From contig CAZHQA010000001.1 of assembly GCA_964533955.1 (NCBI GenBank), positions 44 to 64,043 on the forward strand: 64,000 nt of DNA. Direction: 5' to 3'. Positions within the stretch are counted from its first letter, which is position 1; every line of letters starts with the position of its first letter. A program made the position numbers and the translations under genes. This DNA comes from an uncultured Reyranella sp. (GTDB lineage: Bacteria; Pseudomonadota; Alphaproteobacteria; Reyranellales; Reyranellaceae). The notes below the pieces were generated by a model, which saw only the letters and a program-made list of their open reading frames with translations, searched no databases and was not told the DNA's origin. This document shows positions 1 through 64,000 of the stretch, piece after piece.

Positions 1-47
1 ACGCACGCTTTCCAAGCGTGTGCCTTAAACCACTCGGCCACCTGTCC
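1..47 (-). tRNA. tRNA-Ser (anticodon GGA), 5' portion only; the 3' part lies outside the window
   Basis: Reverse complement of 1-47 reads GGACAGG-TG-GCCG-AGTGGTTTAA-GGCA-CACGC-TTGGAAA-GCGTG-CGT. This gives a 7-nt acceptor arm, a class II style D-arm (GCCGAGTGG), a 5-bp anticodon stem CACGC/GCGTG and the loop UUGGAAA (anticodon GGA). Variable arm, T-arm and 3' end are cut off by the window edge. Confidence 0.75.
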
Positions 48-139
48 TCGACAACGGTCGGAGGCTCTTATAGCGCGGCAACGGGCGGGGGCAACGGCCT
101 TCCCCGACGTGTCGCGGCTGGGCTAGACTCGCCGCCTCA

Positions 140-511
140 GTGGGGGAGTGGATGGTCCTTTTTCGGGCCTTGGGTTGGCTGCTGCTGGCGATGGCCGTCG
201 GGGCGGTGGTCTACGACGGGCTGGCCTGGTGGTCGGAAGGCGTGCTGCGCCTTTCGCCCTTGGGCGACCTCTGGTCGCGCCTCGACCTCGAGTCGCTGAA
301 CCGCGTCCAGTCGGCGGTGCAGCGCCACCTGTCGGTCAGCCTGTGGAGCTGGTTGGCCGTTCCGCTCCTCAGGATGCCTGCGCTGCCGACATTCGTGATC
401 GTCGGCCTGGTCTTCCTCTGGATCGGCCGGCGCGGCGGCAGCGTCGTCGAGGCAAGCTTCATCGGATCGAATCCGCCGCGGCGTCGGCGCGCCCGCAGCG
501 GGCTGTCGTGA
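140..511 (+). CDS. small integral membrane protein, function unknown
   Basis: ORF 140-511 has high third-position GC and three hydrophobic segments (LGWLLLAMAVGAVVY, LWSWLAVPLL, FVIVGLVFLWI). The other frames here are Arg/Gly/Pro-rich shadows. Start is uncertain: GTG 140, or ATG 152 preceded by GGGGAG. Confidence 0.6.
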   Translation: MGEWMVLFRALGWLLLAMAVGAVVYDGLAWWSEGVLRLSPLGDLWSRLDLESLNRVQSAVQRHLSVSLWSWLAVPLLRMPALPTFVIVGLVFLWIGRRGGSVVEASFIGSNPPRRRRARSGLS

Positions 512-528
512 GATCGAGCTGACTTTCC

Positions 529-2331
529 CTAGCGGTTATCCATCTTGAGCGCCGCGATGAAGGCGGACTGCGGGATCTCGACGTCGCCGACCTGGCGCAT
601 GCGCTTCTTGCCCTTCTTCTGCTTCTCGAGAAGCTTCTTCTTGCGGCTGATGTCGCCGCCATAGCACTTGGCCAGCACGTCCTTGCGCAGCGCGCTGATC
701 GTCTCGCGCGCCACCACCCGGCCGCCGATCGCCGCCTGGATGGCGATCTTGAAGAGCTGGCGCGGGATCAGGTCCTTGAGTCGCTCGCACAGCGCCCGGC
801 CGCGGGTCTCGGCGGCGGCCTTGTGCACGATCATGGAGAGTGCATCGACCGGCTCGGAGTTCACCAGGATGCTGAGCTTCACCAGGTCGCTCTCCTCGTA
901 CCCCGCCATCTCGTAGTCGAAGCTGGCATAGCCGCGCGTCACCGACTTCAGCCGATCGTAGAAATCGAACACCACCTCGTTGAGCGGCAGGCGGTAGATC
1001 GCCATGGCGCGCGTGCCGGCGTAGGTGAGCTCGACCTGCTGGCCGCGCCGTTCCTGGCAGAGCGTCAGCACCGACCCGAGATGCTCGTCGGGCGTGATGA
1101 TCGTGGCCTTGATCCACGGCTCCTGCATGGTCGCGATCTTCATCGGGTCGGGGTAGTCGGCCGGATTGTGCAGCTCCATCTCCGTGCCATCGGTCATCTT
1201 CACCTTGTAGACGACCGAGGGCGCGGTGGTGACGAGGTCGAGATTGAATTCGCGCTCCAGCCGCTCCTGGATGATCTCGAGATGCAGCAGCCCCAAAAAG
1301 CCGCAGCGGAAACCGAAGCCCAGCGCCGCGCTGGTCTCCGGCTCGAAATGGAACGAGGCGTCGTTGAGGCGGAGCTTGGACAGCGATTCGCGCAGGGTCT
1401 CGAACTCGGCGGCATCGGCCGGGAAGAGGCCGCAGAACACCACCGGCACCGAGGGCTTGAAGCCGGCCAGCATTTCGGTCGCGGGCTTGCGATCGTCGGT
1501 GATGGTGTCGCCCACCTTGCAGTCGGCGATGGTCTTGATGCCGGCGATGATGAAGCCGATCTCGCCGGGCCCGAGCTCGGCGGCATCGGTCGGCTTGGGC
1601 TTGAAGACACCGACCTTGTCGAGATCGTAGGAGGCGCCCACCGCCATCATGCGGATGCGCAGGCCCTTCTTCAGCACGCCGTCCTGGACGCGCACCAGCG
1701 TGACCACGCCGAGGTAGGGGTCGTACCAGCTGTCGACCAGCAGGGCCTTCAGGGGCGCGTTGCGGTCGCCCTTGGGCGGCGGCAGGCGCTTGACCATCGC
1801 TTCCAGGAGCTCGTCGATGCCAAGGCCGGTCTTGGCGGAGACCCGGATGGCGTCGGACGTATCGATGCCGACCACGTCCTCGATCTCCTGCGCGACCCGC
1901 TCAGGCTCGGCCGAGGGCAAGTCGATCTTGTTGAGGACAGGGATGATCTCGTGGTTGGCGTCGATCGCGTGATAGGCATTGGCCAGGGTCTGCGCCTCGA
2001 CGCCCTGGCTGGCGTCGACCACCAGCAGCGAGCCCTCGCAGGCGGCCAGCGAGCGGCTGACTTCGTAGGCGAAGTCGACATGGCCCGGCGTGTCCATCAG
2101 GTTCAGCACGTAGGTCTTGCCGTCCTGGGCCGGATAGTCGAGCCGCACGGTCTGCGCCTTGATGGTGATGCCGCGTTCGCGCTCGATGTCCATGGAATCG
2201 AGCATCTGGTCGTGGAACTCGCGTTCGGTCACCGCCCCGCAGCGCATCAGCAGGCGATCGGCCAGCGTGCTCTTGCCATGGTCGATATGGGCGATGATCG
2301 AAAAATTGCGGATCAACGACAGGTCGGTCAT
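529..2331 (-). CDS. lepA: elongation factor 4 (LepA)
   Basis: GTPase motifs [28 protein letters not shown], plus a full-length LepA-like C-terminal region. Preferred start is ATG at 2331 ([12 protein letters not shown]) rather than the GTG at 2352 used by the ORF track. Confidence 0.95.
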
Positions 2332-2352
2332 TTTATACTCTTCTGGGACCAC

Positions 2353-2394
2353 GGGCCTGCGGCCCGCTCAGGATTCCGAGCGGGCCGCAGGCCC
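2353..2394 (-). other. GC-rich perfect hairpin between pheT stop and lepA start (possible 3' end stabiliser or terminator, no U-tract)
   Basis: GGGCCTGCGGCCCGCTC (2353-2369), loop AGGATTCC, then GAGCGGGCCGCAGGCCC (2378-2394): 17 perfect base pairs. No T-run follows on either strand. Confidence 0.4.
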
Positions 2395-2408
2395 GCGGTC
2401 CGGCAAAA

Positions 2409-4805
2409 CTACCCTCTCAACACCGCGCCCGTCGCTTTCGCAACAGCGCCCACGATCTTGGTCGAGACAGCCTCGATTTCGGCATCGGTCAAGGTGCGTT
2501 CGACGGGCTGCAAAGTGACCGCGATGGCCAGCGACTTCTTGCCCTCCGGCACGCCCTTGCCGGCATAGACGTCGAACACGCGAGCCCCGGAAATCAGCGC
2601 CCGGTCGGCATTGCGTGCGGCTCGAACCAGCTTCTCGGCCTCGACGCCGGCATCGACCAGGAAGGCAAAGTCGCGCTCGACCGGCTGGAAGGCCGACAGC
2701 ACGAGCTTGGGCCGGGCCCTGGTTGCCTTTGCCTTGGCCAGCGGCGGAGCATCGACGAACACCTCGAAGGCTGCGACCGGCCCCTTGAGATCGGCTTCGG
2801 CCACGAGCTGGGGGTGCAACTCGCCGAAGTGCGCCATCACGCGGTCGCCGAGCTTGAGCACGCCGGACCGCCCGGGGTGGTACCAGTCCGGCGCGCCGGT
2901 CTGGCTCGACAAATTGTCAGGTGCACCGACCGCCGCCAGGACGGCAAGCGCATCGGCCTTGGCGTCGAACACATCCACGGTGCGCGCCGGCCCCGCCCAG
3001 TTGCGCGGAACCGCCATGTTGTGGCGCACGCCGGCCGCGGCCAGCCGCTGCCCGCCGGGCGTGGCATCCGCGTAGACCGGGCCGACCTCGAACAGCGCCG
3101 GGTCGGCAAGGCCGCGCGCCTCGTTGCGCGCCGCCGCCTCGATCAGGTTGGGCAGGATCGAGGGCCGCATGGTGTCGAGCGTCGCATCGATCGAGTTCAG
3201 CAGGCGCAGGTCCTCGCCGCCGCCGCCGAAGCGCTCGGCGCGCTTGCGCGGCAGGAACGACCAGGTGACGGCCTCGCTCATGCCGCGGGCGGCGAGCGCC
3301 CGCCGCGCCTGCGGCGCGCGCTGCTGCAGCGGCGTGCGCACCGGCCCGGCTGTCGCCGAGAGGCCCGGCAGCGAGGTCGTCGGGATATGGTCGAAACCGA
3401 AGACGCGCGTCACTTCCTCGACCAGATCGGCCTCGCCGACGATGTCGGGCCGCCAGGACGGCACGGATGCGGTCCATGGGCCGGCGCCGGTCACGCCGAA
3501 GCCGAGCTTGCTCAGGATGTCGGCGGTCTGCTTGGCCGGCACGTCGATTGCGGTCAGCGTCTTCACCCGGTCGGCGCGCAGGGTGTAGCTGCGCTCCCAG
3601 TCGGGCATCACGCCGCTCCTGGTGATCTCGCTCGCCTCGCCGCCGCACAGGTCGAGGATCAGGCGGGTGGCGACGTCGGTGCCCCATTCGACCGACTGCG
3701 GGTCGATGCCCCGTTCGAATCGGTAGCGCGCGTCGGACTGGATGCCGAGCTTGCGGCCGGTGGCGGCGACCTTGATCGGCGTGAAGTAGGCGACCTCGAG
3801 GAACACCTCGGTGGTGTCGTCCTGCACGCCGGTCGCCTCGCCGCCCATCACGCCGCCGATGCCGTGGGCTGCCTTGGAATCGGCGATGACCGACACGGCG
3901 GGATCGAGCGTGTAGGTCTTGCCGTCGAGCGCCAGGATGGTCTCGCCCTGGCGGGCCTGGCGCATGACCAGGTCGCCCGAGAGCTTCCCGGCGTCGAACA
4001 CGTGCAGCGGCCTGTTGAGGTCGAAGGTGACCAGGTTGGTGATGTCGACCAGCGTGGAGATCGGCCTGAGGCCGATCGCCTTCAGCCGGCGCTGCAGCCA
4101 CTCCGGGGAGGGGCCGTTCTTCAGGCCGCGGAAGTGGCGGCCGACCACGATGGGGCAGGGGCTGTCGGGCCTGGCCTCGTAGCCATGCGTCCACTTGATC
4201 GGGCTCGCATAGGTGCCCGCGATGCGCTCTGCCTTGAACGGCCTGAGAGTGCCCGCGCCGGCGGCCGCGAGGTCGCGCGCGATGCCGTGCACGCCCAGGC
4301 AGTCGCCGCGGTTGGGCGTCACCTTGATCTCGATCACCGGGTCGTCGAGGCCGAGCGCCTCGGCAGCCGGCGCGCCGGTCGTGGCGTCGGCCGGCAGGTC
4401 GATGATGCCGCTATGGTCGTCGCCCAGCTGCAGCTCGCGGCTCGAGCACAGCATGCCGTTCGAGTCCTCGCCGCGGATCTTGCTCGCCTTGAGCAGCAGG
4501 TCGGTGCCGGGAATGTAGCTGCCGGTCGGCGCGAAGATGCCTTTCATGCCGGTGCGCGCATTGGGGGCGCCGCACACGACCTGGACGATGCCCGAACCGG
4601 TGTCGACCTTGCAGACGCGCAACCGGTCGGCGTTGGGATGCTGTGTGGCCTCGACCACGTAGCCGACCACGAAGCCCTTGAGAGTCTCGCCCGGGTTGGC
4701 GACGCCCTCGACTTCGAGGCCAAGCATGGTCAGGCGCTCGCGGATCTCGGCAAGCGACGCGGTGGTGTCGAGATGCTCCTTGAGCCAGGAGAGCGTGAAC
4801 TTCAT
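2409..4805 (-). CDS. pheT: phenylalanine--tRNA ligase beta subunit
   Basis: Only the part of the 1031-aa ORF 2409-5504 that starts at ATG 4805 ([13 protein letters not shown]) is PheT-like, with a typical C-terminal domain ([22 protein letters not shown]). It makes an ATGA overlap with the pheS stop at 4802-4805. The upstream part of the ORF overlaps pheS out of frame. Confidence 0.95.
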
Positions 4806-5881
4806 CGCACGCTCTCCAGCGCCGAGAATCCGTAGTGGCGCAGCCAGCGCAGATCCGAATCGAAGAAGCTGCGCAGGTCGGGGATGCCGTATTTCAGCAT
4901 GGCGATCCGGTCGATGCCCATGCCGAAGGCGAAGCCCTGGTACACGGCGGGATCGAGGCCGCAATTGGCGATCACGTTGGGATGCACCATGCCGCAGCCG
5001 AGGATCTCCAGCCACGAATCGCCGGCGCCGATCCTGAGCTCGCCGCCCTTCCACGAGCAGCCGATATCGACTTCCGCCGACGGTTCGGTGAACGGGAAGT
5101 AGGAGGGGCGGAAGCGGAAGGGCAGTTCGTCGACCTCGAAGTAGGCGCGGCAGAAGTCGTACAGGCAGCCCTTGAGGTGCCCCATGTGGGTCATGCGATC
5201 GATCACCAGGCCCTCGACCTGGTGGAACATCGGCGTGTGCGTGGCATCGCTGTCGATGCGGAAGGTGCGGCCCGGCACGATGACGCGCAGCGAGCCGCCG
5301 TCGGCCAGCATCTTCTGCACGTTCTTGTCGAGCATGGTGCGCGCCTGAACCGGCGAGGTGTGCGTGCGCAGCACCATCGGCGTGCCGTCGGCGCGCGAGG
5401 GCAAATAGAAAGTGTCCTGCATCTGCCGCGCCGGATGGTCGGGCGGGATGTTGAGGGCCGTGAAGTTGTGCCAGTCGTCCTCGATATCGGGACCGTCGGC
5501 CCACACGAAGCCCATGTCGCCGAAGATGGCGGCGAGCTCATCCATCACCTGGCCGATCGGATGGAGGGTGCCGCGGCCCTCCGGCCGGGTTGGCAGGCTG
5601 ACATCGACCTTCTCCGAGACGAGCCTGGCGGCAAGCGCCGAAGCGCCTAGCCCGCTCTTGCGGGCCTCGATGGCGGCCTCGATCTCGCCCTTGAGCTGGT
5701 TGACGCGCGCGCCGAATTCCTTGCGCTCGGTCGGTGCCAGGCCGCCCAGCGTCTTCATCAGGCCGGTGACGCTGCCTTTCTTGCCCAGTGTCGCCACGCG
5801 CGCAGCATCGAGGGCGGCGAGGTCGGCCGCCTGCTCGATGGCGCCAAGCGCCGTGCTGCGTATCGTCGAAAGATCATCCAT
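4802..5881 (-). CDS. pheS: phenylalanine--tRNA ligase alpha subunit
   Basis: Class II aaRS motifs [25 protein letters not shown] and [21 protein letters not shown] 5881 (MDDLSTIRS) is preceded by GGAGCGAAGG. The ORF-track start at 5893 is a GTG 3 nt after a terminator hairpin. Confidence 0.93.
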
Positions 5882-5896
5882 CCTTCGCTCCACACG

Positions 5897-5928
5897 AAAA
5901 GAGGGAGCCTGAGACCCAGGCTCCCTCT
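5897..5928 (-). terminator. intrinsic terminator/attenuator hairpin between rplT and pheS
   Basis: The minus strand reads AGAGGGAGCC-TGGGTCTCA-GGCTCCCTCT followed by TTTCG. That is a 10-bp perfect stem with a 9-nt loop and a short U-tract, 40 nt downstream of the rplT stop. Confidence 0.6.
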
Positions 5929-5967
5929 CTTAATCTCCATCCGCTGCGCCGTGCGGCGCGGCAGACA

Positions 5968-6324
5968 CTACTTGAGGGCGGCCTGGGCCTGTTCGACCAA
6001 AGCCTTAAAGGCAGCGGGCTCCCGCATGGCCAGATCGGCCATTACCTTGCGGTCGACCTCGATCCCGGCCTTCAGGATGCCATTCATGAACTTCGAATAG
6101 GTCAGCCCGTGCTCGCGGACCGCAGCGTTGATGCGCTGGATCCACAGGCCGCGGAAGGCGCGCTTCTTGTTGCGCCGGTCGCGATAGGCGTACTGCAGGC
6201 CCTTCTCGACCTTCTCGATGCCGACGCGGAACGCCACCTTGGCGCGGCCGCGATAGCCCTTGGCGAGCTTCAGGACCTTCTTGTGACGAGCGTGTGCAGC
6301 CACGCCCCGCTTGACGCGTGCCAT
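5968..6324 (-). CDS. rplT: 50S ribosomal protein L20
   Basis: [29 protein letters not shown] is full-length L20-like sequence (118 aa). Confidence 0.97.
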
Positions 6325-6327
6325 GGC

Positions 6328-6531
6328 CTACCTCTCGTACGGGAAGAAGTTGCGCTTGATGATCCGGCTGTCGGATTCCGACACCAGGGTCATCCCGGTC
6401 TGCTGGCGCAGGAAGCGGTTGCCCCGCTTGGTCATGCCGTGGCGCTTGCCGGCCACGCCGTGTTTCACCTTGCCGGACGCCGTGAAGCGGAAGCGCTTCT
6501 TGGCCCCGCTCTTGGTCTTCATCTTGGGCAT
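6328..6531 (-). CDS. rpmI: 50S ribosomal protein L35
   Basis: [31 protein letters not shown]. Length is 67 aa, with a 3-nt gap to rplT. Confidence 0.95.
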
Positions 6532-6775
6532 TTTCGTTCCTTTTCAAAGGGTTACGATAGGCAGCCGAGGCAATGCCCTTTGGGCCAGGCCGCCGAAGGA
6601 AGGGGGCTTATAGCTATGCCAAGCAAGGCACGCAAGCACGCCGGCCCTACCCCGGGAAGAGCTGCGGACCGGTCTCGATCGGTGCGCAGTAACCGGCGCG
6701 CCTTGTGGCACCATTCATGCTGTTGTGCATGCTTCGAGGCGCGTACTTCGTACGCTCCTCAACATGGGGTGTGGC

Positions 6776-7534
6776 ATGAAACTGGCTGGCAAGACTGCGC
6801 TCGTGACGGGCGCCCAACAGGGTATCGGGGCTGCAATCGCGCTGGCATTCGCCAGCGAGGGCGCGGACGTCGCCATCAACTGGCTGGATGACGAAAAAGC
6901 CGCCGAGGCAGTGGCGGGCGGCGTGCGCCAATACGGCAGGCGCGCCGCCCTGATCAGGGCCGACATGTCCAAGCTTGCCGACGTCGAGGCGATGGTCGCC
7001 GAAACCACGCGCCAGCTCGGGCCGCCAGACATCCTGGTCAACAATGCCGGCGTCTATCCGCGCGTGAAGTTCCTGGAGATGCGCGAGAGCGACTGGGACT
7101 ACGTGCTCGACATCAATCTGAAGGCCGGCTGCTTTGCCACCATCGCGGCGGCCAAGGCCCTGATCGCCGCCGGCCGCAAGAGCGGCTCGGTGATCAATCT
7201 CTCCTCGCAGTCGGTGCGGGGCGCAGTGCGTGGCGTGCACTACAGCGCCAGCAAGGGCGGAGTCGTCTCGATGACCCGCGCCATGGCGCTCGAACTCGCA
7301 CCGCACAACATCCGGGTCAATGCAATCGCGCCCGGCACCACCGACACGGCCCAGCCGCGCTACGGCAACACCGATGCCGAGCTGATCGAAATGGCGCGGG
7401 CCAACATCCCGCTGGGCGGCAAGCTGCTGACGCCCGACCAGATCGCGCGCACCGCGGTGTTCCTGGCGTCAGATGACTCCAGCGCCACGACCGGCCAGGT
7501 GCTGCACGTGAACGGCGGCGCCTATATGCCCTGA
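6776..7534 (+). CDS. SDR-family oxidoreductase (3-oxoacyl-ACP reductase-like)
   Basis: Rossmann motif KTALVTGAQQGIGAAIALAF, NNAG, and catalytic YSASKGG. ATG 6776 (MKLAGK) is preferred over GTG 6725. Confidence 0.85.
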   Translation: MKLAGKTALVTGAQQGIGAAIALAFASEGADVAINWLDDEKAAEAVAGGVRQYGRRAALIRADMSKLADVEAMVAETTRQLGPPDILVNNAGVYPRVKFLEMRESDWDYVLDINLKAGCFATIAAAKALIAAGRKSGSVINLSSQSVRGAVRGVHYSASKGGVVSMTRAMALELAPHNIRVNAIAPGTTDTAQPRYGNTDAELIEMARANIPLGGKLLTPDQIARTAVFLASDDSSATTGQVLHVNGGAYMP

Positions 7535-7544
7535 ACGCCCAAGA

Positions 7545-8081
7545 CTATTTGGGCGCGAGCACCATGATCATCTGGCGGCCTTCCATGCGGGGCATCGATT
7601 CGATCTTGGTCAGCGGATCCATCTCGGAGCGAACGCGATTGAGGACCTGCAGGCCGAGTTCGGAATGGACCATTTCGCGGCCGCGGAAACGCAGGGTGAC
7701 CTTCACCTTGTCGCCTTCCTCGATGAACCGCTTCATCGCCCGCATCTTCACTTCGTAGTCGTGATCGTCGATGTTGGGCCGCATCTTGATCTCTTTGACC
7801 TCGATCACCTTCTGGTGCTTGCGGGCCTCGTGTGCCTTCTTCTGGGCCTCGTACTTGTACTTGCCGTAGTCGGAGATCTTGGCGACCGGCGGAACCGCAT
7901 TGGGCGAAATCTCGATCAGGTCGAGCGCGGCCTCTTCGGCCATTTCCAGCGCTTCGCGGGTGCTTACGACGCCGACCATCTCGCCGTTCTCGTCGATCAG
8001 TCGGACTTGTGGCGCTCTGATTTCGCCATTGACGCGCGGACCATCCCGGGTCGGCGCGCTTTGCTGTGCAGGACGTGCTAT
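7545..8081 (-). CDS. infC: translation initiation factor IF-3, non-canonical ATA start
   Basis: The ORF-track piece 7545-7979 starts inside IF-3. The same frame continues upstream as [34 protein letters not shown], including the conserved IF-3 N-terminal motif [14 protein letters not shown]. No ATG/GTG/TTG lies in frame back to the TAG at 8139-8141. The ATA at 8079-8081 sits 9 nt after GGGAG. Confidence 0.85.
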
Positions 8082-8138
8082 GGCTTCATTCTCCCTCGTT
8101 AAAGCCCGATACGGGCGGAAAACGAGGCCGCAGACTCC

Positions 8139-10079
8139 CTAGAAGGGAGGCCGGGCCTCTGTCGAAAGTGTAGTGACGGCGGCCCCCAATTCAAGGACCT
8201 CCTGCTTCTCCGAGCCGAGACGGCGCACCGCGACCGTCTTGTTCTCCATGTCGCGGCGGCCGACCGCCAGGATCAGCGGTACGTGGGCCAGCGAGTGCTC
8301 GCGGACCTTGTAGTTGATCTTCTCGTTGCGCAAGTCGAGGTCGACCCGCATGCCGGCGGCGCGCAACTGGGCCGCGACCTCGTTGGCATAGCTGTCGGCA
8401 TCGTTGACGATGGTGGCCACCACTGCTTGCGTCGGCGCCAGCCACATCGGAAAGCGGCCGGCATAGTGCTCGATGAGAACGCCGATCATGCGCTCGAAGC
8501 TGCCGAAGATGGCGCGGTGCAGCATCACCGGCACCTTGCGCGAGCCGTCCTCGGCGACGTAGCTCGCGCCCAGCCGCTCGGGCAGCATGAAATCGACCTG
8601 CAGGGTGCCGCACTGCCAGTCGCGGCCGATGGCATCGCGCAGCACGAACTCCAGTTTCGGCCCATAGAACGCGCCTTCACCCGGATTGAGCTGCAGCTCG
8701 AGGCCGGCCGCCTTCGAGGCCGATTTCAAGGCGCCCTCGGCCTGGTCCCACACCGCATCGGAGCCGATGCGCATCGCCGGCCGGTCCGAGAATTTCACGA
8801 AGTACTCGAAACCGAGGTCGCGATAGACCTCGCCGAGCAGCTTGCAGAAGCGAATCGTCTCGCTCTCGATCTGGTCCTCGGAGCAGAAGATGTGCGCGTC
8901 GTCCTGCGTGAAGTTGCGCACGCGCAGGATGCCGTGCAGCGCGCCCGATGGCTCGAAGCGATGGCACGAGCCCATCTCGGCGATGCGCAGCGGCAGCTCG
9001 CGATAGCTGCGGAGTCCCTGGTTGAAGACCTGGATGTGGCACGGGCAGTTCATCGGCTTCAGCGCGAACACGCGCTTGGCCGGATCGGCGAAGAACTCGC
9101 GCAGGCCCTCCTCGTTCTCGCTGAGATACATGTTCTCGCGGAACTTCTCCCAGTGGCCCGATGCTTCCCACAGCCGGCGATCGTTGAGTTGCGGCGTCTT
9201 GACCTCGACATAGCCGCCGGCTTCGAGCTTGCGGCGCAGGTAGTTCTCCAGCGTGCGCCACAGCGTCCAGCCCTTGGGGTGCCAGTAGACCATGCCGGCC
9301 GAATCTTCCTGCTGATGGAACAGGCCCATCTCGCGGCCGAGACGCCGGTGGTCGCGCTTCTCGGCCTCCTCCAGGCGATGCAGGTAGGCCTTCAGGTCCT
9401 TGTCGGAGAAGAACACCGTGCCGTAGACGCGCTGCAGCTGGGCGTTCCTGGCGTCGCCGCGCCAGTAGGCACCCGACACCTTGGTGAGCTTGAACGCCTT
9501 GCCGAGCTTGCCCGTCGAGGGCAGGTGCGGCCCCAGGCACATGTCGAGCCAGTCGCCCTGCTTGTAGACCGAGATCTCCTCGTCCTTGGGCAGCTCATCG
9601 GCCCATTCGGCTTTGAACTTCTCGCCGTGGTCGACGAAGTACTGCTTGATCCTGGCTCGGTCCCACACCTCGCGCTCGATCGGCAGGTCGCGGTCGACGA
9701 TCTCGGCCATGCGCCGCTCGATTCTGGCGAAGTCTTCCGGCGTGAACGGCTCGGACCGCACGAAGTCGTAGTAGAAGCCGTCCTCGGTAGCGGGACCGAA
9801 CGTGATCTGCGTGCCAGGAAAAAGCTCCTGCACCGCCTGGGCGAGGACGTGCGCCGCGTCGTGGCGCAGCAGTTCGAGCGCCTCGGGGTCACGCGACGTC
9901 ACGATGCCGATCTTGGCATCGTGGTCGACGACCGATGAAAGATCCTTCAGCTTGCCGTCGACCTTGACCGCCAGCGCCGCCTTGGCGAGGCCGGGACCGA
10001 TCGCGGCAGCGATTTCGGCACCGTTCACCGGCTTGTCGAATTTCCGGACCGAACCGTCCGGCAGGGAAACATTGATCAT
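8139..10079 (-). CDS. thrS: threonine--tRNA ligase
   Basis: TGS-like N terminus ([13 protein letters not shown]) and class II core motifs [24 protein letters not shown] and [13 protein letters not shown] 10079 is preceded by AGGTGG. Confidence 0.95.
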
Positions 10080-10285
10080 GGCAACCACCTAGATAAGATT
10101 CCGAACACGGCTCATCGCCCGGCGCGGGGCGCCGGCGGCCAGGGCCGGGAAGCGGCACAAGTGTGCGCGCCCGGCCGAATCAAGTTCGGACGGTGGTCAG
10201 TGTCGCGGGAGCGGGGAAGGACTTCCGATCCATGCGCTGGGAGATAATTGTGCGGATGGCCCGAGTCAAGCTGGCGGCTCGCCCG

Positions 10286-10759
10286 CTATCGGGTGCCGGA
10301 CCAGCGAAACGGCAGCGTCGTGCCCTCGGGTTGGTAGGACCCGCTGAGCGCCGCGCCTTCGCCGCGGGCCTCCAGCCGGAAATTGCCGCGCAGCGGGAAA
10401 TCGGCGTCGGAGTCGGGCTGGTCGAAGGTACCGGTCCAGACGTTCTGGTCGTAGCCGACCGAGCCGTGCAGCACGACAAGCCCCTCCTTGGCCTCCCAGT
10501 AGCCGACGAGATCGCCGTTCTGGCGGGCGGTGATGGTGAGCCTGCCGTGGCAGGGGCATCGGGAATCGATGTGCCCGTCCCAGGTGAGCTTCCAGTCGCC
10601 GAGAAAATCGCCGACGGTGCCCTGCGGCGGTCCGAGGAAATTGCCTGACGGTCCGCCGATCGGCGCTCCCATGCCGCTGCCCTGCTGTCCGAGCGCACTA
10701 CCGTCGATCGACGCGACGAGCAGCAGGACGGCGGCGAAAATTGAGCAGGGTCGTGGCAC
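10286..10759 (-). CDS. secreted hypothetical protein
   Basis: N-terminal signal peptide (MPRPCSIFAAVLLLVASIDGSALG) followed by a Gly-rich linker and a beta-rich domain. No recognisable family. Confidence 0.6.
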   Translation of the reverse strand: MPRPCSIFAAVLLLVASIDGSALGQQGSGMGAPIGGPSGNFLGPPQGTVGDFLGDWKLTWDGHIDSRCPCHGRLTITARQNGDLVGYWEAKEGLVVLHGSVGYDQNVWTGTFDQPDSDADFPLRGNFRLEARGEGAALSGSYQPEGTTLPFRWSGTR

Positions 10760-10771
10760 GGCGCGCGCTCC

Positions 10772-11902
10772 TCAGCTGGACAATCGTTCGTAGAGTCGAA
10801 GCAGCTGCTGGTTCGAATGTGCCAGAGCGAAGTGGCTGCGCACATGCTCCTGGGCGGCGCGGGCGAGCTCGGCGCGGCGTTCTGCGGACAACGAGATCGC
10901 CTGCGAGATCGCCTCGGCCAGGGCCGCCGGGTCACCGGCGGCGGCCAGCCATCCGGTCACGCCGGGGCGCACGGCTTCGGCCGCGCCGCCGCCTTCCTCG
11001 GCCACCACGGGCCGGCCCATGGCCTGAGCTTCGACGATCGTGCGGCTGAAGCCGCGGCTCGCACCTCCGGTCACCACCACTGCGTCGCACAGCATGTAGG
11101 CGGCCGGCATGTCCTCGACATAGGGTCCGATCTGCACCCGGCCGAGCAGCTTGGCCTGTTCGATCGAGTGCTCGAGTTCCCGCTCGAACGGCGTGGGCGT
11201 GTCGGTCGAACCGAGGATCAGGCAGAACACGTCGCTGCGGTCGAGCCTCCTCATCGCCTCGATCAGGATCTTCTGGCCGCCATCCTCGACGAACCGCGAC
11301 GGACAAAGCACGAGATGGCTGCCATCGGGCACGCGCAGCTCGCCCGCCAACCGAATCACCCGGTCGGCGCGCACGACCGCGGGATCGAAACGGTCGAGGT
11401 TGACGCCCGGGGGAATGACCTGCACCCGCTCGCCAAGATCGGGAAAGTGGCCGAGCGCATCGCGCGCGATATGGTCGGAAACGGCGATCAGGGCATCGGC
11501 ATAGGCCTGCCGGCGCTCGATCAGCCGCGCCATCAAGCCCTTGGTGCTGAACGGTCGATACAGGGTGGCGATCCAGCGGAGCCCGAGGCGTCGCGCGACG
11601 TGTCGAGCCACCAGGGCGGTGGCGGGCGAGGTTGCCTGGACGACCGTGACGCCGAGGTCGCGGACGCTGGCGGCGAGGCGGCGCGGCAGGGTGTAGCGCA
11701 ACCGTACCGGATGATCGAATTCGGGCAACTCAAGATGCGAGGCGCGCAGGCGAAGCAGGTCGGGCACCATGGTGCCGCCGGGCGAGGCGACGATGGCGGT
11801 GCCGCCGGCGGCGATCACGGCCTGGGCAGCATCGAGCGTCGCGCGCGCCATTCCGCCGCCGGACAGGGAAGGTACGATCTGGAGAAGGCTGGGTGCGGAC
11901 AA
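10772..11902 (-). CDS. glycosyltransferase family 4 (GT-B, group 1)
   Basis: N-terminal LLQIVPSLSGGGMARATLD and C-terminal VAEEGGGAAEAVRPGVTGWL are typical GT4 motifs. The 519-aa ORF extension upstream is Arg/Pro-rich and overlaps the divergent gene. Likely start is TTG 11902 (or ATG 11851). Confidence 0.8.
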   Translation of the reverse strand: MSAPSLLQIVPSLSGGGMARATLDAAQAVIAAGGTAIVASPGGTMVPDLLRLRASHLELPEFDHPVRLRYTLPRRLAASVRDLGVTVVQATSPATALVARHVARRLGLRWIATLYRPFSTKGLMARLIERRQAYADALIAVSDHIARDALGHFPDLGERVQVIPPGVNLDRFDPAVVRADRVIRLAGELRVPDGSHLVLCPSRFVEDGGQKILIEAMRRLDRSDVFCLILGSTDTPTPFERELEHSIEQAKLLGRVQIGPYVEDMPAAYMLCDAVVVTGGASRGFSRTIVEAQAMGRPVVAEEGGGAAEAVRPGVTGWLAAAGDPAALAEAISQAISLSAERRAELARAAQEHVRSHFALAHSNQQLLRLYERLSS

Positions 11903-11940
11903 ATTGGCGGCCGGTTGCTGGATGTGGCAGGTAACACGGC

Positions 11941-12696
11941 ATGAGCGCCGAAGGTAGTGTGCAGAGACTGAAGCGGCCCGACGGCAATACGGTCGCCTAT
12001 GTGAAGAGCGAAGGCCGCGCGCCGGGTGTGGCGTTCCTTGGCGGCTTTCGTTCGGACATGACCGGGACCAAGGCAATCGCCCTCGAGGCGTGGGCGCGTC
12101 GTGCCGGTCGCGCCTATCTGCGCTTCGACTACCTCGGCCATGGCCAATCGTCCGGCCGCTTCGAGGACGGCACGATCGGCCGCTGGCTCGACGATTCGCT
12201 GGCGGCGATCGACTCGCTGACGAGCGGCAAGCTCGTGCTGGTCGGCTCGAGCATGGGCGGCTGGCTGTCCCTCCTGGCAGCGCGCGCGCGTCCGGAACGC
12301 CTGGCCGGGCTGGTGCTGATCGCTGCTGCACCCGACTTCACGGAACGCATGCTTTTGAAGGGGCTCTCGCCCGAAGATCGCGCGACGCTCGAGCGCGACG
12401 GCCGGCTCGAGCGGCCCTCGCAATACTCTCCCGCGCCCTCGGTCTTCACCTGGAAGCTGATCGAGGAGGGGCGCAATCATCTCCTGCTCGACAAGCCGCT
12501 CGCGCTGCCCTGCCCGGTGCGCCTGCTGCACGGCCAGAGCGATCCCGATGTGCCGTGGGAATATTCCCTGCAGATCGCCCGGCATCTCGAAGCGCCCGAG
12601 GTGATCACGACTCTCGTCAAGGGTGGCGACCATCGCCTCAGCACGCCGGCAGACATCGCCAGACTGGTTTCGACCGTCGAGGAGCTGGCCGGATGA
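11941..12696 (+). CDS. alpha/beta hydrolase
   Basis: Nucleophile elbow LVLVGSSMGGWLSL, the HGQSDPDVP region, and C-terminal GGDHRL (catalytic His). Confidence 0.8.
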   Translation: MSAEGSVQRLKRPDGNTVAYVKSEGRAPGVAFLGGFRSDMTGTKAIALEAWARRAGRAYLRFDYLGHGQSSGRFEDGTIGRWLDDSLAAIDSLTSGKLVLVGSSMGGWLSLLAARARPERLAGLVLIAAAPDFTERMLLKGLSPEDRATLERDGRLERPSQYSPAPSVFTWKLIEEGRNHLLLDKPLALPCPVRLLHGQSDPDVPWEYSLQIARHLEAPEVITTLVKGGDHRLSTPADIARLVSTVEELAG

Positions 12697-12730
12697 CTTT
12701 CCGGCATTTGCGGCATTTCCACCGGCCCCG

Positions 12731-13618
12731 CTACTTCCCGACGGTGGACTTTTCGGCATTTCCGCCGGCCGCGATGGCCTGCAGTCCCTCGCGATAGGTC
12801 GGAAACCGCAGCCGTACGCCCAGCACCTGCTTGATCCGATCGTTCCGGGCGCGGCGGCTTTCACTATAGAACGAGCGCGCCATCGGCCCCAGGCTCGCCG
12901 CCGCCTGCTCCCAGGGAATGAGAGGCGGCGCCGGCACGCCCAGAAGCTCGCAAGCGTAGGCGACGATGTCCTGGCTGGGCGCGGGCAGATCGTCGGCGAC
13001 GTTGTAGATGCCGCCGGGCGACGGCTTCGTGATTGCTGCCATCACCGTGGCCGCGATGTCCGCGACGTGGATGCGCGAGAAGCATTGCCCGGGCTTGTCG
13101 ATGCGGCGCGCGCGGCCTTCCCTGACCTGGTCGAGCGCACTGCGACCGGGGCCATAGATGCCGGGCAGGCGAAAGACGTCGACCACCGCGCCGGCGTCGA
13201 GACCAAGGGCCTGCCAGGCCCGCTCGGCGGCCAGGCGCGCAATGCTGCGTGGTTGTTGCGGATGGGTCGGCGCGGTCTCGTCGACCCAGTCGCCGCCGGT
13301 ATCGCCATAGACGCCGGTCGTCGACAGATAGCCCAGCCAGCGCGCCTCGCGCAGCTGGCGGGCGCAGCAAAGCAGGACCGGATCGCCCGCTGGCTGCGGC
13401 GGCACGCTGTTCAGCACGTGCGTTGCTCCCGCGAGCGCGCCTTCCGGCAAGGGCTTGGTGCCGTCGAACAGGTGCGTCTCGATCCCTTCGGCGGCAATCC
13501 GCCCGGCCTTTTCGGCGGTCGTCACGGTGCCGGCGACCGTCCAGCCGCCGGCCCGCGCCAATCGGGCGATTTCGAGGCCGCTGAAGCCCACGCCGAAGAT
13601 GAAAAGACGACCTGTCAT
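12731..13618 (-). CDS. NAD(P)-binding epimerase/SDR-like protein
   Basis: Start at ATG 13618 (MTGRLFIFGVGFSGLEIARL, GxGxxG Rossmann). The upstream part of ORF 12731-13759 lacks coding character. Confidence 0.75.
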   Translation of the reverse strand: MTGRLFIFGVGFSGLEIARLARAGGWTVAGTVTTAEKAGRIAAEGIETHLFDGTKPLPEGALAGATHVLNSVPPQPAGDPVLLCCARQLREARWLGYLSTTGVYGDTGGDWVDETAPTHPQQPRSIARLAAERAWQALGLDAGAVVDVFRLPGIYGPGRSALDQVREGRARRIDKPGQCFSRIHVADIAATVMAAITKPSPGGIYNVADDLPAPSQDIVAYACELLGVPAPPLIPWEQAAASLGPMARSFYSESRRARNDRIKQVLGVRLRFPTYREGLQAIAAGGNAEKSTVGK

Positions 13619-13655
13619 CTTGTCAGGATCGTCGCGACGCGGTTCTTTTCCAACC

Positions 13656-14507
13656 ATGTTTTTCGCCCGCAAGGCGTTGCCCGTCCTGACGCTATCCGTT
13701 CTCGCGCTCTTCGCTGCACTGCCCGCCATGGCGCAGAAGCTCGACCCGCTGGCCGCCACGCCGCTGGCGCCGACGCCCGACCACCTGCGGCGCTACAACG
13801 AGTGCATGGCGCTCGCCCGCAAGGAGCCTCTCAAGGCGCTGCCGATCGCGGAGAAGTGGAAGAGCGAAGGCGGCGGGCTGGGCGCCCGCCATTGCGTGGC
13901 GCTCGCCATGTTCGAGGCCGGCAAGCCGGTGCAGGCGGCGACGCAGTTCGAGGCGATTGCCCGCGACATGGGGCAGGAGAGGCCCGGCCTGCGTGCCGAG
14001 TTGTGGGCCCAGGCGGGCCAGGCGTGGATCGAGGCCGGGCAGGCGGAGAACGCGGCGGCGGCGCAAAGCCAGGCGCTCGACCTCAAGTCGCAGGACGCCG
14101 ACCTCTGGATCGATCGCGGCCTGAGCTACGCGGCCATGAAGTCGTGGCCGCGGGCCATCTCCGACTTCGATCACGCGCTCGGCCTGCGGCCCAACGACGT
14201 CGAGATACTGGTGTTGCGCGCTGCCGCCTGGCGCAACGCCGGCGATCCCGCCGGGGCGCTGGCCGACGCCGACCGGGCGCTCAGGATCGCCCCCGACCAC
14301 TCCGAGGCGCTGCTCGAGCGGGCCTTCGCTTTTCTGGCACGCGGCGACAGGGCGGGCGCGGACATTGTCTTCGCGCGTGTCTTGAAGCTGGTGCCACCGG
14401 GCTCGGATGCCGCCAAGCGCGCGCAGGCAGGCTTGCGCGGCGAGCGGCCGGGCGCCGATCCACCGCCCCCGGCCGGCAATCCTGTGAATGAGAAGAAAAA
14501 GCCGTAA
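13656..14507 (+). CDS. secreted tetratricopeptide-repeat protein
   Basis: ATG 13656 gives MFFARKALPVLTLSVLALFAALPAMAQ (signal peptide). It is followed by repeated A/L-rich TPR-like helices (AISDFDHALGLRPNDVEILVLRAAAW, ALADADRALRIAPDHSEALLERA). Confidence 0.75.
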   Translation: MFFARKALPVLTLSVLALFAALPAMAQKLDPLAATPLAPTPDHLRRYNECMALARKEPLKALPIAEKWKSEGGGLGARHCVALAMFEAGKPVQAATQFEAIARDMGQERPGLRAELWAQAGQAWIEAGQAENAAAAQSQALDLKSQDADLWIDRGLSYAAMKSWPRAISDFDHALGLRPNDVEILVLRAAAWRNAGDPAGALADADRALRIAPDHSEALLERAFAFLARGDRAGADIVFARVLKLVPPGSDAAKRAQAGLRGERPGADPPPPAGNPVNEKKKP

Positions 14508-14508
14508 T

Positions 14509-15147
14509 ATGGAAAGCACAATGCAACGCCTCGCCCTCTCGCTCGCACTCCTGTTCATGGCCGCGTCGGCTCATGGCCAGAATCAGGCGCCCTCGCCGTT
14601 CTATCCCGTGCCGCCGCCGGAACAGGCGCCGAAGATCGAGCAGGGCGCACCGCTCACCAATCTCTCCTCGCCGCTCGACCAGGATCAGCAGAAGGTGACC
14701 CGCACGGTCATCGATTCGGACACCGAAGCGCAGCTCTTCGCCGGCGCCGTCAAGGTCGTGTGGGGCCGCTACGCCAAGATCAAGGGTGCCAAGGCGGGTG
14801 ACGTGACGGTGACCAAGGAGGGCGCGCTGTGGCGCGTGAAAGGCCGCATCGACAGCGTGGCGCCCGGCACCGAGGGCGACTGGGCGGCGATCGACGGCGT
14901 GGTCGAGCGCATCTCGGCCGGCGCCGTGCAGATCCGCGGCGAGGTCGCGTTCCGAATCGCAAAGGTCATGAAGGGCACACCCTGCAAGGTGGGCGGCACG
15001 CTGCATTTCAAGCGCTCGGGCAAGTCGCAGGTCTGGCGGCTGACCGAAGGCGACAATCCCTGCGATGGCGTCCAGGAGATGTTCGACCTGGTCTACGAGA
15101 AGCCGGCCGAGAAGAAGCCGGTGCCGCCCCAACCCAAGCGGTCCTAG
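14509..15147 (+). CDS. secreted hypothetical protein
   Basis: The ATG lies 1 nt after the TPR gene stop. Signal peptide MQRLALSLALLFMAASAHG, Pro-rich N and C termini, no recognisable family. Confidence 0.6.
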   Translation: MESTMQRLALSLALLFMAASAHGQNQAPSPFYPVPPPEQAPKIEQGAPLTNLSSPLDQDQQKVTRTVIDSDTEAQLFAGAVKVVWGRYAKIKGAKAGDVTVTKEGALWRVKGRIDSVAPGTEGDWAAIDGVVERISAGAVQIRGEVAFRIAKVMKGTPCKVGGTLHFKRSGKSQVWRLTEGDNPCDGVQEMFDLVYEKPAEKKPVPPQPKRS

Positions 15148-15158
15148 CTCGGTCCGTA

Positions 15159-15605
15159 TCAGGCGCGCAGCCTGGCGATCTCTTCGCGCGCCAGTTCGTC
15201 GGCACGTTCGTTCTCGACGTGGCCGCTATGGCCCTTGACCCAGCTCCAGTGGATACGGTGCGGCACGCCGGCGGCGTCGAGACGCTGCCACAGGTCGACA
15301 TTCTTCACCGGCTTCTTGTCGGCGGTGCGCCAGCCGTTCTTTTTCCAGCCCCTGATCCATTTTGTGGCGCCGTCGAGCACATAGCGGCTGTCGGTGTAGA
15401 GCCGCACCACGCAAGGCCGCTTCAGCGCCTCGAGGCCCGAGATCACCGCCATCAGCTCCATCTTGTTGTTGGTGGTGGCCGGATCGCCGCCCGACAACTC
15501 GCGCTCCTTGTCGCCCATCCGCAGGATGGCGGCCCAGCCGCCCGGGCCGGGATTGCCGCTGCAGGCGCCGTCGGTGAACAGCTCGACCTCGGGCTGGCCG
15601 CTCAC
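15159..15605 (-). CDS. rnhA: ribonuclease HI
   Basis: [27 protein letters not shown] and the YTDSRYV motifs. Length 148 aa. Confidence 0.93.
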
Positions 15606-15615
15606 GATCCACCGC

Positions 15616-16566
15616 TCACAGGCCGTAGTCCGCCATCGACGTGATGCCGCGATGAAAGCGTAGCTTGGCGAGGTATTCCTGCGGGTCCTTGCGCTTGACC
15701 AGCGCGTCCGCCGGGGTGTGCACCCAATCGTAGAGCCGGGTCAGCAGGAAGCGCAGTGCCGCGCCGCGCGCCAGCAGCGGCAGGTAGTGCCGCTCGTCGT
15801 CGCCGAGTTTGCGCACCTCGTCGTAGGCGTGCAGCAGGGCGCGGGCCTTGGTGGCGTTGAAGGAATTGTCGCTTTCGAAGCACCAGGCGTTGAGGCAGAT
15901 CGCCACGTCGTAGGCGAAGAAATCATTGCAGGCGAAGTAGAAATCGATCAGGCCCGAGAGCCTGTCGTGCAGGAAGAAGACGTTGTCGTTGAACAGGTCG
16001 GCGTGGATCACGCCCGACGGCAAATCCTGCGGCCAGCCGGCTTCGAAGAAGTCGATCTCGGCGCCGAGTTCGCGCTCCATGGCGGCATCTATGTGCTCCC
16101 GAGAAGCGTCGAACAGCGGCCGCCAGCCCTTCACCGAGAGCGCGTTGGGCCGCTTGACCTCGAAGTCGGCACCGGCGAGATGCAGCCCGGCCAAGCCCCC
16201 GCCCACCGGTCCGCAGTGCTTCACGGCGATGCGGCGCGGCGACAGGCCATGCAGGAAGGTGGTGATCGCAGCCGGCCGGCCGGCGAGCGTGCGGACGGCA
16301 TTGCCGTCGCGACCGTGAATCGGCCGGGGGCAATTGATGCCTCGCGCCGAGAGGTGGTCCATCAAGCCGAGAAAGAACGGCAGGTCCCTGGGATCGACGC
16401 GCTTCTCGTAGAGCGTCAGGAAATACTGGCCCTTCGTCGTCGTCAGGAGGTAGTTCGAATTCTCGACGCCCTCGGCGACTCCTTTCAGCGCATCGGCTTC
16501 GCCGATGTCGTACTCCGCCAGAAAGGCCTCGAGCTCGCCGTCGCTGACCTCGGTATAGACCGCCAT
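15616..16566 (-). CDS. thrB: homoserine kinase, type II (APH-fold ThrB)
   Basis: [57 protein letters not shown] is typical of alphaproteobacterial ThrB. The start ATG at 16564-16566 overlaps the ispH stop by 1 nt (TGATG). Confidence 0.88.
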
Positions 16567-17516
16567 CAGGCCACCAGCTGGCGCGGCAACTTGAAGACCA
16601 TGCTCTCTTCTGCCGTGCGCACTTCCTCGACCGTGACCTCGTAGCGTGCACGACAAGCGGCGACCAGTTCGTCGACCAGTCGTTCCGGCGCCGACGCTCC
16701 CGCCGTGATGCCAAGCCGCGCGACGCCTTCCAGCCACTGCCAGTCCATGTCGGCGGCCTGCTGCACCAGCCGCGACCGGCCGCAGCCGCCGTTTGCGGCG
16801 ACCTCGACCAGGCGGATGGAGTTGGAGGAATGAGGCGCGCCGATCACGACCAGCGCATCGCAGGTTCCGGCGATCGCCTTCACCGCAGCCTGCCGGTTGG
16901 TGGTCGCGTAGCAGATGTCCTCGAGCTTGGGGCCGTGCATGGCGGGGAAACGCCGGCGCAGGGCGGCGACTATCTTGTCCGTGTCGTCGACCGACAGCGT
17001 CGTCTGCGTGGCATAGGCGAGGTTCAGCGGATCGGAAACGTCGATCGTCTCCGCCTGCGCCACGTCCTCGACCAGCAGCACCGCGCCGGGCGGCAGCTGC
17101 CCCATGGTGCCGAGCACCTCGGGATGGCCGGCGTGGCCGATCAGGATCACCGTACGGCCGAGGTCATGATGGCGCTCGGCCTCGCGATGGACCTTGGAGA
17201 CCAGCGGGCAGGTCGCATCGACGTAGAGGAGTTTGCGGCGCGTCGCCTCGGCCGGCACCTTCTTCGGCACGCCATGGGCAGAGAACACGACAGGCCGGTC
17301 GTCCGGGACCTCGTCGAGATCGTCGACGAAAATTGCATCCTTCGCCTCGAGACTCTGCACGACGGAGCGATTGTGAACGATCTCGTGCCGCACATAGACC
17401 GGCGGGCCGTAGCGCTCGATGGCGCGCTCGACAATCTGGACGGCGCGCTCGACGCCGGCGCAGAAGCCGCGCGGGCTGGCGAGCAGAATCTTCAAAGGCT
17501 TCCTGGGTTCGGACAT
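16566..17516 (-). CDS. ispH: 4-hydroxy-3-methylbut-2-enyl diphosphate reductase
   Basis: [21 protein letters not shown] and [11 protein letters not shown] 17516 ([12 protein letters not shown]) gives the usual length of about 316 aa. The 449-aa ORF extension is rejected. Confidence 0.93.
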
Positions 17517-17636
17517 GAAAAAACGGTCATGCAGCGTGAAGTCCGCTTGCTTGCGGCCCAGCGGACCATTGCCTAGACTCCACGAATACGGATGGGCGCG
17601 GCACCGTAACAAAGCCGCCGCAACGGGGAAAGCAAC

Positions 17637-17879
17637 ATGACCGAGCCGGTTGTCGCGGCCAAGGCGCCGATCAAGGTAGCGCTGGAAGCAGGCAAGGACT
17701 ACTGGTGGTGCGCCTGCGGCCAGAGCAAGAACCAGCCGTTCTGCGACGGCACTCACAAGGGCAGCGGCCTCACACCGATGAAATACACCGCCGAGAAGAC
17801 GGCGGATTACTGGCTTTGCGCCTGCAAGCATTCGAGCAAGAAGCCGCTGTGCGACGGTACCCACAAGACCCTCGCATGA
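17637..17879 (+). CDS. CDGSH iron-sulfur domain protein (two CDGSH motifs)
   Basis: [19 protein letters not shown] and [19 protein letters not shown] are two copies of the C-x-C-x2-S-x3-P-x-C-D-G-T-H signature in 80 aa. Confidence 0.85.
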
Positions 17880-18418
17880 TCGCAGATCGTCTTCTTCTCT
17901 TGGCACCGATGGCATTGGCGCTTGCCCTGGCCGGCTGCGGAGGCCGATCCGACAAGGAAGCGGCGGCGGCGTCCTATTGCCCGACTCCGCTCGCCGTTCA
18001 GGACGCGCAGCGGCTGACCCGTTTCAAGGCGGGCGGCGGACGCGACCCACGCGACGTGGCGTTCGAGGCGGTCCTGGTGCAGACCAATGCGGCCTGCTCG
18101 ATCAGTCGTCAGACCATGGATGTTTCCGTGTTCATTCAGATCGCCGTCAATGCCGGCCCGTCGGTCGGATCGGGGACGACCCGTGTGCCGTTTTTCGTCC
18201 GCGTACTCGATGCCAATGGCTCGGTGGTCGTGGGGCGGGACGAATTGGCCGACTACAAGCTGAGCGCCGCCAGTCCGCGTGGCATGAGTCGCGAGGAGCT
18301 CGGCGTCAAGATTCCGTTCAACTCGGTCGCCGATATCGGCTCCTACAGGATCGCCGTGGGCCTGCTGCCGACGCCCGACGAGCTCGAGTTCAACCGGCGG
18401 GCGACGGCGCGGCAATGA
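17876..18418 (+). CDS. lipoprotein, function unknown
   Basis: ATG 17876 overlaps the CDGSH stop (ATGA). Lipobox LALAGC in [23 protein letters not shown]. The upstream part of ORF 17705-18418 overlaps the CDGSH gene out of frame. Confidence 0.7.
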
Positions 18419-19758
18419 GTGCCTATGCCGATCGTCTCGAGGCGCTCGCGGCCGACGCTGCAGATCGCTGCACGACCTGCGGCAAGTGCTTCGAGGTCTG
18501 TCCGACGGCCCGCGAGATCGGGCTGGCGGGCGGCGAGGCCACGGCCCGGGTGGGCGAACTGCTTGCCTTGACGCGCGACGGCGGCCGGGCAGCCGAGCCG
18601 CTCTCCAGGTGGCTCAATGCCTGCGACGGCAGCGCGCGCTGCAACGACGCCTGCCCCGAGCAAATCAACGTCCGCCAATGGGTCACCATCGCCAAGCTCA
18701 AGGCGCTGCAGGCCGACCGGCCGCGCGAGGAAGGCCAGGCCAACGCGGCCAATCGCTTCCGCCACATGGCCCAGGCAGTGCGGCTGCTGGCCAGCATGCA
18801 ACTGCCGTCGGAGACGCTGAGCAGGATCCTGGCTCCTGCCGAGAAGCGGACGGCCGACGTGCTGTTCTATACCGGCTGCAACGTCCTGCGCACGCCGCAC
18901 ATCGTGCTGAACGTCATGGACATCCTCGACGCGCTCAAGCTCGACTTCGACGTGGTCGGCGGCACCGCCCATTGCTGCGGCGTCTATCAATTCCAGGAAG
19001 CCGACCTGCCGACCTACGAGCGCGTGGGTCATCGCACCTTCCAGCGCTTCGGCCAGTCGGGCGCGTCGCGGGTGCTGACCTGGTGTCCGACCTGCACCAA
19101 GAATTTCGACGAACTGGAGAAGGACGTCGAAGCGCCGTCCTTCGATCTCGGCCATGTCAGCGAATTCCTGGCGGCCAACCTCGATGCGCTGAAGGCAGCC
19201 TTCAGGACCGACCAGCCACGGCGCCGTGTCGTGATCCACGAGCATCTCGGCATCGGCGCCACCCTCGCCAGCATGCGCAGGCTGCTGGGCGCAGTGCCCA
19301 ATCTCGAGCTGGTCGAGCTGCCGCAGGATTCGGGCTTCTCCTATGCCTGCGGCGGACAGGCTGCCAAGTTCAAGGAGCGCGAGGCGGCGATCCATCGCGC
19401 CCTCGCCGAAGGCGCCGTCGCGGCCGGTGCCGACACCATCGTCACAATGTACCATTCCTGCCATCGCGCGCTTGCCGGCGCCGAGGCGGTCTATCCGCTG
19501 AAGGTCGTGAACTTCACCGACGTGATCGCCGAGGCGCTGGGTCGTGGCGGCCACCCGGATTACTACCGCCTCTACAAGAAGGGTGGCGCCATGGACGAAG
19601 CCGTCGCGGCGGCCAAGAAGTTCCTGCAGAGCAATGGTGTCAGGGTCGACGAGACTTCGATCCAGTCGCTCACCGCCGACATCTTCAACGAGACGGGCCT
19701 GGCTGGCCCGCGCGATGCCTTCCGCGATGCTTTTGCCGCGCTTGCGCGCGACGGCTGA
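18415..19758 (+). CDS. (Fe-S)-binding protein with two CCG domains (HdrD/GlcF/GlpC-like)
   Basis: ATG 18415 overlaps the lipoprotein stop (ATGA). Ferredoxin-type CTTCGKCFEVCP and CNDACPEQINV, and Cys-rich CCG-type motifs FYTGCNVLRTPH, HCCGVYQ, WCPTCTKNF and MYHSCHRAL. Confidence 0.8.
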   Translation: MSAYADRLEALAADAADRCTTCGKCFEVCPTAREIGLAGGEATARVGELLALTRDGGRAAEPLSRWLNACDGSARCNDACPEQINVRQWVTIAKLKALQADRPREEGQANAANRFRHMAQAVRLLASMQLPSETLSRILAPAEKRTADVLFYTGCNVLRTPHIVLNVMDILDALKLDFDVVGGTAHCCGVYQFQEADLPTYERVGHRTFQRFGQSGASRVLTWCPTCTKNFDELEKDVEAPSFDLGHVSEFLAANLDALKAAFRTDQPRRRVVIHEHLGIGATLASMRRLLGAVPNLELVELPQDSGFSYACGGQAAKFKEREAAIHRALAEGAVAAGADTIVTMYHSCHRALAGAEAVYPLKVVNFTDVIAEALGRGGHPDYYRLYKKGGAMDEAVAAAKKFLQSNGVRVDETSIQSLTADIFNETGLAGPRDAFRDAFAALARDG

Positions 19759-20334
19759 TCATTTTTCCTTCACCGACAGCACGGCCCAGGCCGCGTCGGC
19801 GAAGAAGCGGACATGCTGGGCGAGGTTGCCGGTGAAGCGGCCATAGATCTTGTAGGTCGCCGCCTGCAGCACCACGCCGATCGCCGATGCGGCGGCGAGA
19901 TCGGCATTGCGCCTGGGGATTTCGCCCGCCCGCATGGCCTGGGCGATCACCTCGCGGACGGTATTCACCGGATTTGGCGTGCCGTCCGGCACCTGCACCA
20001 GGAATGAATGCTGGTTGAGCAGGTGATAGGCAAACAGGGTCCAGTCGCGGTCGGCCCATTCGCAGTAGCAGCGCACGATCGCCTCGATCTTGGCACGCAG
20101 TCCCTTGAGCGGCCGCGCCGCCTCGGCCAGCGCTTCGGCGAGCGCCCGGTGATGGCGCAGGAAAATGTCGAGCGCGAGCTGCTCCTTGCTCGGGACGTAG
20201 CGGTAGATCGTCCCCTCGGCGATCGACGCCGCCATGGCGATCTCCTTGGTCGTGGTCTCGGTGACGCCGCGCGCAACGAACAGCGTCAGCGCGGCGCGCT
20301 CGACCCGCGCCTTGGTTTCCTCGGCCTTCCCCAT
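19759..20334 (-). CDS. TetR/AcrR-family transcriptional regulator
   Basis: ATG 20334 (MGKAEETKARVERAALTLFVARG) and HTH GVTETTTKEIAMAASIAEGTIYRYVPSKEQL. Its stop abuts the stop of the convergent HdrD-like gene. Confidence 0.88.
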   Translation of the reverse strand: MGKAEETKARVERAALTLFVARGVTETTTKEIAMAASIAEGTIYRYVPSKEQLALDIFLRHHRALAEALAEAARPLKGLRAKIEAIVRCYCEWADRDWTLFAYHLLNQHSFLVQVPDGTPNPVNTVREVIAQAMRAGEIPRRNADLAAASAIGVVLQAATYKIYGRFTGNLAQHVRFFADAAWAVLSVKEK

Positions 20335-20338
20335 CGTC

Positions 20339-20509
20339 TCAGTGTATGAGGGCGCACTCACTTGTGAAAGATGGCTCCTCCGTCCCGCGATCCCCGGCGG
20401 GGGTCGCGAGCCAGCGCCAGTCGATGATCCAGTCCTCGAGGACCTCGACCAGATCCTGGGATTCGCTCCAGAGCTCGAGCACCTCGAAGGCAGCCTTGCG
20501 GATGAACAT
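20339..20509 (-). CDS. candidate small acidic Trp-rich protein (56 aa) upstream of and coupled to the TetR gene
   Basis: ATG 20509 is preceded by GGTGG at a 6-nt spacing. Most codons end in G or C in a GC-rich genome. The TGA stop lies 4 nt before the TetR ATG. No recognisable family (MFIRKAAFEVLELWSESQDLVEVLEDWIIDWRWL). Confidence 0.4.
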   Translation of the reverse strand: MFIRKAAFEVLELWSESQDLVEVLEDWIIDWRWLATPAGDRGTEEPSFTSECALIH

Positions 20510-20523
20510 GACGAACCACCATG

Positions 20524-20570
20524 AAATGAGTGTCTGCTCATATAATAAGTGAGCGATCACTCATTTTCAA
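20524..20570 (-). promoter_or_regulatory. near-consensus sigma70-type promoter with embedded palindromes (putative TetR operator)
   Basis: The minus strand reads TTGAAA (20570-20565), a 17-nt spacer, then TATTAT (20547-20542). The spacer holds AGTGA-GCGA-TCACT (plus-strand 20548-20561). ATGAG-N6-CTCAT lies at 20526-20541. The 9-bp arms AAATGAGTG (20524-20532) and CACTCATTT (20558-20566) bracket the -10 box. Confidence 0.45.
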
Positions 20571-20654
20571 GAGGCCAAGAAGATCGAGTTTGCGGCGATT
20601 TTCCCCGTGGACGGCCCCCTGGAGCGGCCCTAGGGTCGCGCTACCCAGACGATC

Positions 20655-20840
20655 CCTGTGGGAGAGACCGCCTTCTCGAGGCGGCGCCGAAGGAGCAACC
20701 GGCCCCGGAAACTCTCAGGCAAACGGACCGCAGGAGGATGGGTCTCTGGAAAGCGGCGCGTGCCCCCGGGCAGGCGCCCACCGACGAGGTAAGGCCGCCG
20801 GACTTTTGGCTGGCCGAATCTTTCAGGTCTCCGGACAGAG
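20655..20840 (+). promoter_or_regulatory. tandem glycine riboswitch (two aptamers) in the gcvT leader
   Basis: Aptamer 1 (20655-20734): CCTGTG-GGAGAG...CCGAAGGAGCAA...CTCTCAGGCAAACGGAC-CGCAGG. Aptamer 2 (20744-20840): CTCTGGAAAG...CACCGACGAGGTAA...TTTCAGGTCTCCGGACAGAG. Both carry the conserved glycine-aptamer cores, and the element sits in front of the glycine cleavage operon. Confidence 0.85.
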
Positions 20841-20897
20841 GGGGTCGCGAGCGGCGCAGCTTTTGCGTCGGGCAACGCGACTCGAACGGAGACTTTT

Positions 20898-22016
20898 TTG
20901 GTCGAACTCAAGCGCACACCGCTCTACGCCCTGCACAAGGAACTCGGCGCTCGCCTCGTGCCGTTCGCCGGCTACGAGATGCCTGTGCAGTATCCTGCCG
21001 GGATCCTCGCCGAGCATGCTCATACCCGCACGGCTGCAGGCCTGTTCGACGTCTCGCACATGGGCCAGGTGCGCCTGACGGCGAGGCCCGGCCAGGCGGC
21101 GAAAGGGGGGGCGGCCAGGGCGCTCGAGACTCTGGTGCCCGGCGATATTGCCGGCCTCGCACCAGGCCAGCAGCGCTACACCCAGTTCACCAACGCGGCC
21201 GGCGGCATCCTCGACGATTTGATGGTGACCAGCACCGGCGATCACCTCCTGCTGGTCGTCAATGCCGCCTGCAAGGACGCCGACCTCGCGCACCTGCAAA
21301 CGCACCTGTCGTCGAGCTGCGAGGTCGAGCCGACCTTCTCGCGCGGGCTGCTGGCCTTGCAGGGGCCGCTCGCAGCGCAAGCGCTGGCCCGTCTGGCGCC
21401 CTCGGTTGCCGGCATGAGGTTCATGACCGGCGCCTTCGTCGTGGTCGACGGCGCGCGCTGCTACGTCACGCGTTCCGGCTATACCGGCAGCGACGGCTAC
21501 GAGATTTCCACGCCGGGTGATCGGACCGAGGCGATTGCGCGCCAGCTGTTGGCCCAGCCCGAGGTCAAGCCGATCGGACTCGGCGCTCGAGATTCGCTCA
21601 GGCTGGAAGCGGGGCTGTGCCTGTACGGCCACGACATCGACACCACCACCACGCCGATCGAAGCCGGCCTGCTGTGGAGCATCGGCAAGGAACGGCGCCT
21701 GCAGGGAGGATTCCCCGGCGCTGCCGTGATCCAAACGCAGATCGCCGAGGGTGCGCCACGCAAGCGCGTCGGCCTGCTGCCTGATGGCAAGGCGATTGCG
21801 CGCGAAGGCGCGGAGATCGCCGTCGCCGGAAAGGTCGCGGGCAAGGTGACGTCGGGCGGATTCTCGCCGACGCTCGGCCGCGCCGTCGCCATGGGTTACG
21901 TCGACAAGGCGCAGTCGGCGAACGGCACCAAGGTCGAGCTCGTGGTGCGCGGCAAGCCGGTGCCAGCCGAGATCGTGCCCATGCCCTTCGTCAAACACGC
22001 CTACTACCGCGGATAG
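20898..22016 (+). CDS. gcvT: glycine cleavage system aminomethyltransferase T
   Basis: LYALHKELGARLVPFAGYEMPVQY and FDVSHMGQ. The start is TTG 20898 preceded by GGAG (20888-20891); no in-frame ATG is nearby. Confidence 0.93.
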   Translation: MVELKRTPLYALHKELGARLVPFAGYEMPVQYPAGILAEHAHTRTAAGLFDVSHMGQVRLTARPGQAAKGGAARALETLVPGDIAGLAPGQQRYTQFTNAAGGILDDLMVTSTGDHLLLVVNAACKDADLAHLQTHLSSSCEVEPTFSRGLLALQGPLAAQALARLAPSVAGMRFMTGAFVVVDGARCYVTRSGYTGSDGYEISTPGDRTEAIARQLLAQPEVKPIGLGARDSLRLEAGLCLYGHDIDTTTTPIEAGLLWSIGKERRLQGGFPGAAVIQTQIAEGAPRKRVGLLPDGKAIAREGAEIAVAGKVAGKVTSGGFSPTLGRAVAMGYVDKAQSANGTKVELVVRGKPVPAEIVPMPFVKHAYYRG

Positions 22017-22025
22017 GAGTCCGAG

Positions 22026-22400
22026 ATGAGCGTCAAGTACAGCAAAGACCATGAATGGATCCGCGTCGAAGGCGATGTCGGAACGATCGGCATCACCAGC
22101 TATGCCCAGGAGCAGTTGGGCGACGTGGTGTTCGTCGACGTGCCCCAGGTCGGCCGCAAGGTCGCCAAGGGCGAGTCGGTCGCGGTGGTGGAATCGGTGA
22201 AGGCCGCCTCGGACATCTATGCGCCGGCATCGGGCGAGATCGTCGAAGGCAATCAGGCGCTTTCCGACTCGCCGGGCGACGTCAATGCCGAGCCGATGGG
22301 CAAGGGCTGGTTCTTCAAGATCAGGCTTTCGGACAAGTCCGAGCTCGACGAGCTGATGGACGAGGCGGCCTACGCGGCCTTCGTGAAGAGCCTGTCGTGA
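22026..22400 (+). CDS. gcvH: glycine cleavage system H protein
   Basis: Lipoyl-lysine motif [13 protein letters not shown]. Length 124 aa. Confidence 0.95.
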
Positions 22401-22432
22401 CGGCCGCGCGTGCGTAGAGCCAGGAGCACCTG

Positions 22433-23779
22433 ATGCGTTACCTCCCCCTCACCGACGCCGACCGCCGCGAGATGCTGGCGAAGATCGGCGCCAAATCGAT
22501 CGACGAGCTGTTCCGCGACGTGCCCCAGACGGCGCGCCTCGGCGCCGGGATCGCGGGCTTGCCCGATCACCAGGGCGAGCTCGAGGTCGAGCGCGCCTTC
22601 CAGGCCTTCGCCAACAGGAACGTGTCGCCCGCCACGGCGCCGTTCTTCATCGGCGCCGGCGCCTATCGCCACCACGTGCCGGCCACCGTCGATTACATGA
22701 TCCAGCGCGGCGAGTTCCTGACCTCCTATACGCCTTATCAGCCGGAGATCACCCAGGGGACGCTGCAGTACCTCTTCGAGTTCCAGACCCAGGTCGCATT
22801 GCTCACCGGCATGGAAGTGGCCAACGCCTCGATGTACGACGGATCGACCGCCGCATCCGAAGCCGTGCTGATGGCCAACCGGGTGACCCGCCGCCACAAG
22901 GCGCTGATCTCGGGTGGTCTCCATCCGCACTATCGCGCCGTCATCCGGACCGACGCGCGCTGGGAAGGTTTCACCGCCGACTCGGCAAAGGCCGACATCG
23001 AAGGGCACGAGGAGCTGATCGCGCTCATCGACAAGGAGACGTCCTGCGTCGTGGTCCAGAACCCGAGCTTTTTCGGCCATGTGCGCGATTTCGCCAGGCT
23101 TGCCGAGGCCTGCCACGCGGCGGGCGCGCTGCTGATCGTCGTCGTCACCGAAGTGGTTTCGCTTGGACTGATCACGCCGCCGGGCGAGATGGGGGCCGAC
23201 ATCGTGGTCTGCGAGGGCCAGTCGATCGGCAACGGGCTGGGCTTCGGCGGCCCTTATGTCGGGCTGTTCGCCACCAGAGAGAAGTACATGCGCCAGATGC
23301 CGGGCCGGCTGTGCGGCGAGACGGTCGATGCCGACGGCAAGCGCGGTTTCGTGCTGACGCTTTCGACGCGTGAGCAGCACATCAGGCGCGAGAAGGCGAC
23401 GTCCAACATCTGCACCAATGCCGGCCTCTGCGCGCTCGCCTTCACGGTCCATCTCACGCTGCTGGGCGAGACGGGCTTCAGGCGCCTGGCCGAGCTCAAT
23501 CACGCCAAGGCCTCTCAGCTTGCCGACCTCGTGGCGTCGGTGCCCGGGGTGGAAATCCTCAACGACAGCTTCTTCAACGAATTTGCCGTCCGCCTGCCCA
23601 AGCCTGCCGCGCCGGTGGTCGAGGCTCTGGCCGCCCGACGCATCCTGGGCGGGCTGCCGGTATCGCGGCTGATACCGGACGATCCGTCCGTGACTGGTCT
23701 TCTGCTGCTCGCAGCGACGGAGACCGCGACCGAGGCGGGCATGGCGCCGCTGGTCGCCGGCCTCAAGGAGGTGCTGTGA
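22433..23779 (+). CDS. gcvPA: glycine dehydrogenase (decarboxylating) subunit 1
   Basis: [14 protein letters not shown] and N-terminal P-protein-like sequence throughout. Length 448 aa. Confidence 0.95.
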
Positions 23780-25356
23780 TGGTCCAGTCGCTCGACCGTT
23801 CGCAGGGCCGCTCCGGCGGCATTTCGGCCGCGGCTTCCGATGCGCCGACCTTTACCGGCAACAGGGCGCTGCAGATCGAGGAGCCGCTGATCTTCGAACT
23901 GGGCCAGGCCGGCCGCTGCGCCGTCGACCTGCCGGAGCCGTCCAAGTGCAAGGACCGCCTCAATGGCCTGCGCCGCACCGGCGAGATCGGCCTGCCGGGG
24001 CTGAGCGAGCCGCAGGTGGTGCAGCACTACACGCGGCTCAGCCAGAAGAACTACGCGATCGACATGGGCGTTTACCCGCTGGGCTCGTGCACCATGAAGC
24101 ACAATCCACGACTCAACGAGAAGGTGGCGCGACTCGGCGGCATCGGCGACCTCCATCCGCTGCAACCGGTCTCCACCGTGCAGGGCGCGCTCGAGCTGAT
24201 CGACCAGCTGGCGCACTGGCTGAAGACGCTGACCGGCATGCCGGCCGTCGCCATGTCGCCTGCCGCCGGCGCCCACGGCGAGATGTGCGGCATGATGACG
24301 ATTGCCGCCGCCCTCGAAGCGCGCGGCGAGCGTGCCCGGCGCAAGACCGTGCTGGCGCCGGAGTCGGCGCACGGCACCAATCCGGCGACGGCCGCCTCGC
24401 TCGGCTTCACCGTGAAGCCGATCCCGGCCAATGAGCGGGGACGCGTCGATCTCGCGGCGCTGAAGGCCGCCCTGGGTCCGGACGTGGCCGCGATCATGCT
24501 GACCAATCCCAACACCTGCGGGCTGTTCGAGACCGAGATCATCGAGATTTCCCGTGCGGTGCACGAGGCTGGTGCCTATTTCTACTGCGATGGCGCCAAC
24601 TTCAACGCCATCGTCGGTCGCGTCCGGCCGGGTGATCTCGGCATCGACTGCATGCACATCAATCTGCACAAGACCTTCTCCACGCCGCATGGCGGCGGCG
24701 GGCCGGGGGCGGGGCCCGTGGTGCTCTCGGCGGCGCTGGCGCCGCATGCGCCTTTTCCCTGGGTCGTGAAGCAGGGCGACACCTGGACCGTCGCCGAGGA
24801 TGGCGCCAGAGTCGATGGCACGCCGATCGGACGGCTGAAGGCCTTCCATGGCCAGATGGGCATGTTCACGCGCGCGCTCGCCTACATCATGAGCCATGGC
24901 GCGGACGGGCTGAAGCAGGCGTCCGAGGACGCCGTTCTGTCGGCCAATTACGTCATGGCCTCGCTCGAGGATGTCATGAGTCCGGCGTTCGAGGGCCCGT
25001 GCATGCACGAGGCATTGTTCGATGACGGCTTCCTCAAGGATAGCGGCGTGAGCACGCTGGACTTTGCCAAGGCGATGATCGACGAGGGCTATCATCCCAT
25101 GACCATGTACTTCCCGCTGGTCGTGCATGGCGCGCTGCTGATCGAGCCGACCGAGAGCCAGGCCAAGGAGGATCTCGACCTGTTCATCGGCGCGCTGCGC
25201 TCGCTCGCCGAGCGGGCGAAAAGCGGCAAGGAGGCGGAGGCCTTCAAGGCCGCCCCGCGCTTCGCGCCGCGGCGGCGTCTCGACGAGACGCTGGCCGCCC
25301 GCAAGCCCGTGCTACGCTGGCGGCCATCGAACGGCTTCAAGCAGGCGGCGGAGTAG
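23779..25356 (+). CDS. gcvPB: glycine dehydrogenase (decarboxylating) subunit 2
   Basis: PLP-lysine region INLHKTFSTPHGGGGPG. ATG 23779 overlaps the gcvPA TGA by 1 nt (GTG 23776 is also possible), with AAGGAG upstream. Confidence 0.95.
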   Translation: MVQSLDRSQGRSGGISAAASDAPTFTGNRALQIEEPLIFELGQAGRCAVDLPEPSKCKDRLNGLRRTGEIGLPGLSEPQVVQHYTRLSQKNYAIDMGVYPLGSCTMKHNPRLNEKVARLGGIGDLHPLQPVSTVQGALELIDQLAHWLKTLTGMPAVAMSPAAGAHGEMCGMMTIAAALEARGERARRKTVLAPESAHGTNPATAASLGFTVKPIPANERGRVDLAALKAALGPDVAAIMLTNPNTCGLFETEIIEISRAVHEAGAYFYCDGANFNAIVGRVRPGDLGIDCMHINLHKTFSTPHGGGGPGAGPVVLSAALAPHAPFPWVVKQGDTWTVAEDGARVDGTPIGRLKAFHGQMGMFTRALAYIMSHGADGLKQASEDAVLSANYVMASLEDVMSPAFEGPCMHEALFDDGFLKDSGVSTLDFAKAMIDEGYHPMTMYFPLVVHGALLIEPTESQAKEDLDLFIGALRSLAERAKSGKEAEAFKAAPRFAPRRRLDETLAARKPVLRWRPSNGFKQAAE

Positions 25357-25358
25357 TC

Positions 25359-25991
25359 ATGGATGCCATCGCTACACTGGTTGCGGTTTTCGCGGTGTTC
25401 ATTCCTGCGCTGATCCTGCCCGGTCCCGATTTCGTCGGCGTCGTGCGCTCCTCGCTGACACGCGGCACGGCGGCCGGTCTGCTGACGACGCTCGGCGTCA
25501 CCATCGGCCTCGGCATGTATGCCACGCTCAGCCTGCTCGGCCTGTCGGCGGTGCTGGTCAAGTACCAATGGCTCACCTGGGCCGTGCGCGTGCTGGGTGG
25601 GGCGTACCTGGTCTATCTCGGCATCAAGCTGCTGCGCGCCAAGCCCGCCACCCTGGATGACGCCGCCACACAGGGTCCCTTGCGGGGCAACCCGTTCCTG
25701 TTCGGGTTCTTCGTCACGCTGACCAACCCGAAGGCAGTCGTGCTGTTCACGAGCGTGTTCGCCACGGCGGTGACGGCGAACACACCGCACTGGCTGATGG
25801 TCCTGATGATCGCGATTACCATGGCGAGCGCGCTGATCTGGTATTCGATCGTCTCGCTCTTCATGTCGTCGGGGCCGGTGATGCGCCGTTTCCAGAACGC
25901 ACGGCACTGGATCGAGCGTGTCGCCGGCGTGTCGTTCGTGCTGATCGGCGGACGCATCATCGCCGACGCACGCAATCCCGTCTCGCCTTAG
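25359..25991 (+). CDS. LysE/RhtB-family amino-acid exporter
   Basis: N-terminal LPGPDFVGVV motif and about six hydrophobic segments in 210 aa. It starts 2 nt after the gcvPB stop. Confidence 0.85.
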   Translation: MDAIATLVAVFAVFIPALILPGPDFVGVVRSSLTRGTAAGLLTTLGVTIGLGMYATLSLLGLSAVLVKYQWLTWAVRVLGGAYLVYLGIKLLRAKPATLDDAATQGPLRGNPFLFGFFVTLTNPKAVVLFTSVFATAVTANTPHWLMVLMIAITMASALIWYSIVSLFMSSGPVMRRFQNARHWIERVAGVSFVLIGGRIIADARNPVSP

Positions 25992-26035
25992 AGCATCCGA
26001 TTCGCTTGCACAGGAGATGGTGTTTCAAAGGGCAT

Positions 26036-26067
26036 GATGGGTTCGGCTGAATCCAGCCGAACCCATC
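26036..26067. repeat. palindromic intergenic repeat, copy A
   Basis: GATGGGTTCGGCTG-AATC-CAGCCGAACCCATC forms a 14-bp perfect stem between the convergent LysE and oxidoreductase genes. It shares the core GCATGAT.GGTTCGGCTG.AATC.AGCCGAACC.ATC with 46493-46530. Confidence 0.6.
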
Positions 26068-26087
26068 TTGCTCTGGCGCCGGGCGCA

Positions 26088-27170
26088 TCACCCTGGGCAG
26101 ATCACCGTCGTCTGGAAGGGCTGCGCGTGCGCCGCGGCGTGGGCGACTGCCTCGTTGGCATGGTCGAGGTCGAACGTGGTGACGGAGAATTCCTCGAGTT
26201 TCACCAGGCCGGCGTGAACCATCGCCGCCATGCGGGTCACTGCCGCGGGCGGATACATCCATTGGCCGCGCAGCGTGATGTTGTTGCGCATCAGCCAGGC
26301 GTAGGGCACGCCAAGATCGTCGCCGCCCTGCATGCCGACGCCGCCCATCAGCACCACCCGGCCGTAGGGCCGCACGGCGAGGAGCGCGGCCCGCACCTGG
26401 CGCGACGTCGCCGCCGGGGGCAGCAGGTCGAGGACGACGTCGATCGGCCCGGGCGCGGCCTTGAGGATGTTCCGCCGATCCTCGTCTTCGCTGCCCCGCA
26501 TCTGCACCGAGCGCACTCGCGGTCCGAGACGGCGTTCGAGCTCCGCCAGCACCTGCGCGTTGCGGCCGGTCGCGATCACCGACGTGGCGCCCATCGCCAG
26601 GGCGACGGCGACGCCCGCGCTGCCGAACGCGCCGGTGGCGCCGTTGACCAGGACGGTCTCGCCCGCCGCCAGGCCGACCGCCAGCAGGCCGCCATAGGGC
26701 ACCAGCAGGGTGCCCATGCAGCTCCAGCGCGGCGCATCGGCGGCGTCGATGACACCGATACGGAGGGCATTCTCGGTCGGCAGGCGCAGGCGTTCGGCCC
26801 AAGCGCCGTCGTGGAAGTAGCCGTGCAGGCGGCGGCCCCCGTCACCAGCCGCAGTCAGGCCCTGCAACAGGATGTCGGGTGCCTGCGCATCGTCGCGCGA
26901 GCGCACGGTCGGGTCGCAGAATACCCAGTCGCCGACCGCGAGATGGGTGGCGTCCGGACCGATGCTTCGCACGCGGCCGACCCCGCCCGGTCCGAAGATC
27001 ACCGGCGGGTCGAGCAGGTACTTGCGGGCGCCGCTCAGTACCTCGCCGGCATAGGCCAGCACCTTGCTGGCGGCGACGTCGACGATGACTTCGCCGGTGC
27101 CCAGCGTCGGATCGGGCACGGTCTGGATGGTGAGGGGCGAGCCGAAGGCCTTCAGGACAGCAGCTTTCAT
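26088..27170 (-). CDS. MDR-family NAD(P)-dependent oxidoreductase (alcohol dehydrogenase/quinone reductase-like)
   Basis: MKAAVLKAFGSPLTIQTVPDP (GroES-like N domain) and the nucleotide-binding VNGATGAFGSAGVAVALAMGA. Confidence 0.88.
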   Translation of the reverse strand: MKAAVLKAFGSPLTIQTVPDPTLGTGEVIVDVAASKVLAYAGEVLSGARKYLLDPPVIFGPGGVGRVRSIGPDATHLAVGDWVFCDPTVRSRDDAQAPDILLQGLTAAGDGGRRLHGYFHDGAWAERLRLPTENALRIGVIDAADAPRWSCMGTLLVPYGGLLAVGLAAGETVLVNGATGAFGSAGVAVALAMGATSVIATGRNAQVLAELERRLGPRVRSVQMRGSEDEDRRNILKAAPGPIDVVLDLLPPAATSRQVRAALLAVRPYGRVVLMGGVGMQGGDDLGVPYAWLMRNNITLRGQWMYPPAAVTRMAAMVHAGLVKLEEFSVTTFDLDHANEAVAHAAAHAQPFQTTVICPG

Positions 27171-27241
27171 GGGGATCTCCTGGGTTGGAGGCCAATATCG
27201 CGGCTCTGGGCGGCGTCATTCAGGCCTGGTATTATCCTGGG

Positions 27242-28033
27242 ATGGAGACACCCAGCCACAGCGAACTCGGCGACTTCCTGCGTTCCCGCCGCGAGCGGCT
27301 CAGCCCCAGGACGGTCGGCTTGCCGAACGGCCGCCGACGCCGCACGCCGGGTCTGCGGCGCGAGGAAGTGGCGGAACTGGCCGGTATCGGCGTCGACTGG
27401 TACGTCCGGCTGGAGCAGGGCCGCTCGGTCAGCCCTTCGGTCACCACCGTCGATGCGCTGGCCCGGGCGCTCCGTCTCAGCAAGGCCGAGCACGGCCATC
27501 TGCGTGCCCTGACCCGGCAGGGCGACCGGCGGGCTTTCGTCCGCGAGAGCGTGCCAGGGCCGCTTCGAAGAATGGTCGAGAGGCTGAACCAGCCGGCCTA
27601 TATCACCGGCCGGCGCTGGGACGTGCTGGCCTGGAACCAGGCGGCGGAGGAGATCTTCGCCTTCGGCCGTTTGCCCGAGCCGGAGCGCAATATCCTGCTC
27701 CTGGTCTTCACGCGACCGGCATCACGGCGCCAATTCGGTGCGGCCTGGGCAGAGGAGGCCCGACGGATCCTGGCCCAGTTCCGGACCACGCACGATCTGT
27801 GGGCCGACGATCCGGCGTTCCGCGACCTGCTGCATCGGCTGCGTGCGGGCAGCCCGGAGTTCGTGGAATGGTGGGGTCGGCACGATATCCGCCCGTCGGC
27901 GGCCGGCGTGAAGCGCCTCAAGCATCCTCAAAAGGGCTGGCTCGCCTTCGAGCATGCGAGCTTCCAGGCCAACGACGACCCGGCGCTGAAGCTCATCGTC
28001 TACACGCCGGTCAGTGCGGCGGCATCGGAATAA
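27242..28033 (+). CDS. MmyB-like helix-turn-helix (XRE-type) transcriptional regulator
   Basis: LGDFLRSRRERLSP...LRREEVAELAGIGVDWYVRLEQGR, followed by a C-terminal ligand-type domain. It is divergent from the MDR oxidoreductase, a common MmyB pairing. Confidence 0.8.
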   Translation: METPSHSELGDFLRSRRERLSPRTVGLPNGRRRRTPGLRREEVAELAGIGVDWYVRLEQGRSVSPSVTTVDALARALRLSKAEHGHLRALTRQGDRRAFVRESVPGPLRRMVERLNQPAYITGRRWDVLAWNQAAEEIFAFGRLPEPERNILLLVFTRPASRRQFGAAWAEEARRILAQFRTTHDLWADDPAFRDLLHRLRAGSPEFVEWWGRHDIRPSAAGVKRLKHPQKGWLAFEHASFQANDDPALKLIVYTPVSAAASE

Positions 28034-28856
28034 ACACGGGCGGCGGACCGGACATGCGCGAACGGGCCTTGATCGCTTCGTCATTGGCGCCTTGCGGCTT
28101 CAGGTAGACGTAGAAGGGCGTGCGGCGCTCGACGATATCCTTGCCGGGCTGCGCGCTTTGACTGACCAGCATGTCGGACTGAATGCGCACATGCATGTAG
28201 CCCGGGATCAGCTCGGCCCAGTTCGCGACCTCGGGCGTGAAGAGAACGTCATAGGAGTATCCGTCGACGACACTCACGACACCCCAGTTCACGCCTGCGG
28301 CGGGCCGCGACGGAACCTGCTGCCAGGTGATGCCCGATTGCACGTAGACGCTGACCGCATTCAGCATCACGTGGAGAGGGCCCTTCGGCCCGACGTTCTG
28401 AAGAAACAACGTCGCTCGATACGACTTGCCGTCCGGCTCGTAGGCGATCTGCTTCAGCTCGACGTAGAGCGAGCGCATGGCGGCATTCTCGAGCAGCAGC
28501 CGTTCCTGGCGCGCCTGTTTCAAGGAGCGCGCTTGATACCAGCCGACGCCGGCGTCCAGTGCGAAGACCGCGAGCAACCCGGCCACGATGCCGATGAATG
28601 CCGGCGAGCGCCAGAAATCCAGGCGGCGACCCAGCTTGATGGCGACGCCCGGCGCCGGTGCCGTCGTCTGGCGCGGCGCGGCGGCGCGCAGCTCATCCAG
28701 CAATTCGCGCGGCTTGTCGCCCGGCGACCCCGCGCCCGTCCGGCGTTTGAGCAGCCGCAGCTCCGACTGAGTTGCGGCAAGCTGGCGTCGCAGTGCCGCG
28801 ATCAACGCATCCTTTTCTGCCGGCAGCTTCGCCGGATCGGTCGGCGGCGTGTTCAT
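28011..28856 (-). CDS. bitopic membrane protein, function unknown (last gene of the beta-propeller/ABC operon)
   Basis: ATGA overlap with the ABC ATPase stop. N-terminal coiled-coil-like LIAALRRQLAATQSELRLLKRR, one TM segment FIGIVAGLLAVFALDAGVGWY, and a C-terminal domain of about 190 aa. No family recognised. Confidence 0.65.
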   Translation of the reverse strand: MNTPPTDPAKLPAEKDALIAALRRQLAATQSELRLLKRRTGAGSPGDKPRELLDELRAAAPRQTTAPAPGVAIKLGRRLDFWRSPAFIGIVAGLLAVFALDAGVGWYQARSLKQARQERLLLENAAMRSLYVELKQIAYEPDGKSYRATLFLQNVGPKGPLHVMLNAVSVYVQSGITWQQVPSRPAAGVNWGVVSVVDGYSYDVLFTPEVANWAELIPGYMHVRIQSDMLVSQSAQPGKDIVERRTPFYVYLKPQGANDEAIKARSRMSGPPPVFIPMPPH

Positions 28857-29521
28857 CCGACGATCGCGCCGTTGGCGATATGAATGATCTGTTCCGCCTG
28901 CTCCGCCAGCGCAAGGTTGTGAGTGACCAGGACCAGCGTGGCGCCGCGTTCGCGATTGACGGCCATCAGCTCGTCCATGATCTCGATCTCGGTCTGCTCA
29001 TCGAGGTCGGAGGTCGGTTCGTCGGCGAGGATCAACACCGGATCGTTGATCAGGGCGCGGGCGATGACGGCGCGGCGCTGCTCGCCGGCGGAAACTTCCG
29101 ATGGATAGGCATCGACCCGACCGCCGAGGCCCATCTGGGCCAGCAGGTCCGAGGCGCGGGCATAGGCATCGCCGGCGGCCCGGTCGCGGGCGAGCATCGC
29201 GGGCAGGGCGACATTGTCGATGAGCCGCAGCGTCGGCAGCAGGCTTGCGAACTGGAAAACGTAGCCGATCCGGCGGTTGCGAAAGGCGGCCAGCGCATTC
29301 TCCGGCAGTCCCCAGATATCGACGCCATCGACCACCGCGTGGCCCTGCGATGGCCGGCTGAGGCCGCCCATCATGGCGATCAACGAGGACTTGCCCGACC
29401 CTGACCGGCCGATGATCGCAGCGAAGCGGCCGGTCGCCACCTCGAGGTCGATGCCGGCGACCGCGGCGACGCTGCCGCGCTCCGTGAGATAGTCCTTTCG
29501 CAGGCCATGGCACGAGAGCAT
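28853..29521 (-). CDS. ABC transporter ATP-binding protein (MacB/LolD-like)
   Basis: Walker A GRSGSGKSS, signature VSAGEQRR, Walker B ILADEPTSDLD, H-loop VTHN. Confidence 0.92.
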   Translation of the reverse strand: MLSCHGLRKDYLTERGSVAAVAGIDLEVATGRFAAIIGRSGSGKSSLIAMMGGLSRPSQGHAVVDGVDIWGLPENALAAFRNRRIGYVFQFASLLPTLRLIDNVALPAMLARDRAAGDAYARASDLLAQMGLGGRVDAYPSEVSAGEQRRAVIARALINDPVLILADEPTSDLDEQTEIEIMDELMAVNRERGATLVLVTHNLALAEQAEQIIHIANGAIVG

Positions 29522-29524
29522 CGC

Positions 29525-30757
29525 TCAACCCTCGCCGCGCACGAGATCGTACGGGTCCCGCCGACTGGCGCGCCAGGTCGGATAGAACGCGCCCGCCGCG
29601 CCGATGACGCAGGCGAGCATGACGGCGGCGACGGCGACGGCAACGGTGCGTGGTGTGTCGAGCCAGATGAAGGGCACGCCGATATGCTCGAGATAGTAGA
29701 CCAGCGAGTGTTCGTAGACGCGCATCGCCAGGGTACCCAGCACCACGCCGATGACGCCGCCGATTCCGGTGGCGATCACCGCCTCGATGATCATCATGCC
29801 GACGACCTGGGAACGCCGTGCGCCGATCGCCTTCAGGAGGCCGAGTTCGGAGCGGCGTTCGGTGACGATCGCGGAGAACAGCACGCTGACCATGAGGGCC
29901 GTGCTCGCGAACATCAGCACCATGAGGGCAAGGATCCCATCGAGCAGCGCCGCAAGTCCCTGGCGGATGCCGCTCATCGTCGAATCGCCGGTGACGACCT
30001 TGACCCCCTTCAGTGTCGAGAGGATCGCGAAGCGGGCCTGCAGCGGCGTTGCCGCCGGGGCGAGTTCGACGAGGAAGCCGCTCACCTTGTCCTGTTTCAA
30101 GGCGACGGGCGCCCCCGCGTGCCCATCCAGGGATCCGGCCAGCGCCGCGAGGGTGTCGAACGTCATGAAGACGCCGCGCTCATGCGTGCCGACTCCGGTG
30201 CGTCCCAACCGGCCGTAGACGACATGCGGCTTGCCGAAGATCAGGAGTTGGGAGCCGAGCGGGGTCTCCCGCCCGGCGCCCAGGATGACGTCGCCCGGCT
30301 GCATGTCGCGGTTGATCTTTTCAACCAGCCAGGGCCGGATCGTGAAATCGAGCCTCGGATCGAAACCGATCAGATCGACCGAGTCGTGATGGTCGCCGAT
30401 CCCCGAATGCTCGACCCGAACGATCTTCTGGGGTGCCGCCCGTCCCACGCTTGCCAGGCCCGCTTTTGCGAAGATGTCGGCATCGAGCGCGAGATCGCTC
30501 GGTTCGACCACGAGCAGCGCCGCGGTGATGTTGGTGAGCGCGCCCTCCGGCACCACCATCATGTCCGCGCCCATCCGGGTCAGGCCCGTGGCCATGCTGT
30601 CGTCGATGCTGCGCATAAGGGTCGCGCCGGTGAAGACCCCGCCGGTGGCAACCGCGACGGCGGCGATCAGCAGGAAGCTGCGGGCTTTGCGCCGCCCGAG
30701 ATTCTGCAGGGCCAGGCTGGCGAGCAGCCAGCGCAGGCCGCGGCGATCAGCGGCCAT
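29525..30757 (-). CDS. ABC transporter permease, FtsX/MacB type
   Basis: TM1, then a periplasmic domain of about 220 aa, then three C-terminal TM segments with LLKAIGARRSQV (FtsX-family signature). GGAGG lies upstream of ATG 30757. Confidence 0.88.
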   Translation of the reverse strand: MAADRRGLRWLLASLALQNLGRRKARSFLLIAAVAVATGGVFTGATLMRSIDDSMATGLTRMGADMMVVPEGALTNITAALLVVEPSDLALDADIFAKAGLASVGRAAPQKIVRVEHSGIGDHHDSVDLIGFDPRLDFTIRPWLVEKINRDMQPGDVILGAGRETPLGSQLLIFGKPHVVYGRLGRTGVGTHERGVFMTFDTLAALAGSLDGHAGAPVALKQDKVSGFLVELAPAATPLQARFAILSTLKGVKVVTGDSTMSGIRQGLAALLDGILALMVLMFASTALMVSVLFSAIVTERRSELGLLKAIGARRSQVVGMMIIEAVIATGIGGVIGVVLGTLAMRVYEHSLVYYLEHIGVPFIWLDTPRTVAVAVAAVMLACVIGAAGAFYPTWRASRRDPYDLVRGEG

Positions 30758-30772
30758 GTCCTCCGGACCGCA

Positions 30773-32593
30773 TCACAGCGTGCATGATCGCGTATGCTTC
30801 ATGTGCTCGAGCTTGGTCGGGATGATCACGCAGTCGTGGTGGCCGCCGTTGCTCGGCAGGATGCCGATCAACGTGTCCGTCGACGTGTCGATGACGGCGA
30901 TGCCGCTCGACTGCCGCTGAAAGCCGCTGAACGGCGTCAGCACGTACTTGCCGTCGTAGGTAATCGCGGGCGTCTGCAGGTCCGGGCCGATGCCCTGGAT
31001 TTCCTTCAGGATCGTCCAGGTCTTGGTGTCGACCACCATGATGCCGCTGAACGCGGGCGACGGATGCAGGATGGACAGGTAGAGCTTGGAGGCGTCCATC
31101 GAGAAGACCATGTGGAAGGGATTGGGGTACTTGCCGCGCCACAGCGGGTCCTCGACATGGGCCACCTTGCGCCACTTCGTCGGGTCGGGATCGCTGCAGC
31201 TGAAGATCGAGCAGTTGTTTTCCCTGAGGTTGTTCATCATCACCAGGAACCTGCCGTCGGGTGAGAAGCCGATCTCGTGGCCCGGCGAGTGGATCTTGTC
31301 GAACACCACCTTCCAGGTGTCCTTGTCGACCTGCTCGACCGGATACTGGTCCTGCGAGTCCTTGTTGAACTGCAGGAACGCGACCGGATCGAAGTTCTTC
31401 TCCGGGTCGAGAATGCAGATGCCGCCGCACAGGCGCACCACGGTCGCGGCCCAGCGGCCTTCGGGATGCCAGATCGTGCCGTCGGCGCCGGTCAGCGACA
31501 GCGGCGCTGCACCCGGCAGCGAGCCTTCCTCGACGAAAAGCTCGCCCATCGGCACCATTTCCCAGTCGATCTTGTTGCCCTTGGTGCCCCGGTAGTCGTA
31601 AAGGCCGGTCGTCTTGTCGGGATGGATCTTGCTGATGGTAAGCGTGCCGCCCTTGATCCAGGCATCGCGCAGGTCGGCGACGTTCGGCGCCCAGTCGAAT
31701 TTCAGGGCCGCCTTCACTTTCGACGTGGTTCGGTCGAAGCAGGCGGCGATGTCCTTCTGCCCATCGGTGACGAAATAGGACTGTGCGTCCTTCGGATTGA
31801 CCGTCACGTGCACGCCAAGGCCGAGGCCGGTGCTTTCCGAGACATTCTCAACCAGTTGCATCTGCGTGCCGTCGTAGCGCACGCGATAGATGTTGGTACC
31901 GGGCTCCGGCTCCTCGATGGCGGTGGGAATGCCGTAGATCAGTGAGTTCTTGCCGCCCTGCGTGCTGTTGACGAATTCGAATCCATTGTACGGATCGGAA
32001 CTCGGGAACGCGCAAAGATGATGGCTGATGGGGCTGTAGTCGCCGTAGTTCCAGTACCAGATCGACGCCAGCACCCGGTTCGAGTTGAGATCGATGGCGT
32101 AGGTGCCGCCGCCCATCTTGGTCGGCAACAGCGCCACCCATTTGCCCAGGCTCTGGCCGCGCAAATCGGCTGCGTTGTCGGTGACTTCGCGGACGATGGG
32201 GTGCCGCTGCGGTTCGGTGGAGGTCGTATTGGCCTGGCGAACGCCATTGTCCGAGGCGGAGTCGCCGCCCAACATGTTGTAGCCGACCAGACCGGCTTCG
32301 GCGACGACGGCCGTTCCGGCCGCAGCGCCAAGGAGCGTCCGACGGCTGAACCGACGACGCCGCTCCGTTGTCGGCGCGAGCGCTCTGATCCTTCTGGCGT
32401 CGGCTTCCTTCTTCGCGAGCAGGTAGGCCTGGAAGTCCTCGCGATCCCTTTCGGCGACTTCGTCGCGCCGTCTGATGAACGCCTCGACCGGGCTCCGGTG
32501 CGGCGGAAGATCCGTCGGCTCTGCCACGAGCTTGGCTTTGAGCGCGTCGCGCGCCGCCTGCCTGGACTTCGATTTGTTCGATCGCTTACCCAT
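30773..32593 (-). CDS. Tat-exported His-rich beta-propeller protein, putative copper enzyme of the thiocyanate dehydrogenase / NosZ-CuZ-domain type
   Basis: ATG 32593 is preceded by AAGGGGGA. Twin-arginine signal ERRRRFSRRTLLGAAAGTAVVA sits after a charged extension of about 77 aa. Repeated blade-like segments are present. His motifs are SPISHHLCAFP, GVHVT, HSPGHEIGF, NPFHMVF and GGHHDCV (about 20 aa from the C terminus). CDS confidence is high; the functional family is a hypothesis. Confidence 0.85.
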   Translation of the reverse strand: MGKRSNKSKSRQAARDALKAKLVAEPTDLPPHRSPVEAFIRRRDEVAERDREDFQAYLLAKKEADARRIRALAPTTERRRRFSRRTLLGAAAGTAVVAEAGLVGYNMLGGDSASDNGVRQANTTSTEPQRHPIVREVTDNAADLRGQSLGKWVALLPTKMGGGTYAIDLNSNRVLASIWYWNYGDYSPISHHLCAFPSSDPYNGFEFVNSTQGGKNSLIYGIPTAIEEPEPGTNIYRVRYDGTQMQLVENVSESTGLGLGVHVTVNPKDAQSYFVTDGQKDIAACFDRTTSKVKAALKFDWAPNVADLRDAWIKGGTLTISKIHPDKTTGLYDYRGTKGNKIDWEMVPMGELFVEEGSLPGAAPLSLTGADGTIWHPEGRWAATVVRLCGGICILDPEKNFDPVAFLQFNKDSQDQYPVEQVDKDTWKVVFDKIHSPGHEIGFSPDGRFLVMMNNLRENNCSIFSCSDPDPTKWRKVAHVEDPLWRGKYPNPFHMVFSMDASKLYLSILHPSPAFSGIMVVDTKTWTILKEIQGIGPDLQTPAITYDGKYVLTPFSGFQRQSSGIAVIDTSTDTLIGILPSNGGHHDCVIIPTKLEHMKHTRSCTL

Positions 32594-32724
32594 GCGAAGT
32601 CCCCCTTGTCGTGGCTTCGCGATATTAGAGGGGGCCGCGTTCGGCGAATCAAGTTCGGTGGATACTCGCGAATCGTCGAAACGCTTTGTGGACCGGCGAC
32701 CCCGACGCATGCTCAACTTTGCAA

Positions 32725-33420
32725 ATGGACTATGCGGTCATCATCAGCGCGATTGTCCTTGGCCTTTCCGTGCTGGCGACGGCAGCCAAGTTTCTCGACT
32801 GGTTCCTCCATTCGGACCCCAAGACCATGGTGCGGACCATGCGCTGGATGGTCGTGCTTCTGGTCATAGTCGCCGTTCCGCTGCTCATCATGATGATCGT
32901 CCGCGAGCAGTGGGTCGGCGCGATGCTGCTGGGTGCTGCCGCTCTCGTCGTTCCGACATTCCTGAAATGGCGTACTGTGCTGGCGCCGCTGCGCGCCGCG
33001 TTCGGCCAGATTCGACCGAAGGCGCGTCGGTTCGAGATGCCGCCTGTCTGGCAGGACGACAGGGACATCGATCCCGACACGGTGCATCGCGCGGCCACCA
33101 TCCTCGAAGCCTACGTGAGCCGAGGTGGGCGCCGGGCGCCGACGGAGCTGCAAGGGTTGGACGACGCTATCGGAGGCAATGCGGGCTTGACGGCGAAAGA
33201 GGCGCTCGACGTGCTGGGTCTGCCTGACGGCGCGGACGTTGCCGCCGTGCATGCCGCGCACCGCCGGCTGATGCGGATGGTCGACCCCGATACGGGCGGT
33301 TCCCCCTACCTGGCGGCGAGGGTCGACGAGGCGCGCGACCTGCTGATCGACGCGCTGCGTCGCCGCGGGCGGCCGACCGCCGTCGGCATGGCTATGCCCA
33401 AGCGGCTGCCGACACGCTAG
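32725..33420 (+). CDS. membrane protein with C-terminal J-like domain (HPD replaced by DPD)
   Basis: ATG 32725 (MDYAVIISAIVLGL). Three hydrophobic segments are followed by LTAKEALDVLGLPDGADVAAVHAAHRRLMRMVDPDTGGSPYLAARVDEARDLL, a J-domain pattern with D instead of H in the HPD tripeptide. Confidence 0.7.
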   Translation: MDYAVIISAIVLGLSVLATAAKFLDWFLHSDPKTMVRTMRWMVVLLVIVAVPLLIMMIVREQWVGAMLLGAAALVVPTFLKWRTVLAPLRAAFGQIRPKARRFEMPPVWQDDRDIDPDTVHRAATILEAYVSRGGRRAPTELQGLDDAIGGNAGLTAKEALDVLGLPDGADVAAVHAAHRRLMRMVDPDTGGSPYLAARVDEARDLLIDALRRRGRPTAVGMAMPKRLPTR

Positions 33421-33466
33421 TTTTTCGCGATCGGGCGAAATCGGATTTCAAGGCAGGATCACAGCC

Positions 33467-34501
33467 ATGCGCATTTTCACATCGTTGCCCCAGCAGAACC
33501 TGAGCAGGGTTCCCGCCGCCGCCCAGGCGATCGAGGCGGCTGGTTACACCGGCGTCACCACGCAGGAAAACAAGCACGACCCGTTCCTGGCGCTGGCTGT
33601 CGCGGGCGCGGCGACCAAGCGCATCGAGCTGCACACCAGCGTGGCGATCGCTTTCGCGCGCTCGCCCATGACCTGTGCCAATGTCGGATGGGACCTCGCG
33701 GCCTCCACCGGCGGGCGCTTTACGCTTGGCCTCGGCAGCCAGGTTCGCGCGCACAACGAGCGCCGCTTCTCCGTGCCGTGGTCGCCGCCGGCGCCGCGCA
33801 TGCGCGAATACGTCCAGGCGATCCGCGCAATCTGGGCGGCGTGGAAAGGCGGCGGCAAGCTCAACTACGAAGGCAAGCACTACAGGTTCACCCTGATGAC
33901 GCCCAACTTCACGCCGGAACCTTATGATGGCCCGACCCCTCGCATCGGGATGGCGGCTGTCGGTCCGCTGACGCTGAAGGTGGCGGCCGAGGAGGCCGAC
34001 AGCGTCAAGCTTCATTCCTTCTGCACGCGCAAGTACCTCGAGGAGAACACGCTGCCGATCATCGAGGCCGGGCTCGCCACGTCGGGCCGCAAGCGTCAGG
34101 ATTTCGAGATCACCGGCGGAGGCTTCATCGTCACCGGCAAGGACGACGCTGAAGTGGCCAAGCTGTTCGACTGGGTACGCTACCGCGTGGCGTTCTACGG
34201 CTCGACGCAGGCGTACTGGCCGGTGTTCGAGGCGCACGGCCTGGGCGACCTCGGCCGCAAGCTCAACGCCATGACCCGGGCGGGCCAGTGGACCGAGATG
34301 GCGAAGGAAGTGTCGGACGACGTTGTCCTTCTCTTCGCGGCGGTCGGCCGTTTCGACCAGATCGCCAAGGCGATCGAGCAGCGATTCGGAGGGCTGGTGG
34401 ATGCGGTGAGTTCGGCCTCCAACGCCGCGCGGCCGTCCGACCTGCCGGCTGACCTGATTCAGGACATCATCCGCATTCCCACGCCCTATCGGGCCCATTA
34501 G
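33467..34501 (+). CDS. luciferase-like monooxygenase (LLM) class oxidoreductase
   Basis: AAGYTGVTTQENKHDPFLALAVAGAATKRIELHTSVAIAFARSPM and GGRFTLGLGSQVRAHNERRFSVPW are typical of the LLM family, in the subgroup usually annotated as F420-dependent. Confidence 0.85.
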   Translation: MRIFTSLPQQNLSRVPAAAQAIEAAGYTGVTTQENKHDPFLALAVAGAATKRIELHTSVAIAFARSPMTCANVGWDLAASTGGRFTLGLGSQVRAHNERRFSVPWSPPAPRMREYVQAIRAIWAAWKGGGKLNYEGKHYRFTLMTPNFTPEPYDGPTPRIGMAAVGPLTLKVAAEEADSVKLHSFCTRKYLEENTLPIIEAGLATSGRKRQDFEITGGGFIVTGKDDAEVAKLFDWVRYRVAFYGSTQAYWPVFEAHGLGDLGRKLNAMTRAGQWTEMAKEVSDDVVLLFAAVGRFDQIAKAIEQRFGGLVDAVSSASNAARPSDLPADLIQDIIRIPTPYRAH

Positions 34502-34512
34502 AGAAACGAATC

Positions 34513-34947
34513 ATGACGCCGACCGTCTCGTGGCTGCCGTGGGCGCTCGCCTCGGCGGCCTTCGCCGCTCTCACGGCGATCTTCGGCAAGGTCGGCGTCG
34601 CCAGCATCAACGCCGATCTCGGAACTCTGATCCGTACGGTCGTGATCTTGGCGGTGCTTGCCGGCGTCGTGACGGCGACAGGTCAATGGCAGGGGCCGGA
34701 GGCGATTCCGGGCCGGACCTGGCTGTTCCTGGTTCTGTCGGGCCTCGCGACCGGCGCGTCGTGGCTTTGCTATTTCCGCGCGCTGAAGATCGGCGATGCC
34801 GGCCGCGTGGCGCCGATCGACAAGCTGAGCGTCGTCCTGGTCGCGCTGTTCGGCGTCGTCTTCCTGGGCGAGCGTCTGAGCGGGCTCAACTGGCTGGGTG
34901 TCGCCCTGATCGCACTGGGCGCGCTTCTGGTGGCTGCCAGGGCATAG
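34513..34947 (+). CDS. EamA-domain (DMT superfamily) small transporter
   Basis: 144 aa with four to five TM segments (WALASAAFAALTAIFGKVG, LSVVLVALFGVVFLGERLS). Confidence 0.75.
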   Translation: MTPTVSWLPWALASAAFAALTAIFGKVGVASINADLGTLIRTVVILAVLAGVVTATGQWQGPEAIPGRTWLFLVLSGLATGASWLCYFRALKIGDAGRVAPIDKLSVVLVALFGVVFLGERLSGLNWLGVALIALGALLVAARA

Positions 34948-34982
34948 TGGAAACTCGCTTCCTGCAACTCATGGCATGGAAG

Positions 34983-35009
34983 AAAAAGCCCCCGCCTTGC
35001 GGCGAGGGC
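34983..35009 (-). terminator. intrinsic terminator of the F0 ATP synthase operon
   Basis: The minus strand reads GCCCTCGCC-GCAA-GGCGGGGGC-TTTTTCTTCC. That is a 9-bp stem with one mismatch and a U-tract, about 50 nt downstream of the atpF stop. Confidence 0.65.
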
Positions 35010-35058
35010 CCCAGGTAGCCCGCGATTGCTTTTGTGCGGGCGATTGGAAACCGAAAGA

Positions 35059-35601
35059 TCAGTGCAGGCGTCGCGGCAGCTCGGCGATCGCCTGGTCGAC
35101 CAGGCTCCCGGCGTTGCCGGAGCCGACCTGCTCGCGGAGCAGCGCGCGAGTGGCGGCGAGCGCCACGTCGACCGCTGTGTCGCGAACGTCCTTGGTCGCG
35201 GCGGCCTCGGCCTGGGCGATGCGGTCCTTGGCCTGCTGCTGGCGCAGCGCAACCACGGTCTCGAGGTGCTGGGCGGCACGCGCCTGCATGCGCTGCACTT
35301 CCTCGCGGGCCTGCGCCAGGATCGCCTGGGCCTCGGCAGTGGCCTGAGCCAAGGTGCGCTCGGCGTCGGCCTTGGCCTTCAGCGCGTCGGCGCGAAGGCG
35401 CTCGGCGTCGGAGATCGATTTGGCGATCGATTCGGATCGCTTGTCGAGACCGCTCTTGATGCCTCCCCAGATCTTGCGACCGGCAAGGGCGACGAAAATC
35501 AGGAAAGCAATGCCGACCCAGAAGGTCGGATCGGAAAAGATGCCGCCGTGGCCGGCGTCATGACTGCCCTCGGCCGCCCAAGCGGTGCCAATGCCGAACA
35601 T
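35059..35601 (-). CDS. atpF: F0F1 ATP synthase subunit b
   Basis: N-terminal TM FWVGIAFLIFVALAG, then a long Ala/Glu/Arg-rich helix. It is positioned after b' and c. Confidence 0.9.
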   Translation of the reverse strand: MFGIGTAWAAEGSHDAGHGGIFSDPTFWVGIAFLIFVALAGRKIWGGIKSGLDKRSESIAKSISDAERLRADALKAKADAERTLAQATAEAQAILAQAREEVQRMQARAAQHLETVVALRQQQAKDRIAQAEAAATKDVRDTAVDVALAATRALLREQVGSGNAGSLVDQAIAELPRRLH

Positions 35602-36167
35602 CAGCCGCTCCTCTTCATCGCCGAGGCGACCTTGGCATTGAGCGTGCCGGCATCGGCCGGCTGGCCGACGAGCCTGGCATAGGCGCTCTGCGCCACCTCA
35701 ATGGCCATCTGCTCGAGCCCGCTCAGCGCATTGGCTCGCTGCTCGCCGATGTGCTTTTCCGCCTCGGCGATCTGCGCACCGATCCGCTCGTTGAGCTGGG
35801 TCAGGCGGGCCGTGGCGGCGGCGGCATCGGCCTCCTCGCGCTCACGGGTCAGCCCGCGCGCGCCCTCGCGGGCGGAGACGAGCTTCTGGTTATAGGCCTC
35901 GATGGCCGCACGCGCGTCCTCGTTGGCTTTCTCGGCCGCCGCGAGGTCGCCTGAGATCTTGGCATCGCGGGCCTGCAACGTGGCGGCGATGCGCGGCACG
36001 GCGATCGACGACATCAACAGGTAAAAGACGGCGAACAGGATCGCCAGCCACACGAGCTGGGGAAGCATGTCCTCCGGAACGAGCTGCGGCATGCTGCCGG
36101 CGGCGAATGCGCCGCCGGGCAACAAGATCGCGGCTGCAAATGCGAACGCCTTTGCCGCCGGACGCAT
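35601..36167 (-). CDS. atpF2: F0F1 ATP synthase subunit b'
   Basis: ATG 36167 (MRPAAKAFAF), TM LVWLAILFAVFYLLMSS, then a coiled helix. Its stop overlaps the atpF start by 1 nt. Confidence 0.85.
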   Translation of the reverse strand: MRPAAKAFAFAAAILLPGGAFAAGSMPQLVPEDMLPQLVWLAILFAVFYLLMSSIAVPRIAATLQARDAKISGDLAAAEKANEDARAAIEAYNQKLVSAREGARGLTREREEADAAAATARLTQLNERIGAQIAEAEKHIGEQRANALSGLEQMAIEVAQSAYARLVGQPADAGTLNAKVASAMKRSG

Positions 36168-36188
36168 GTCGAGGTGAACCCGCAAGTG

Positions 36189-36416
36189 CTAGAGCACGAA
36201 CAGGAGCAGCAGCGCCACGACCAGGCCGAACAGGCCGGTCGCTTCGGCGAGCGCGAAGCCCAGGATCACGTTGGCGAACACGCGCGGCGCCTGCTCGGGA
36301 TTGCGGAACGAGCCGGAGATGTAGGCGGCGAAGATGTTGCCGATGCCGACGCCGGCGCCCGCCAGGGCGATACTGGCGAGGCCTGCACCGATCATTTTTG
36401 CTGCTGCGGGATCCAT
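36189..36416 (-). CDS. atpE: F0F1 ATP synthase subunit c
   Basis: 75-aa hairpin protein with [10 protein letters not shown] and the carboxylate-bearing helix [20 protein letters not shown]. Confidence 0.95.
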
Positions 36417-36468
36417 ATTCAGTCCTTCTCTAGGTTGGATGGGTTGATGGCTGAAGGCTTCGATGCGC

Positions 36469-37197
36469 TCAGTGATGCAGATGGAGCGCGTCGTTGAGAT
36501 AGAGGCAGGTCAGGATGGCGAAGACATAGGCCTGCAGGCAGGCGACCAGCACCTCGAGCGCGAAGAAGGCCGAGGTGAAGATCAGTGGCAGCCAGCCGAA
36601 CAGGAGGCCCATCATGATGACGAAGCCTGCGAATACCTTGAGCATGATATGGCCGGCCAGCATGTTGGCGAACAAGCGGACCGAGAGCGTCAGTGGCCGG
36701 ATCAGGTAGGAAATGACCTCGATGGGCACCAGGATCGGCATCAGCCAGAGCGGCACGCCCTTGGGCGCGAAGAACGAGAAAAAGTGCACGCCGTGCTTGA
36801 TGAAGGCGATGATGGTCACGCCGATGAATACGAAGGCGGCCATGGCAAAGGTGACGATGATGTGGCTGGTCGGCGTGAAGGAATAGGGGATCAGGCCGAG
36901 CGCGTTGCAGCCCAGCACGAAGAGGAACAGGGTGAGGACGAAGGGGAAATACTTCTTTCCGCCCTCGCCGACATTGTCGCTCACCATCTTGGCAATGAAC
37001 TCGTAGCCGGTCTCGGCGACACCCTGCAGGCGCCCCGGGACCAGCGCCTGGCGTCGAATGCCATAGACGAAGATGAAGGCCATCAGCGCGATGGCGAGGG
37101 TCATCCACAGAGCGGCGTTGGTGTAGGAGACATCGAGCCCGCCAAGATGCAGCGGGATCAACCGCTCGATCTTGAACTGCTCCATCGGATTGTGCAT
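36469..37197 (-). CDS. atpB: F0F1 ATP synthase subunit a
   Basis: Conserved [13 protein letters not shown] (essential Arg) and a multi-TM profile. Length 242 aa. Confidence 0.95.
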
Positions 37198-37230
37198 CGC
37201 GCCCCAGACTCCCGCCTTAACTCGCCCCGA

Positions 37231-37581
37231 CTACTTTTCCCGGCCGCTCTCGGCGTCCTTCGCATACGTCCTGATCGCCCGCCATGCGTTGCTCATGCCG
37301 CCGGCAAAACCAAGGACGGTCATGGCCACCAGCATGTAGGGTCGAGATCCCCACCAGCGGTCGAGCCAATAACCGAGAAATCCCCCGACCAAAAGGCCCG
37401 CGATCATATCCACCAACACGCGATAGGCAACGTTGGTCTGGCGCTGCGACATTCCGCTGCCCTGGCTCGGTTTTGCCGCCGTGCCTCGTGCCGCCTTCAG
37501 TCGCGCGTCCAGCTCGTCGATCCGTCGTCGATCGCCGTCGGGATCATGGTCCTTTCCGGCATTCCGAGAGGGATTGTCCAT
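37231..37581 (-). CDS. atpI: ATP synthase protein I (AtpI/AtpZ-like)
   Basis: Small two-TM protein (LVDMIAGLLVGGFLGYWLD, YMLVAMTVLGFAGG) immediately upstream of atpB. Confidence 0.75.
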   Translation of the reverse strand: MDNPSRNAGKDHDPDGDRRRIDELDARLKAARGTAAKPSQGSGMSQRQTNVAYRVLVDMIAGLLVGGFLGYWLDRWWGSRPYMLVAMTVLGFAGGMSNAWRAIRTYAKDAESGREK

Positions 37582-37687
37582 CTGCCTACGCGCCCGGACG
37601 ACGAGGTTCTTCGCCCCGCCGCCCGATGGCGGGCGGATGTCTAGGGGCTGGGCTGGACCCTGTCAAGGAACCGATTCCCGTTGCCGC

Positions 37688-39910
37688 TCAAGCGGTTAGT
37701 GGCTTGAAAACCGAGAAGTTGGCGTCACCGTCACGCTTCACCTGAGGCACCAGATCGACCTCCCATTCGAGGTACTGGCGCATCGCCGCTTCGACGTCCT
37801 GCTTGAAGTCGTAGGGCCGATACCAGACGTCGGTCGGCGGATCGGCCATGCGCGTGTGGCCCGACTCCAGGGCGAGCCCCGCGTCGCGCCAGGCCTTCAT
37901 GCCGCCGGCCAGGATGGCGACCGGCACGGCCCCTGCCGCTTGGCTCGCCTCGGTCGCCGCGAGCGCCGCGATCTCGCCATCGGGCGACACCAGCACGATG
38001 CGCGCGACACCGGACTGCTTGGCCAGCATTTCGGGAATAGTCCTGGCCAGGCCAGCACGCACGGCGAACCAGGCGCCCGGCACGTGGCCATCGCGATATC
38101 GCAGGCTGGTGTCGAGATCGATCACCAGGCTCGAGCCCAGCGACTTGTCGAGCTCGCCGGCCGTCACCTGAGGCGCCGCCGGAACTGCAAAGCCGGCGGG
38201 GAATCGCGGCTCGGCCTCGGTGGTGAGCTCTCCGGCAGCCGGCTTGTGGTCGAGCACGTAGGTGTTCGCCCACTTCATCTGCAGCAGCCAGTGCGCCGTC
38301 ATGGTGGCGCGCACGCCGTCATTGTCGTGCAGCACGATGGTGGCGCCGCGCGCCCCGACATATTGGTCGGTCGCCTGGACGAGCTGGCCGCCCGCGGCAT
38401 GGCGGAAGCCCTTGAGGTGACCTTGTGCGTATTCGGCGGGATCGCGCACATCGAGCCGGTGGATCGCGCCGCCCTTCGCCTCGAGCGCGCGCAGGCCCGC
38501 CATGTCGATTTTCCTGATCGCCATGCGCCTGGCGATGTTGGCCGCCGCGCTCTGGGCGAACTTCGCGGCTTCCGGCCCCTGCGGGCCAAACGACTTCGTT
38601 TCGCCGCGCGCCACTTTCAGGCCCGCGAGGTGCCAGCCCATGGTGCCGTTCTTCAGCGCCATCACCTTGTTGGGCAGGCCGGCGTTGATCAGCGACTGCG
38701 CGCCGATGATGGAGCGCGTGCGGCCCGCGCAATTCACCACCACGAGCGTCTTGGGATCGGGCGCGAAGTCCTTCACGCGGTAGACCAGCTCGGCGCCCGG
38801 GCAGTCGATGCCGCCGGGGATCGACATGTTGTTGAATTCCGGCATCGGCCGGGAATCGAGGATCACCATGTCGGCCTTGGAATCGATCAGCTTCTGGACG
38901 TCGGCGGCGTCGATGCGCGGCGTGTCGTTGTCGTGCTCGACGACCTCGCCGAACGCCTTCGAGGGGACATTGACGCCGGTGAACACCTCGTACCCTGCCT
39001 CGCGCCACGCCTTCAGGCCGCCGTTCATGACCGCGAGGTTGGTGTAGCCCATTTGCGAGAGCCGGGCGGCGGCGCGGTTGGCGCGGCCCGCCCATTGCGG
39101 ATCCTCGCCGGGTTCGCCGCTGTCCATCAGCACGATGCGGGTTGCGGGATCGGGCAGCAGGGCGAAGGCCCGCGGCTCGAGCCGCGACAGCGGCAAGGGC
39201 GTGGCGAACAGCGGATGGCCCTTGATCGAGAACTCGCCTTCCTCGCGCACGTCGAAGAAGGCGAAGACCTCGCCCGACTTCAGCATCGCCTTGACCTGCT
39301 GCACGCCGAGCAGCGGCGTCAGGATCTTGGCGCGTGCCATGAAGCGCTTGGCTGCACCGGTTGCCATGTCGACGCTGACGCGGTCGGGCAGGTGCTCGAG
39401 GCTCAGCCCGTAGAAATGCAGGTGAAGCGCAGTGCCCGAGCCGGCGGGTGTCTCGATGTGATGGAAGTCGTCCGGCAGGTAGGCGATGAAGTCTCCATTC
39501 CGGAGCGTCTTTTCCTTGGCGGCGTTCTCGCGCAGCTGGGCGAAGTCGGCGCGCGCCCCGTTGTCGAGACGGTCGTAGACCACATTGCGCTCGGCGCCAT
39601 GGACGCCGGCAATCACCGCCCAGGTCGTGTGATTGTGCGGCGGCACCTTCTTGCCGGGCCCGCCGGCCGAGGCATAGAGCGCAAATCGATGGTCGGGGTC
39701 CTCGCTCAGGCGGTAGATGCCGCCGTCGGATCCGAGCGGGAACTCGTCCTGCGGGAAGAGGTCGGCGCGCCGCGCCAACCCCGCGAGCAAACCGCCGATC
39801 TTGTCGAGACTGACGGTGGTGACGCCGGCCTTCTCGATTTCGCGGGCCTGATCGACAAGATGCCGAACGGCGCGCGCGCGTTCCTGATCCACACTCGGGT
39901 GCGAGGTCAT
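37688..39910 (-). CDS. fusion protein: cysteine-dioxygenase-like cupin + four rhodanese domains (one with catalytic Cys)
   Basis: GGAGG precedes ATG 39910. The N-terminal 200 aa or so carry PPHNHTTWAVIAGVHG and DDFHHIETP (3-His cupin pattern as in the CDO-like gene at 41913). Four rhodanese-like repeats follow. Only the second has an active-site loop (VVVNCAGRTRS). The others have Asp at that position (LMDSGEPG, LHDNDGVR, LVSPDGEI). Confidence 0.85.
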   Translation of the reverse strand: MTSHPSVDQERARAVRHLVDQAREIEKAGVTTVSLDKIGGLLAGLARRADLFPQDEFPLGSDGGIYRLSEDPDHRFALYASAGGPGKKVPPHNHTTWAVIAGVHGAERNVVYDRLDNGARADFAQLRENAAKEKTLRNGDFIAYLPDDFHHIETPAGSGTALHLHFYGLSLEHLPDRVSVDMATGAAKRFMARAKILTPLLGVQQVKAMLKSGEVFAFFDVREEGEFSIKGHPLFATPLPLSRLEPRAFALLPDPATRIVLMDSGEPGEDPQWAGRANRAAARLSQMGYTNLAVMNGGLKAWREAGYEVFTGVNVPSKAFGEVVEHDNDTPRIDAADVQKLIDSKADMVILDSRPMPEFNNMSIPGGIDCPGAELVYRVKDFAPDPKTLVVVNCAGRTRSIIGAQSLINAGLPNKVMALKNGTMGWHLAGLKVARGETKSFGPQGPEAAKFAQSAAANIARRMAIRKIDMAGLRALEAKGGAIHRLDVRDPAEYAQGHLKGFRHAAGGQLVQATDQYVGARGATIVLHDNDGVRATMTAHWLLQMKWANTYVLDHKPAAGELTTEAEPRFPAGFAVPAAPQVTAGELDKSLGSSLVIDLDTSLRYRDGHVPGAWFAVRAGLARTIPEMLAKQSGVARIVLVSPDGEIAALAATEASQAAGAVPVAILAGGMKAWRDAGLALESGHTRMADPPTDVWYRPYDFKQDVEAAMRQYLEWEVDLVPQVKRDGDANFSVFKPLTA

Positions 39911-40071
39911 TGGGGTCCTCCGTATGGCTCAGTATAGCCCCGCGCTCTTCTCGGCACAGGACAAGTCGAACACGATGCCCCTTAGGTCGAGGCGCCTTGG
40001 ACGGCGCCTTTCCGAGCGGGTGGAACCGCCCTGCGGTTTCACTTGCCCGGAAGCTGCGCTAGGCTCGGATC

Positions 40072-41898
40072 ATGAAACAGATCGTGCGTGTGGTCATGGT
40101 GGGGGCCCTGGCCACGTTCGTCGCTTCTTCCCAGGCCCAGACCCAGACCAAGCCGCCGCCCAAGCCGGCTGCAGCCGCGCCGGTGGCCCGTGCCGCGCCG
40201 CGCCCGCTGGTCCGCCATCCGGTGTTCGTGCCGGCACCGCCGGTCATCGAGCTCGACGAGATGGCGGTCGTGCCCGATCTGCCGACCGTGCTGAGCGCCG
40301 AGGATCGCGACCGCTATCGCCGCATCTTCCAGGCCCAGGCCGCCAACCAGTGGGCCCAGGCCGATGCCGAGATCGGACAGCTCGGGGACAAGACGCTGAT
40401 GGGCTATGTCGGCGCGCAACGGATGTTGGCCACGGGCTATCCGGCGCGCTACGACCAGCTCGCGGCCTGGCTGCAGGATTACAACGATCATCCCGATGCG
40501 CCGGCGATCTACCGGCTGGCGGTCGCCCGCCGCACGCCCGGCGGCGCCGAGCTGACGCCGGCGAGTTTCGTCAGCAACGCCCCGCTTTCGCCGAGCTTCG
40601 CGGCCGCCCGCACCGTGACCGGCGCCGACGCCGCTCGCGCCGCCGAACTGCGGGCCCGCCTGCAGCAGATGGCCGATGACGGCGGCTACAACGCCGCCTT
40701 CGCGCTGCTCGACCGCAAGTCGACGGCCGATCTTCTGGGGCCGCAGGAGGTCGAGCTGTGGCGCGGCCGCATCCGCACCCGCGCGCTCGAGGCCGATTCG
40801 CAGCGCAGCATGCAGGTGCCGGTCGATATCAGCATGCCGCCCGACGCCAACTGGAATGCCGCTCTCTCTGCCTTCGTGGCGGGCAACATGGCCGAGGCGG
40901 CGCGCCGCTTCGAGCTGGTGGCCGACGCGGCTCCCGACCAGGCGTCGTCCTGGACGCTGGCGGCCGGTGCCTTCTGGGCGGGGCGGGCCAACCTGCTGGC
41001 CGGCAACCCGCAGAAGTTCGCGCCCTTTCTCAAGCGTGCCGCCCTGCACGGCCGCACGTTCCATGGCCTGATCGCCCAGAAGGCGCTCGGCATGAAGACC
41101 GCGGCCGACTGGAACGTGCCGGCGATCGACCGCAAGCGCGTCGACATCCTGAAGAACGATCGCGTCGGCAGGCGGGCGCTGGCGCTGCTGCAGCTCGGCG
41201 CGCAAACCGCCGCGGAGCGCGAGCTCTACGCCGCCTCGCTCGACGCCGATCCGCAATACATCGAGGCGGTGCTGGCGCTCGCCAACAAGGCGGTGCTGCC
41301 CGGCCTCTCGGTGCGGGTCGGCAATGCCGCATGGGACCAGCGGCACAAGATCGCCGGCTATGACGGGGCGATGTACCCGCTGCCGCCGTGGCAGCCGGCC
41401 GCCGGCTTCACGCTCGACAAGGCGCTGGTCTACGGCTTCATGCGCCAGGAATCGGCGTTCAATCCCAAGGCGCGCTCCTATGTCGGCGCCATGGGCCTGA
41501 TGCAGCTGATGCCGCAGACGGCGCGAATCGTGGCGGCGCGTTATGCTCCCGAGGCGCAGGGCGGCAATCCGTATGATCCGTCGGTCAACATGTCGCTCGG
41601 CCAGGGCTACATCGCCTCGCTGCTGAGCGATGCCGACAACAACCTGGTGCGCACCGTGGCGGGCTACAATGGCGGGCCGGGCAACGTGATGCGGTGGGAC
41701 AACACGCTGAACGCATCGGCCGACCCGCTGCTGTACGTCGCCTCGATCCCGCTCAACGAGACGCGCGACTTCGTGCAGCGCGTGCTGACGAACTACTGGA
41801 TGTACCAGATCCGGCTCGGCCAGCCGACGCCGTCGCTCGACCAGATCGCGGCCCACGAATGGCCGCGCTACAACCCGCAGGACGGCGCGCGCCGCTAG
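40072..41898 (+). CDS. soluble lytic murein transglycosylase (SLT domain)
   Basis: Signal peptide MKQIVRVVMVGALATFVASSQA, a helical superhelix region, and the catalytic GFMRQESAFNPKARSYVGAMGLMQLMPQTA. Confidence 0.88.
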   Translation: MKQIVRVVMVGALATFVASSQAQTQTKPPPKPAAAAPVARAAPRPLVRHPVFVPAPPVIELDEMAVVPDLPTVLSAEDRDRYRRIFQAQAANQWAQADAEIGQLGDKTLMGYVGAQRMLATGYPARYDQLAAWLQDYNDHPDAPAIYRLAVARRTPGGAELTPASFVSNAPLSPSFAAARTVTGADAARAAELRARLQQMADDGGYNAAFALLDRKSTADLLGPQEVELWRGRIRTRALEADSQRSMQVPVDISMPPDANWNAALSAFVAGNMAEAARRFELVADAAPDQASSWTLAAGAFWAGRANLLAGNPQKFAPFLKRAALHGRTFHGLIAQKALGMKTAADWNVPAIDRKRVDILKNDRVGRRALALLQLGAQTAAERELYAASLDADPQYIEAVLALANKAVLPGLSVRVGNAAWDQRHKIAGYDGAMYPLPPWQPAAGFTLDKALVYGFMRQESAFNPKARSYVGAMGLMQLMPQTARIVAARYAPEAQGGNPYDPSVNMSLGQGYIASLLSDADNNLVRTVAGYNGGPGNVMRWDNTLNASADPLLYVASIPLNETRDFVQRVLTNYWMYQIRLGQPTPSLDQIAAHEWPRYNPQDGARR

Positions 41899-41912
41899 GC
41901 GCCGGCTCCTGA

Positions 41913-42524
41913 ATGGACTGCACCCGCCTTCGCCGCTTCATCGCCGATATGACGTCGCTGACGGGGGGCGCCTGGCAGGACAAGGATGAGGCAGTGACCG
42001 TCGAGGTCGGCGCCGGGCTGCTGGGAGAGCTGGTCAGTCACGACGACTGGTTACCGGAGGAGATGGCCAAGGGGCCGACGCGGGGCTATGCCCAGAACCT
42101 CCTGTGGTGTGATCCGTTCGAGCGATTCTCGGTGGTCAGCTTCGTGTGGGCGCCTGGCGCAAGGACGCCGATACACGATCACCAGGTCTGGGGTCTCGTT
42201 GGCATGCTGCGCGGCGTGGAGATCTCGCAGGCCTTCACGCGCGACCCGGCGAGCGGTGCTCTGGTCAACGGCATGGCTACCGTGCTCGAGCCCGGCAGTG
42301 TCGAAATACTGCGGCCGGCGCTGGGCGACATTCATCAGGTGAGCAACGCGCTTGCAGCCGCCTGCTCGATCAGTATTCACGTCTACGGCGGCAACATCGG
42401 CGCCGTGCGCCGCTTCGCTTTCGAGCCGGAGAGCGGCGAGCCCAAGCTCTTCGTCTCAGGTTACACCAACACCGTCGTGCCCAACTACTGGGACCGCTCG
42501 GTGGGGGCGCGTTCTGAGACTTAG
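41913..42524 (+). CDS. cysteine dioxygenase type I-family thiol dioxygenase (CDO/3-mercaptopropionate dioxygenase-like)
   Basis: TPIHDHQVWGLVGMLRG (H-x-H), GDIHQVSN (third His) and SIHVYGGNIG. Length 203 aa. Confidence 0.8.
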   Translation: MDCTRLRRFIADMTSLTGGAWQDKDEAVTVEVGAGLLGELVSHDDWLPEEMAKGPTRGYAQNLLWCDPFERFSVVSFVWAPGARTPIHDHQVWGLVGMLRGVEISQAFTRDPASGALVNGMATVLEPGSVEILRPALGDIHQVSNALAAACSISIHVYGGNIGAVRRFAFEPESGEPKLFVSGYTNTVVPNYWDRSVGARSET

Positions 42525-42985
42525 TGCTTGTGCGGATGCGGGTGGGTCGGGTCGACCCAGTAGACCGTTTCCGGCTTCTCGACCGGCTCGACGTCGATGT
42601 TGATGGCGACCGCCTCGTTGTCGGAGCGGACCAGAACGCATTCCAGCGCCTCGGTGTCCGAGGCGTTGATTTCCTGGTGCGGCACGTAGGGTGGCACGTA
42701 GATGAAGTCGCCCGGACCGGCCTCGGCCGTGAACTGCAGCTTGTCGCCCCAGCGCATGCGGGCGCGCCCCTTGACGACGTAGATCACGCTCTCGAGGTGC
42801 CCGTGATGATGCGCCCCGGTCTTGGCGTGGGCATGGATGGTGACGGTACCGGCCCACAGCTTCTGCGCGCCGACGCGGGCGAAGTTGATCGCCGCGGCCC
42901 GGTTCATGCCGGGCGTCTGGGCGGTGTTGGTGTCGAGGGAGCCGGCGGGGATGACCCGCACGCCGTCGTTCTTCCAGTCGGTCAT
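42521..42985 (-). CDS. cupin-domain protein with His-rich C-terminal tail
   Basis: HHHGHLESVIYVVKG...GDFIYVPPYVPHQE cupin motifs and the tail DPTHPHPHKH. Its stop codon overlaps that of the convergent CDO-like gene (TTAG). Confidence 0.8.
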   Translation of the reverse strand: MTDWKNDGVRVIPAGSLDTNTAQTPGMNRAAAINFARVGAQKLWAGTVTIHAHAKTGAHHHGHLESVIYVVKGRARMRWGDKLQFTAEAGPGDFIYVPPYVPHQEINASDTEALECVLVRSDNEAVAINIDVEPVEKPETVYWVDPTHPHPHKH

Positions 42986-43043
42986 GGCCCTGATTTAGGG
43001 CCGACGCCTCGCCTCATCAAGCGAGGATCGTTAGAATGACCGC

Positions 43044-43592
43044 ATGAACAAAATCGACGAAACTAGGCCCTTCAAGCCGGTCAACATCGCCGTGCTGACG
43101 GTTTCCGACACCCGCACGCCGGAGACCGACAAGTCGGGCGATACCCTGGTCGAGCGCATCAAGCGCGACGGTCACGTGCTGGTCGACCGCGCCATCGTGA
43201 CCGACGACGTCGACAGAATTCGCGCCCAGGTACGGAAGTGGATCGACGATCCCCGGATCGAGGCGGTGATCAGCACCGGCGGCACCGGCGTGACCGGCCG
43301 CGACGTTACCCCGGAGGCGCTGGAAGGCCTGTTCGAGAAGAAGATCGAGGGCTTCGGCGAGACGTTCCGCTGGATCAGCTTCCAGAAGATCGGCACCTCG
43401 ACCATGCAGAGCCGGGCCACCGCCGGTGTCGCCAACGGCACCTACATCTTCGCGCTGCCCGGCTCGACCGGCGCCTGCAAGGACGGCTGGGACGACATCC
43501 TGCGCCAGCAGCTCGACATCCGCTTCCGGCCCTGCAACTTCGCCGAGCTGATGCCGCGGCTCAACGAAGGCAAGACGCCGCGCAGTGGCTGA
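43044..43592 (+). CDS. moaB: molybdenum cofactor biosynthesis protein B
   Basis: MoaB/MogA fold motifs VLTVSDTR and ISTGGTGVTGRDVTPEA. Length 182 aa. Confidence 0.88.
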   Translation: MNKIDETRPFKPVNIAVLTVSDTRTPETDKSGDTLVERIKRDGHVLVDRAIVTDDVDRIRAQVRKWIDDPRIEAVISTGGTGVTGRDVTPEALEGLFEKKIEGFGETFRWISFQKIGTSTMQSRATAGVANGTYIFALPGSTGACKDGWDDILRQQLDIRFRPCNFAELMPRLNEGKTPRSG

Positions 43593-43634
43593 TCTCTTCT
43601 CGTGCTGGGGGCGCGCCACTCCAGTGGCGCGTTC

Positions 43635-44669
43635 ATGTCTCTCGAGAAGACGCGCCCCTGGAGTGGCGCGTCCTCCGCCATGACCGACGATTTCCTCGCC
43701 GCGTTGCGGGCCGGCCACGCGTTGCCCAGGACCGGCACGGCGCATGGTCATGTCCGGCTGGCCGACGGCCGATTGGCGAGGGTCGCCTACGCTCACGACA
43801 ACGATCCGACGGCGGCGGCGCGGCTCCACGTTCAGGCGGAGGCGTTTCGCCATCTCCAGCCGGCGGCGCGCACGCCCCGCCTGCACGAGGTGATCGAGCC
43901 GGGTACCGGATTGCCGGGCGGCGCCTTGATCGTGGATTTTATCGAAGGCCGCCCGCCGCATCTGCCGCAAGAGCTGCACGCGATGGCGGAAACGTTGGCG
44001 AAGATCCATGCGCTGCCTTTGCCGGCAGCAGGCTCGCCGCTCCCGCGCCAGGACAATCCCTTTCTGCAAACACTCGAGACGATCGAACTCGCCGCCCTGC
44101 GCTTCCTCGACAAGGCGGTACCCGACGCCGCCTCTCGCGCCGAGATCGCCGAAGAGCTGCGCGCCATGCGCACCATGTCGCTGGCTTTCGGCCGGCAGGC
44201 GCAGCCGCTGACGGTCTCGCTCGCCGACACCCATCCCGGCAACTTCGTCGTCGACCGCACCGGCATCGCCTGGTTCGTCGATCTCGAGAAGGTGCACGTC
44301 GGTTCCGCCGCCATCGATCTTGCCCACGCGACCTTGCCGACCTCGACGTTGTGGCATTCGTCTGATGCCAAGGCTTTGTCGCGCGACGAGGTGTGCGGTT
44401 TCTACGACGCCTATCTCGGCCTGGTCGGGAAGAAGGCGGCAGAGGCGCAGCGACCCTGGCTGGTGCCGATGCGCCGGCTCACCTGGCTGCGCACCACTTT
44501 GTTCATGGCGCGCTGGCGGGTTCAGACGCGCAGCCCGCGCGATCCCTCCGATCCGACGCAGTGGAGCGACGCGGGCCTCGAGCCCGAGATGCGGGTCCAG
44601 TACGACGCGCGCATCGACAAGGCATTCGATCGCGACGTGATCCGCGACATCCGCGCCGAATGGGCCTGA
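43635..44669 (+). CDS. aminoglycoside-phosphotransferase-fold kinase (APH/choline kinase family)
   Basis: Catalytic-loop-like ADTHPGNFVVD and WFVDLEKV (DxE/D metal site). The start is uncertain (ATG 43635; ORF-track start 43602). Confidence 0.7.
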   Translation: MSLEKTRPWSGASSAMTDDFLAALRAGHALPRTGTAHGHVRLADGRLARVAYAHDNDPTAAARLHVQAEAFRHLQPAARTPRLHEVIEPGTGLPGGALIVDFIEGRPPHLPQELHAMAETLAKIHALPLPAAGSPLPRQDNPFLQTLETIELAALRFLDKAVPDAASRAEIAEELRAMRTMSLAFGRQAQPLTVSLADTHPGNFVVDRTGIAWFVDLEKVHVGSAAIDLAHATLPTSTLWHSSDAKALSRDEVCGFYDAYLGLVGKKAAEAQRPWLVPMRRLTWLRTTLFMARWRVQTRSPRDPSDPTQWSDAGLEPEMRVQYDARIDKAFDRDVIRDIRAEWA

Positions 44670-44725
44670 CCACAAGGGCTAGTGGCTTGACTCGTTCCTG
44701 ATTTGTTCTAAGAGTCGGGCGTGCC

Positions 44726-45859
44726 ATGAAAAAGGACGGCGAGCCCCTCTATCCCGACGACGCCATCCCCGAGCCGGTGCACAAGGGGCGCGGCGCCTTG
44801 TCGAACGCCTCGAGCCGATACGACGACGAGAGGAAGATCCGCACCACCGACGGCTGGGACATCGACGACGAGCTGCCGCCGCTGCGCACCACGCTGACCC
44901 GTGACGCCACGCGCACCATTCTCGCGCGCAACACTTCGCCCGACGTGCCGTTCGACCGCTCGATCAATCCGTATCGCGGCTGCGAGCATGGCTGCATCTA
45001 TTGCTTCGCCCGTCCCACCCACGCCTATCTCGGCCTGTCGCCCGGCCTCGACTTCGAAACCAAGATCCTGTTCAAGCCCGACGCCGCACAACTGCTCACG
45101 GCCGAGCTCGCCGCGCCCAAGTACAAGCCCGACGTCGTGGCGATGGGCACCAACACCGATCCCTACCAGCCGGTCGAGCGCGAGCTCAAGATCACGCGCT
45201 CGATCCTGAAGGTGCTCTCGGAGTTCAACAATCCCGTCGGCATCGTCACCAAGAATCACCTGGTGACGCGCGACATCGACATCCTGGGCGACATGGCCAA
45301 GCGCAATCTCGCCGAAGTGTTTCTGTCGGTGACGACGCTCGACAGGGAACTGGCGCGGGACATGGAGCCCCGCGCCTCGGCCCCGCACCGCCGGCTCGAT
45401 GCCATCAAGGCGCTGGCCGACGCCGGCGTTCCGGTCGGCGTAATGACCGCGCCGATGATCCCCGGCCTCAACGACCACGAGATGGAGGCGATCCTCGAGA
45501 AGGCGACCGAGGCCGGCGCCACGCGCGCGGGCTTCACCGTCCTGCGCCTGCCGCTCGAGATCAAGGACCTGTTCGACGAATGGCTGCGCGCCAACCGGCC
45601 GGACCGCGCCGAGAAGGTGCTGTCGCTGATCCGCCAGATGCGCGGCGGGGCGCTCTATCAGGCCGAGTTCGGGCTGCGCATGCGGGGCGAGGGCCCGATC
45701 GCCCAGCTTCTCGCGGCGCGCTTCTCGGCCGCGGTCAAGCGGCTCGGCCTCAACAAGATCCGCTACCGGCTCGACACGCTGCGCTTTGCCGTGCCCGAGT
45801 CGGCGCGCACCGCGCTGGTCGATGCCAGGCGCGATGCCCGGCAGATGAAGCTGTTCTGA
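44726..45859 (+). CDS. radical SAM protein (PA0069-like family)
   Basis: YRGCEHGCIYCFARP (CxxxCxxC) and N-terminal KGRGALSNASSRY, typical of this family. Confidence 0.88.
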   Translation: MKKDGEPLYPDDAIPEPVHKGRGALSNASSRYDDERKIRTTDGWDIDDELPPLRTTLTRDATRTILARNTSPDVPFDRSINPYRGCEHGCIYCFARPTHAYLGLSPGLDFETKILFKPDAAQLLTAELAAPKYKPDVVAMGTNTDPYQPVERELKITRSILKVLSEFNNPVGIVTKNHLVTRDIDILGDMAKRNLAEVFLSVTTLDRELARDMEPRASAPHRRLDAIKALADAGVPVGVMTAPMIPGLNDHEMEAILEKATEAGATRAGFTVLRLPLEIKDLFDEWLRANRPDRAEKVLSLIRQMRGGALYQAEFGLRMRGEGPIAQLLAARFSAAVKRLGLNKIRYRLDTLRFAVPESARTALVDARRDARQMKLF

Positions 45860-45872
45860 GAGGAGAGAACCG

Positions 45873-46481
45873 ATGGCCGACGAACTCGTCTTCTACACCA
45901 ACCCGCAATCGCGAGGCCTCACCACGCACTGGATGTTGGAAGAAATTGGCTGTCCCTATCGGATGGAAGTGAAGGCCTATGGGCCGGAGATGAAGTCGCC
46001 CGACTACCTGGCGATCAACCCGATGGGCAAGGTGCCGGCGATCAAGCACGGCAATACCGTCGTGACCGAGACGGGCGCCATCCTCTGCTATCTCGCCGAC
46101 GCCTTTCCGGCGGCCAAGCTCGCACCGCCGGTGGGCGAGCGAGGCGCCTACTATCGCTGGCTGTTCTTCATCGTGGGCTGCGCCGAGCCTGCGATGAGCA
46201 ACAAGTCGGCCGGCTGGGATCCCTCGGACGAGATGACGCGCCGCTTCGGCTACGGCTCCTATCAACTCACCATGGACACGCTGGAGAAGGCGGTCACAGG
46301 CAAGTCCTGCATTGCCGCCGACCATTTCACTGCCGCCGATCTCTTCGCCGCCTCGTTCCTGAACTTCGGCATGAAGTTCAACGTCGTCGATAAGCGGCCG
46401 GCGTTCGAAGCCTATGTGAAGCCTCACGTCGAGCGACCGGCGTGGCAGAAGGTGATGAAGCAGTCTGGAATGGCCCTTTAG
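45873..46481 (+). CDS. glutathione S-transferase
   Basis: Thioredoxin-like N domain (LVFYTNPQSRGLTTHWMLEE, INPMGKVPAIKHG, ETGAILCYL) plus a helical C domain. Confidence 0.88.
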   Translation: MADELVFYTNPQSRGLTTHWMLEEIGCPYRMEVKAYGPEMKSPDYLAINPMGKVPAIKHGNTVVTETGAILCYLADAFPAAKLAPPVGERGAYYRWLFFIVGCAEPAMSNKSAGWDPSDEMTRRFGYGSYQLTMDTLEKAVTGKSCIAADHFTAADLFAASFLNFGMKFNVVDKRPAFEAYVKPHVERPAWQKVMKQSGMAL

Positions 46482-46492
46482 CCGCGCTGGAG

Positions 46493-46530
46493 CATGATTG
46501 GTTCGGCTGGAATCAGCCGAACCGATCATG
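46493..46530. repeat. palindromic intergenic repeat, copy B
   Basis: CATGATTGGTTCGGCTG-GAAT-CAGCCGAACCGATCATG forms a 17-bp stem (one G-U) between the convergent GST and nucleotidyltransferase genes. It has the same core as 26036-26067. Confidence 0.6.
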
Positions 46531-46539
46531 AACGCGTTG

Positions 46540-47079
46540 CTAGTCCGGAAATCGCACCCTGGGCCACAGCTCGCGCCAGCGCTTCTGCGCGATACGCTCC
46601 TCGTATTCGTCGCGCCGCGTGCGGCCGAAGGCGGTAGGCCGACAACAGAGGTTGACGAGGTCGTCGATGCCGAGCGGCGCAATCACGGTGAGACTGTCGT
46701 TGGGCTCCAGTCGCACGCCGACCGCCGTCACCGTCTCCAGCCAGTAGGTCATCGAGTCCGACGTGCTCTTGTGCTGCGGCAACCCCTTGGGAAGGTGCAT
46801 GCGCGCCTGGTTGCGTACCTGCCAGGGCGCCGGCAGCCGCGCCGCGAGACGCGCCTCGAAGGCCTGCTCGGTCTCCTTGGAGAGGTCCGCCGCGTCGTAA
46901 TAGAGCACGTCGATGTCGGCGGGCGGCCTCGGCGGCGAGATGCCGTGCAGATGGTCCCACACCCGATTGCGCACGAAGCCCGCGGCAATGCACCAGTCGG
47001 GCAGCCCGAGCGCGCGGACGGCACGAAGCTGTTCCATACCCACAGGGTCCTGCGCGATGATGGCGGCGATCAGGGACAT
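46540..47079 (-). CDS. nucleotidyltransferase-family protein (NTP_transf_6-like)
   Basis: PDWCIAAGFVRNRVWD and DIDVLYYD motifs. Length 179 aa. Confidence 0.75.
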   Translation of the reverse strand: MSLIAAIIAQDPVGMEQLRAVRALGLPDWCIAAGFVRNRVWDHLHGISPPRPPADIDVLYYDAADLSKETEQAFEARLAARLPAPWQVRNQARMHLPKGLPQHKSTSDSMTYWLETVTAVGVRLEPNDSLTVIAPLGIDDLVNLCCRPTAFGRTRRDEYEERIAQKRWRELWPRVRFPD

Positions 47080-47109
47080 CCGCCCACTCTACGCGTCGCG
47101 CCAGGGGAT

Positions 47110-47724
47110 ATGCCGAGTTTCCGTTACGAGCTGCGCTGTGAAGGACGCGTCGCCGGCATCGACGAGGCCGGCCGCGGCCCGCTGGCCGGCCCGGTAGTGG
47201 CGGCCGTCGCCGTCATCGACCGCAGCGCGGCCAAGCGGCGGCTCCTGAAGCTGATCGACGATTCCAAGAAGCTCGAGCTCGAGGATCGCGAGGCGGCCTA
47301 CGAGGCCATGATCGCCTCGGGCATCGTGCAGTACGGCGTGGGCGAGGCCACCGTCGAGGAAATCGACCGCGTCAACATCCTTCAGGCGACTTTCATCGCC
47401 ATGCGTCGCGCGCTCGAGGCGCTGGCCGAGAAGCCCGACATCGTCCTGATCGACGGCAACCAGGTGCCGCCGCGGCTCGGCTGCCGCGCCGAGACCATCG
47501 TCGGCGGCGATGGTCGCTCCTACTCGATCGCCGCCGCCTCGATCTTCGCCAAGGTGACGCGCGATCGGTACATGGCCAGACTCGCGGAGACCTATCCCGG
47601 CTACGGCTGGGAGACCAATCGCGGCTATGGCAGCGACGAGCATCGTGCCGCCATCGAGCGGCTCGGGCCGACGCCGCATCACCGCATGAGCTTTTCGCCG
47701 CTCAACCGGCTGCCCGGCCTGTAG
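47110..47724 (+). CDS. rnhB: ribonuclease HII
   Basis: ATG 47110 (MPSFRYEL) and AGIDEAGRGPLAGPVV. The upstream part of the 408-aa ORF 46498-47724 is antisense to the nucleotidyltransferase gene. Confidence 0.92.
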   Translation: MPSFRYELRCEGRVAGIDEAGRGPLAGPVVAAVAVIDRSAAKRRLLKLIDDSKKLELEDREAAYEAMIASGIVQYGVGEATVEEIDRVNILQATFIAMRRALEALAEKPDIVLIDGNQVPPRLGCRAETIVGGDGRSYSIAAASIFAKVTRDRYMARLAETYPGYGWETNRGYGSDEHRAAIERLGPTPHHRMSFSPLNRLPGL

Positions 47725-47739
47725 TCGGCTCTCGCTTCC

Positions 47740-47849
47740 CTCCCCAGTCTGCTGGGGAGATGTCGGCGCCATCGCCGTCGGAGGGGTCATGACCCATCGC
47801 CCTCGTGAGACGAGGGCACTTCCCCTTCGCGAAGTCCGCAAAGGGGAAG
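47740..47849. repeat. cluster of three short GC-rich hairpins plus a 12-nt palindrome in the rnhB-GST spacer
   Basis: CTCCCCAG-TCTG-CTGGGGAG (47740-47759), GGGTCATGACCC (47784-47795), GCCCTCG-TGAGA-CGAGGGC (47799-47817), and CTTCCCCTT-N13-AAGGGGAAG (47819-47849). Confidence 0.4.
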
Positions 47850-47921
47850 GAAGAGAAGAATTCGGGCTCACCATCGCGAGCGCCGGGATCAGCAAGCCGA
47901 TGTTCCGGCTAATGTCCCTCC

Positions 47922-48548
47922 ATGCTCACGCTCTACTACGCCCGCGACACGATCTCGCTCGCCACCCACATCCTTCTCGAGGAGGTCGGCGCTTCCTATT
48001 CGGCGGTGCGCATCGACTTCAAGACGACCCAGCAGCGCTCGCCCGAGTACCTCAGGATCAATCCCAAGGGGCGCATGCCGGCGCTGGTCACCGAGCGCGG
48101 CATCCTGACCGAGACGCCGGCGATGCTGGTCTACGTGGCGCAGGCCTTCGGCCGGCCCGACCTCCTGTCGATCGACGATCCCTTCGCCTTCGCCGAGGTC
48201 CAGGCCTTCAACGCCTATCTGTGCTCGGGTCTGCACATCAACCATGCGCACCGCATGCGCGGGCCGCGCTGGGTCGACGCGAACGACACGGCGGCGATCG
48301 CCGCCATGCAGCGCCATGTGCCGGTCTCGGTCGGCGCCAACTATGAGCTGATCGAGCGCGACATGCTCAAGGGGCCGTGGGTGATGGGCGAGCGCTACAC
48401 GATCTGCGATCCCTATCTCTTCACCCTGGCTCAGTGGCTCGAGCAGGACGGCGTCGATCCCAAACGCATCCCGAAGGTGATCGATCACCGCCGGCGCATG
48501 TCCGAGCGCGACACGGTGAAGAAGGCGATCGCGCAGGAGTTCGCCTAG
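47922..48548 (+). CDS. glutathione S-transferase
   Basis: MLTLYYARDTISLATHILLEE, INPKGRMPALV and ETPAMLVYV are GST N-domain motifs. Confidence 0.88.
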   Translation: MLTLYYARDTISLATHILLEEVGASYSAVRIDFKTTQQRSPEYLRINPKGRMPALVTERGILTETPAMLVYVAQAFGRPDLLSIDDPFAFAEVQAFNAYLCSGLHINHAHRMRGPRWVDANDTAAIAAMQRHVPVSVGANYELIERDMLKGPWVMGERYTICDPYLFTLAQWLEQDGVDPKRIPKVIDHRRRMSERDTVKKAIAQEFA

Positions 48549-49762
<1,214 letters not shown>

Positions 49763-49868
49763 ACCGCTAAAGCCATTCGAGATCAGCGGCTTACCCAGTG
49801 GGGGAGCCGTGATAGTTCGTTTGGCGCTTTATGGTTCGTCTGGCGCTTTTTGGCCTTGAGGCGCGGGG

Positions 49869-50936
49869 CTAGCTCTTCACCGCATGGGCGATGACTTTTC
49901 GCATGACGGTGGGCAACGCCCGCTCGGTCATGCGGTCCATCTCGACCCAGTCGCTGCCCGGCGCCAGCCTGGCCAGCCGCGCCGTCGTGGCGGTGGCGCG
50001 GGCGACCGCCAGCTCCAGGTGAAAGTGCGTGAAGGTGTGGCGCACGCCGCCGTCCAGCACCGTCCAGTTGGCCGGCACCGGTGCCTGCTTCAGCGCCTCG
50101 GCGATCACCAGCTTGCCCTCGCGCCACGGGCTCGACGGCACTTCGTCCATGCCGCCCAGAAGTCCCTTGGCCGGCCGCTTGCGCAGCAGGATGGCGCCGT
50201 CCTTGCGCGCCAGCACGAAGGCAAGTCCGCGGCGCGTCGGCTTGTCGGCCTTGGCCAGCCGGCGCGGCAGTTCGTCGGCGATGCCGAGCTTGCGCGCCCG
50301 GCAGTTCTTCATCAGCGGGCAGATCACGCAGCGCGGGCTCCTCGGCGTGCATACCGTGGCGCCGAGATCCATCATTGCCTGCGCGTAGTCGCCGGCACGT
50401 TGCCGTGGCACCAGCTTCTCGGCGCGCGCCTGGATCTCGGGCTTGGCGTTGGGCAACGGCGTCTCGATGGCATAGAGGCGCGCGATCACGCGCTCGACAT
50501 TGCCGTCGACTGCCGAGGCCGGCTGATCGAAGGCGATGGCGCGAACTGCGGCCGCGGTGTAGGGCCCGACGCCGGGCAAGGCCCGCAGCGCCGCCTCGTC
50601 CTCGGGGAATTGCCCATCATGTTTCTCGCACACGGCGCGCGCGCAGGCGTGCAGGTTGCGAGCCCGTGCGTAGTAACCGAGGCCCGCCCAGGCCGAGAGC
50701 ACCTCGTCGATCGGCGCGGCGGCCAGTGACTCGACCGTCGGCCAGCGCTTCACGAAGCGGTGAAAGTAGTCGCCCACCGTGGCCACGGTGGTCTGCTGCA
50801 GCATGATCTCCGACAGCCACACGACATAAGGCGCGCTGACGTTTCCCGGCGGCGCGCGCCAGGGCAGGGTGCGGCGGTGGCGGTCGTACCATTCGAGCAG
50901 CCGCGCAGCGTGGCTTTCCGGCGAGGTCATGGTCAT
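49869..50936 (-). CDS. mutY: A/G-specific adenine DNA glycosylase
   Basis: WLSEIMLQQTTV (HhH-GPD), the Fe-S loop CTPRSPRCVICPLMKNC, and a NUDIX-like C-terminal domain. Confidence 0.92.
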   Translation of the reverse strand: MTMTSPESHAARLLEWYDRHRRTLPWRAPPGNVSAPYVVWLSEIMLQQTTVATVGDYFHRFVKRWPTVESLAAAPIDEVLSAWAGLGYYARARNLHACARAVCEKHDGQFPEDEAALRALPGVGPYTAAAVRAIAFDQPASAVDGNVERVIARLYAIETPLPNAKPEIQARAEKLVPRQRAGDYAQAMMDLGATVCTPRSPRCVICPLMKNCRARKLGIADELPRRLAKADKPTRRGLAFVLARKDGAILLRKRPAKGLLGGMDEVPSSPWREGKLVIAEALKQAPVPANWTVLDGGVRHTFTHFHLELAVARATATTARLARLAPGSDWVEMDRMTERALPTVMRKVIAHAVKS

Positions 50937-50982
50937 GTAAGGGGCCGTGGCCTACCATACGAGTTGTCGTTTGAAAGGGTCC

Positions 50983-52059
50983 ATGCGCGAAAAAGGCTTC
51001 CGTGCCGTCGGCGGTCTGGCCCAGCGCCTGACGTCCGATATCGCCAAGGGGCGCGGGAAGGGGCGCGGCGTCTCGATTGCCCAGCTCAAGGCTGACTGGT
51101 CGGCGATCGTCGGCGCCGAGCTTGCCCGGCTGACCGAGCCCGACGCCCTGCTGGCCGGACGCGGCGGCAAGAGCGGCAAGGCGCTGCGGCTCAAGGTGGC
51201 CGGTGCGGCCGCGCTCGAGGTCCAGCACCAGAGCGGCCAGTTCGTCGAACGGGTGAACGCCTATTTCGGCCACAAGTTCATCGACGACATCCGGCTGGTC
51301 CAGGGGAGCATCGCCCGCACGCCGCCACCTCGGCCATCGCGCGCCGCCGATCCGCAGGCGGTGCAGCGCATGGCCGGCAAGGTGGCCGACGTTGAGGACC
51401 CGGAATTGCGCGCCGCGCTCGCGCGGCTCGGTGCCCGCATCGAGACCGGCCGGCGCGGGGTGCTGCTGGGCCTCGCTGGCGCCTTCGCTGTCGCCGGCGC
51501 CGGCCGCTCGCCGGCACAGGCGGCCGACATCGACAAGCTGCTGGCCGTGATGCCCGGCGATCATGTGCTGGGCGTGGCGAGTGCACCCAACATCATCATC
51601 GACTATTTCTCGCTCACCTGTCCGCACTGCGCCAACTTCCATGCCGCCGTGCTGCCGCAGATCAGGCGCGAGTGGATCGACAACGGCCGCGCCCGCTTCG
51701 TCTACCGTCACTACCCCTCGGACTCGGTCGCCACCCACGCCAGCCAGCTCTCCGAGTGCGGCGGCGCCGAGCGATTCTTTGCCACCGTCGACACCTTGTT
51801 CCGCACCCAGGTCGATTGGCTGACCGCGCCGGATCCCGACAGCGAGATGGTGAAGGTGGCCGAGAAGGCGGGCATCGCCGGGGCCGCCCAGTGCCTCGCC
51901 AACGACCGGCTCCTCGACAGGATCGTGGCCGACGTGCAGTCCGGCCAGGCGCTCCAGGTCCGGGCCACCCCGACGCTGTTCATCAACGAACAGTTCTATG
52001 GAAATCCCGCCGACGGCGCCGCGGGGATCAGCGCAATTTTGGCCCAAGTCGGGCGGTAA
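50983..52059 (+). CDS. DUF721 (DciA-type) domain fused in frame to a DsbA-like thioredoxin domain
   Basis: ATG 50983 is preceded by GAAAGGG. The N-terminal WSAIVGAELARLTEP...LRLKVAGAAALEVQHQSGQFVERVNAYFGHKFIDDIRLVQG is DUF721-like. A hydrophobic segment RRGVLLGLAGAFAVAGAG follows. The C-terminal DsbA fold carries FSLTCPHCANFH. There is no stop codon between the two parts. Confidence 0.7.
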   Translation: MREKGFRAVGGLAQRLTSDIAKGRGKGRGVSIAQLKADWSAIVGAELARLTEPDALLAGRGGKSGKALRLKVAGAAALEVQHQSGQFVERVNAYFGHKFIDDIRLVQGSIARTPPPRPSRAADPQAVQRMAGKVADVEDPELRAALARLGARIETGRRGVLLGLAGAFAVAGAGRSPAQAADIDKLLAVMPGDHVLGVASAPNIIIDYFSLTCPHCANFHAAVLPQIRREWIDNGRARFVYRHYPSDSVATHASQLSECGGAERFFATVDTLFRTQVDWLTAPDPDSEMVKVAEKAGIAGAAQCLANDRLLDRIVADVQSGQALQVRATPTLFINEQFYGNPADGAAGISAILAQVGR

Positions 52060-52113
52060 TCGTTTGACACTGCACAGGCTTGATTCCCAAGATATAGTGG
52101 AGAGGGAGAGGTA

Positions 52114-52773
52114 ATGCGGAACATCTTGATCGCCGCCGTCGGCGTCGTGGCGGTGGCTGCGATTGCGGCTGGCGTCTATTTCGGGACCCGCTCAACCGTG
52201 CTCGACCCGGCGCCGACGCCGGTGGCCGCGACTCCCGACAAGACCGCCTTGCTCGCCATCCAGCCCACCGACCATGTGCTGGGCGACCCCAAGGCGCCGG
52301 TGACCTTGATCGAATATGCCTCCTTCACCTGTCCGCATTGCGCCCACTTCGCCACCCAGATCCTGCCGGTGGTGAAGAAGAAGTGGATCGACAGCGGCAA
52401 GGTCAAGCTGATCTACCGCGACTTCCCGCTCGACCAGACGGCGGTGAAGGCCGCCCAGCTCGCCGAATGCGCGGGCAAGGACCGCTACTTCGCCGTCGTC
52501 GACATGATCTTCGCCACCCAGGGCACCTGGGCCGCCGCGTCCGACCCGATCGCCGAGCTCGCCAAGGGCCTGCGCATCGCCGGCATGGGCGACAACGAAG
52601 TCAAGGCTTGCCTCGCCAACGATGCGGTGGCCAACGGCGTGATCGCCGACTATCGCGGCGGTGAGACCTTGGGCGTCAATTCGACGCCGACGCTTTTCAT
52701 CAACGGCCAGCAGTATCGCGGAACGCGCACGGTCGAGGATCTCGATCAGACGTTCGGCAAGCTGACCCAATAA
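52114..52773 (+). CDS. DsbA-family thiol:disulfide oxidoreductase
   Basis: Strong SD GGGAGAGG, N-terminal anchor ILIAAVGVVAVAAIAAGVYF, and active site FTCPHCAHF. Confidence 0.88.
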   Translation: MRNILIAAVGVVAVAAIAAGVYFGTRSTVLDPAPTPVAATPDKTALLAIQPTDHVLGDPKAPVTLIEYASFTCPHCAHFATQILPVVKKKWIDSGKVKLIYRDFPLDQTAVKAAQLAECAGKDRYFAVVDMIFATQGTWAAASDPIAELAKGLRIAGMGDNEVKACLANDAVANGVIADYRGGETLGVNSTPTLFINGQQYRGTRTVEDLDQTFGKLTQ

Positions 52774-52808
52774 GAGTTTCACAGAGTAACAAGACAGGCG
52801 TGGGGTAG

Positions 52809-55800
52809 ATGGTTCAGTTCGACAAGCTCAGGCTCTCCGGATTCAAGTCCTTCGTCGACCCGACCGAGCTCGCCATCGAGTCCGGCATGACCGGCATCGT
52901 CGGCCCCAACGGCTGCGGCAAATCGAATCTCGTCGAGGCGCTGAAGTGGGTGATGGGTGAAACGTCCGCCAAGCAGATGCGCGGCAGCGAGATGGAGGAC
53001 GTGATCTTCGCCGGCGCCGGCACCCGGCCGGCGCGCAACATCGCCGAGGTCATGCTGAGCCTCGACAACAAGACGCGTACTGCGCCCGCCATGGTCAACG
53101 ACACCGACCAGCTCGACGTGGTTCGCCGCATCGAGCGCGGCCAGGGTTCGGCCTATTCGGTCAACGGCCGCGAGATCCGCGCCCGCGACGTGCAGACGCT
53201 ATTTGCCGATGCGGCGACGGGATCGCGCTCGACCGCGCTGGTGAGCCAGGGCCGCATCGGCGCGCTGATCAACGCCAAGGCGGCCGATCGGCGCACCATC
53301 ATCGACGAGGCGGCCGGCATCACCGGCCTCTATGCCCGTCGCCACGAGGCCGAGCTGCGGCTGCGCGCCGCCGAGCAGAACCTTGCCCGCGTGCAGGACG
53401 TGCTGGTCGCGCTCGACGAGCAGCACAAGGGCCTGAAGCGCCAGGCGCGCCAGGCCAGCCGCTACCGCAACCTGAGCGACCATATCCGCCGCGCCGAAGC
53501 CGCGGTGCTGGCGCTCAAGCTTGCCAAGGCCGAGAGCGAGCTCACCGAAGCCGGCGAGCGGCTGAAGGAGGCCGAGGCGCAGGTCGCCGATCTCACGCGT
53601 CTGGTGGGCCTTGCCACCACGGCGCAGGCGGAAGCGGCCACCGCGCTGCCGCCCTTGCGCAACGACGAGGCCGCCGCGGCCGCTGCCCTGCAGCGCCTGC
53701 GCGTGGCGCACGATGCGCTGAGCGCCGAAGCCGAGCGTGTCGCAGCGGCCCAGAAGGACGCCGAAACCCGCCTCGCCCAGACCGACCAGGACCTCGTGCG
53801 CGAGCGCGGCCGCAAGAGCGACGCCGAGGCGGCCATTGCCGAGCTCGGTGGCCAGCGCACCCGGCTGGAACAGGAACGCGTCGGCGAGGATGAGCGTGCC
53901 GCCGCGGCCCAGCAGGCGCGCGATGCGGCCCACGCCACGACCATCGACGCCGAAACCGAGCACGATCGCCTGACCCGCCAGATCGCCGACGACGAGGCAT
54001 TGCGCGACAGCACCTCGCGCGAGGTCGCCGAGCTGGTAGAGCGTTTGCGCCGGCTCGAAGTGCGCCGCGACGAAGTGGCCGCCCTGCAGCGCCAGATCGA
54101 GGGCGAGCTCGCCGGCCTGCCGGCTCTCGCCGAGGTCGAAGCCGCCCTCGAGGCGGCCCGCTCGGCGCTCGACGAGGCCCGCCGTCACGGCCAACGCGCG
54201 ATCGAGACGGCGCGCGAGGCCGAACGCTACGAATCCGATGCCGCCCGCCAGGCCGTCGCCCGCGCCGAGGCCGAGCGACTCGATGTCGAGCGTGCCCGCG
54301 CCGCTGATCGCTCGGCCGCCGAGGCGAGCTACGCCGCCGTCCTCGAGGAGCTGCAGAAGGCCAATTCGCGGCTGACCAAGCTGCGCGCCGAGGAAGCAGG
54401 TGTCGCTGCGGCGCTGAAGTCGGCGGCCGATTCGCTCTGGCCGCCGCTGCTCGACGCGCTGACCGTCGAGCCGGGTTTCGAGAAAGCCCTGGCCTCGGCC
54501 TTCGGCGAGGAGCTGGAGGCATCCTCCGATCGCGGCGCACCGATCCACTGGCTGCCGCTCGGGCCGCTCGCCGATGGACCGGCCTTGCCGGCCGAAGCGA
54601 CGCCGCTTGCCGCACACGTCAAGGCGCCGGCCGAACTCGAGCGCCGGCTCGCCTTCATTGGCCTCGTCGCCGACGAGGCGACGGGCGCCGCCCTGCAGGC
54701 GAGCCTCAAACCCGGCCAGCAACTCGTGACGCGCGACGGCGCGGTGTGGCGGTGGGACGGCTTCACCATGCACGCCGGCGCCCCCTCGGCGGCTGCCGCC
54801 CGGCTCAGCCAGCGCAACCGGCTGGCCGATATCCGCCAGCAGATCGATACGGTCGCCGGCGAGCAGGCCGAGGCGCAAAAGGCGGTCGACGCCGAAGCAA
54901 GCCTCCTCGCCGCGGCGCGCGAAGCGGAAAAGACGAGCGTCGAGCAGGCCCGTGCCCACGAGCGCGAGATCGCCGAGGCGGCGCGGCGCAAGACCCAGGA
55001 TGCCGGCGAAAGCACGCGCGCTGCCGAACGCGCCGCGCAGGAGGCCATCGCGGCGGCCGAGAAGGTCGCGGTCGAGGCGAGCGCGCACCACACCGATGTG
55101 GCGCGCCGCACCGCCGAGCTGCGCAGCCGGTCGACCGCCACCGGGCAGACCCTCGCGGAGCTCATGGGCGACGTCGCCGACGCCGAGATGCGCCGCACCT
55201 TCCGCCAGGCCCGGCTGTCGGCGATCTCCGACACCCAGGCCGATCGCGTCACGGCGGGCACGCTGCGCGGCCGCATCGCCGAGCTGCGGGCGGCGCTGGT
55301 CGAGGCCGAAGGCAATTGCGATCGGCTGGCGCGCGAGGCGGCCCTGCGGACCGAGCGGCTGGAGCAGATCGCGCAGGACCACGGCGGCTGGAGCAATCGC
55401 CTGGCCGATGCCGACGGCCAGATCGGCGAGCTCGAGGCGCGGCGCGAGCAGATCGCGGCGGCCATCGCCGAACTCGCCGCCAAGCCGGCCGAGATCGAGG
55501 CGCAGAAGAACGCGCTGGGCGAGGAGATCGCCAAGGCCGAGGTCAAGCGCCAGGGCGCGGCCGACCGGCTGGCGGTCGGCGAGACACGGCTCGCCGAGTC
55601 CGACAAGGCGCTGCGCAGCGCCGAGGGCGAGCTTGCCGGGGCGCGCGAGGCGCGCGTACGCCGCGAGGGACTGGTCGAGCAGGCGAACAAGGATCGCGAG
55701 GCGGTGGTCGAGCGCATCGTCGAGCGGCTGCGCTGCGAGCCCGAGGGCGTGCTCGCCGTGGCCGAGGTCGAGAAGCTCGACGAACTGCCCGAGATCGCCA

Positions 55801-56465
55801 AGGCCGAGCATCGGCTGGAGCGGCTGGTGCACGAGCGCGAGACGATGGGCGCGGTCAACCTGCGCGCCGAGGAGGAAGCCAACGAGCTCGAGCAGCAGAT
55901 CGTCGGCATGACCACCGAGCGCGACGACCTGGTCGCCGCCATCGGCCGCCTGCGACAGGGCATCCAGAGCCTGAACCGCGAGGGCCGCGAGCGCTTCCTC
56001 GTCGCCTTCGAGCAGGTGAGCGGCCACTTCCAGCAGCTCTTCACCAAACTGTTCGGCGGCGGCAAGGCCGAGCTTCGGCTGACCGAATCGGAGGACCCGC
56101 TGGAAGCCGGCCTGGAGATCCATGCCAGCCCGCCGGGCAAGAAGCTCCAGGTCATGTCGCTGCTGTCGGGCGGCGAGCAGGCGCTGACCGCCCTGTCGCT
56201 CCTGTTCGCGGTGTTCATGACCAACCCCGCGCCGATCTGCGTGCTGGACGAGGTGGACGCACCGCTCGACGACCTCAACGTCGAGCGCTTCTGCGGCTTG
56301 GTCAAGGAGATCAGCGGGCGCACCGACACGCGCTTCCTGATCATCACCCACCATCGCGTGACGATGGCGCGCATGGATCGGCTGTACGGCGTCACCATGG
56401 CCGAGCAGGGCGTTTCGCAGCTCGTCTCGGTCAACCTCATGGAGGCCGATCGTCTCGTCGCCTGA
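52809..56465 (+). CDS. smc: chromosome segregation protein SMC
   Basis: Walker A GPNGCGKSNLVEAL, long Ala/Glu/Arg-rich coiled coils, a hinge, signature LSGGEQALTALSLLFAVF, and Walker B VLDEVDAPLDD. Confidence 0.95.
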   Translation: MVQFDKLRLSGFKSFVDPTELAIESGMTGIVGPNGCGKSNLVEALKWVMGETSAKQMRGSEMEDVIFAGAGTRPARNIAEVMLSLDNKTRTAPAMVNDTDQLDVVRRIERGQGSAYSVNGREIRARDVQTLFADAATGSRSTALVSQGRIGALINAKAADRRTIIDEAAGITGLYARRHEAELRLRAAEQNLARVQDVLVALDEQHKGLKRQARQASRYRNLSDHIRRAEAAVLALKLAKAESELTEAGERLKEAEAQVADLTRLVGLATTAQAEAATALPPLRNDEAAAAAALQRLRVAHDALSAEAERVAAAQKDAETRLAQTDQDLVRERGRKSDAEAAIAELGGQRTRLEQERVGEDERAAAAQQARDAAHATTIDAETEHDRLTRQIADDEALRDSTSREVAELVERLRRLEVRRDEVAALQRQIEGELAGLPALAEVEAALEAARSALDEARRHGQRAIETAREAERYESDAARQAVARAEAERLDVERARAADRSAAEASYAAVLEELQKANSRLTKLRAEEAGVAAALKSAADSLWPPLLDALTVEPGFEKALASAFGEELEASSDRGAPIHWLPLGPLADGPALPAEATPLAAHVKAPAELERRLAFIGLVADEATGAALQASLKPGQQLVTRDGAVWRWDGFTMHAGAPSAAAARLSQRNRLADIRQQIDTVAGEQAEAQKAVDAEASLLAAAREAEKTSVEQARAHEREIAEAARRKTQDAGESTRAAERAAQEAIAAAEKVAVEASAHHTDVARRTAELRSRSTATGQTLAELMGDVADAEMRRTFRQARLSAISDTQADRVTAGTLRGRIAELRAALVEAEGNCDRLAREAALRTERLEQIAQDHGGWSNRLADADGQIGELEARREQIAAAIAELAAKPAEIEAQKNALGEEIAKAEVKRQGAADRLAVGETRLAESDKALRSAEGELAGAREARVRREGLVEQANKDREAVVERIVERLRCEPEGVLAVAEVEKLDELPEIAKAEHRLERLVHERETMGAVNLRAEEEANELEQQIVGMTTERDDLVAAIGRLRQGIQSLNREGRERFLVAFEQVSGHFQQLFTKLFGGGKAELRLTESEDPLEAGLEIHASPPGKKLQVMSLLSGGEQALTALSLLFAVFMTNPAPICVLDEVDAPLDDLNVERFCGLVKEISGRTDTRFLIITHHRVTMARMDRLYGVTMAEQGVSQLVSVNLMEADRLVA

Positions 56466-56517
56466 GGCGGCGCCTGCGTTTCATAACAACAAGACTGTTC
56501 TTCCTCTCATCTCGACT

Positions 56518-56553
56518 GAGCGCCGGTTCTGCAGGGCCGGCGCTCTTCTCTTT
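56518..56553 (+). terminator. intrinsic terminator after smc
   Basis: GAGCGCCGG-N10-CCGGCGCTC followed by TTCTCTTT, 53 nt after the smc stop. Confidence 0.6.
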
Positions 56554-56580
56554 GGCGGGCCGCGGAGGTACTGTCCGGCC

Positions 56581-57771
56581 ATGCCCGACACGATGGCACC
56601 TTCGGCAGTCGACACGGTCGAATTGACGCGCGCGCTGGTGCGCTGCGAGAGCGTGACACCGCGCGAGGCGGGCGCGCTGCAGCTCCTCGAGCGCATGCTG
56701 GGCGCCATCGGCTTCAGGTGCGAGCGCATGGATTTCACCCAGGCCGGCACCGACGACGTCGCCAACCTCTATGCCCGCATCGGCGACGGCGGCAGGCACT
56801 TCTGCTTTGCCGGTCATTCCGATGTCGTGCCGGTCGGCGACCTTTCGTCGTGGACGATCGGGCCGTTCTCGGCCGAGCTGTCGAGCGGCTACCTGTTCGG
56901 CCGCGGCGCCGCCGACATGAAGGGCGCGATCGCGGCGTTCGCCGAGGCGTCGGCGCGCTTCCTGGCGCGGCGCGGCCGCGACTTCGGCGGATCGATCAGC
57001 CTGTTGATCACCGGCGACGAGGAAGGACCGGCGGTCAACGGCACGGTCAAGATGCTGAAGCGGCTCGCCGAGCGCGGCGAGACGATCGATGCCTGCGTGG
57101 TCGGCGAGCCGACCAGCTCCCGGCGCTTCGGCGACATGATGAAGATCGGCCGGCGCGGCAGCATGACCGTCGATCTCGCGGTGCGCGGCATCCAGGGTCA
57201 TGTCGGCTATCCCGAGCGGCTGGACAATCCGCTCCATCGCCTGTCGGCGATCATCGAGGCGCTGGTGCGCGAGCCGATCGACAACGGCAGCACCCATTTC
57301 CAGCCGACTTCGCTGCAGTTCACCACCATCGATGTCGGCAACAAGGCGACCAACATCGCGCCGGGCGTCGCCAAGGCGCGCTTCAACACGCGCTTCAACG
57401 ACCTCTGGACGTCCGACAAGCTGCTGGCGCATCTCAAGCAGCGCATCGAGCGCGCGAGCGCCGCGGTCGGCGGCAACGGCACGGTCGAGTACACCAAGGT
57501 CGAAGTGTCGGGCGAATCCTTCTACACGCCGCCCGGCGCGCTGGTCGAACTGGTGGCGGGCGCGGTGCGCGAAGTGACGGGCAGCGAGCCCGAGCTTTCG
57601 ACCACGGGCGGCACGTCGGACGCGCGCTTCATCAGCCGCTACTGCCCGGTGCTCGAGTTCGGCCTGGTCGGCGAGACCATGCACAAGGTCGACGAGAAGA
57701 GCGCGATCGCCGACCTCAAGGCGCTGTCGCGCGTCTATGAAACGGTGCTCGATCGCTACTTCGCGGCCTGA
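56581..57771 (+). CDS. dapE: succinyl-diaminopimelate desuccinylase
   Basis: M20 peptidase motifs GHSDVVPVG and ITGDEEG, plus the dimerisation domain. Length 396 aa. Confidence 0.93.
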   Translation: MPDTMAPSAVDTVELTRALVRCESVTPREAGALQLLERMLGAIGFRCERMDFTQAGTDDVANLYARIGDGGRHFCFAGHSDVVPVGDLSSWTIGPFSAELSSGYLFGRGAADMKGAIAAFAEASARFLARRGRDFGGSISLLITGDEEGPAVNGTVKMLKRLAERGETIDACVVGEPTSSRRFGDMMKIGRRGSMTVDLAVRGIQGHVGYPERLDNPLHRLSAIIEALVREPIDNGSTHFQPTSLQFTTIDVGNKATNIAPGVAKARFNTRFNDLWTSDKLLAHLKQRIERASAAVGGNGTVEYTKVEVSGESFYTPPGALVELVAGAVREVTGSEPELSTTGGTSDARFISRYCPVLEFGLVGETMHKVDEKSAIADLKALSRVYETVLDRYFAA

Positions 57772-57782
57772 CGGGCCGGTCG

Positions 57783-58364
57783 GTGCTGAGCCTCGCTGAA
57801 ATCGTCCGCGGCACGCGGGGTGCGCTCGGGTTCCTGAGGCTCGATCGTGCGGCACTGCTCGATTTCGACAACACCATGGCCGCCTGCCTGCGCTCGTTCC
57901 GGCTCATGATCGTGGTCGCGCCGTTGCAGGTGTGCGCCCTGCTGCTGCGCTATTCGGAGGCTGCATACACCGCCGACGACATGGAGGTCGTGCTGGTCGA
58001 GGCGCTGCACTACGTCGTCGACTGGCTGATCTTCCCGGTGATCTTCTACGAAATCGCCCGGCTGCGCGGCTGGCTCGACAAGTATCCGCGCTACATCTCG
58101 GCCATCAACTGGATGAACCTGCCGGGCATGGTGATCGCCCTTGGCGCGCTGCTCACGGCCTCGGTGCTGCCTGCCATGGCCGGCGACACGCTGAAGCTCA
58201 TCCTGCAGGCATTCGTTCTCTACTGGATGGTCGCCACCACGCGGCTGGCCCTTGATGTGAGCTGGCCGATATCGGTGCTGATGATGGCGGTCAACTGGCT
58301 GCCGTCGGAGATCCTGTCACTGATCGTCGACCGTTTCCTCGGCGTCAGCGCGATCGCCACCTAG
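57783..58364 (+). CDS. integral membrane protein, function unknown
   Basis: GTG start 11 nt after the dapE stop. Four to five hydrophobic segments (LMIVVAPLQVCALLL, VVDWLIFPVIFY, GMVIALGALLTASVL, LILQAFVLYWMV). Its 3' end overlaps truA by 48 nt, convergently. Confidence 0.55.
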   Translation: MLSLAEIVRGTRGALGFLRLDRAALLDFDNTMAACLRSFRLMIVVAPLQVCALLLRYSEAAYTADDMEVVLVEALHYVVDWLIFPVIFYEIARLRGWLDKYPRYISAINWMNLPGMVIALGALLTASVLPAMAGDTLKLILQAFVLYWMVATTRLALDVSWPISVLMMAVNWLPSEILSLIVDRFLGVSAIAT

Positions 58365-59120
58365 GCCGCCGGTCGGGGCAGCCGCGTAGCGCACCTCCAT
58401 CAGGCAAAGACCGACCGGTGGCGCAGTCGGCCCGGCGCGCGTTCGGTCGCGCGCCGCCAGCGCCGCCTCGACGTCGCTCTTGCTCCACTGCCCGCGACCG
58501 ACCAGCTGGAGAGTGCCGACCAGTATGCGCACCTGGTTGTGCAGGAAGGAGCGCGAGCCGACCTCGATGTCGATCTCCTCGCCGTCGCGCTCGACCGTCA
58601 GCAGATCGAGCGTCTTGATCGATGTCCTGGACTGGCAGGCGACCGAGCGGAAGCTGTTGAAGTCGTGATTGCCGACCAGCACCGACGCCGCGTCGGCCAT
58701 CGCTCTGTCATCGAGCACCACCGGCACGTGCCAGACCTGGTTGCGATCGAGGGCGGCCGGCGCGCGTCTGTTGAGGATGCGATAGCGATAGCGCCGCCAG
58801 GTCGCCGAGAAGCGGGCGTGGAAGCCGGGCGGGGCGATCTCGACATTGGGGACCACGATGGGCAGCGGCTTGAGGTGGAAGTTGAGGGCGCCACGCACTT
58901 CCTCGACGGGCTTTTCGGCCGCGAGGTCGAAATGCGCCACCTGGCCGCGTGCATGGACGCCGGCGTCGGTGCGGCCGGCGCACTGGACATGCACGCGCTC
59001 GGCGGTGAAGGCGAAGATCGCATCCTCGATCGCCGCCTGGATCGACGGGCCGGTATCCTGCCGCTGCCAGCCGACGAACGGGCCGCCGTCGTATTCGATC
59101 GCGATCTTGTAGCGCGGCAC
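58317..59120 (-). CDS. truA: tRNA pseudouridine(38-40) synthase
   Basis: IEYDGGPFVGWQRQ and the catalytic AGRTDAGVHARGQVAHF. GTG start 6 nt after the fmt stop. Confidence 0.92.
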   Translation of the reverse strand: MPRYKIAIEYDGGPFVGWQRQDTGPSIQAAIEDAIFAFTAERVHVQCAGRTDAGVHARGQVAHFDLAAEKPVEEVRGALNFHLKPLPIVVPNVEIAPPGFHARFSATWRRYRYRILNRRAPAALDRNQVWHVPVVLDDRAMADAASVLVGNHDFNSFRSVACQSRTSIKTLDLLTVERDGEEIDIEVGSRSFLHNQVRILVGTLQLVGRGQWSKSDVEAALAARDRTRAGPTAPPVGLCLMEVRYAAAPTGGLGGDRADAEETVDDQ

Positions 59121-59126
59121 CTTGGG

Positions 59127-60101
59127 TCAGCTCGGCCGGCTCTGCGGCAGCGACACGACCGAGGGAACGGGAAGCACCGTGCCGGCGGGCAGGGCGAAGC
59201 CGCGCAGGAAGGCGTCGGCGGGCTGGGCAGCCTTGCCCGGCCGCTGCAGTCTGACGAGCTTGAGGCCGCCGACGCTGCACGCCACCAGCGGGAAACCATC
59301 GCGCCCGACGGTGAGCGTGCCCGGCGCGCCGCTCGTCAGCGCGAGCGTTGCCTCGAGCACCTTGATCCGCTCGGTCCCGTGATCCCGGGGCAACTCGAAC
59401 GAAGTGCCGGGCCAGGGATGGAAGGCGCGAACCTTGCGCTCGAGCTCTGCCGCCGGCCGGCGCCAGTCGAGCCGCCCTTCCTCCTTGCCGAGCTTGTGGG
59501 CGTAGGTGACGCCTTCGACCGGCTGCGGCACCGGCTCGATGTTCCTGGCGACCAGCCCGTCGAGCGTCGAGACGATCAGGCTGGCGCCGAGCTTGGCCAG
59601 CCGGTCGTGTACTGTCTGGGCGGTATCGCCGGCGGAGATCGGCGTGCGTTCGGCGAGCAGCATCGGTCCGGTGTCGAGCCCTTCATCCATGCGCATGATG
59701 GTGACGCCGGTCTCGCTGTCGCCGGCCAGGATGGCCCGATGGATCGGCGCGGCGCCGCGCCACCGCGGCAGCAACGAGCCGTGGATGTTGATGCAGCCCA
59801 GCACCGGCGCGTCGAGGAAGATCCTGGGAAGGATGTGGCCGTAGGACACGACCACGGCGGCGTCGAGGTCGAGCGCCTGGAAGGCCGCGGCTTCCTCGGC
59901 ACTCCTGAGAGTCCTGGGCGTACGCACGGGCAGGCCGAGCGTCTCGGCCAGCTGATGCACGGCCGTCTTGCGCTCCTGCTGGCCGCGGCCCGCCGCCTTG
60001 GGGGCGCGCGTGTACACTGCTGCGCAATCGTGGCCGGCATCGACCAGGGCTCGCAGTGCGGGCACGGCGAATTCCGAAGTGCCGAGAAAAGCGATCTTCA
60101 T
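59127..60101 (-). CDS. fmt: methionyl-tRNA formyltransferase
   Basis: MKIAFLGTSEFAVPAL and NIHGSLLPRWRGAAPI. Length 324 aa. Confidence 0.93.
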   Translation of the reverse strand: MKIAFLGTSEFAVPALRALVDAGHDCAAVYTRAPKAAGRGQQERKTAVHQLAETLGLPVRTPRTLRSAEEAAAFQALDLDAAVVVSYGHILPRIFLDAPVLGCINIHGSLLPRWRGAAPIHRAILAGDSETGVTIMRMDEGLDTGPMLLAERTPISAGDTAQTVHDRLAKLGASLIVSTLDGLVARNIEPVPQPVEGVTYAHKLGKEEGRLDWRRPAAELERKVRAFHPWPGTSFELPRDHGTERIKVLEATLALTSGAPGTLTVGRDGFPLVACSVGGLKLVRLQRPGKAAQPADAFLRGFALPAGTVLPVPSVVSLPQSRPS

Positions 60102-60236
60102 TGCCGCCTCTTATAGGCAGCCGAACGGGACTGAGCTAGGTATGGCCAGCGCCGATTTCGCCCCGGTGGAACCGCGTGCGGTTGTGCCTGGGCGGAAGCA
60201 CGTGAGACGAGGCGCCTCGATCGATATGTCTAGGTA

Positions 60237-61394
60237 ATGGACTCCGATACCCACACGACCGGCAACGGGCCGCTCGCCAATCTGACGGCGCGACGAGTCG
60301 CAGGCCAGGTCCAGGCCGATCCGGTGCAGGAGAAGATCGTGTTGCGCCTGCAGGCCCTGCACGAGCAGCTGGCGGCCATGACGTCCGAGCCGCCCAGGCC
60401 CGGCTTGTGGGCCCGGCTCGGGCTGGCACGCGCGCCCAAGCCGCTGCAGGGCCCGCATGGTCTTTACATCTGGGGACCGGTCGGCCGCGGCAAGTCGATG
60501 CTGATGGACCTTTTCTTCGGCGATGCGCCGGTCACGAGAAAGCGGCGTGTGCATTTTCACGAGTTCATGCTCGAGGTGCACGATCGCCTGCATCGCCGTC
60601 GCGAGGAGCTGGCGGCCAAGGGCGCTCCGCCGGAAGCCGACACCATCGTCCCGGTGGCCAAGGATATCGCGGCCGAGACGCGGTTGCTGTGCTTCGACGA
60701 GTTCCAGGTCACCAACATCGCCGACGCCATGATCCTGGGCCGCCTGTTCGAGACGCTGTTCGACCAGGGCGTCACGGTCGTGGCGACGTCGAACCGCGCG
60801 CCCGACGATCTCTACAAGAACGGCCTGCAGCGCGACCGCTTCCTGCCCTTCATCGATCTGCTCAAGCAGCGGCTGGAGATCCTCGAGCTGGGCGGCGGCC
60901 ACGACTACCGCATGGACCGCCTGCGCGAGCTCGACGTCTATCTGACACCGCTCGGGGCGTGGGCCAGTGCCAGGCTCGACGAGACGTTCCGTGCCTTGTC
61001 GGGCGGCGCCGACGGCGAGCCGCGCGTGCTGCGCACACAGGGCCGCGACGTCGACGTGCCGCGCGCCGCGCCCGGAATCGCCATGGCGCACTACCTCGAC
61101 TGGTGTGCCAAGCCTATGGGCGCCGCCGACTTCCTCTGCATCGCCGACAACTTCCACACCGTGATCTTGGCCGACATTCCCAGGATGGGTCCGGACAGCC
61201 AGGACAAGGCGGCGCGCTTCGTCACCATGATCGACACGTTCTACGAGAAGAAGGTGAAGTTCATCTGCTCTGCCGCCTCGCCGCCCGACAGGCTCTATCT
61301 CGAGGGCGACGGCGCCTTCGAATTCCAGCGCACCGTCTCGCGCCTGATGGAGATGCAGAGCCCGGAATACCTGGCCCTGGAGCACATCGCCTGA
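60237..61394 (+). CDS. zapE: AFG1/ZapE-family ATPase
   Basis: Walker A GLYIWGPVGRGKSMLMD, Walker B LLCFDEFQV, and the VATSNRAPDDLY motif. Confidence 0.88.
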   Translation: MDSDTHTTGNGPLANLTARRVAGQVQADPVQEKIVLRLQALHEQLAAMTSEPPRPGLWARLGLARAPKPLQGPHGLYIWGPVGRGKSMLMDLFFGDAPVTRKRRVHFHEFMLEVHDRLHRRREELAAKGAPPEADTIVPVAKDIAAETRLLCFDEFQVTNIADAMILGRLFETLFDQGVTVVATSNRAPDDLYKNGLQRDRFLPFIDLLKQRLEILELGGGHDYRMDRLRELDVYLTPLGAWASARLDETFRALSGGADGEPRVLRTQGRDVDVPRAAPGIAMAHYLDWCAKPMGAADFLCIADNFHTVILADIPRMGPDSQDKAARFVTMIDTFYEKKVKFICSAASPPDRLYLEGDGAFEFQRTVSRLMEMQSPEYLALEHIA

Positions 61395-61413
61395 CGAGTG
61401 ATATGAGGGAGGC

Positions 61414-62274
61414 ATGGTCCAAACCACCAGTCTCACGACCCGTTCCGGCCTGACATTCACGGCCGATGTCGCCGGGCCACCCGGCGGCGATCTGGTGCTG
61501 CTGTTGCACGGCTTTCCCGAATCGCGTCACAGCTGGCGCGAAGCGCTGCCGGCGCTGGCGGCGGCCGGCTATCGCGCCGTTGCGCCCGATCAGCGTGGCT
61601 ATTCGCCCGGCGCGCGGCCCGATCCGGCGGCGCTCGCCAACTATGCCTTCGACAAGCTGGTGGCGGACGCGATCGAGATCGCCGCGGCTGCGGGCCGCGA
61701 AAGCGGGCGCTTCCACCTGGTCGGCCACGACTGGGGTGGGCAGGTGTCGTGGGGTGTGGCGTGCGCCCATCCCGAGCGGCTCGCCTCGCTCACCGTGCTG
61801 TCGCGGCCGCATCCGCTGTCCTTCCGGCGCGCGCTGCAGAAGCCCGGTGGCGATCAGCAGCACCGTTCGCGCCATCACGGCAAGTTCCTCGACGCCGACA
61901 CCGGCCGGCTGCTGGTCGAGGACAATGCGCGGCGTCTGCGCGAGGGGCTGTTCGGCCATGACGTGTCGCGCGGCGCGATCGAGGACCACGTCGCCATCCT
62001 GGGAAATCCGGCGGCCATCGAAGCGGCGCTCGCCTGGTATCGCGCCAACAAGGGCCTGTCGGGTGAGTTCGGCACGATCAAGGTGCCGACGCTCTACATC
62101 TGGGGCGACAAGGACGCGACCGTCGGTCCCGACGCCGCGCACGGCACGGGAGAGTTCATCGGCGCGGCCTACGGTATGGAGGTGCTGCCGGGAGTCGGCC
62201 ATTTCGTCATGGACCAGGCAGCGGCCAAGGCCACCGAATTGATGCTGGCGCACATGAAGAAGCACGCGGTCTGA
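61414..62274 (+). CDS. alpha/beta hydrolase (epoxide hydrolase/haloalkane dehalogenase-like)
   Basis: [14 protein letters not shown], the nucleophile motif LVGHDWGG, and C-terminal GVGHFVMDQ. Confidence 0.85.
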
Positions 62275-63200
62275 TGCGAAGCCTCCTCGTTGCAGCGATC
62301 GCGGCGACAGCACTGGCCAATGGCGCGGCGCTGGCCCATGGCGACCACGACACCGGCACGGCACACGGCGCGCAGCCGCAGGAGAACTGGTGGCTCGATC
62401 TCGTGCCGCGTGCCGCCGCGGCCGAACGCATGGAGATCGACGAGCGCGGTGGCTTTCGCCTCATCAAGGCCGACGGCCTGCCCAACCATGCGACCGGCCA
62501 GTTCCCCAATCCCGGCAACCCCAATCGCATTTCCCAGCAGTCCTACGCCTTTCGCATGCCGCTGCGCCCCTCCAGGACCGGTCGCCCCGTCTTCTACCGG
62601 CCCAACAATCTGTTCGGCGTGGCGATCAACGGCGTGGTGTTCGATCCCAACACGGCGGAATTCTGGAACAACGATCCGCGCTCGGGTTGGATGATCGAGG
62701 CTTTGTCGGGAGCGGTGCCCCTTGGCATGGATGCCAACAACGCGCACGTGCAGCCCGACGGCGCCTATCACTACCACGGCATCCCGGTCGGGCTGGTCGA
62801 CAAGCTCGGTACGCGCGACGGGCTGACACTGGTCGGCTGGGCCGCCGACGGCTTTCCGATCTACGTCGATGGCCGCCTCAAGCCAAGCTGGCGATTGAAG
62901 ACGGCGCGCGATGCGGGCGGACCGTCCGGCAAGCCCGACGGCACCTACGCACGGGATTACGAATACAGTTCGGGCCTCGGCGATCTCGACGAATGCAACG
63001 GTCGTGAAGGCGCGACGCCGGAATTTCCTCAAGGCACATACTACTACGTGCTGACCGTGAAATTCCCGCATGTGCCGCGCTGCTTCGTCGGCACACCCGA
63101 TGCCAGCTTCGTGAAACAGCTCGGCCCGCCGCCGGGCCGGCCCGGCGGGCCCGGTGGACGGCCACCGCCACCGCCCGGCGGACCGCCACCACCCCGGTAG
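62274..63200 (+). CDS. secreted YHYH-domain protein with Pro/Gly-rich C-terminal tail
   Basis: TGATG overlap with the previous gene. Signal peptide [38 protein letters not shown], and the tail GPPPGRPGGPGGRPPPPPGGPPPPR. Confidence 0.75.
   Translation: MRSLLVAAIAATALANGAALAHGDHDTGTAHGAQPQENWWLDLVPRAAAAERMEIDERGGFRLIKADGLPNHATGQFPNPGNPNRISQQSYAFRMPLRPSRTGRPVFYRPNNLFGVAINGVVFDPNTAEFWNNDPRSGWMIEALSGAVPLGMDANNAHVQPDGAYHYHGIPVGLVDKLGTRDGLTLVGWAADGFPIYVDGRLKPSWRLKTARDAGGPSGKPDGTYARDYEYSSGLGDLDECNGREGATPEFPQGTYYYVLTVKFPHVPRCFVGTPDASFVKQLGPPPGRPGGPGGRPPPPPGGPPPPR

Positions 63201-64000
<800 letters not shown>

Follow-up and report, generated by a model that had tools for sequence, protein, structure and literature searches.

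Thiocyanate dehydrogenases (TcDHs) have been characterised from Thioalkalivibrio paradoxus ARh1 (tpTcDH; PDB 5F75, 5OEX and 6G5M) and from Pelomicrobium methylotrophicum (pmTcDH; 8Q9X and 8Z75), and substrate binding and the electron path in the known enzyme have been described (PMC9456337). Berben et al. reported that two permease/ATPase pairs and a hypothetical protein with a single helix are encoded after TcDH, that the genes of the operon are induced 4.5- to 6.7-fold on thiocyanate in T. thiocyanoxidans, and that its ABC proteins carry no known copper-transport motifs (PMC5328954, PMC5744179). With the TcDH family and its gene neighbourhood already described, what appears to be new in the locus presented here, as judged from its sequence, is a variant with glutamine in place of an active-site histidine, referred to below as Gln-type. 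The locus lies in a stretch of 64,000 nucleotides, the window, and comprises the following genes:

30773..32593, minus strand: g1, precursor of a seven-bladed copper propeller of the TcDH family, Gln-type variant (606 aa from ATG)
29525..30757, minus strand: g2, FtsX/MacB-type permease (410 aa; Pfam FtsX E 1e-17)
28853..29521, minus strand: g3, LolD/MacB/FtsE-type ABC ATPase (222 aa; Pfam ABC_tran E 2e-27)
28011..28856, minus strand: g4, bitopic accessory subunit (281 aa)
32725..33420, plus strand: g0, polytopic membrane protein with a Tim14/Pam18-like J domain at its C-terminus; fifth conserved gene of the module

The four minus-strand genes that the earlier note had placed at 28011-32593 are all present as open reading frames, separated by 15 nt (g1/g2) and 3 nt (g2/g3) or overlapping at ATGA (g3/g4), as read in the sequence. 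AAGGGGGA stands 6 nt upstream of the g1 ATG, and GGAGG lies within the 15-nt stretch between the g1 stop and the g2 ATG; a longer, TTG-started frame of g1 extends to 32716, orthologues being 602-611 aa long. Within the operon, no promoter-like or terminator-like site rose above shuffled-sequence expectation. Upstream of g1 the following element was recorded:

32622..32627, minus strand: -10-like box TAATAT, 28 nt upstream of the g1 ATG

This box may be a promoter element of g1, as CTAGTAT/CTAATAT is the sole block that stays conserved when 19 orthologous upstream regions are aligned; a consensus sigma-70 scan did not call TAATAT at 32622..32627. A survey of other genomes, which the earlier note had proposed, demonstrated that the four genes co-occur elsewhere: g2, g3 and g4 follow in the same order and direction in 69/71 related genome loci for which 3 kb or more of downstream DNA is available, and g1, g2 and g3 are present at 35/35 metagenome loci that were found with g4 and have enough upstream DNA. 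Given these counts, the arrangement of g1 to g4 is not due to chance. No NosL, SCO1 or CopC/D gene was found within 10 kb of the module, in agreement with the earlier reading, and genes for cyanase, Sox, flavocytochrome c or c-type cytochromes are neither present in the 64-kb window nor conserved beside the module in related loci.

In a phmmer search of the PDB, g1 matches pmTcDH (E 8e-161) and tpTcDH (5F75; E 9e-151), with 50-52% identity over ~458 aligned residues, and it has the seven-bladed propeller and the Tat signal in common with both. The structure prediction and Foldseek comparison suggested in the earlier note gave an AF2 model of pLDDT 81.7 overall and >90 in the mature domain, of which the best 20 matches are all TcDH (TM 0.94-0.96, rmsd 1.3-1.4 Å), while the best match outside TcDH reaches TM 0.62 and NosZ-type structures 0.35-0.48. 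Thus, the homology of g1 to the TcDHs of known crystal structure extends over the entire mature protein, and the TcDH-like propeller proposed from the sequence is a Tat-signal-bearing member of that family. When the published active-site residues (PMC6504805, Fig. 4) were mapped residue by residue in pairwise alignments to TcDH, 12/13 proved to be kept in g1, namely the equivalents of H135, H136, H206, E288, D314, H381, H437, H528, K103, Q156, D529 and R544, and outside these the equivalents of F436, H527 and the electron-transfer Tyr164 are kept as well. The His motifs quoted previously all occur in the translation (SHH 190-192, GVHVT 260-264, HSPGH 435-439, PFH 492-494 and GGHHD 583-587), and the ligand order HH...H...D...H...FH...HHD, proposed along with them, aligns residue for residue with tpTcDH.

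That g1 might instead be a propeller without metal (YncE-like or PQQ-type), or an N2O reductase of the NosZ/CuZ type, is extremely improbable. A sub-threshold Pfam match to DUF5074 (YncE-like; E 1e-3) and the presence of N2O reductases among the weak Foldseek matches point in that direction, as does the NCBI name of tpTcDH itself, 'YncE family protein'; however, the TcDH match is full-length and overwhelming, the active-site residues are there, N2O reductases show 11-14% identity and superpose only poorly, and g1 has no cupredoxin (CuA) domain, which had already led the earlier note to set NosZ aside. The PDB phmmer search, the alignments and Foldseek refute these identities for practical purposes.

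The N-terminus of g1 contains two features:

32378..32491, minus strand: g1 N-terminal extension, predicted long helix before the Tat motif (residues 35-72)
32294..32365, minus strand: g1 twin-arginine signal (residues 77-100), SRRTLL and then an Ala/Gly/Val-rich h-region, read from the translation

The helix is modelled with pLDDT 70-89, and the extension is conserved at the protein level in the orthologues of 602-611 aa. The segment ERRRRFSRRTLLGAAAGTAVVA covers residues 77-98 and SRRTLL residues 83-88, of which R84 and R85 are invariant in the orthologue alignment, consistent with the twin-arginine signal previously proposed. In tpTcDH the RR motif is found at ~residue 35 (PMC5328954), so that the leader before RR measures ~34 residues there versus ~83 in g1.

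The single published active-site residue that differs in g1 belongs to a set of changed positions:

30974..30976, minus strand: Gln540 codon (CAG), aligned pairwise with active-site His482 of tpTcDH and His447 of pmTcDH
31064..31066, minus strand: His510 codon, aligned with Trp453 of tpTcDH; this position covaries with position 482
31274..31276, minus strand: Glu440 codon, adjoining active-site His439, in a type-specific column (Gln382 in the His-type)

The glutamine, which the earlier note did not spot, occupies position 482 in 120/120 of the closest g1 homologues, and in an alignment of 128 sequences the split at this position fits 54/54 Gln-type and 74/74 His-type members. Trp453 and His482 occur together in all 74 His-type sequences, whereas Gln482 is never accompanied by Trp at 453, where the 54 Gln-type sequences have His (36), Arg (8), Tyr (5), Asp (2) or Asn, Ser or Gly (1 each). 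Position 382 is Gln in 99% of His-type and Glu in 53/54 Gln-type sequences, and four or five more type-specific changes separate the two types in the same alignment. The region altered by His482 to Gln540, Trp453 to His510 and Gln382 to Glu440 is presumably the third-copper (Cu3) site. With this part of the active site remodelled, g1 may differ from the tested TcDHs in substrate and copper stoichiometry. According to PDB titles, H482Q and H447Q have already been made as laboratory mutants (6SJI, 8YU5/8YU6), and if they abolish TcDH activity, thiocyanate oxidation by g1 would be doubtful.

The Gln-type variant is common in soil Alphaproteobacteria, and it is possible, if less probable than a thiocyanate-oxidising role, that its clade represents a functionally different enzyme, with the same fold and first two copper sites and a rebuilt third site. 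Such an enzyme might act on another substrate (selenocyanate, sulfide/polysulfide, a thiol or a cyanate-related compound) or hold a binuclear or mixed-metal centre, and 'thiocyanate dehydrogenase' or 'thiocyanate desulfurase' might then be a mis-annotation in soil Alphaproteobacteria. Besides the consistent loss of Trp453 with Gln482, the change to Glu beside active-site His381 and the further type-specific positions, the tree agrees with this reading, since the g1 clade forms a branch apart from the His-type clade that contains both tested enzymes. The hosts are mostly heterotrophs in which cyanase and sulfur-oxidation genes are not linked to the module, and the Gln-type gene of Tautonia sits in a copper-resistance island rather than a sulfur locus. 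On the other hand, H136/E288, proposed as the catalytic pair, the Cu2-associated His528 and Tyr164 are all kept, as are the pocket-shaping K103, Q156, F436, D529 and R544, and the accessory genes that are thiocyanate-induced in Thioalkalivibrio are conserved with g1. In addition, lineages that branch on either side of the Gln-type (WW-His, and distant His types such as the Afipia/THI201 enzyme) have been linked to thiocyanate degradation, and some members carry the JGI label thiocyanate desulfurase, assigned by similarity only.

The pump genes bear out the earlier description of a MacB-type ABC system, g2 being an FtsX/MacB-type permease and g3 a LolD/MacB-like ATPase by Pfam and NCBIfam. The former has one N-terminal helix, a ~225-aa periplasmic domain and three C-terminal helices (hydrophobic segments 29-47, 275-293, 322-340 and 372-390); its orthologues also match MacB_PCD, and a GDHHD motif in its periplasmic domain is not conserved. 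The bitopic g4 consists of a cytoplasmic helical N-terminus of ~80 aa, a membrane helix (86-104), a periplasmic beta-sandwich (130-255; AF2 pLDDT ~85) and a C-terminal IPMPPH. No match to g4 was obtained in Pfam, NCBIfam or PDB sequences. It has 497 homologues in the protein collection, and its profile detects the bitopic proteins encoded in TcDH operons of the His type (E 4e-42 to 6e-26). Compared with the T. paradoxus TcDH operon, g2 shows 36% identity to the first permease (E 6e-75), g3 46% to the first ATPase (E 3e-75) and g4 39% to the bitopic protein downstream of TcDH (E 1e-40), of which they are the orthologues; homologues of all three likewise occur in a locus of a Burkholderiaceae MAG and in another His-type locus. 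It follows that g4 belongs to a conserved TcDH accessory family. It is, moreover, a component of the ABC system, because it is fused to an ABC ATPase in two loci (L088 and L089; 477 and 433 aa, g4-profile E 1e-45 and 5e-38) and overlaps g3 at ATGA. In this respect the earlier interpretation stands for the TcDH-like propeller and the ABC pump but not for the "orphan" bitopic protein, nor for the supposedly unexplained coupling of enzyme and pump, which had already been published for the original TcDH operons (PMC5328954, PMC5744179).

Q173, G175, W178, Y220, M221 and H222 do not vary in the g4 alignment, which covers loci of Alpha-, Beta- and Gammaproteobacteria and others, and IPMPPH terminates every full-length member:

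28014..28025, minus strand: g4 C-terminal Met-Pro-Pro-His, candidate Cu(I) site together with Tyr220-Met221-His222 and Trp178

Copper may thus be bound at YMH, W178 and MPPH, while Foldseek returned only generic beta-sandwich matches for g4, among them weak hits on PmoB and on a PCuAC-like Cu(I) chaperone. Systems of the MacB/LolCDE type pull their substrates out from the periplasmic side and could serve as the model for a role of g2/g3/g4 in product handling or envelope protection rather than maturation, for example in removing hydrophobic zero-valent sulfur or polysulfide from the periplasm or the outer leaflet. We regard such a role as rather unlikely. It would agree with the release of elemental sulfur in the periplasm by TcDH (PMC5328954), with the lack of a recognised metal-binding domain in the ABC proteins and the unconserved GDHHD of g2, and with copCD beside T. 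paradoxus TcDH, which already serves copper supply. By contrast, the invariant Met, His and Trp of g4 form a typical Cu(I) ligand set and not a sulfur-binding Cys set, the alignments reveal no conserved Cys in g4 or in the g2 periplasmic domain, and the module encodes neither an outer-membrane exit duct nor a membrane-fusion protein. Periplasmic copper loading of the enzyme is favoured for the ABC/g4 machine. Two Gln-type lineages, Tautonia (L086) and the LR type (L087), have no adjoining ABC genes, and the machine is therefore not universally required.

The conserved fifth gene, g0, was overlooked in the earlier note. Its homologue lies at most 1.3 kb upstream of g1 in 66/72 genome loci (58 divergent, 8 co-directional). 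It has hydrophobic segments in the first ~80 residues, and the family profile finds yeast Tim14 (2GUZ_A; E 5e-13) as best PDB match. Pfam DnaJ is matched by 13/15 family members; the window's own g0 does not reach the threshold and has DPD where most orthologues have the HPD required for DnaK stimulation, which is therefore doubtful for this copy.

Taken together, the locus is probably a compact TcDH operon of a Reyranella-like alphaproteobacterium in which g1 oxidises thiocyanate or a similar anion and g2/g3/g4 load copper. The g1 precursor, with its 83-residue cytoplasmic leader and twin-arginine signal, would go through a handling step at the membrane, perhaps with g0 recruiting DnaK, and be exported by Tat, whereupon the multi-copper active site would form in the propeller channel in the periplasm. 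The enzyme would convert thiocyanate, or a small sulfur anion much like it, into cyanate together with zero-valent sulfur and pass electrons via its His586 and Tyr220 to a c-type cytochrome. As a mechanotransmission machine of the MacB/FtsEX type, g2/g3/g4 would perform periplasmic work and not transport a solute across the membrane; ATP would drive loading or repair of the copper site through the g4 beta-sandwich, where Cu(I) could sit on the invariant Met, His and Trp. Related MAGs from thiocyanate bioreactors (L004 SCN18_..., L052 SCNpilot) agree with this reading, though only circumstantially. Counting against it are the loss of one published active-site residue (His482 to Gln), the absence of cyanase, sulfur-oxidation and cytochrome genes from the window and as conserved neighbours of the module, the generic Foldseek matches of g4, the lack of copper motifs in the ABC proteins, the two Gln-type lineages with no adjoining ABC genes and the DPD of g0. 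Nor did a literature search find a link between thiocyanate degradation and Reyranella, Ancylobacter, Chelatococcus or Inquilinus, the hosts named in related loci.

As for known systems, the Thioalkalivibrio operon encodes, immediately after TcDH, an FtsX-type permease, then an ABC ATPase and a bitopic protein with MPPH at its end, as in the window, and in addition a second permease/ATPase pair, a 182-aa protein, upstream copCD and tatA, fccAB and a sigma-54 two-component regulator. Of these extras the window has none; it contains a single permease/ATPase pair, but also an upstream J-domain membrane protein and ~80 more cytoplasmic residues on g4, and unlike the hosts of tpTcDH and pmTcDH, that of g1 belongs to a non-halophilic alphaproteobacterial lineage. 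With MacB, LolCDE and FtsEX (type VII, mechanotransmission), g2 shares the FtsX fold signature, 1+3 helices and a large periplasmic domain, and g3 scores best with the LolD, YbbA, MacB and FtsE ATPase models. NCBIfam scores stay well under the cut-offs (LolD 210 vs 308, in spite of E 3e-62 for g3; LolCE 31 vs 362), and g2/g3 are therefore none of these named systems; the module has no MacA-like adaptor, TolC or EnvC-like partner, its partner being the g4 beta-sandwich protein. The g0 family resembles Tim14/Pam18-type J proteins, and also bacterial DjlA-like ones, in its N-terminal membrane helices and C-terminal J domain, and we know of no earlier report that ties such a Tim14/Pam18-like protein to a Tat-exported copper enzyme. 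NosZ, with NosDFY-NosL, likewise combines a seven-bladed propeller that is exported by Tat and holds a His-ligated multi-copper centre with a genetically coupled ABC system and a membrane-tethered periplasmic protein. There is no sequence relationship between NosZ and g1, the fold similarity is weak (TM 0.35-0.48) and g1 is without a CuA domain; NosFY is of the ABC-2 type with a six-helix NosY whereas g2/g3 are of the FtsX type, and g4 is unrelated to NosD and NosL. The two systems would thus be alike in logic and not in ancestry, and NosZ serves as a working analogy for the ATP-driven periplasmic metallation of g1.

The first gene of the module under study, g1, encodes a member of the thiocyanate dehydrogenase (TcDH, EC 1.8.2.7) family and is followed by genes for a permease (g2), an ABC ATPase (g3) and a bitopic protein (g4). 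The four minus-strand open reading frames described in the earlier note were all found in the sequence at the coordinates it gave, as were, in the g1 translation, the twin-arginine segment and every His motif that it quoted:

30773-32593, minus strand, g1, TcDH-like propeller precursor, ORF of 606 aa
29525-30757, minus strand, g2, FtsX/MacB-type permease, ORF of 410 aa
28853-29521, minus strand, g3, ABC ATPase, ORF of 222 aa
28011-28856, minus strand, g4, bitopic protein, ORF of 281 aa

TcDH carries out the copper-dependent oxidation of SCN- to cyanate and sulfur, with cytochrome c as the acceptor and three Cu per monomer. In a phmmer search against the PDB, residues 148-605 of g1 match the enzymes of Pelomicrobium methylotrophicum (pmTcDH, E 8e-161) and Thioalkalivibrio paradoxus (tpTcDH, 5F75, E 9e-151). 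An AF2 model built on 38 family members has pLDDT >90 across the mature domain; Foldseek superimposes it on TcDH structures (20 chains, TM 0.94-0.96, rmsd 1.3-1.4 A), and the best match outside the family is a generic YVTN propeller (TM 0.62). Structure prediction followed by Foldseek had been proposed as a check on the initial guess of a TcDH-like copper propeller, and that guess was right; the PDB sequence match and the TcDH superposition exclude a non-metal propeller. Nitrous oxide reductase (NosZ), whose CuZ propeller uses seven His ligands and is joined to a cupredoxin (CuA) domain at the C terminus, had been dismissed from the outset and is rejected here as well, since g1 has no COX2/cupredoxin match in Pfam and reaches TM 0.35-0.48, at 11-14% identity, with N2O reductases in Foldseek; the chain ends 20 residues past the HHD motif. 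The profile searches that had also been recommended were of divided use: Pfam and NCBIfam returned nothing usable on g1, just a sub-threshold DUF5074, and Pfam recognised g2 through its FtsX domain. With regard to nomenclature, the crystallised T. paradoxus TcDH is named 'YncE family protein' or 'WD40 repeat domain-containing protein' by NCBI, and JGI labels some members of the window's clade 'thiocyanate desulfurase' and most others 'hypothetical protein'; names assigned automatically to these proteins can mislead either way.

At residues 83-99 the g1 sequence reads SRRTLL and then a hydrophobic AAAGTAVVA stretch, and the twin-arginine RR is invariant among orthologues, which marks g1 as a putative Tat-exported periplasmic protein. 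The window has an exact match in a metagenome contig, and g1 is 85% identical to Reyranella, which points to a Reyranella-like alphaproteobacterium. In the alphaproteobacterial clade g1 carries a longer cytoplasmic leader, with RR at 84-85 and an AF2-predicted helix at 35-72. Direct reading of the DNA places AAGGGGGA six bases 5' of the g1 ATG, a 15-nt spacer that includes GGAGG between g1 and g2, a 3-nt spacer between g2 and g3, and an ATGA overlap between g3 and g4. Within the operon, terminator-like and promoter-like sites (sigma-70 and terminator scans) do not exceed shuffled expectation, and an Rfam search gave no match. Comparison of upstream regions revealed a CTAGTAT/CTAATAT box about 28 nt 5' of the g1 ATG as the sole conserved block; the intergenic region between g1 and the upstream gene g0 (window 32594-32724) is poorly conserved except for this box and, some 20 nt farther 5', a T-rich stretch. 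Operons of family members with His at tpTcDH position 482 (His-type) carry sigma-54 regulators, which predicts a sigma-54 element, whereas no element of this type is evident in window 32594-32724, upstream of g1, or in the upstream regions of the related loci retrieved for comparison.

Thirteen active-site residues have been listed for TcDH (Tsallagov et al., PMC6504805 Fig. 4), and twelve of them are kept in g1 as K159 (K103 in tpTcDH), H191 (H135), H192 (H136), Q212 (Q156), H262 (H206), E345 (E288), D371 (D314), H439 (H381), H494 (H437), H586 (H528), D587 (D529) and R602 (R544), the exception being H482; in addition, F436 corresponds to F493 and Y164 to Y220. These residues were mapped through ungapped blocks of a HMMER alignment to 5F75 and checked by BLAST. 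H262, H439, H191, D371 and H586 align without nearby gaps and are invariant in the 38-sequence family alignment; the His/Asp conservation on which the earlier note had made its proposal depend holds at these five positions. Tikhonova et al. 2020 reportedly assign H206 and H381 to the Cu1 site, H135, D314 and H528 to the Cu2 site, and His482 with H437 to the third copper (Cu3). Judged by alignment, the residues assigned to the first two copper sites and the proposed catalytic and pocket residues (H136, E288, K103, Q156, F436, D529 and R544) are shown to be conserved in g1. In the known enzyme, the thiocyanate N lies on Cu1 and its S bridges Cu2 and Cu3, His528 is linked to Cu2, and electrons are proposed to run from Cu2 via His528 to cytochrome c552, with Tyr164 on the route (PMC9456337).

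It is at the presumed third-copper site that g1 departs from the characterised enzymes: H437 is retained as H494, and the position of His482 is occupied by Gln540 (Gln-type). Gln is present in 120/120 of the closest homologues (72-100% identity) and is therefore not a sequencing quirk. A 128-sequence family alignment splits cleanly into 74 His-type and 54 Gln-type sequences: His482 is paired with Trp453 in 74/74 of the former, and Trp453 is absent from 54/54 of the latter (His in 36, Arg in 8, Tyr in 5, Asp in 2, and Asn, Ser and Gly in one each). Gln382, which adjoins the active-site His381, is replaced by Glu in 53 of the 54 Gln-type sequences, and positions 441, 459, 502, 503 and 188 are type-specific as well. 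According to PDB titles, the same change has been engineered in both model enzymes, as tpTcDH H482Q (6SJI) and pmTcDH H447Q (8YU5, 8YU6); a literature search for papers on these mutants found none. The idea, argued from beta-hairpin register, that His510 replaces the missing ligand was dropped, given that the AF2 strands 491-497 and 503-509 place it opposite residue 490 and not beside His494. Since a defining active-site residue is replaced, g1 is classed as a variant of TcDH rather than a confirmed thiocyanate dehydrogenase.

Neighbour-joining groups the His-type enzymes in a single clade and puts the window g1 in another, made up of proteins of about 600 residues with Leu-His at 452/453; distant outgroups again have His at position 482. 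Relatives are encoded in 195 species-representative genomes, and the best 80 of these 195 hits are all Gln-type, for which reason the Gln-type may well predominate among sequenced genomes; the genome and metagenome scans covered the best 80 loci each, more distant members being sampled through individual encoding contigs. Hosts among the best 80 of 195 include Reyranella (R. massiliensis 521 and R. soli NBRC 108950 among them), other Rhodospirillales, Xanthobacteraceae, Chelatococcus reniformis, Ancylobacter aquaticus DSM 101, Aquabacter and Inquilinus. Two of these 80 loci are MAGs from thiocyanate bioreactors, a suggestive but circumstantial pointer to a thiocyanate link. Literature searches found nothing relevant tying Reyranella, Ancylobacter, Chelatococcus or Inquilinus to thiocyanate, and nothing on the window's Gln-type clade. 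A further Gln-type homologue, with Trp-Asp at 452/453 and without ABC genes, is found in Tautonia sociabilis (RYZH01000027.1, 1795-14344), within a copper island that holds two multicopper oxidases, CopB, a Csp copper-storage protein, an outer-membrane efflux protein and a P-type ATPase; it is named 'methanethiol oxidase' by UniRef and 'YncE family protein' by NCBI.

The four genes form a conserved unit. The co-occurrence survey that had been called for found g1 followed by g2-g3-g4 in 69/71 genome loci for which 3 kb or more of downstream sequence was available, and g1-g2-g3 in 35/35 metagenome loci that were retrieved from g4 and had enough upstream DNA. Genes for cyanase, Sox, cytochrome c, CopCD, SCO1 and NosL are not conserved near the module, in line with the initial remark that NosL, SCO1 and CopC/D are missing. 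The reading of g2 and g3 as a MacB-type ABC pump has held up, as g2 contains an FtsX domain (Pfam E 1e-17) and hydrophobic segments at 29-47, 275-293, 322-340 and 372-390, a 1+3 topology in which a large periplasmic domain separates the first helix from the second; MacB_PCD was found in orthologues and not in the window copy. The predicted g2 protein thereby has the features of a MacB/LolCDE/FtsEX-type (type VII) ABC permease. Identity with LolCDE, MacAB-TolC, FtsEX or DevCBA was rejected on NCBIfam equivalog scores far below the cut-offs, and genes for a MacA/DevB adaptor, TolC or an EnvC-like protein are absent from the module. A GDHHD stretch in the periplasmic domain of g2, tried as a metal motif, is not conserved.

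For g4, no match was obtained in Pfam, in NCBIfam or among PDB sequences, and a g4 profile found none in the PDB at E up to 10. Its AF2 model consists of an N-terminal helix, a membrane helix continuing to residue 129 and a beta-sandwich at 130-255 (pLDDT about 85), and in the alphaproteobacterial clade g4 has about 80 extra cytoplasmic residues. Foldseek matches are generic sandwiches such as ApaG and Kir C-terminal domains, among which PmoB and a PCuAC-like Cu(I) chaperone (3ZK0, TM 0.43, rmsd 10 A) are weak. An NCBIfam match to AmoA (E 0.015) and Foldseek matches to PmoB/AmoB at rmsd >18 A look like noise. Across all lineages Q173, G175, W178, Y220-M221-H222, S232, D240, L252, P254 and P273 are invariant, and so is the C-terminal IPMPPH, including M278/H281. 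In two related loci, both Gln-type TcDH-like operons, a g4-like protein is fused to the ATPase in the order ATPase, linker, membrane helix, sandwich, MPPH:

L088, 3785-5218, ATPase-g4-like fusion of 477 aa
L089, 5058-6359, ATPase-g4-like fusion of 433 aa

These fusions show a physical link between g4 and the ATPase and, taken with the ATGA overlap of g3 with g4, indicate that g4 is a subunit of the ABC complex.

A fifth gene accompanies the module. In 66/72 loci g0, which encodes a predicted J-domain membrane protein (window 32725-33420, plus strand), is found no more than 1.3 kb upstream of g1; it is divergent from g1 in 58 of them and co-directional in 8, so the linkage holds in either orientation. 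It is absent from three His-type loci (T. paradoxus, a Burkholderiaceae MAG and GCA_040960975.1). The protein has N-terminal hydrophobic segments and a putative C-terminal J domain, a fold whose helices II and III are separated by an HPD tripeptide; yeast Tim14 is matched by the family profile (E 5e-13) and Pfam DnaJ by 13/15 members, a threshold that the window copy does not reach. Most orthologues have HPD, with DPD in the window copy and its closest relatives.

Taken together, the g1 precursor would be exported by Tat, gain its copper centre in the periplasm and oxidise thiocyanate or a close analogue. FtsX/MacB-type systems pass ATP-driven movement to periplasmic domains and do not translocate solutes, and for this reason the role that seems most likely for g2/g3/g4, tentative as it is, is loading or repair of the copper site through the Met/His/Trp residues of g4. 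The main alternative, that g2/g3/g4 handle the sulfur produced by the reaction, is less likely. As for g0, DnaK binds Tat signal peptides, and g0 may recruit it to the long Tat leader of g1, a suggestion weakened for the window copy by its DPD variant. A broader joint reading takes the Gln-type of soil and freshwater Alphaproteobacteria as an oxidoreductase in its own right, with copper or mixed metals, a remodelled third metal site and some substrate in place of thiocyanate, served by an ATP-driven metallation machine and J-protein-coupled Tat export; as a whole this is unlikely. As to its parts, the rebuilt site could consist of His494 plus Glu440, Gln540 or His510, the FtsX permease, the ATPase and the MPPH-tailed g4 subunit could be a previously unrecognised maturation machine, and Tat export could be coupled to DnaK via a dedicated Tim14-like membrane J protein.

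Beyond the module, the window is largely housekeeping in character (lepA, pheST, thrS, gcvTHP, atp F0, smc and others). Tandem glycine riboswitch aptamers (20649-20840, plus strand; Rfam RF00504, 72 + 42 bits) lie directly 5' of gcvT-gcvH-gcvPA-gcvPB (20898-25356), which is the classical arrangement. An MmyB-like HTH regulator (27185-28033, plus strand; HTH_31 + MLTR_LBD, E 1e-42) converges on g4 with a 23-nt overlap of its 3' end and was rejected as part of the module, since it stands beside it in the window's own contigs only and in none of 81 related loci. About 5-10 kb from the module are genes for a 740-aa protein with four rhodanese domains (37688-39910, minus strand; Pfam E 1e-42), a 203-aa protein with a weak cysteine-dioxygenase-like match (41913-42524, plus strand; E 0.0025, below cut-off) and a cupin (42521-42985, minus strand). 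Rhodanese makes thiocyanate from cyanide, which invites a link; against it, the atp F0 operon lies between these three genes and the module, and they are not conserved beside it in other genomes. Elsewhere, a 370-aa ORF (50947-52059, plus strand) carries a DciA domain (28-117) and a DsbA-like thioredoxin domain (203-356), which may reflect either a genuine fusion or a mechanical ORF call that joined two genes, and is followed by a second DsbA-like gene (52114-52773). On visual inspection, an 80-aa ORF (17637-17879, plus strand) with CxCGxSxNxPFCDGTH resembles a CDGSH-type iron-sulfur domain protein, and a secreted-looking YHYH-family protein (62274-63200, plus strand; PF14240 E 3e-57) with a His-rich N-terminal HGDHDTGTAHG is encoded 30 kb from the module.

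To our knowledge, TcDH is the only enzyme that oxidises thiocyanate directly at a trinuclear copper centre, and we know of studies on its His-type enzymes from two bacteria only. The TcDH family, fold, copper site and ABC neighbourhood are already published. As far as the literature searched is concerned, three elements are new, namely the coordinated active-site change (His482->Gln, loss of Trp453, Gln382->Glu) in a large alphaproteobacterial clade, the bitopic protein as a conserved, sometimes ATPase-fused, MPPH-tailed subunit, and the putative J-domain partner g0 of a TcDH-like module. Ordinary soil and freshwater Alphaproteobacteria, cultured strains included, carry a TcDH version with a systematically altered active-site region. 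If the Gln-type is active on thiocyanate, the capacity to destroy this compound extends far beyond the few sulfur-oxidising specialists known for it; if it is inactive, the label 'thiocyanate desulfurase' misnames most of the family. The retention of g4 from Thioalkalivibrio to Reyranella, with an invariant MPPH end and fusion to the ATPase, offers a testable hypothesis of ATP-driven maturation of a copper enzyme. To a TcDH specialist the family assignment would come as no surprise, but the existence of a Gln-type clade in nature and the fusion of g4 would be of use.

With respect to known systems, the proposed role of g2/g3/g4 is analogous in logic to NosDFY-NosL. Periplasmic Cu(I) chaperones of the CusF, PCuAC and CopC types have a beta-sandwich with a Met/His (+/- Trp) Cu(I) site; g4, a possible counterpart, has a predicted beta-sandwich and invariant W178, M221, H222, M278 and H281, without a sequence match to any PDB chain. 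The closest parallel is the TcDH locus of Thioalkalivibrio, where two permease/ATPase pairs and a hypothetical protein with a single N-terminal helix are encoded downstream of TcDH, the permeases having one N-terminal and three C-terminal helices (Berben et al., PMC5328954, PMC5744179). Genes of this operon are induced 4.5- to 6.7-fold on thiocyanate, and copper uptake has been proposed as the role of the accessory proteins (PMC5328954, PMC5744179). The coupling to an FtsX/MacB-type pump, which the earlier note had taken as new, was thus already on record: g2 aligns with the first permease of the T. paradoxus ARh1 locus (36% identity, E 6e-75) and g3 with its first ATPase (46%, E 3e-75). Nor is g4 the 'orphan' it had been called, having, besides its ATPase fusions, a homologue in the 231-aa bitopic protein of T. 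paradoxus (39% over 202 residues, E 1e-40; g4-profile E 5e-41). On these alignments the accessory genes are shown to be orthologous to those of the archetypal thiocyanate-induced TcDH operon. The His-type loci of the Burkholderiaceae MAG and GCA_040960975.1 share this layout and carry two g4 paralogues apiece, and the T. paradoxus bitopic protein ends in FIPMPPH, like the IPMPPH tail of g4.
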